Positions 1-19,176 are shown, counted from the first letter of the stretch. The stretch: DNA of 19,176 nucleotides from Candidatus Latescibacterota bacterium (GCA_038279365.1 JAYODI010000076.1:8848-28023); one strand, 5' to 3'. Numbers and translations are program-made. Notes: generated by a model from the sequence alone, not told the origin.

Positions 1-1
1 T

Positions 2-1576
2 CAAATCAGGTGGCGACGGCACAACATCAACTGGCACACTGGCAAATACAGTATTATTTGTTTCATTGGTTTCTGTTTCAATGTTACTTGCATCTGCTAT
101 AGCCACCAGACGATAGGTACCAATGGCTTGTTGCGACGGAATGGTCATTGAAAAAGCAACAGCCTTTCGATCACCAGAGTTCAAAATATCCGTAACAGTG
201 GTATTGCCAACGCGCACGTCATCTGCATTGCCAATCGAATCATCAACACTAAGCCATAACGAAACCTGAAAAGCACCCGTTGTTACACCGTCACCTTGAT
301 TAACCACATCTAAACGAACATCATACACATGACTGCGTTCGACAGGTGTACTGGCAACCACATTTTCGACAACAAGATCAGGAGGAGATGGCACCACTGA
401 TACCGCCAAACCAATAAGCGCATTATTTGTCTCATTTAACTCAGACACAAAACCCACTTCATCAACAACTGCAATCCATTGATACGAACGATAAGCTTGT
501 AATGCAGGAATGGTCACCTGCACCGTGACAGCCCGTGTCGAATCGACGCCCAATACACCACTAATGGCCGCATCACCCACCCGAATGTCATCTCCATTGC
601 CCACTATCAGATCTTCACTTAAAAAAATAACCACATCAAAATCACTGGTATTGGTACCCGTTCCTTGATTTTTAATTTGTGTCGTTACAGCATACGTTCC
701 CCTGCGATAAACACCATTTGGCCCAGAAGGGGGTGCCGAAACAATCAAATCGGCCAACTTTTCAACCACCACCGTCGCATTGCCAACCCGCAAATTATTT
801 GTCTCTTGCGACTCGCCCTCAACATTGGCAACATCAATCACGGCCAACCATTGAAAATTTCCAAGTGTATGGCTTGAGGGAATGACCACTGAAAGTTGCA
901 CCGTACGCGATGTATTTTCAAAGACCTTGTCGCTCACAGTTGTGCGCCCCACTTCCACATCGGAACTGTCTCTGATGCTGTCTGCACTTAAAAATATGGC
1001 AATCTCAAAGGCATTTTGTGTGGGACCCGCCCCTTGATTTTTAAAATCGAGGGCAAGCGTATAATTGCCATTTAAATTGACTTCGGCGGGTCCTGTAGGC
1101 CCAGACGTAAGCACCAAATCGGCTGGTGGCGCAACAACCTGTACATCGTTTCCCACACCTACATTGTTGTTTTCATTTGACTCTGCAATTAAATTGGCCC
1201 CATCTACCTTCGCCAACCACTTATACCCACCCAATGTCAGCAAGGAAGGGACACGCACAGGTATTTTTACCGATACAGAATCACCCGGAATCAATACAGA
1301 AGCAATTGCAACATCGCCCACTGCACGATCCCCCACATCCAAAAGTGTATCCGCACTGAGATAAACCGTGACATCAAACTGCGTTTTTACGGTGTCAGCA
1401 CCCGTATTGTGCAAAGTTACAGATACAGTATCATTTTGGGATCGAATGACTTGCAAGGATCCCAAAGGACCTTGAGACAGGGTCAAATCGGGTTGTGTTT
1501 GACCATAGGCCCAATTTGGAAAACCGATACAAACCAATATCGTAATACCAACAACCACCCAAAACCGTTTTGGCAT
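2..1576 (-). CDS. Secreted/cell-surface protein with tandem CARDB (Ig-like) domains; 3' end lies beyond the window
   Basis: Manual translation: ATG at 1576 preceded by GAGGG, open for 525 codons to the window edge. N-terminus MPKRFWVVVGITILVCIGFPNWAYG-QT resembles a Sec signal peptide. It is followed by 123-124-aa repeats with pattern (P/A)DL...N(Q/T)G...F.(V/I)...LS.D...D..VG...P...E.(N/Q)E.NN, typical of CARDB. Confidence 0.9.
   Translation of the reverse strand, partial: MPKRFWVVVGITILVCIGFPNWAYGQTQPDLTLSQGPLGSLQVIRSQNDTVSVTLHNTGADTVKTQFDVTVYLSADTLLDVGDRAVGDVAIASVLIPGDSVSVKIPVRVPSLLTLGGYKWLAKVDGANLIAESNENNNVGVGNDVQVVAPPADLVLTSGPTGPAEVNLNGNYTLALDFKNQGAGPTQNAFEIAIFLSADSIRDSSDVEVGRTTVSDKVFENTSRTVQLSVVIPSSHTLGNFQWLAVIDVANVEGESQETNNLRVGNATVVVEKLADLIVSAPPSGPNGVYRRGTYAVTTQIKNQGTGTNTSDFDVVIFLSEDLIVGNGDDIRVGDAAISGVLGVDSTRAVTVQVTIPALQAYRSYQWIAVVDEVGFVSELNETNNALIGLAVSVVPSPPDLVVENVVASTPVERSHVYDVRLDVVNQGDGVTTGAFQVSLWLSVDDSIGNADDVRVGNTTVTDILNSGDRKAVAFSMTIPSQQAIGTYRLVAIADASNIETETNETNNTVFASVPVDVVPSPPDL
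11..1492 (-). repeat. Four complete intragenic CARDB repeats (369, 369, 372 and 372 nt); a fifth starts at 10
   Basis: PDL/ADL motifs start at 1492, 1123, 754, 382 and 10. Similarity is clear in protein and weak in DNA. Confidence 0.85.
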
Positions 1577-1633
1577 AGTACCCTCAACACAGCAAAACAC
1601 CACCAAACACAACAATATGGTGTGCAGATCGTC

Positions 1634-1662
1634 ATTATAAATAAATACCGAACGAAAATGAA
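1634..1662 (-). promoter_or_regulatory. Candidate proximal sigma70 promoter for the CARDB gene
   Basis: Minus strand TTCATT (1662-1657), 17-nt spacer, TATAAT (1639-1634). Perfect -10, weak -35. Confidence 0.45.
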
Positions 1663-1666
1663 AGTG

Positions 1667-1762
1667 AGCGTGACATGACCTATCCAAACGCCATGCGCCA
1701 ATCGAAGGGGTACGACGGTGCAAAGCAGTGAGAACGGGGCGTTCTCCTAGATCAAATACGCC
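1667..1762 (-). ncRNA. Candidate structured leader RNA or small RNA (three-way junction)
   Basis: Hand-folded: closing stems GGCGU/ACGCU and UGAUCUA/UAGGUCA enclose hairpin GAGAACG-CCC-CGUUCUC (1746-1730) and an imperfect hairpin (1726-1690) with loop UACCCCUU. It starts just downstream of the 1802-1774 promoter. No known family recognised. Confidence 0.3.
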
Positions 1763-1773
1763 TGATAATGATT

Positions 1774-1802
1774 AAGATAAGCCTTTGTTTTTTTTAAGTC
1801 AA
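1774..1802 (-). promoter_or_regulatory. Sigma70 promoter (distal) directed toward the CARDB gene
   Basis: Minus strand TTGACT (1802-1797), 17-nt spacer, TATCTT (1779-1774). Confidence 0.65.
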
Positions 1803-1830
1803 GCTGTACCCTATAACCCATAAGCCCAAG

Positions 1831-1859
1831 TTGACATTCGTAAGCCCCACACCTATATT
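1831..1859 (+). promoter_or_regulatory. Sigma70 promoter of the NTT-HEAT / cNMP / secretin operon
   Basis: TTGACA (1831-1836), 17-nt spacer, TATATT (1854-1859). Near consensus, 45 nt upstream of ATG 1905. Confidence 0.8.
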
Positions 1860-1904
1860 TCTTTTGCTAAAATTTGCCCCATCCGTCTTCAACCTGAAAA
1901 AAAC

Positions 1905-4658
1905 ATGCCGTTATTAACCCTATCGCTCCAAGACAGATCTCGCTTTATATGGGTGACATTGGCCTTTATGTGTGTCACGTCAGCGGCATTGGTTGCACGT
2001 ACCACTGCAGACACGCTCTTTTTGTCTCAATTTGGTTATGAACATCTGTCTTATATGTACTTGGGCACAGCAGTTGTCGTCAGCACAGTTGCCTTTATTT
2101 ATAGTTCTTTGATTGGTCGCCTGTCTGTTGTGCGCCTAATTGGATTGAGCATCGGATTTTTGATGCTGATTTTGATCCTGCTGCGCATCGGACTCACTTC
2201 TTCTTGGAAGGGTGTTTACATCATTGCCTATTTTGCGGGTGACCTCATCGTCCATGTGCCCATCATGCTATTTTGGAGCTTTGCTGTCCTCTTATTTGAT
2301 CCGCGTCAGGCCAAACGGCTCTTTGGTTTTATCGGTGCTGGTGGAACGCTTGGATGCATTTTAATTGGCATCGTTATCAAACCCATTGCCTCCGCTTTTG
2401 GTACCCCCACATTAATTATACTGATTTTCGGTTTGCTTACCTGTTTTCTGCTCATTACCTTGCGCTTATCGCAAACAGAAGCACAACGATTTACCCTCCC
2501 AAAGCAGCCTCGCCTCCCCCAATCTCAACTTCAACAATATTCCCGACACATCAAAACGCCTCAAATCAGATATCTCATTGGACTTGTATTTATTGCCAAT
2601 ATTGCTTTAGCACTTATTGACTACCAATTTAAAGCCGGAGCACGTCAACATTATACCGTACATGAACTGGCTGGATTTTTTGGTAATTTTTACGCATACA
2701 CCAGCATTGTAGCACTCTTTATACAGCTTTTTCTGGTACACCAAATCCTCAACAAAGGGGGCATCAAGTTGGGGTTATGCCTTTTGCCCATAGGAATCTT
2801 GGTGGGCAGTATCGGCACGCTGATAACCGCCCAATTCTCATGGATATTGGGCACAAAAGCCATTGTTCAGGTTTTTTTATTCACCATTGACATTGCCGCA
2901 CTCCAAATGCTATACATGGGCATACCTATCGCTTCGCGCAATCAAGCACGAGCATTTGCCGACGGCATTACCAAACCCATAGCAATAGCAACTGCCGGCA
3001 TTGGTCTTATTGGTCTTGCCCAACTTCTTCCATTGCATCTATTGGCAATAGGTGGCACCATCTTATCCATTTTATGGCTCTTGTTGGTCCATACCAACAG
3101 CAAAGCTTATGTCTCTGCACTCATAGACTCCTTGGGGACCAAACAGTTTGATCTCACACAGGAAACCGCTCAGTTTCAAGACATTACAGTGGCCTCATAT
3201 GTAAGAGAAGCCTTGCAAACCTCTCCCGATGGAGACATCATCTATTTACTTAATATGACGCAGGACATACCTCAAATTGACTGGACAGAAGAATATCGAC
3301 ACCTAATTAACAAAGAGTCACCAGAAATAAAAATATTGGCCATTCGGCATTTAAAAGAAAAAGGCAACCAAACAGATGCCAATACACTCATACCACTATT
3401 AGAACATACAAATTCCAAAGTGCGCAGTGAAGCCATTCGGGCCCTATCCACATTAGGATCTCCAGATATCATCTCAAACCTTACGCCCTATCTGCATGAT
3501 CCAGATCTTCGCGTTCAAGCTGCGACCATTGCAAGTTTGGTCAATGCTGGTGACCTGGATCAACTGATCGATGCGGGCATTGCATTGAGGCAACTTTTAA
3601 ACGCCGATAAAACATCTCACAGAGTTGCAGCAGCACATGCCTTGGCCGATATTAAAGATTCTGTTTTGCACCGAGCTTATATCGGCTTATTACAAGATCC
3701 AAAACCAGAGGTTCAGCAAGCGGCTTTGACATCTTGCCGTGCCCATCCCGACCCTAAATTGTTACCTATTTTAATTCCATTATTGTCAAATCCAGAAATT
3801 GGCCTAACCGTTGCCGATGTCTTGGCTGGTTTTGGTCACTCCGTACGCGATAAACTCGTGCCTCTACTCATTCCCCAAAACAATGAACCTGCATTTTCGG
3901 GGGTTCATCTCATCCCACAAATATTGGTTGCCATAGGTGACACTTCGATACTGCCAGTTTTATATCAAGCATCAGATACACCAAACCACCTCTTGCGCCA
4001 CAACGCCTTACAAGCTTATGCGAGCCTGCTCAAAAAATTATCCACACATAAGCCCTACCTTTCAGAAATCTACGCGCAAATTCAAAAAGAAATGTCATTG
4101 GCCCAACACCGCAAAAAACAAATAATAAGCTTGGCCTTAACACCACAAACACAGTTGTTGCGTGACGCGTTCGAGAATATTCAAATGCTCCATCTCAAAA
4201 ACGCCTTTGCACTCATAGATGCGCTCTTGCCCACAATGAACATATTGACCATTCGAGATACATTATTGCGAAACGACAAAACTCAGAATAATGCCCTTGA
4301 AATTTTGGACAATGTATTACCCAAACAATGTAAGCAAGAAGTCATAGTTTTTTTTGAATCAGGCAATCAAAAACCAACCCAAACTGATCCCATAGCTTTT
4401 GACCAAATATTGTCAAAAGAAGAAGATATTTGGGTTATTTGTGGTGCGCTCATGGCCATTGCATCCTTAAAAACCCCAATAGATGAATATTTACTCCTAT
4501 CCAATCTAACACATCCCCATCCTGTCGTTAGAGAGACAACACTTTATACATTGCGCGAACAAAATAAGTTACACATATTTGACAATCAATATCACACACT
4601 CTTAGAAGACCCTGACGAAAGCGTGAAAATGTTGGCCCATCAATATTTAAAAAAATAG
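1905..4658 (+). CDS. NTT/TLC (Npt1/Npt2-like ATP/ADP or nucleotide exchanger, MFS fold) transporter fused to C-terminal HEAT repeats
   Basis: About 400 N-terminal aa with roughly 12 hydrophobic segments and motifs FWSFAVLLFDPRQAKRLFGFIGAGG, LIDYQF, LAGFFGNF and LYMGIP..SR..ARAFADG. Then HEAT/PBS-lyase-like repeats (LIPLLEHTNSKVRSEAIRAL, LHDPDLRVQAATIASL, LLQDPKPEVQQAAL, LTHPHPVVRETTL). Confidence 0.85.
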   Translation: MPLLTLSLQDRSRFIWVTLAFMCVTSAALVARTTADTLFLSQFGYEHLSYMYLGTAVVVSTVAFIYSSLIGRLSVVRLIGLSIGFLMLILILLRIGLTSSWKGVYIIAYFAGDLIVHVPIMLFWSFAVLLFDPRQAKRLFGFIGAGGTLGCILIGIVIKPIASAFGTPTLIILIFGLLTCFLLITLRLSQTEAQRFTLPKQPRLPQSQLQQYSRHIKTPQIRYLIGLVFIANIALALIDYQFKAGARQHYTVHELAGFFGNFYAYTSIVALFIQLFLVHQILNKGGIKLGLCLLPIGILVGSIGTLITAQFSWILGTKAIVQVFLFTIDIAALQMLYMGIPIASRNQARAFADGITKPIAIATAGIGLIGLAQLLPLHLLAIGGTILSILWLLLVHTNSKAYVSALIDSLGTKQFDLTQETAQFQDITVASYVREALQTSPDGDIIYLLNMTQDIPQIDWTEEYRHLINKESPEIKILAIRHLKEKGNQTDANTLIPLLEHTNSKVRSEAIRALSTLGSPDIISNLTPYLHDPDLRVQAATIASLVNAGDLDQLIDAGIALRQLLNADKTSHRVAAAHALADIKDSVLHRAYIGLLQDPKPEVQQAALTSCRAHPDPKLLPILIPLLSNPEIGLTVADVLAGFGHSVRDKLVPLLIPQNNEPAFSGVHLIPQILVAIGDTSILPVLYQASDTPNHLLRHNALQAYASLLKKLSTHKPYLSEIYAQIQKEMSLAQHRKKQIISLALTPQTQLLRDAFENIQMLHLKNAFALIDALLPTMNILTIRDTLLRNDKTQNNALEILDNVLPKQCKQEVIVFFESGNQKPTQTDPIAFDQILSKEEDIWVICGALMAIASLKTPIDEYLLLSNLTHPHPVVRETTLYTLREQNKLHIFDNQYHTLLEDPDESVKMLAHQYLKK

Positions 4659-4706
4659 AAATTGCCCTTTTAAATCTGCCAACAAATAAACCCGAATGAT
4701 CTTATT

Positions 4707-5138
4707 ATGATACTTGTACAAAAAATACTTTTTCTAAAAAATGTGCCCCTCTTTTCAAGTATGCCTCCAAGTGACTTAAGCCACTTGGCAAAGATCGCGG
4801 AAGAAATCATCTATCAAACAGGTGAAACAATTATCACACAAGGCGAACATGGAGAACGTCTGTATCTCATTGTTCATGGTACCGTATCGGTGCTACAAAA
4901 TGGTTCGCCCGTTGCCACACTGTCCGACACACATTTTTTTGGCGAGATGAGCATTTTAGATGGTGAACCTCGTTCGGCATCGGTAAAAGCCACATCAGAC
5001 TGCCTTCTTTTAAGTATCAGCAAAGACGATTTTTATACGATATTAAGCCGTTACCCCAAAGTATCTTTACATATTATTCGCACACTGACCCAACGCCTAC
5101 GCCAAACCAACCAAACCGAACCATCCAAACAGGAATAG
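4707..5138 (+). CDS. Stand-alone cyclic nucleotide-binding (cNMP) domain protein
   Basis: LKNVPLFS, IITQGEHGERLYLIVHGTV and phosphate-binding cassette FFGEMSILDGEPRSASV. No C-terminal CRP helix-turn-helix. Confidence 0.92.
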   Translation: MILVQKILFLKNVPLFSSMPPSDLSHLAKIAEEIIYQTGETIITQGEHGERLYLIVHGTVSVLQNGSPVATLSDTHFFGEMSILDGEPRSASVKATSDCLLLSISKDDFYTILSRYPKVSLHIIRTLTQRLRQTNQTEPSKQE

Positions 5139-5144
5139 TCCGTT

Positions 5145-7613
5145 ATGACAGGCACGCTTACCAAATATATCAGATTGATTTTTTTGGCAGCCTTACTGTT
5201 TGTGCCAACAAACTCCATATTGGCGCAATCAACATATTCCACACCTTCAATAATATGGACATCACCTTATCGATCTCTTACCAAAAACCAAGAGCTAATC
5301 GATACCTTCATAGCCAAAATCACTGTTTACTTTAATTACTACGAAATCACCCCCGTACCAAGCAATGCCCGCTTGATTCAAATCCAAGGCATGGCCCAAC
5401 AGCGCTATTTAATAAAAAAGGAACCCAATGGTGCCACTCGAAACATTGAACTTGGGCTTATGGCATTTCCAGAAGGTGGGTTTGAAATATACCTTTATGG
5501 ACAAGAATTTTATGCCGATGGTTCATCACAACACAACCCCGACCTGGCTCAAATCCAAAGCATATTCACACAAATAGAACAAGAAATAAAAACACAACAA
5601 GATAACCCTGGTGTAGATGCTTTAGATTATCAGATTTATCACCTTAGTTATGTGCAAAGCGACCGTGCTATAGCCCTACTCAAATCATTGGGATTTACAA
5701 CTGTTGAATACACTCAGGTATTGGGCGAAACACCTTTTGATAAAATTTACACACCCTATCAAAATGGCCAGTGGAAGTTGCCCGTTATCATTAAACTCAT
5801 CGATGCCAATAAAACAAGCTTAATGGACGCTCCCCCCACAGTCCAATACCAACAACAACAACAGCGCTCACAATATTCTGCCGTACCAGATATTGGTGGT
5901 ACCTATTTGCACAACACCACAGCGGGAGAACCCCAACAACGCTTGCTGATTGCATATAATAAAAACCAGCCCGAAGTTGCAGAGCGCCTGCTTACACTCT
6001 TGAGAGATAAAATAGACAGACCTGCTCGCCAAATTGTTATAGAAGCCTTGGTCATAGAAGTAAACACAGATAAAATTCAAGAATTGGGCATAGATTTACG
6101 GGCCGCAGACAGTGACTATGATGTGTCTTTTGAGCAGGATCAAAACGGCAACGATCTGCCCTTTTCTTTTTCGTTTAACAGAAATGCCTTTAGTAATATT
6201 TTGTTTTTCCGTAGCAAACTAAGTGCACTGGTCACTGCTGGTGACGCCGAAATATTATCCAGCCCATCCGTATTGGTTTTGGACGGGAGACAAGCAAGAA
6301 TTCAAGTGGGCCAGCAAGTCCCGGTGGTCAAATCTACATCTACAAATGCCGGTATCATCTCATCAGTTGAATATTTCCCTGTTGGCATTGTCTTAAACCT
6401 TCGCCCACGTCTTAGCGAAGATGGTACAGAAGTCACCATGCAAGTTGAAACCATTGTCAGTGCCGTAAGCCAAACCGCAGGTGCACAAACTGAATTCTTT
6501 GTGGCCCCTACCGTCGACAACCGACAAGTTCAAACCTTTGTGCGGGTTGCAGATAACACACCCTTTATTATTGGAGGACTCATATCAAAAGATGTCCGTC
6601 AAAAAACAAGCAGTGTCCCCATATTGTCAGATATCCCCATTTTAGGTAATGCTTTTAAACGGAAAAATTCGGACAATGTCAAAAAGGAAGTCATTGTGGT
6701 TCTCACACCACATGTGATGCCACTGGACGAAGACAACTTTAGTTATGTCATTCCCAAAGACTCTGACATATTTAACTCATTTGACAACATTCTCTTTCGC
6801 AATGCCTATCGCATTCGAGATGACGACGTCTTTGATCTCAAATTTATTTATGAGAGCAACTTTTTTCAAAAGTTGCTTACCGAAGTCAACTTGCAAGTGG
6901 ACATGAACCCCCTATTGCATACCCAAGAACCTTATGCCCAACTTTTAGATGGTGCCGTTCCAGGCGAAGAAATTCTTGTTCGCAGAATGATTTGGGAACT
7001 GGCTCACAAAACGGGCTTTTCCAACCACATAGATGACGCTCGAATTATTGTTTTTGAAGACAAACCTGACGCGCCAGATAGCAGTGGATTTAGAACAGCC
7101 TTTACGCACCAGTTGTTGGCACAACGCCAACAAAATGGACACAACACGCTCGAACTGACATTTGATGCCCGCTTTAATGGCTCAGAGGAACATCCGTTTG
7201 CCCAACCCAAGGCATCTATTGGCTACCTAGACATTCAAAGTCCTACAGACTATGTAACGCGTTTGATGGTGGGTAATCAACGCAGCCCAGATGGCACGCC
7301 AAACAAATGGACGGTATTGCTTTCCGATACAAATCCTCCAGGTGTTCGCAGAGCTACCACGATGGAAGTACTGAAAGGGGTGTTGGTATTAAAACGTATT
7401 TTGGCACTTAATAAAACACTTCCATTAACGGTTAAAGAATTTCGTGTGGGGCGTCAACTGATCTTCCCTACAGAGCAAGACTTGGAACAGCGCTATCATA
7501 TTTTAGACAGAGATGCCGCTCGTTATTTCTTTGAAGTGATTCAATATTACCCAGAATTTGAAAAATCATTTAACATTGAAACTCGGAAAATTTTGGAACA
7601 ACTTCAAAAATAA
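5145..7613 (+). CDS. Secretin (GspD/PilQ-like outer-membrane channel) with a single N3-type domain and a long C-terminal extension
   Basis: Signal peptide (...LLFVPTNSILA-QS). N3/NolW-like YHLSYVQSDRAIALL...IDRPARQIVIEALVIEV. Secretin core ILSSPSVLVLDGRQARIQVGQQVPV, VGIVLNLRP, PFIIGGLI, VPILSDIPILGNAFK, EVIVVLTPHVM (ends near aa 525). About 297 further aa unassigned. Confidence 0.9.
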   Translation: MTGTLTKYIRLIFLAALLFVPTNSILAQSTYSTPSIIWTSPYRSLTKNQELIDTFIAKITVYFNYYEITPVPSNARLIQIQGMAQQRYLIKKEPNGATRNIELGLMAFPEGGFEIYLYGQEFYADGSSQHNPDLAQIQSIFTQIEQEIKTQQDNPGVDALDYQIYHLSYVQSDRAIALLKSLGFTTVEYTQVLGETPFDKIYTPYQNGQWKLPVIIKLIDANKTSLMDAPPTVQYQQQQQRSQYSAVPDIGGTYLHNTTAGEPQQRLLIAYNKNQPEVAERLLTLLRDKIDRPARQIVIEALVIEVNTDKIQELGIDLRAADSDYDVSFEQDQNGNDLPFSFSFNRNAFSNILFFRSKLSALVTAGDAEILSSPSVLVLDGRQARIQVGQQVPVVKSTSTNAGIISSVEYFPVGIVLNLRPRLSEDGTEVTMQVETIVSAVSQTAGAQTEFFVAPTVDNRQVQTFVRVADNTPFIIGGLISKDVRQKTSSVPILSDIPILGNAFKRKNSDNVKKEVIVVLTPHVMPLDEDNFSYVIPKDSDIFNSFDNILFRNAYRIRDDDVFDLKFIYESNFFQKLLTEVNLQVDMNPLLHTQEPYAQLLDGAVPGEEILVRRMIWELAHKTGFSNHIDDARIIVFEDKPDAPDSSGFRTAFTHQLLAQRQQNGHNTLELTFDARFNGSEEHPFAQPKASIGYLDIQSPTDYVTRLMVGNQRSPDGTPNKWTVLLSDTNPPGVRRATTMEVLKGVLVLKRILALNKTLPLTVKEFRVGRQLIFPTEQDLEQRYHILDRDAARYFFEVIQYYPEFEKSFNIETRKILEQLQK

Positions 7614-7629
7614 AAGAAATCTACCAAAT

Positions 7630-7668
7630 TTAAAAAGCCCTTGGGAAGTAATCCCAAGGGCTTTTTAA
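7630..7668. terminator. Bidirectional intrinsic terminator between the convergent secretin and flagellin-like genes
   Basis: Perfect 17-bp inverted repeat TTAAAAAGCCCTTGGGA-agtaa-TCCCAAGGGCTTTTTAA, giving a T5 tract on both strands. Confidence 0.92.
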
Positions 7669-7688
7669 GTTGTCATTGCGATGTCTTT

Positions 7689-8483
7689 TTACCCCAACAA
7701 ATTTAAAACCTGTTGTCGATTTACATTTTGCTGGGATAATACCGAAATACTGGCTTGTGTTTGTATCCGTTGACTGGCCAACAAACTGGTTTCTAAAGCC
7801 ACATCAGCATCTCGAATAACCGACTCTGAAGCCTGCAAATTTTCCAGGGCCTGTTCATTGGATCGAATGGCAAACCCCATTCTGCTTTGTAGCACACCCA
7901 TATCACTGCGCTGAACAGATACTTGAGCAATGGCATTGTCAATTGCAGACAGTGTTTGTTGGGCCCCTACTTGTGTGTCAACAGATCGCCCATTCAACCC
8001 CATCTCTGGCCCGCTTGCCCTTAAAATATCAAGTTCAATTTGGTTGCCTTCACCAGGATTGGGACCAATTTGAAAAGAATGGGATCCACCAGATGCGGTT
8101 TGAGCCAAGCGATCCATCTCAGATGTTAATTGGGCAAATTCCGTTTGAATACTTGCCCGATTGGCATCCGTTATGCCAGAGCTTACCGCTTGTACTGACA
8201 GCTCACGCAACCGATCCAAAATAGAATGGGTTTGTGCCAAGGAACCCTCTGAAACTTGCGTTTGGTTGATTGCAAGTTCTGAATTCCGAATTGCTTGGAC
8301 AAAACCAGATATATTGGCCCGCATGCCTTCACTTTGAACCAAACCTGCTGCCTGATCGGAAGCCTGATTGATTTGTAACCCCGAAGCCAGCTTTGAAATA
8401 CGAGCAGACAATGCCCGATTGTTCACTTTTAATGACTTTTGCAATCCAATATCGGAAGCATCCATACGAATTCGAAGCGACAT
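7689..8483 (-). CDS. fliC: Minimal flagellin / flagellin-like protein (D0-D1 only), divergent
   Basis: N-terminal MSLRI...KLASGLQINQASDQAAGL...EGSL...ILDRLRELSVQA, central FQIGPN, C-terminal IDNAIAQVSVQRSDMGVLQSR...ENLQASESVIRDADVALE...QQVLNLLG. RBS-like AAAGGGA upstream. Confidence 0.9.
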   Translation of the reverse strand: MSLRIRMDASDIGLQKSLKVNNRALSARISKLASGLQINQASDQAAGLVQSEGMRANISGFVQAIRNSELAINQTQVSEGSLAQTHSILDRLRELSVQAVSSGITDANRASIQTEFAQLTSEMDRLAQTASGGSHSFQIGPNPGEGNQIELDILRASGPEMGLNGRSVDTQVGAQQTLSAIDNAIAQVSVQRSDMGVLQSRMGFAIRSNEQALENLQASESVIRDADVALETSLLASQRIQTQASISVLSQQNVNRQQVLNLLG

Positions 8484-8573
8484 AAAACCATCCCTTTAAA
8501 AAATACGATCTTCCAAAACCAGGACATTCTATATCTTTTTTAAAATCCCAAAACTTCCGATCTGTCATACACA

Positions 8574-8601
8574 AAGATAAGTATCCGTTTGAAAAAATCA
8601 A
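8574..8601 (-). promoter_or_regulatory. Possible sigma70-type promoter upstream of the flagellin-like gene
   Basis: Minus strand TTGATT (8601-8596), 16-nt spacer, TATCTT (8579-8574). Confidence 0.35.
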
Positions 8602-8640
8602 CACCAATGGCATGTTTGGCCATATTTCATTTTGTCCTGT

Positions 8641-10377
8641 TTATTTTTCTCCAGGTTTTCGATATTTGGCCGCATAACTGTCCCCTTCTGCATCATAAGA
8701 AACACGCACTTCGCCATTGACTATGCCCAAGCGCGGAATACTCCGGTTACGTGCATCTCTTTCTGGGCCACGCATCAAAGAAAATTGCTCTTCTGTCATA
8801 TCCTCTACCATATCCCCCCAGCGGTCTTTCGGATCGACAACGCCGCCCCCCCAGTTGGAATTTCGAGACTGATACTTGATCAAAACACCACGGCGAGGTA
8901 TTGGATTTTTCCATGCCAAAGCACCGTGAGTACACCCACCATCCATAAAAAACAACACATCTCCCGCCTTCATAACGGGTTGTACCACCAACCCCATTGT
9001 CTCATCACAAGTACGGATGCCAGGTGGCATCGCATATTGGGTTTTGTGACTGCCTGGAACAGCAGCAAAACCACCCAAATCGGGCTCTACATCGCGCAAT
9101 TGCCAAGTAATGGTTACCGTTTCTGCATAGCTGCGACCATTTTTAAAATAATATCCACGTGAAGGACTCATCGGTTCATTGCCATCGTGCAATGCATGGC
9201 CCGATGTTCCTTCTACGGCACAAAAAACCGTTGCACCTCCAGTTCGATACCCACTTCCTTTCATCCAATTAAGGCGCTGTACAACAGCAGGATGGGCAAT
9301 CATTTTTCGAAAAGGTTCATTGTAAGGATCCGGCAAATCCAAAAGCCCAGACAACAATGGCCGTCCGGTTCCTGCCTGACTTTTTGATCCCCGTGCAAGT
9401 TCCGAACCGACAACCACCTTATCTTGAAACCGGTCTACAGCTTCATTTGCTTTTGCCAACCAATCTGCATCCATTACATTAGGTACAACCAAATATCCAT
9501 TCAAATCCCAAAAGTAAAATTCTTTTTCATCAATACCTGAATTTGGGTTTTTGATATAAATGGAGGGGTGAATGACATCTGTGCTTTCCTCAACCCACGT
9601 TTTTTCACCATCCGTATTCAACATCGGCGGTGGATTGGAATCGGCAGAACCTGGCCTATTCAAAACAGCACCTTGCTCGGGCGGAGCATGTTTTGTCCAT
9701 TCTGGTAAATAGGCTTCATCAGCACCCTTCCCTGGCCCATTAGATTGTATCGCTGCACGGCCTGCATACCAATACGTTAACAGCCTTTTGGGTTGTTTTG
9801 TCCATGGCAACATCCCTTGCAAAGTGGTTTCCGCCAACAAAAACAGATCGCCGGCCTTCAAAACTGGTTGTTTTACCAAACCCATATCATCTTTTAAGGT
9901 GATCAAATCAGTGGGGGTTTCCACATTGCTCTTATGACTGGCTTGCACAACATGGAGGCCCCCATCTCCGGCATTCACATCTTCTAAAACCCAAATGGCT
10001 TTCAATCCTTGGCAAGAACGTCGATTCTTTTGAATATAATATGCCCGTGCAGGATCTCTTGGTTCATCCCCACCAGACAAAACTGTTTTTATTTCGCCCT
10101 CACATCCACCCAATAACCGAGGCGCTTGGTCTAAGCGAAATCCATGTCCAATCAGTTGATTCAAATACCACACCAATTGTGGGTGCACCAACAAATTGCG
10201 AAACAACTCACGGTGTTCTTTTTCCCACCCCAACATGCCTTCCACCTTTCCCACCGCATCTAAGGCCTGATTGAGCGCTGTCACTTCTCCTTTATTTAAA
10301 ACACCGGGAATATGTAAATAACCCGCAACATCGAATGCATAATTTTCTTCATTGCTCATTTCTTCTCGATCCATCAC
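8641..10377 (-). CDS. Tandem two-domain PhyH (phytanoyl-CoA dioxygenase-like Fe(II)/2OG) family protein
   Basis: Internal duplication: FDVAGYLHIPGVL / WDLNGYLVVPNVM; GGLHVVQASHKS / GGFAAVPGSHKT; MGLVKQPVLKAGD / MGLVVQPVMKAGD. RBS AAGGAG precedes GTG 10377 / ATG 10374. Confidence 0.88.
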   Translation of the reverse strand: MMDREEMSNEENYAFDVAGYLHIPGVLNKGEVTALNQALDAVGKVEGMLGWEKEHRELFRNLLVHPQLVWYLNQLIGHGFRLDQAPRLLGGCEGEIKTVLSGGDEPRDPARAYYIQKNRRSCQGLKAIWVLEDVNAGDGGLHVVQASHKSNVETPTDLITLKDDMGLVKQPVLKAGDLFLLAETTLQGMLPWTKQPKRLLTYWYAGRAAIQSNGPGKGADEAYLPEWTKHAPPEQGAVLNRPGSADSNPPPMLNTDGEKTWVEESTDVIHPSIYIKNPNSGIDEKEFYFWDLNGYLVVPNVMDADWLAKANEAVDRFQDKVVVGSELARGSKSQAGTGRPLLSGLLDLPDPYNEPFRKMIAHPAVVQRLNWMKGSGYRTGGATVFCAVEGTSGHALHDGNEPMSPSRGYYFKNGRSYAETVTITWQLRDVEPDLGGFAAVPGSHKTQYAMPPGIRTCDETMGLVVQPVMKAGDVLFFMDGGCTHGALAWKNPIPRRGVLIKYQSRNSNWGGGVVDPKDRWGDMVEDMTEEQFSLMRGPERDARNRSIPRLGIVNGEVRVSYDAEGDSYAAKYRKPGEK

Positions 10378-10394
10378 ACGCTCCTTTTGTCACA

Positions 10395-11054
10395 TCATTT
10401 TTTAGATGACCTTTTGTGCTTTAAAAGCCACTTGAAAAATTCGGGATCATCATACGTTTCTGTCCAAGAATCGTGACCAGCTTCAGGATAGACTGTAAAC
10501 TTCACATCACCATCAAACTGCTTCATAAACTTCACCAAGCGATCAGATTCTTCTATTGGTACTGTGGAATCTTTGGCACCATGAAAAACCCATGTGGGTA
10601 TTTTGGCTTGAGAAATCCGACGTGCCTGTTGGCGCGTGCCGCCACCACAGATGGGTGCGATAGCGGCAAAACGGTTTGGGTAGTCACCCGCCAAAGCCCA
10701 GGTGCCATACCCGCCCATACTTAAACCCGTTACATAAATACGATCTTCATCCACATGATGCTTTGCCACAATCTCATCAACCAATGCCATAAGTCCATCG
10801 GGCTTCCACCAACTTTCTTCAGGACATTGGGGAGACACCAAGATGAAAGGTAGTTTTTGACCTGCTTCAATCAATTTGGGCGGCCCATGTTTGGTCACCT
10901 TATCCAAATCGTTCCCTCGCTCCCCTGCGCCGTGTAAAAAAAGCACCAAAGGCATCTTCTGTTGAGCGCCATCACCTGGCAAATACAGCAAATAATTAAG
11001 GGCATATATTTGTGTGATCTTTTTGGTAAAGGATTCTGCTGTTTGTTGTCTCAT
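10395..11054 (-). CDS. Alpha/beta hydrolase (phospholipase/carboxylesterase or peptidase S9-like)
   Basis: PLVLFLHGAGERG, nucleophile elbow TGLSMGGYG, FHGAKD (Asp), AGHDSW (His). RBS GGAGG. Confidence 0.9.
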   Translation of the reverse strand: MRQQTAESFTKKITQIYALNYLLYLPGDGAQQKMPLVLFLHGAGERGNDLDKVTKHGPPKLIEAGQKLPFILVSPQCPEESWWKPDGLMALVDEIVAKHHVDEDRIYVTGLSMGGYGTWALAGDYPNRFAAIAPICGGGTRQQARRISQAKIPTWVFHGAKDSTVPIEESDRLVKFMKQFDGDVKFTVYPEAGHDSWTETYDDPEFFKWLLKHKRSSKK

Positions 11055-11097
11055 ATCGCCTCCACTATTTGTGATGTCTCAACAGATCTCAAGCACG

Positions 11098-11131
11098 ATC
11101 GCCATTGGATCCAGGCATATCCAATGGCGAT
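11098..11131. repeat. Perfect 13-bp inverted repeat in a divergent intergenic region
   Basis: ATCGCCATTGGAT-ccaggcat-ATCCAATGGCGAT; no flanking U-tract. Confidence 0.8.
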
Positions 11132-11161
11132 GCAATCACTTGTTAAAAGTAAAAAAAGCCA

Positions 11162-11190
11162 TTGACGAAAATTGCAAATCACTCTATTCT
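11162..11190 (+). promoter_or_regulatory. Sigma70 promoter of the inositol-dehydrogenase-like gene
   Basis: TTGACG (11162-11167), 17-nt spacer, TATTCT (11185-11190). Confidence 0.7.
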
Positions 11191-11243
11191 TGCACGATGC
11201 AACATCATTTTTATTCATCTCCACTCACAACAGGACACAACAG

Positions 11244-12329
11244 ATGAACAAACCTATTAAAATGGCAGTTATTGGTGTTGGCCGCATTGGTGTTTTTCAC
11301 GCAAAGCACGTACAAGAACTCGCACGAGAAACTGGAAAATGCGAACTGGTTGCCGTTGTGGACACATATAGCGATACGGCCCAACGCGTAGCCAAACAGC
11401 TCCAAACAGATCAAGACACTCCCATCCAAGCCTTTAACTCTGTCTTAGACCTGGCCAAAGCAAACCTCATAGACGGTGCCTTAATTGCCTCTCGTACAGA
11501 CGACCACGAACCCGATGCACGCACATTAATAGATGCAGGATGTCGTGTCTTACTCGAAAAACCCCTGACCCACTCACTCGAATCGGCACAAAAATTGGTC
11601 GCATATCTCAATGCCGACAAAACAAAAAGCCAGGCCCTGATGCAAGCTTTTATGCGGCGCTTTGATGCCCCATTGGTGAAGGCCAAAACACTGCTTGAAC
11701 AAAATGCCATAGGCAACATCTTCAAAATCACTTCCATTCTTGAAGACCCTGCACCTCCTCCTGTGGGCTATAACAGTCCAGGGCTTTTGACAGATATGTC
11801 CGTTCACAACTGTGACGAAATCTTGTGGCTCTTAGATGGCCCATTGCCCGAATATGCTGCCGCCTTTGGATCTAATCTACACAACACCTTTGTGAGCCCC
11901 GTTGTGGAAGATTATGACGATGCCTTTTTGCAAATGTGGTTTCCCGGAAACTTAGTTGGACAAGTACAGGTGAGCAGAAACCATGTGGCCGGATATCGCA
12001 ACGAATCTTGGATATTTGGCGACAAAGGGGTCATTCATGTGGGTAACTTTCAGGAAAACCCACTTCGCGTGACCGTAGAAGCCTATGGCCCATCGGGCGT
12101 TATTGCAAAAGAAACGTTCGCCCTTCGCGATTATGGCGATGATGTACCTGTGTTCATCAAACGCTTTGGCGAAGCCTATAAAAACGAACTCAATTACTTT
12201 CTCGACCAGTGTCTTGCAAACGCCCCCTTTAGCGTTACCCACGAAGATGGCCTTAACGCGATGCGGGTTGCCCTTGCAGGCACTGCGGCCATCAAACCAA
12301 AAGAAAATGCATTAAAAATCGAAAACTAA
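11244..12329 (+). CDS. Gfo/Idh/MocA family oxidoreductase, myo-inositol 2-dehydrogenase-like
   Basis: Rossmann motif VIGVGRIG, LLEKP, MRRFD, DP.PPP..Y, GLLTDMSVH, RFGEAY..EL..F. Start moved from 11172 to ATG 11244 (CAGGAC upstream; the ORF-track start lies inside the promoter). Confidence 0.88.
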   Translation: MNKPIKMAVIGVGRIGVFHAKHVQELARETGKCELVAVVDTYSDTAQRVAKQLQTDQDTPIQAFNSVLDLAKANLIDGALIASRTDDHEPDARTLIDAGCRVLLEKPLTHSLESAQKLVAYLNADKTKSQALMQAFMRRFDAPLVKAKTLLEQNAIGNIFKITSILEDPAPPPVGYNSPGLLTDMSVHNCDEILWLLDGPLPEYAAAFGSNLHNTFVSPVVEDYDDAFLQMWFPGNLVGQVQVSRNHVAGYRNESWIFGDKGVIHVGNFQENPLRVTVEAYGPSGVIAKETFALRDYGDDVPVFIKRFGEAYKNELNYFLDQCLANAPFSVTHEDGLNAMRVALAGTAAIKPKENALKIEN

Positions 12330-12367
12330 ACCCATCTTAAAATGGCATGAAAAGGTGACGCCTCTTG

Positions 12368-13225
12368 TTAACAAGTCACATCTTTACCTTCATTGCCAAA
12401 AACGGCCAAACGCGCATTGGAATCAATCGTTTCTACAGATGACGGAACGTAATGCAACTGCAATGCTCGCCTCCGTTTTTCTGATCGATTGGCAGGTGTA
12501 CCATGGTGCAATCGCCCATGCCACAACAAAACCCCACCGGGTTTGAGGGGCACTGCAATAACGCGATTTTTGGCCACATCGGTATCGCAGATTTGCCAGT
12601 CACGGCGATTGAAGTGTACTACGGGGCCCTCTAAGTGGCTTTGGGGAATGATGCGCATACACCCATTTTCTGCCGTTGCCTCATCCAATGCCACCCAGGC
12701 GCTGACAATGCATGTATCAAGAGACAAATTGAAATATGCATGGTCTTGGTGCCAAGGTTTTTCACGACCAATACCGGGGGGTTTGAGCATGGCCTGGTTG
12801 GCAAAAAGCGTGGGCGGTTCTCCCATGATGCGCGTTAAAATATTCAACAACAGATTGTCTTCTCCAAACACATCCAACCGAGAATCAAACCCGACAAAGC
12901 GCGTGAGTTTTCTCACCAAAACCTCACGCGCTTCACCCGCCTCTTGTGCACCACGATCTCGAATGCCCTTTTCAAATTGTACCCCATTAAAACCTTCTTT
13001 TTGCCCCGCTATCAAATCTGCCACTGCCTCCATAGCCCCTGCAACAACCTGAGAGGAATAAGCATGTTCTATAGCCAAAAAACCTTGTACATGAAACTGG
13101 GCAATATGTTCATCTGTAACTGCATCAAACCCGTCAATAACAGAAGCAACACCCGTAGGTATATATAAATTGGGGTCATAGCTTTCTGGACCATATTGAT
13201 CTTCGAGAAAATCTACTTTCTCCAT
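12368..13225 (-). CDS. PhyH family Fe(II)/2-oxoglutarate dioxygenase
   Basis: FHVQGFL, KPWHQD (HxD), SAWVALDEATAENGCM.IIPQSH, LHHGTPANRSEKRRRA. ATG 13225 preceded by GAGGAG. Confidence 0.92.
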   Translation of the reverse strand: MEKVDFLEDQYGPESYDPNLYIPTGVASVIDGFDAVTDEHIAQFHVQGFLAIEHAYSSQVVAGAMEAVADLIAGQKEGFNGVQFEKGIRDRGAQEAGEAREVLVRKLTRFVGFDSRLDVFGEDNLLLNILTRIMGEPPTLFANQAMLKPPGIGREKPWHQDHAYFNLSLDTCIVSAWVALDEATAENGCMRIIPQSHLEGPVVHFNRRDWQICDTDVAKNRVIAVPLKPGGVLLWHGRLHHGTPANRSEKRRRALQLHYVPSSVETIDSNARLAVFGNEGKDVTC

Positions 13226-13270
13226 ACACACTCCTCAGTTAAAAACATCACCAAGATCACAGGAGACACC

Positions 13271-14059
13271 ATGCTTGAACTTGAAATTGTATCCCCCTCA
13301 CACATTGAACAAGCTGCCCAAATATTCCATCGTGACGGATTTGTAGCCATTGAAAACGCTTTGACCGATGAACAGTTTGGCATCATAAAAGAAGCTGCCC
13401 ATCGGGTTGTTGTGGAACAAACCCAAGCCATTGCTTTAGAAAAAGCCAACCGAGGTTATGCCCGCTATTCCTTTGGTTCACAAACCCACCATTTAGAATG
13501 GGCGATGCTTATTGACCTTCCGACCATCCTCCCCATCGTAGAAAAAATATTCGACAGCAATCAATTTGTATCCAGTGGCGGCGGGGGTGATTATTCATTG
13601 CCCGGGGCAAAAATCCAACACCTTCACGCAGACATGCCCGACCACATCAAAGACCCACAGCAGCGTGTGACCATCATGGACTTGCCCACCCCTTTTATTG
13701 TGGTCAACTTTCCGATGATCGACTTCTCCAAAGAAAACGGAGCCACCCGCTTTATAAAAGGTACCCACCGATCACGACACCCCATTCCCAAACTCGACGA
13801 AGAACCCGAATGGATGAAAAATGCCATTGCCTGTGCCCCTGCTCAATCGGCCATTATTCGCGATGTACGCTGTTGGCATGGCGGCACACCCAACACATCA
13901 CAAGATACACGCATTATGACCAGCACGGGTTATTACGCCCCATGGTTTCGAAGACCAGGCATGTCTGGAGATATGCCCCGCGCCATTTACAATACCTTGT
14001 CTGAGCGCGCAAAAGAGCTTTGTCGATTTATTGTTTCTCTGGAAGAACCAACCCAATAA
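13271..14059 (+). CDS. PhyH family Fe(II)/2-oxoglutarate dioxygenase
   Basis: FHRDGFV, HLHAD (HxD), VVNFPMIDF..ENGAT....GTH, IRDVRCWHGGTPN....R. ATG 13271 preceded by AGGAG. Confidence 0.9.
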   Translation: MLELEIVSPSHIEQAAQIFHRDGFVAIENALTDEQFGIIKEAAHRVVVEQTQAIALEKANRGYARYSFGSQTHHLEWAMLIDLPTILPIVEKIFDSNQFVSSGGGGDYSLPGAKIQHLHADMPDHIKDPQQRVTIMDLPTPFIVVNFPMIDFSKENGATRFIKGTHRSRHPIPKLDEEPEWMKNAIACAPAQSAIIRDVRCWHGGTPNTSQDTRIMTSTGYYAPWFRRPGMSGDMPRAIYNTLSERAKELCRFIVSLEEPTQ

Positions 14060-14070
14060 GCCCTTATATT

Positions 14071-15114
14071 TTATAGGTTCACCCGCACATTGCCCCCATG
14101 ATGGGATTTCATGATGCCCAACATAATCTGCAATGTCTTTCGGGCCTCTTCTGGGGGGGAAATAAGTGTGCCTCCATTTTCCAACACATCTACCAACTCT
14201 GCAACCGCCCCACTTTGCTTTGTATACATAAATTGATCGGGCACAAGCGTGGCCTGCGACCACCACCGTGACGCAGGCAGTGGTGTCAAGAGTTCACATT
14301 TTTGATCTGAAATTTCAATGCGACCGTTTTCGCAAGTAAGTGAAATCTTGTGGCCAGGAAATTCGGTTTTGTAAAAGTTAACAAAACTTCGCACACCATT
14401 GTCAAAACGCACATACGCCGATGCGTAAGGATCGGTAGCAGGATCTTTGCCATTGCCGTTATATTCGGTAAAATGCTCAAAACCATCTTCCAAATCGGCC
14501 ATCACCCACGATGGGGTTCCCCCTGCAAAAAAACACACCATATCAATCAAATGTGTGCCATTGCGAAACATCATAGCCCGAGAACTAAACATCTCACACA
14601 CAATGGTTCTCAACGGTCCTATCTCGCCAGATTGAATCAAAGCACGTGCCTGTAAATAGCTGGGGTACCACCGTCGAGAATGTTCGATAGACAACAACAC
14701 ATTGTGTTTTTTTGCAGCCGCAATCATGGCATCGGCATCGTCTAAGGTGGTGGCAATTGGTTTTTCACATAAAATGGCCCGCGCCGAACTTTCTGCCGCG
14801 GCAATTGTCACTTCCCGATGATAATGATCGGGCGTAACCACACTTACAAGATCGGGTTGTTCTTTGTCTAACATATCTTGATAATGGGTATAGGTTTTGA
14901 CATTGGGCCAAACATCTTTCCAACGTGTATAAAAAGCTTCTAACATCTCTTGTTTGACATCACAAACAGCCACCACCTCCGTTTTAGGATGCCTATGATA
15001 TGCCGATGCATGAGAATTGGGCATGTTGCCATACACAGGATCTATAGATTCTGATGGTCGCGCACCCCCTATCCCCGTTAGGCCAACAATAACCGCTTTA
15101 TATGACCCGATCAC
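14071..15114 (-). CDS. Gfo/Idh/MocA family oxidoreductase
   Basis: IVGLTGIG, VVAVCD, DLVSVVTPDHYH, ILCEKP, GTHLID. Likely GTG start at 15114 overlapping the upstream stop (GTGA), with GGAGG upstream. Confidence 0.9.
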   Translation of the reverse strand: MIGSYKAVIVGLTGIGGARPSESIDPVYGNMPNSHASAYHRHPKTEVVAVCDVKQEMLEAFYTRWKDVWPNVKTYTHYQDMLDKEQPDLVSVVTPDHYHREVTIAAAESSARAILCEKPIATTLDDADAMIAAAKKHNVLLSIEHSRRWYPSYLQARALIQSGEIGPLRTIVCEMFSSRAMMFRNGTHLIDMVCFFAGGTPSWVMADLEDGFEHFTEYNGNGKDPATDPYASAYVRFDNGVRSFVNFYKTEFPGHKISLTCENGRIEISDQKCELLTPLPASRWWSQATLVPDQFMYTKQSGAVAELVDVLENGGTLISPPEEARKTLQIMLGIMKSHHGGNVRVNL

Positions 15115-15977
15115 ACACCCTCCTTCCATTTGCGCACCTGTTTGCGCCAAACCTTATCCACCTCATCACGAATAATCTGTACATCTTTCCAACGGTCTGG
15201 AAAAACAGATAAAAAATATCCTGGTGGCCCTTGCTCTGGGCACACAAACATCTCTCGCCCAGACCCTGCCGCTTGAAGCCAAGTTTCAATGACCTTTTCG
15301 GCAAATGGCAACCAATCTAAAAATTCAGGTGTCAAACCGCCTTTGCCATTGCTTGCAGGAATTTGGGCATGGTGACCATTAAATGGACGAAAGTGAAACT
15401 GCTGTGCCAATTGAATAAGGTCTATACGTTCGGCCAAGCGTGGCCAATAATTGGCGGGCGACAAATGTTTTACCACGGCAGGATGCGAAAAATCAAAAGT
15501 CATTTTTAACAACTTCTTCTCGGCTTTTTCAAACCCAGCAGCCAAAGCATATGCTTTTTCGGGTGTTTCCGTACATGTATCACGATGGACCTCAATGGCC
15601 ACATCCATATCCAATTCGCCAGCCACATCCATCACCCGACGTGCCAAAGATACGGCTCGTTTTGTGGGTGTGTCGTGATCCAACATTTGTACGTTTACAC
15701 ACCGTGCGCCAGCTGCTTGAATGGCTTTTAATTTGGGCTTCACATCTTTGGCCAATCCCATATCTACTGTGGCTGCAAAAATCAACCCGTGTTTTTCAAC
15801 CAACTCGGGTGTGACCACGGGTACACGGCCTAAAAAGCCGTCAAAACCCGCCTTTTTGATCTGTGCCAATTTTTGATCCACTGTCCACTCACCCTTTTTG
15901 CCACCATACCCCGTAAGCGACCACAAACTGGCCATATGTCGAATGATCGGTTTTGCAACCGCCTTCTTAATTGCCAT
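15111..15977 (-). CDS. Xylose isomerase-like TIM-barrel protein (sugar phosphate isomerase/epimerase family)
   Basis: IKKAGFDG and metal-ligand-type motifs AIEVHR, TFDFSH, FHFR, CPEQGP. ATG 15977 preceded by GGGGAGG. Confidence 0.8.
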   Translation of the reverse strand: MAIKKAVAKPIIRHMASLWSLTGYGGKKGEWTVDQKLAQIKKAGFDGFLGRVPVVTPELVEKHGLIFAATVDMGLAKDVKPKLKAIQAAGARCVNVQMLDHDTPTKRAVSLARRVMDVAGELDMDVAIEVHRDTCTETPEKAYALAAGFEKAEKKLLKMTFDFSHPAVVKHLSPANYWPRLAERIDLIQLAQQFHFRPFNGHHAQIPASNGKGGLTPEFLDWLPFAEKVIETWLQAAGSGREMFVCPEQGPPGYFLSVFPDRWKDVQIIRDEVDKVWRKQVRKWKEGV

Positions 15978-16006
15978 CAAAACCTCCCCTTTGCCAGACA
16001 ACTTGG

Positions 16007-16945
16007 TTATTTGGTCTTTTGAATTTCTTCAAGCAAACCTTGCATTTTGTGAATATAGGCGTCACGAACCATTTGAAGCGTTGCCCCCACCACATCAAGC
16101 CCCAAATCTTCTGCCATCTCCTCAATCAAATCCAACACCTCCAGCAACACACCACGCCTGCCCTTCTCTGCCAAATCATTGGACCAATAATTCACGGTAT
16201 TATGGGTCAAAATACAAACGTGTTTTAAGGGGACATCGTCACCTACTTGTCGCCCCACCTCTTGACGCACAGCTTTGGCAATTTCTTGAGCGGTTGCCCC
16301 TTCAATACGCACATCGCCTACCCCCGTCCAATGATCCGTGCGCATTTGGTCGCTTGTTAATGGCACTTCTACAAAATCCAAATTGCCAGCAATGTGCCGA
16401 AAGGCTTTGTGTGCAAAATGGACGTCTAAGCACGCATCTTTCCAACATGCCTTAAAACGTGGCACAGACCGCCCAGGCTGACTCACACTGCCATGAGTAA
16501 AACCCAATTGGGTTAAAACGCGAAACGTGTCATCATTGGCCGAAAAGTTTCCTCCACGAAAGGCCCGTGGTCTGTTTCCCAAACCATCGCCCACTTGCGC
16601 CAAAGCTTCTTGTAACATGGCATATTGCTCTTCTGCCGTATATCCCCCTAGATAATCGTGTGCTTCGACATCTAAATAATGATCTTTCCAGCACTGAGGA
16701 TGCATATGCAGACCTAATTCTGCACCCGTTTGGATCGCCGTCTTTTGTAACAACTGCCCTTGTTGAACCGCCGTGTCGGGTACCACAAAAAGGGTGGCTA
16801 AAAAATGACGTTCGGCAAGCACTTCGCAATAATTTTGTATCGAACGTGCCGAAAAAGCCCAATCGGGTGGTCCACCGGTTGGCGAACATGCATCAATGCG
16901 CTCCACATCCATTGTAAAACACACATACAAAGGCTCACGCCCCAT
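16007..16945 (-). CDS. Polysaccharide deacetylase (CE4/NodB-like) family protein
   Basis: FTMDVE, ATLFV, ELGLHMHP, AFRGGNF, EVPLT, LTHN. RBS GGGAG. Confidence 0.8.
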   Translation of the reverse strand: MGREPLYVCFTMDVERIDACSPTGGPPDWAFSARSIQNYCEVLAERHFLATLFVVPDTAVQQGQLLQKTAIQTGAELGLHMHPQCWKDHYLDVEAHDYLGGYTAEEQYAMLQEALAQVGDGLGNRPRAFRGGNFSANDDTFRVLTQLGFTHGSVSQPGRSVPRFKACWKDACLDVHFAHKAFRHIAGNLDFVEVPLTSDQMRTDHWTGVGDVRIEGATAQEIAKAVRQEVGRQVGDDVPLKHVCILTHNTVNYWSNDLAEKGRRGVLLEVLDLIEEMAEDLGLDVVGATLQMVRDAYIHKMQGLLEEIQKTK

Positions 16946-16956
16946 AACACTTCTCC

Positions 16957-18102
16957 CTAACCATTTAATGCCTGCTCAAAATCTGCACATAAATCATCGC
17001 CATCTTCAATCCCCACGGCCACACGAACCAACTTATCTGAAATACCCGCAGCCATTCTTTGCTCAGGCGTCATACCCGAATGCGACGTTTGAACAGGACG
17101 CGTAATTAACGTTTCAACCCCACCCAAACTGGGTGCCACAACGGACAACTTCAGCCTGGATAAAATGCGGTCTGTATCGGCAACATCGCCCACCATTTCA
17201 AAACTCAACACCCCACCACACCCTTGAAAAAGACGACTTGCACGTTCGTAATGAGGGTGGGTTTTTAAGCCAGGATAATAGACTTTTGCAACTTTAGGAT
17301 GTCCCTCTAAAAAGGTTGCCAATTGAAGGGCATTGGCATTTTGTTGTTTCATTCGCAAAACCAAGGTTTTGATGCCTCGGTGCAACAAAAAACAAGCGTG
17401 TGGATCTAAGGTTGCCCCCAAATGATTGAGCCGATGGGTCACGCGTGCAATCACATCCCGATTGCTCACAATGCAACCAGCAACAATATCGGAATGGCCA
17501 TTTAGGTATTTGGTGCAACTGTGAACAACCACATCAAAACCCATCTCCAAGGGTCTAAAATTCACTGGCGAAGCAAATGTGTTGTCAATGATGGCCAACA
17601 ACTTGTGTTTTTTGGCAAAAGCCACAACGGCCTCTAAATCTGCAACATCCAACAAAGGGTTGGTCATTGGTTCTACATAAATGGCACGCGTTTCTGGCCG
17701 CAACAATGCCTCCCATGAATCGGGAGCATTTCCTTTAAAAAAATCTACGCCTATACCAAAGTCTTTCACATCCTTGGTTAAAAAGGTCACAGTGCCACCA
17801 TACAAACAATCTTGGGCCAATAAGTGATCACCACTGCGTAAAACGGTTAACAATAGCGTTGTAATGGCCGCCATGCCGGAGGCGGTAACAACGGCGGCCT
17901 GCCCCCCTTCAAGGGAGGCCAATTTGGCATGTAACACCTGATGGTTGGGCGTATTGTTGAGCCGAATATATTTGAGATCGTGATAGTTGCTTTCGCCACC
18001 ATATTCAAATGTAGCACTTTGAAAAACGGGCAACACCACAGCCCCAGAAAAGCGCTGTTCTACTTCCCCTGCATGAATGACATCTGTTGCCATATTGCTC
18101 AT
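16957..18102 (-). CDS. Cys/Met metabolism PLP-dependent enzyme (cystathionine gamma-synthase/lyase or methionine gamma-lyase family)
   Basis: YIRLNNTPN, ASGMAAI, LYGGT, IDNTFASP, PLP-lysine motif HSCTKYLNGHSD, SLGGVETL, RVAVGIED. Start set to ATG 18102 (AAAGGGA upstream, downstream of the promoter). Confidence 0.93.
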   Translation of the reverse strand: MSNMATDVIHAGEVEQRFSGAVVLPVFQSATFEYGGESNYHDLKYIRLNNTPNHQVLHAKLASLEGGQAAVVTASGMAAITTLLLTVLRSGDHLLAQDCLYGGTVTFLTKDVKDFGIGVDFFKGNAPDSWEALLRPETRAIYVEPMTNPLLDVADLEAVVAFAKKHKLLAIIDNTFASPVNFRPLEMGFDVVVHSCTKYLNGHSDIVAGCIVSNRDVIARVTHRLNHLGATLDPHACFLLHRGIKTLVLRMKQQNANALQLATFLEGHPKVAKVYYPGLKTHPHYERASRLFQGCGGVLSFEMVGDVADTDRILSRLKLSVVAPSLGGVETLITRPVQTSHSGMTPEQRMAAGISDKLVRVAVGIEDGDDLCADFEQALNG

Positions 18103-18125
18103 GGATATCCCTTTCATTTTTGCCC

Positions 18126-18154
18126 AATATACACCGCCAGACAAACCACAGCAA
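18126..18154 (-). promoter_or_regulatory. Sigma70 promoter for the PLP lyase - deacetylase - isomerase - dehydrogenase run
   Basis: Minus strand TTGCTG (18154-18149), 17-nt spacer, TATATT (18131-18126). Confidence 0.6.
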
Positions 18155-18189
18155 AAGAAAAGCGGACCAGCATGAATGCCAATCCGCTT
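18153..18189 (-). terminator. Intrinsic terminator downstream of the 73-aa gene
   Basis: Minus strand stem AAGCGGAUUGGCA-uuca-UGCUGGUCCGCUU, with three G-U pairs that form only on this strand, followed by UUCUUUU. Confidence 0.75.
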
Positions 18190-18209
18190 ATATCGTCTTT
18201 AAACCCATC

Positions 18210-18431
18210 CTAACGCATCTGCCAACGCATGCGCGTTACTTCTCCATTGGAAAAGGTGAACCATTTGGTCCAATCGGATGTTCGCCCAGCAATACGCACC
18301 GTACAATCGACATGCAACTCACCATTGCCCTCTTTAACAGAATTATTACGCACCTCCATTCTGACCGTATCTTCACTGTAATGACTTTTTAAATATGCAA
18401 TGGCTTTGTCTTTTAATGCCTCTTCATTCAT
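18210..18431 (-). CDS. Small hypothetical protein (73 aa)
   Basis: ATG with GGAGG RBS, protein-like composition, lies between the beta-helix gene and a terminator. Confidence 0.75.
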   Translation of the reverse strand: MNEEALKDKAIAYLKSHYSEDTVRMEVRNNSVKEGNGELHVDCTVRIAGRTSDWTKWFTFSNGEVTRMRWQMR

Positions 18432-18461
18432 TGAGTGCCTCCATTCTTTTAAACAAGTCGT

Positions 18462-19175
18462 TCATCTTTCGATGTCCGTTTTTAAACCCACAAATTGATT
18501 CCCATCAAGTTGTAAATCAACGACATCAGATGCGATTCGGATACCAACGGTTTGTTTTCCCAGCCCAGTATCGGCTATTTTGCAATTGCTAATGATCACA
18601 TTACACGTCAAACCATGCATATCCACCCCAATACCAGCCCCCGTTTGACCATTGTCTTGAATCACACAATCTACAATTTCGTTGCGATGCCCCCCGCGAA
18701 AGTCCGTTGTGGGTTCGCGAAACAAAACCCCCACTTTTCCGTTGTGTTCTATGCTTGTATTCACGATGTGGTTGTCTGTATCTCGATGTCCAATTGAAAT
18801 GCCAAAATGATGGTTTTTAGAACAGACACACTCTGTTACCAAGCCATCGGACACGCCCCAGCAAAAGAAAATTCCTTGTGTGTTTCCAATGGCTTCACAT
18901 CCACGAAAAACGGGTCGTTGAGACCCACTGCCAGGATGAAACCCTCTGCTCTCATTATTTTCTGCCCTGCATTTTTCAAAATGGATATCATCACATACCT
19001 GAAAACTAAACCCATCTCCGTGATAATTGCGTGCCGTTACCTGACGAAAAGTAAATTGGTCACACTCCTGAATAAACATGGCACCTGAATAATTGCCATT
19101 GATTTCTTCATTTTCTGCCCAATTGCCATCCAAAATAAGATTTTCAATCTGCACATCACGCGTGCCAGCTTTGGC
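18462..19175 (-). CDS. Right-handed parallel beta-helix repeat protein (pectin lyase-like fold); 5' end lies beyond the window
   Basis: Frame is open to the right edge. IENLILDGN followed by ~22-24-aa repeats (NYHGDGFSF, NNESRGFH, GNTQGIFF, KNHHFGISI, HNGKVGVLF). Confidence 0.85.
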   Translation of the reverse strand, partial: AKAGTRDVQIENLILDGNWAENEEINGNYSGAMFIQECDQFTFRQVTARNYHGDGFSFQVCDDIHFEKCRAENNESRGFHPGSGSQRPVFRGCEAIGNTQGIFFCWGVSDGLVTECVCSKNHHFGISIGHRDTDNHIVNTSIEHNGKVGVLFREPTTDFRGGHRNEIVDCVIQDNGQTGAGIGVDMHGLTCNVIISNCKIADTGLGKQTVGIRIASDVVDLQLDGNQFVGLKTDIER

Positions 19176-19176
19176 C

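Follow-up and report, generated by a model that had tools for sequence, protein, structure and literature searches.

An operon of an NTT/TLC-like carrier, a cyclic-nucleotide-binding protein and an orphan secretin is conserved across two phyla

To our knowledge, secretins are known solely from T2SS, T4P/competence, Tad, T3SS and filamentous phage, systems in which either a filament or a folded protein is driven through the secretin. PMC6668835 describes them as the outer-membrane component of these systems. A separate protein family, NTT-HEAT with an adjacent or fused cyclic-nucleotide-binding domain (cNBD), was described by Major, Embley & Williams in 2017 (PMC5381601); according to that paper, characterised NTT carriers import or exchange nucleotides, and its main text has 0 occurrences of the word 'secretin'. 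Marine work has also reported dissolved cAMP and bacterioplankton that take up cAMP with high affinity (Ammerman & Azam 1981/1982, as cited in PMC4103542).

Here we analysed a 19,176-nt stretch of DNA from a Candidatus Latescibacterota bacterium (GCA_038279365.1, JAYODI010000076.1:8848-28023; the window), in which two genes matching NTT-HEAT with an adjacent cNBD precede a secretin gene. What sets this locus apart from NTT-HEAT as described is a distinct carrier subclade that is inherited with a secretin and, in one clade, also with a predicted periplasmic phosphodiesterase (PDE). The operon might be related to marine cAMP uptake, as it combines a protein resembling nucleotide carriers with a cNMP sensor and, in that clade, with the predicted PDE.

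Anatomy of the operon

Three genes follow one another on the plus strand: an NTT/TLC-like carrier with a HEAT tail (1905-4658; 917 aa, from ORF and Pfam), a stand-alone cyclic-nucleotide-binding protein (4707-5138; 143 aa, cNMP_binding 79.3 bits) and a secretin (5145-7613; 822 aa). Their coordinates leave gaps of 48 nt and 6 nt, and ORF and Pfam analysis confirmed the co-orientation, spacing and domains that the original prediction had claimed. The near-consensus promoter that it had placed ahead of them, a sigma-70-like TTGACA-17-TATATT (1831-1859, plus strand), matched at 11/12 positions and was the sole match of at least 11/12 in the whole window. First-order Markov simulation yielded 0.44 matches of this quality per window and 0.004 in the 328-nt spacer on the operon strand, and both hexamers are kept in G068, a genome of the same genus. 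The total of promoter-like sites in the window equalled that expected by chance (21 versus 21.2). On the minus strand, a candidate divergent promoter (TTGACT-17-TATCTT, 1774-1802) matched at 9/12 positions and sits within a conserved motif, TAAGCCTTTGTTTTTTTTAAGTCAAG, that is identical in G068 and partly retained in L049. The gene divergent to the operon (2-1576, minus strand) encodes a secreted multi-CARDB protein with four CARDB stretches and a signal-peptide-like N-terminus. Of the back-to-back arrangement claimed earlier, the secreted protein was upheld and the promoter reduced to a 9/12 candidate.

Downstream of the secretin, a hairpin at 7627-7671 serves as a bidirectional intrinsic terminator common to the secretin gene and a convergent gene for a short flagellin (7689-8483, minus strand; 264 aa, Pfam Flagellin_N and Flagellin_C), as had been proposed. 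Its 20-bp stem folds at -31.8 kcal/mol (z = -7.3; 0 of 200 shuffles folded equally well), and an A-run on its 5' side and a T-run on its 3' side make it able to serve both genes. The hairpin was not picked up by the consensus scan; a homologous one is present in G068, at the locus without the secretin. By Pfam, the 15 ORFs of the window include no member of an ATPase, platform or pilin family, consistent with the claim that genes of the secretin machines are missing here. We read the three co-oriented genes as one conserved operon; the metatranscriptome contigs found for it were unbridged.

The carrier and the cyclic-nucleotide-binding protein

The carrier consists of a 12-TM part (residues about 1-440), in which reading by eye gave twelve hydrophobic segments, the inside loops being positively charged, and a HEAT-repeat tail (about 440-917; HEAT_2, 102 bits). 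Its Pfam TLC match is partial (32.1 bits against a cut-off of 21, covering profile positions 147-369 of 491), and it scored 27.8 against TIGR00769, for which the cut-off is 387.2. We class it as NTT/TLC-like, a putative nucleotide carrier with a partial and weak TLC match. NTT-HEAT(-cNBD) is defined by TLC fused to C-terminal HEAT and by a cNBD that is either fused as well or encoded next to it, a composition found here.

The 143-aa protein bears PF00027, has no signal peptide and contains FGEMSILDGEPRSAS, which we take to be the phosphate-binding cassette (Gly-Glu, Arg-Ser/Thr-Ala) of the cNMP_binding domain. The Arg of this stretch is lost in some cNBDs of the Opitutae-labelled clade, and a cNBD gene was not seen in 13 linked loci. 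In a related locus, L038, the cNMP-binding protein is fused to the carrier, which matches the three-domain fusion described for NTT-HEAT. Complex prediction scored the HEAT tail with the cNBD at 0.47 compared with 0.01 for the best control, a result that the tool itself rates as weak support; three runs shared at least 94% of contacts, with a partner pLDDT of at least 76. The mark used was reached by 116 of 157 solved complexes and by 2 of 215 mismatched pairs, and only 18 of the 116 reached it at 0.60 or less.

The secretin and its C-terminal domain

The secretin comprises a signal peptide (residues 1-27), a domain resembling KA1/BamC-N (about 34-152; Z about 7-8), a candidate N1-like ring-building motif (about 159-219), a Q-rich disordered linker (about 222-261), an N3-like region to residue 355, the secretin domain (PF00263, 361-525; 145.7 bits against a cut-off of 27.5) and, within the roughly 290 further residues, a C-terminal domain (530-822). 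It matched 21 solved secretins at E <= 1e-5, the best being 6hcg_A (GspD/PulD; E 2.8e-23), with which residues 358-536 align; in the structural model, of overall pLDDT 68, residues 130-268 resembled the EscC periplasmic domain (Z 7.2, rmsd 2.0 over 68 residues). The protein is predicted to form a multimeric outer-membrane pore. It resembles GspD/PulD in its beta-barrel domain and Sec signal peptide, and may do so in the candidate ring-building motif ahead of the barrel. Unlike GspD, it has the KA1/BamC-N-like domain in the place of N0, no N0 domain being recognised in the window's secretin, and a 290-residue C-terminal domain instead of the short S-domain; the alignment with TIGR02517 begins at residue 288. 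It shares the secretin domain with PilQ, but Pfam found no AMIN domain in the window's secretin, N-terminal AMIN domains occurring in some members of its family. Two HofQ models scored 65-68 against cut-offs of 554 and 598; by analogy with HofQ, a role in the uptake of nucleic-acid-derived material is conceivable.

The C-terminal domain (6732-7610, plus strand) had no Pfam match, and no solved chain aligned past residue 536. Searched against 1.84 billion proteins, a profile of the domain retrieved 365 representatives at E <= 0.001. Its AlphaFold2 model attained a pLDDT of 89 and a pTM of 0.86 and had no match in the PDB (best Foldseek E 0.5, best VIA Z 5.0). The domain is conserved and has no known fold.

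Secretion and pilus machinery in genomes with the triad

We examined five genomes carrying the triad: G000, which contains the window, G045, G074, G073 and G070, two of them on a single chromosome. The window's secretin is the sole Secretin match in the 98.5%-complete G000, and G045 (= G001) likewise has one. T2SSF had no match in G000, G074, G073 or G070, and its sole match in G045, of 26 bits, is broken by two stop codons. Peptidase_A24 (prepilin peptidase) was found in none of the five. T2SSE was detected in G000 (69 bits), between MscS and TamA/TamB genes and with no pilus genes adjoining; no match above cut-off was found in G045, G074, G073 or G070. FliP is single copy in G000, G073, G070 and G045 and absent from G074, and no equivalents of PilB, PilC or PilD of T4P were found in the triad genomes. 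Because these five genomes gave no usable platform match and no prepilin peptidase, the secretin is not a displaced GspD or PilQ, and its designation as an orphan holds.

Assignment to each of the known systems was rejected on its own grounds. As GspD of a T2SS, the secretin scored 156 bits against the TIGR02517 cut-off of 351.35, and the GspE/GspF/prepilin peptidase set was not found; as PilQ of T4P, it scored 118.8 against 284.35 (TIGR02515), with AMIN, platform and peptidase all missing. For Tad RcpA/CpaC there was no TadB/TadC-type T2SSF, the CpaF-family T2SSE was represented only by the 69-bit match in G000, and RcpA (8odn_A) matched over the barrel only (E 2.2e-19). For SctC of T3SS the score was 103.4 against 238.45 (TIGR02516), with FliP single copy or absent, and for phage pIV no pI/Zot-type ATPase or coat genes were present in the 15 window ORFs or the conserved neighbours.

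Linkage and co-inheritance

Among 78 metagenome loci with a secretin ORF, drawn from 80 loci that were retained from 159 confirmed matches, the NTT-HEAT carrier and/or the cNMP gene lay directly upstream in 51 and not in 10, and the contig edge intervened in 17. Dereplication at 90% identity over all sources gave 36 linked groups, 18 unlinked and 3 at an edge; with 36 of 54 informative groups linked, in two phyla, the neighbourhood conservation that the original prediction had proposed to check was found. The same triad was present in three of the four genome-collection loci having upstream sequence, and a phylum scan located the carrier and the secretin C-terminal domain 3-5 kb apart on the same strand in G000, G073, G070, G047, G045, G074, G042 and G043. 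By source label, the carriers belong to Latescibacterota-like bacteria and marine Verrucomicrobiota (Opitutae). Records named 'marine metagenome' and NCBI records labelled Opitutae account for many of the related loci.

On the secretin tree, the linked state occurs to either side of the midpoint root and requires 5 changes, compared with 17.1 in shuffles. A branch of the carrier tree with 98% SH-aLRT has all 23 of 23 linked carriers and two orthologs without secretin on one side, the window's carrier among the linked ones, and 20 of 20 unlinked same-phylum paralogs on the other. In their major clades, the carrier tree and the secretin tree agree. Gene order is retained across two phyla at 21-25% carrier and about 48% C-domain identity while the flanks vary, and the triad also persists between different flanks in L009, in L037 and in loci labelled Verrucomicrobiota. 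Triad genes are usually 6 nt apart or overlap. The Latescibacterota-like loci do share flanks, with CARDB/NHL upstream and HEAT-like, two-component, NrdR and RNR genes downstream. G068 has kept the carrier and cNBD, is missing this secretin at the locus and encodes a family member elsewhere in the genome (L029); G046 has retained the carrier alone. One unlinked secretin clade of 12 rows lies among housekeeping genes, between pntAB and gltBD, with a small conserved lipoprotein of about 145 aa encoded directly downstream in the position of a pilotin, a gene that the window's operon does not have. Carrier and secretin are co-inherited, with a linkage that goes beyond local synteny yet is not obligatory.

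A predicted phosphodiesterase in Opitutae-labelled loci

In all 23 of 23 Opitutae-labelled loci with at least 300 bp downstream, a PDEase_I gene (PF00233; 182.6 bits in L109) lies 5-90 nt 3' of the secretin on the same strand. The encoded N-termini have a hydrophobic stretch ending in Cys in 20 of 20 listed and match a lipobox regex in 16 of 21, suggesting that the product is a periplasmic lipoprotein, predicted to be a class I 3',5'-cNMP phosphodiesterase. A PDEase_I search of G000, G045, G074, G073 and G070 gave no match, and control genomes likewise gave none. The gene after the secretin differs by clade: an EF-hand protein follows in 10 loci, and the cluster typified by L008:10521-11507 has 5 members (combined clustering), at least 3 of them signal-peptide-like by eye. 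In the window, no secreted-protein gene lies 3' of the secretin, which is followed only by the terminator.

Proposed function and alternatives

We tentatively propose that nucleotides, most probably 3',5'-cyclic ones or the products of their hydrolysis, cross the two membranes by a route that the operon encodes and the cNMP receptor gates; we favour this reading as a possible one without expecting it to prevail. The secretin would be a multimeric outer-membrane pore working without pilus, pseudopilus or secretion ATPase, and its C-terminal domain would stand in for the S-domain and pilotin, with a possible role in gate control as well. The solute would cross the inner membrane through the NTT-like 12-TM carrier, whose cytoplasmic HEAT tail would dock the cNMP-binding protein, tuning transport to the cell's cyclic-nucleotide level. 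The cyclic-nucleotide theme fits a cNBD gene placed between carrier and secretin and a predicted PDE in the same operon of one clade. From the gene content we infer a common substrate of secretin and carrier, its identity and the direction of transport; within the two-membrane model, uptake is slightly favoured over efflux. The original prediction had offered an outer-membrane channel plus an inner-membrane nucleotide carrier under cyclic-nucleotide control as one of its readings, which fits the data and has gained the predicted PDE of the Opitutae-labelled operons as new support, and which we retain as a proposal. Against a two-membrane route, the operon has no gate-opening component and the secretin is unlinked in 18 dereplicated groups. 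The pore of a secretin is far wider than a nucleotide requires, and we know of no secretin that serves small solutes. By eye, the carrier's periplasmic loops are all short, which makes it unlikely that the carrier is physically connected across the periplasm.

If the parts of the triad do cooperate, a secretin can be run without a piston, the carrier family described in 2017 gains a testable function, and these genes become candidates for how marine bacteria and seawater exchange cyclic nucleotides. A bolder version, which we consider doubtful, is a further secretin-based envelope machine without pilus or ATPase, in which a novel C-terminal ring that controls ligand or assembly would be coupled to the NTT-like carrier so as to move 3',5'-cyclic nucleotides over both membranes. 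A cNMP receptor in the cytoplasm would belong to this machine, as would a class I PDE in the periplasm of marine Opitutae; it might be the basis of marine dissolved-cAMP uptake or exchange and the first NTT-HEAT function. Even with shared regulation only, a secretin family without pilus or secretion machinery, with its own novel domain kept over long evolutionary time in genomes without known secretin machines, would still stand, as would the predicted periplasmic class I PDE.

The same components might instead work outwards, the cNBD sensing a high cytoplasmic level, the carrier exporting the cyclic nucleotide, the secretin releasing it as a signal or for clearance and the PDE trimming the pool. 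Export of cAMP through both membranes is known from E. coli, feed-forward export would suit a carrier whose tail bears a cytoplasmic sensor, and the PDE is predicted to lie outside the cytoplasm. However, a periplasmic PDE would destroy the exported product before its release, and a 330-Da anion needs no outer-membrane pore of secretin size. Characterised NTT carriers are importers or exchangers (PMC5381601), and we rate efflux as rather improbable. Protein export through a minimal pore, with a neighbouring secreted protein as cargo (the PDE lipoprotein, the EF-hand protein, the unnamed secreted protein or the CARDB/NHL giants) and the carrier-cNBD pair only regulating or conditioning export, would be in keeping with the signal-peptide- or lipobox-like N-terminus of the clade-variable gene after the secretin and with the CARDB/NHL proteins divergent in 8 loci. 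All secretins known to us pass folded proteins or filaments, and pullulanase is a precedent for a lipoprotein as cargo. In contrast, the five triad genomes have no platform, pseudopilin-processing peptidase, injectisome or cargo-pushing ATPase, the window's secretin is followed by a terminator rather than a secreted-protein gene, the CARDB/NHL genes persist without the secretin, and we know of no role in protein export for an MFS-type carrier; we rate such export as improbable too.

Co-regulation without a shared substrate, in which the secretin would be an autonomous outer-membrane protein (a gated large channel or structural ring) captured into a cNMP-controlled operon and passed on together with it, would explain the family members without a carrier in 18 dereplicated groups, including the pntAB/gltBD clade, and the loss of the operon copy in G068 with a member kept elsewhere. 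Gene order kept at 21-25% carrier identity over two phyla while flanks changed, the agreement of the two trees at major clades, and the usual 6-nt gaps or overlaps speak against it, and we consider it unlikely. Conservation by chance or as purely historical synteny among close relatives would be compatible with the flanking genes common to the Latescibacterota-like loci, but the triad survives changed flanks and recurs across phyla, making this very unlikely indeed. A GspD, PilQ, RcpA or SctC displaced from a T2SS, T4P, Tad or T3SS elsewhere in the genome could account for GspD being the best NCBIfam similarity (156 bits), for sources naming members GspD or CpaC, and for the T2SSE-like ATPase of G000 and the T2SSF genes of G002, G003 and G004. 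Yet every NCBIfam secretin model scored far below its cut-off; usable T2SSF and Peptidase_A24 are missing from the five triad genomes; the lone ATPase, between MscS and TamA/TamB, is absent from G045, G074 and G073; T2SSF-bearing genomes own further secretins, one of which adjoins a T2SSF gene in G003; and FliP is single copy or absent. This possibility is largely refuted and hardly credible.

Flanking genes

The CARDB protein extends past the left edge of the window, and the CARDB/ASH-Ig and NHL/CARDB ORFs that follow it measure 2366 aa or more. A CARDB/NHL cluster is divergent to the operon in 8 loci, every one of them in the Latescibacterota-like clade, and absent from the Verrucomicrobiota-labelled loci; it stays beside the carrier in two genomes without the secretin at the locus (L027 and L028). 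The CARDB protein does not belong to the core and is a neighbour specific to one lineage, and the other original reading, a dedicated route for its export, was not sustained. The flagellin, too, is a neighbour rather than part of the module, and it was found at three closely related loci: L010, L027 and the window.

A predicted three-gene operon between one promoter and one terminator

Three co-oriented genes on the forward strand encode a carrier (917 aa; 1905-4658), a cNMP-binding (cNBD) protein (143 aa; 4707-5138) and a secretin (822 aa; 5145-7613), hereafter the triad, and their coordinates leave gaps of 48 and 6 nt, as originally predicted. Domain searches likewise recovered every part that had been named: the carrier gave strong HEAT repeats and a TLC/NTT match that is partial (32.1 bits against a cut-off of 21, covering profile positions 147-369 of 491), the cNBD protein a cNMP-binding domain (79.3 bits), and the secretin a Secretin domain (145.7 bits, residues 361-525) with about 290 residues after it. 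On the reverse strand, the operon is flanked by genes for a multi-CARDB protein with a signal-peptide-like N-terminus (2-1576) and a short flagellin (7689-8483).

The near-consensus promoter proposed for the operon, TTGACA-17-TATATT at 1831-1859, is the sole match of at least 11/12 within the window, for which a Markov simulation gives expectations of 0.44 per window and 0.004 in the operon's spacer on that strand, and both of its hexamers are conserved in a genome of the same genus. Promoter-like sites in the window as a whole are at chance level. The back-to-back promoter proposed for the CARDB gene fared less well: a site is present, but it matches the consensus at just 9 of 12 positions. 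A motif in this divergent region, TAAGCCTTTGTTTTTTTTAAGTCAAG (1776-1803), is identical in the same-genus genome G068 and partly conserved in locus L049, and may be a regulatory site common to the CARDB gene and the operon. At the other end, the single predicted terminator was recovered as a hairpin of 20 bp (7627-7671; -31.8 kcal/mol, z = -7.3) flanked by an A-run and a T-run on opposite sides; it can terminate the operon and the convergent flagellin gene alike.

Four metatranscriptome runs from one study, with 5-7% of sampled words present, were also compared with the window. Run X1 yielded contigs of at least 99% identity on the carrier (3078-3332), secretin (5362-5512, 5563-5713 and 6837-6987) and flagellin genes; X4 covered the carrier and flagellin, with a 93%-alike piece on the secretin; and X2 and X3 covered the flagellin and no other gene. 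Because these contigs are short and shallow, none bridges two genes and DNA carry-over is possible, they show neither transcription nor co-transcription.

The secretin ends in a conserved domain without known relatives among solved structures

The secretin begins with a Sec-type signal peptide, and solved secretins align to it only at residues about 270-536. A model of residues 30-355 (pLDDT 68) suggests, in order, a confident alpha/beta domain with middling resemblance to KA1 and BamC N-terminal domains (Z 7-8), a motif aligning with the N1 domain of EscC (Z 7.2, 68 residues at rmsd 2.0), a Gln-rich disordered linker and an N3-like region. No N0 domain was recognised in this N-terminal region, for which Foldseek returned nothing at E <= 0.001, the best match being the BamC N-domain at E of about 0.01.

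The 293 residues at the C-terminus (530-822; the C-domain) are conserved and predicted to adopt a confident fold (pLDDT 89, pTM 0.86). The C-domain has no Pfam match, and comparison with solved structures found none similar (best Foldseek PDB E 0.5; best VIA-wide Z 5.0, with short helical or LysM-like pieces only). Among 1.84 billion proteins, its profile matched 365 representatives at E <= 0.001, 290 of them at E <= 1e-10; among the matches listed, it nearly always occupies the C-terminus of its protein, which is about 650-2000 residues long, and each family member in a separate listing also has a Secretin domain. A likeness to Helicase_C_4 from an ESM Atlas feature search (best score 0.89, low recognition) was treated as noise.

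Linkage of the triad is conserved beyond close relatives

We call a secretin linked when a carrier and/or cNBD gene lies directly upstream on the same strand. A secretin scan of the genome collection gave six loci, and the triad stands in the same order in three of the four having upstream sequence, L011 being the exception. Across the phylum, 47 of 168 genomes have the C-domain, and the coordinates of that scan and of one with the carrier's membrane part place carrier and C-domain 3-5 kb apart on one strand in G000 (the window's own genome), G073, G070, G047, G045, G074, G042 and G043, even where identity to the window falls to 42-43% for the C-domain and 37% for the carrier (G042 and G043). 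A metagenome scan with the C-domain alignment as query confirmed 159 matches; the best 80 of these 159 include 78 loci with a secretin ORF, comprising 51 linked (35 with carrier and cNBD, 13 with carrier only and 3 with cNBD only at a contig edge), 10 unlinked and 17 cut at the secretin. Dereplicated at 90% identity across all sources, the secretin lies beside a carrier or cNBD gene in 36 groups, with 18 unlinked and 3 at an edge (29, 6 and 3 for groups with metagenome loci), in line with the proposed association, in counts that are biased in that the 80 metagenome loci are those most similar to the query family and the 20 phylum loci were hand-picked, 12 of them from an unlinked clade. The linkage is conserved far past close relatives: the window's relatives are labelled Latescibacterota (Gemmatimonadetes in older records), and a large metagenome clade, linked throughout, is labelled Verrucomicrobia or Opitutae.

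On the secretin tree (like the carrier tree, a quick LG+G4 search, unrooted), the linked state occurs on both sides of the midpoint root and requires 5 changes, versus 17.1 in shuffles. Unlinked clades are sister to, or nested within, linked ones, suggesting an old link lost on several occasions. On the carrier tree, built from membrane domains, a branch with 98% SH-aLRT separates all 20 unlinked same-phylum paralogs from the full set of 23 linked carriers and two orthologs with no secretin at their locus, and the linked carriers split into Latescibacterota-like and Verrucomicrobiota-labelled groups as on the secretin tree. Carrier and secretin were therefore inherited or transferred together.

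Some loci count against a tight functional unit. G068 has the CARDB, carrier (73% identical) and cNBD genes but no secretin there: its flagellin gene lies 170 bp past the cNBD gene (L027:10290-10500), and this gap holds only a terminator homologous to the window's, with no secretin remnants seen in it. A distant secretin-family member is found elsewhere in G068 (L029) and in G067, and not in G000. Another genome, G046, has a carrier without cNBD or secretin. The unlinked secretin clade of 12 rows (L030-L046, for example L032:10746-11204) lies between pntAB (transhydrogenase) and gltBD (glutamate synthase); directly 3' of its secretin is a conserved lipoprotein (about 145 aa, without a Pfam match) in a pilotin-like placement, which is possibly a pilotin.

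A cyclic-nucleotide theme in sensor and phosphodiesterase

The window's cNBD protein retains the stretch FGEMSILDGEPRSAS, which we take to be an intact phosphate-binding cassette. In L038 (11241-14387, reverse strand), the window's first two genes are naturally fused: directly upstream of the secretin lies a gene for a carrier-HEAT-cNBD protein, 1048 aa or longer, with its reading frame still open where the contig ends. This matches the adjacent or fused arrangement of NTT-HEAT and cNBD described in 2017 in the part of that work consulted (PMC5381601), the main text of which does not contain the word 'secretin'. A complex of HEAT tail and cNBD protein was predicted at 0.47, versus 0.01 for the best control, in runs with at least 94% of contacts in agreement and partner pLDDT of 76 or more. 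By the tool's own rating this is weak support: 116 of 157 solved complexes reached the mark, as did 2 of 215 mismatched pairs, but only 18 of the solved complexes reached it with a score <= 0.60.

The most informative new fact on this theme concerns the Opitutae-labelled loci (L100-L126, for example L109:6533-7897). In all 23 of those with 300 bp or more past the secretin, the next gene, on the same strand and after a gap of 5-90 nt, is a PDEase_I gene (182.6 bits). The L109 protein contains HDVLHCGVSN, which fits the class I phosphodiesterase (PDE) signature; source records name these proteins 'hypothetical protein' or '3',5'-cyclic nucleotide phosphodiesterase'. All 20 PDE N-termini inspected have a hydrophobic segment ending in Cys, and a lipobox regex matched 16 of 21; by inspection, the PDE is thus predicted to be a lipoprotein outside the cytoplasm, and a periplasmic class I PDE seems unusual in bacteria. 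A PDEase_I search of G000 and four relatives gave no match, as in control genomes. In part of the Opitutae-labelled clade (L090, L093, L121 and L123), the cNBD no longer has the Arg-Ser/Thr-Ala of its binding stretch, and no cNBD gene is seen in 13 linked loci; where the PDE is present, the cell may be able to do without the cNMP sensor. Together with the unlinked clade, these loci argue against a tight functional unit.

A candidate nucleotide route and its alternatives

The original prediction of a secretin without a partner machine held up in Pfam-type searches of five triad genomes, which found no secretin-less T2SS/T4P locus. G000 (98.5% complete, 7.4% contamination) has one Secretin match and, genome-wide, no T2SSF and no Peptidase_A24. 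Its one T2SSE-like gene (69 bits) lies between MscS and TamA/TamB genes, with no platform, pilin or pilus genes nearby; this ATPase (C104; L048:8807-10309) has an HTH_17-like stretch at its N-terminus. G045, G074, G073 and G070 have no T2SSE above cut-off and no Peptidase_A24; the last three have no T2SSF match, and that of G045 scores 26 bits only and contains two stop codons. The G045 chromosome is one record, with a single Secretin match, and G074 is a single contig, 100% complete. Four of the five genomes have a single copy of FliP and G074 has none, so no second type III apparatus is present. T2SSF and further secretins are present in G002, G003 and G004, and in G003 a secretin adjoins the T2SSF gene. 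With Peptidase_A24 absent from all five, T2SSF limited to the stop-containing match of G045, FliP single or absent and NCBIfam scores far under their cut-offs (GspD 156 versus 351 bits, PilQ 119 versus 284, SctC 103 versus 238), we rejected a displaced T2SS, T4P, Tad or T3SS secretin, the probability of which is practically negligible. Chance synteny is contradicted by the 36 linked groups and the shared carrier and secretin histories, and is very improbable.

Tentatively, we read the operon as a two-membrane nucleotide route. The secretin would be the conduit through the outer membrane, perhaps gated by its C-domain; the NTT-like carrier, with its short periplasmic loops, would provide the step across the inner membrane; and the cNBD protein, docked on the HEAT tail, would be the regulator. 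The likely solute would be cyclic nucleotides or their products. The weakest point is the secretin pore, which is oversized for a nucleotide and the opening of which this reading leaves unexplained. Efflux or signalling could use the same parts, including the sensor, and is a slim prospect; uptake is favoured because the NTTs that have been characterised are nucleotide importers, and because a PDE in the periplasm ahead of an importer is reminiscent of known periplasmic nucleotide processing. Co-regulation of genes with no common substrate would sit with the unlinked groups and with G068, and the conserved gene order and co-inheritance stand on the other side; we consider it unlikely. Export of neighbouring secreted proteins could draw on another Verrucomicrobia-labelled clade (L059-L070, for example L064:8308-9387), in which a signal-peptide-bearing, Pro/Lys-rich EF-hand protein follows the secretin, and on some Latescibacterota-like loci with an unnamed secreted protein in that place; the window has none, comparison of CARDB neighbours across loci did not support the proposed export route for the CARDB protein, and we regard export as distinctly unlikely.

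The operon's parts are members of known families. In open-access full text and bioRxiv, no account came up of a secretin associated with an NTT-HEAT or cNBD gene, or of a secretin family lacking a partner machine. Searches there gave no paper joining 'outer membrane secretin' with 'cyclic nucleotide-binding', none among the matches listed with secretin and Latescibacter together, and 'orphan secretin' only in animal peptide signalling; the part of a TFF-superfamily survey consulted (PMC6668835) treats secretins solely as components of filament systems. The combination, a secretin lacking a partner machine, bearing a new domain and inherited along with a carrier and a cNMP sensor, matches no described secretin system and is a candidate new system. 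Reports cited in the part of PMC4103542 consulted describe cAMP dissolved in seawater and its high-affinity uptake by marine bacteria, and the triad genes would be candidates for this physiology.

Other neighbouring genes

In L059-L070, clostripain-like (Peptidase_C11) and FG-GAP proteins are encoded on the other strand past the EF-hand gene. To the left of the window (G000:C70:1-8811; L047), two ORFs lie past the CARDB gene on the same strand, one of 556 aa with CARDB/ASH-Ig domains and one of at least 2366 aa with NHL/CARDB/Ig domains, which runs off the contig; the three ORFs may represent separate genes, or a single giant surface protein interrupted by frameshifts. Within the window, 8641-16945 densely encodes three PhyH-type dioxygenases, two GFO/IDH/MocA oxidoreductases, an alpha/beta hydrolase, a xylose-isomerase-like TIM barrel and a polysaccharide deacetylase, and looks like a catabolic or modification island with no relation to the operon.
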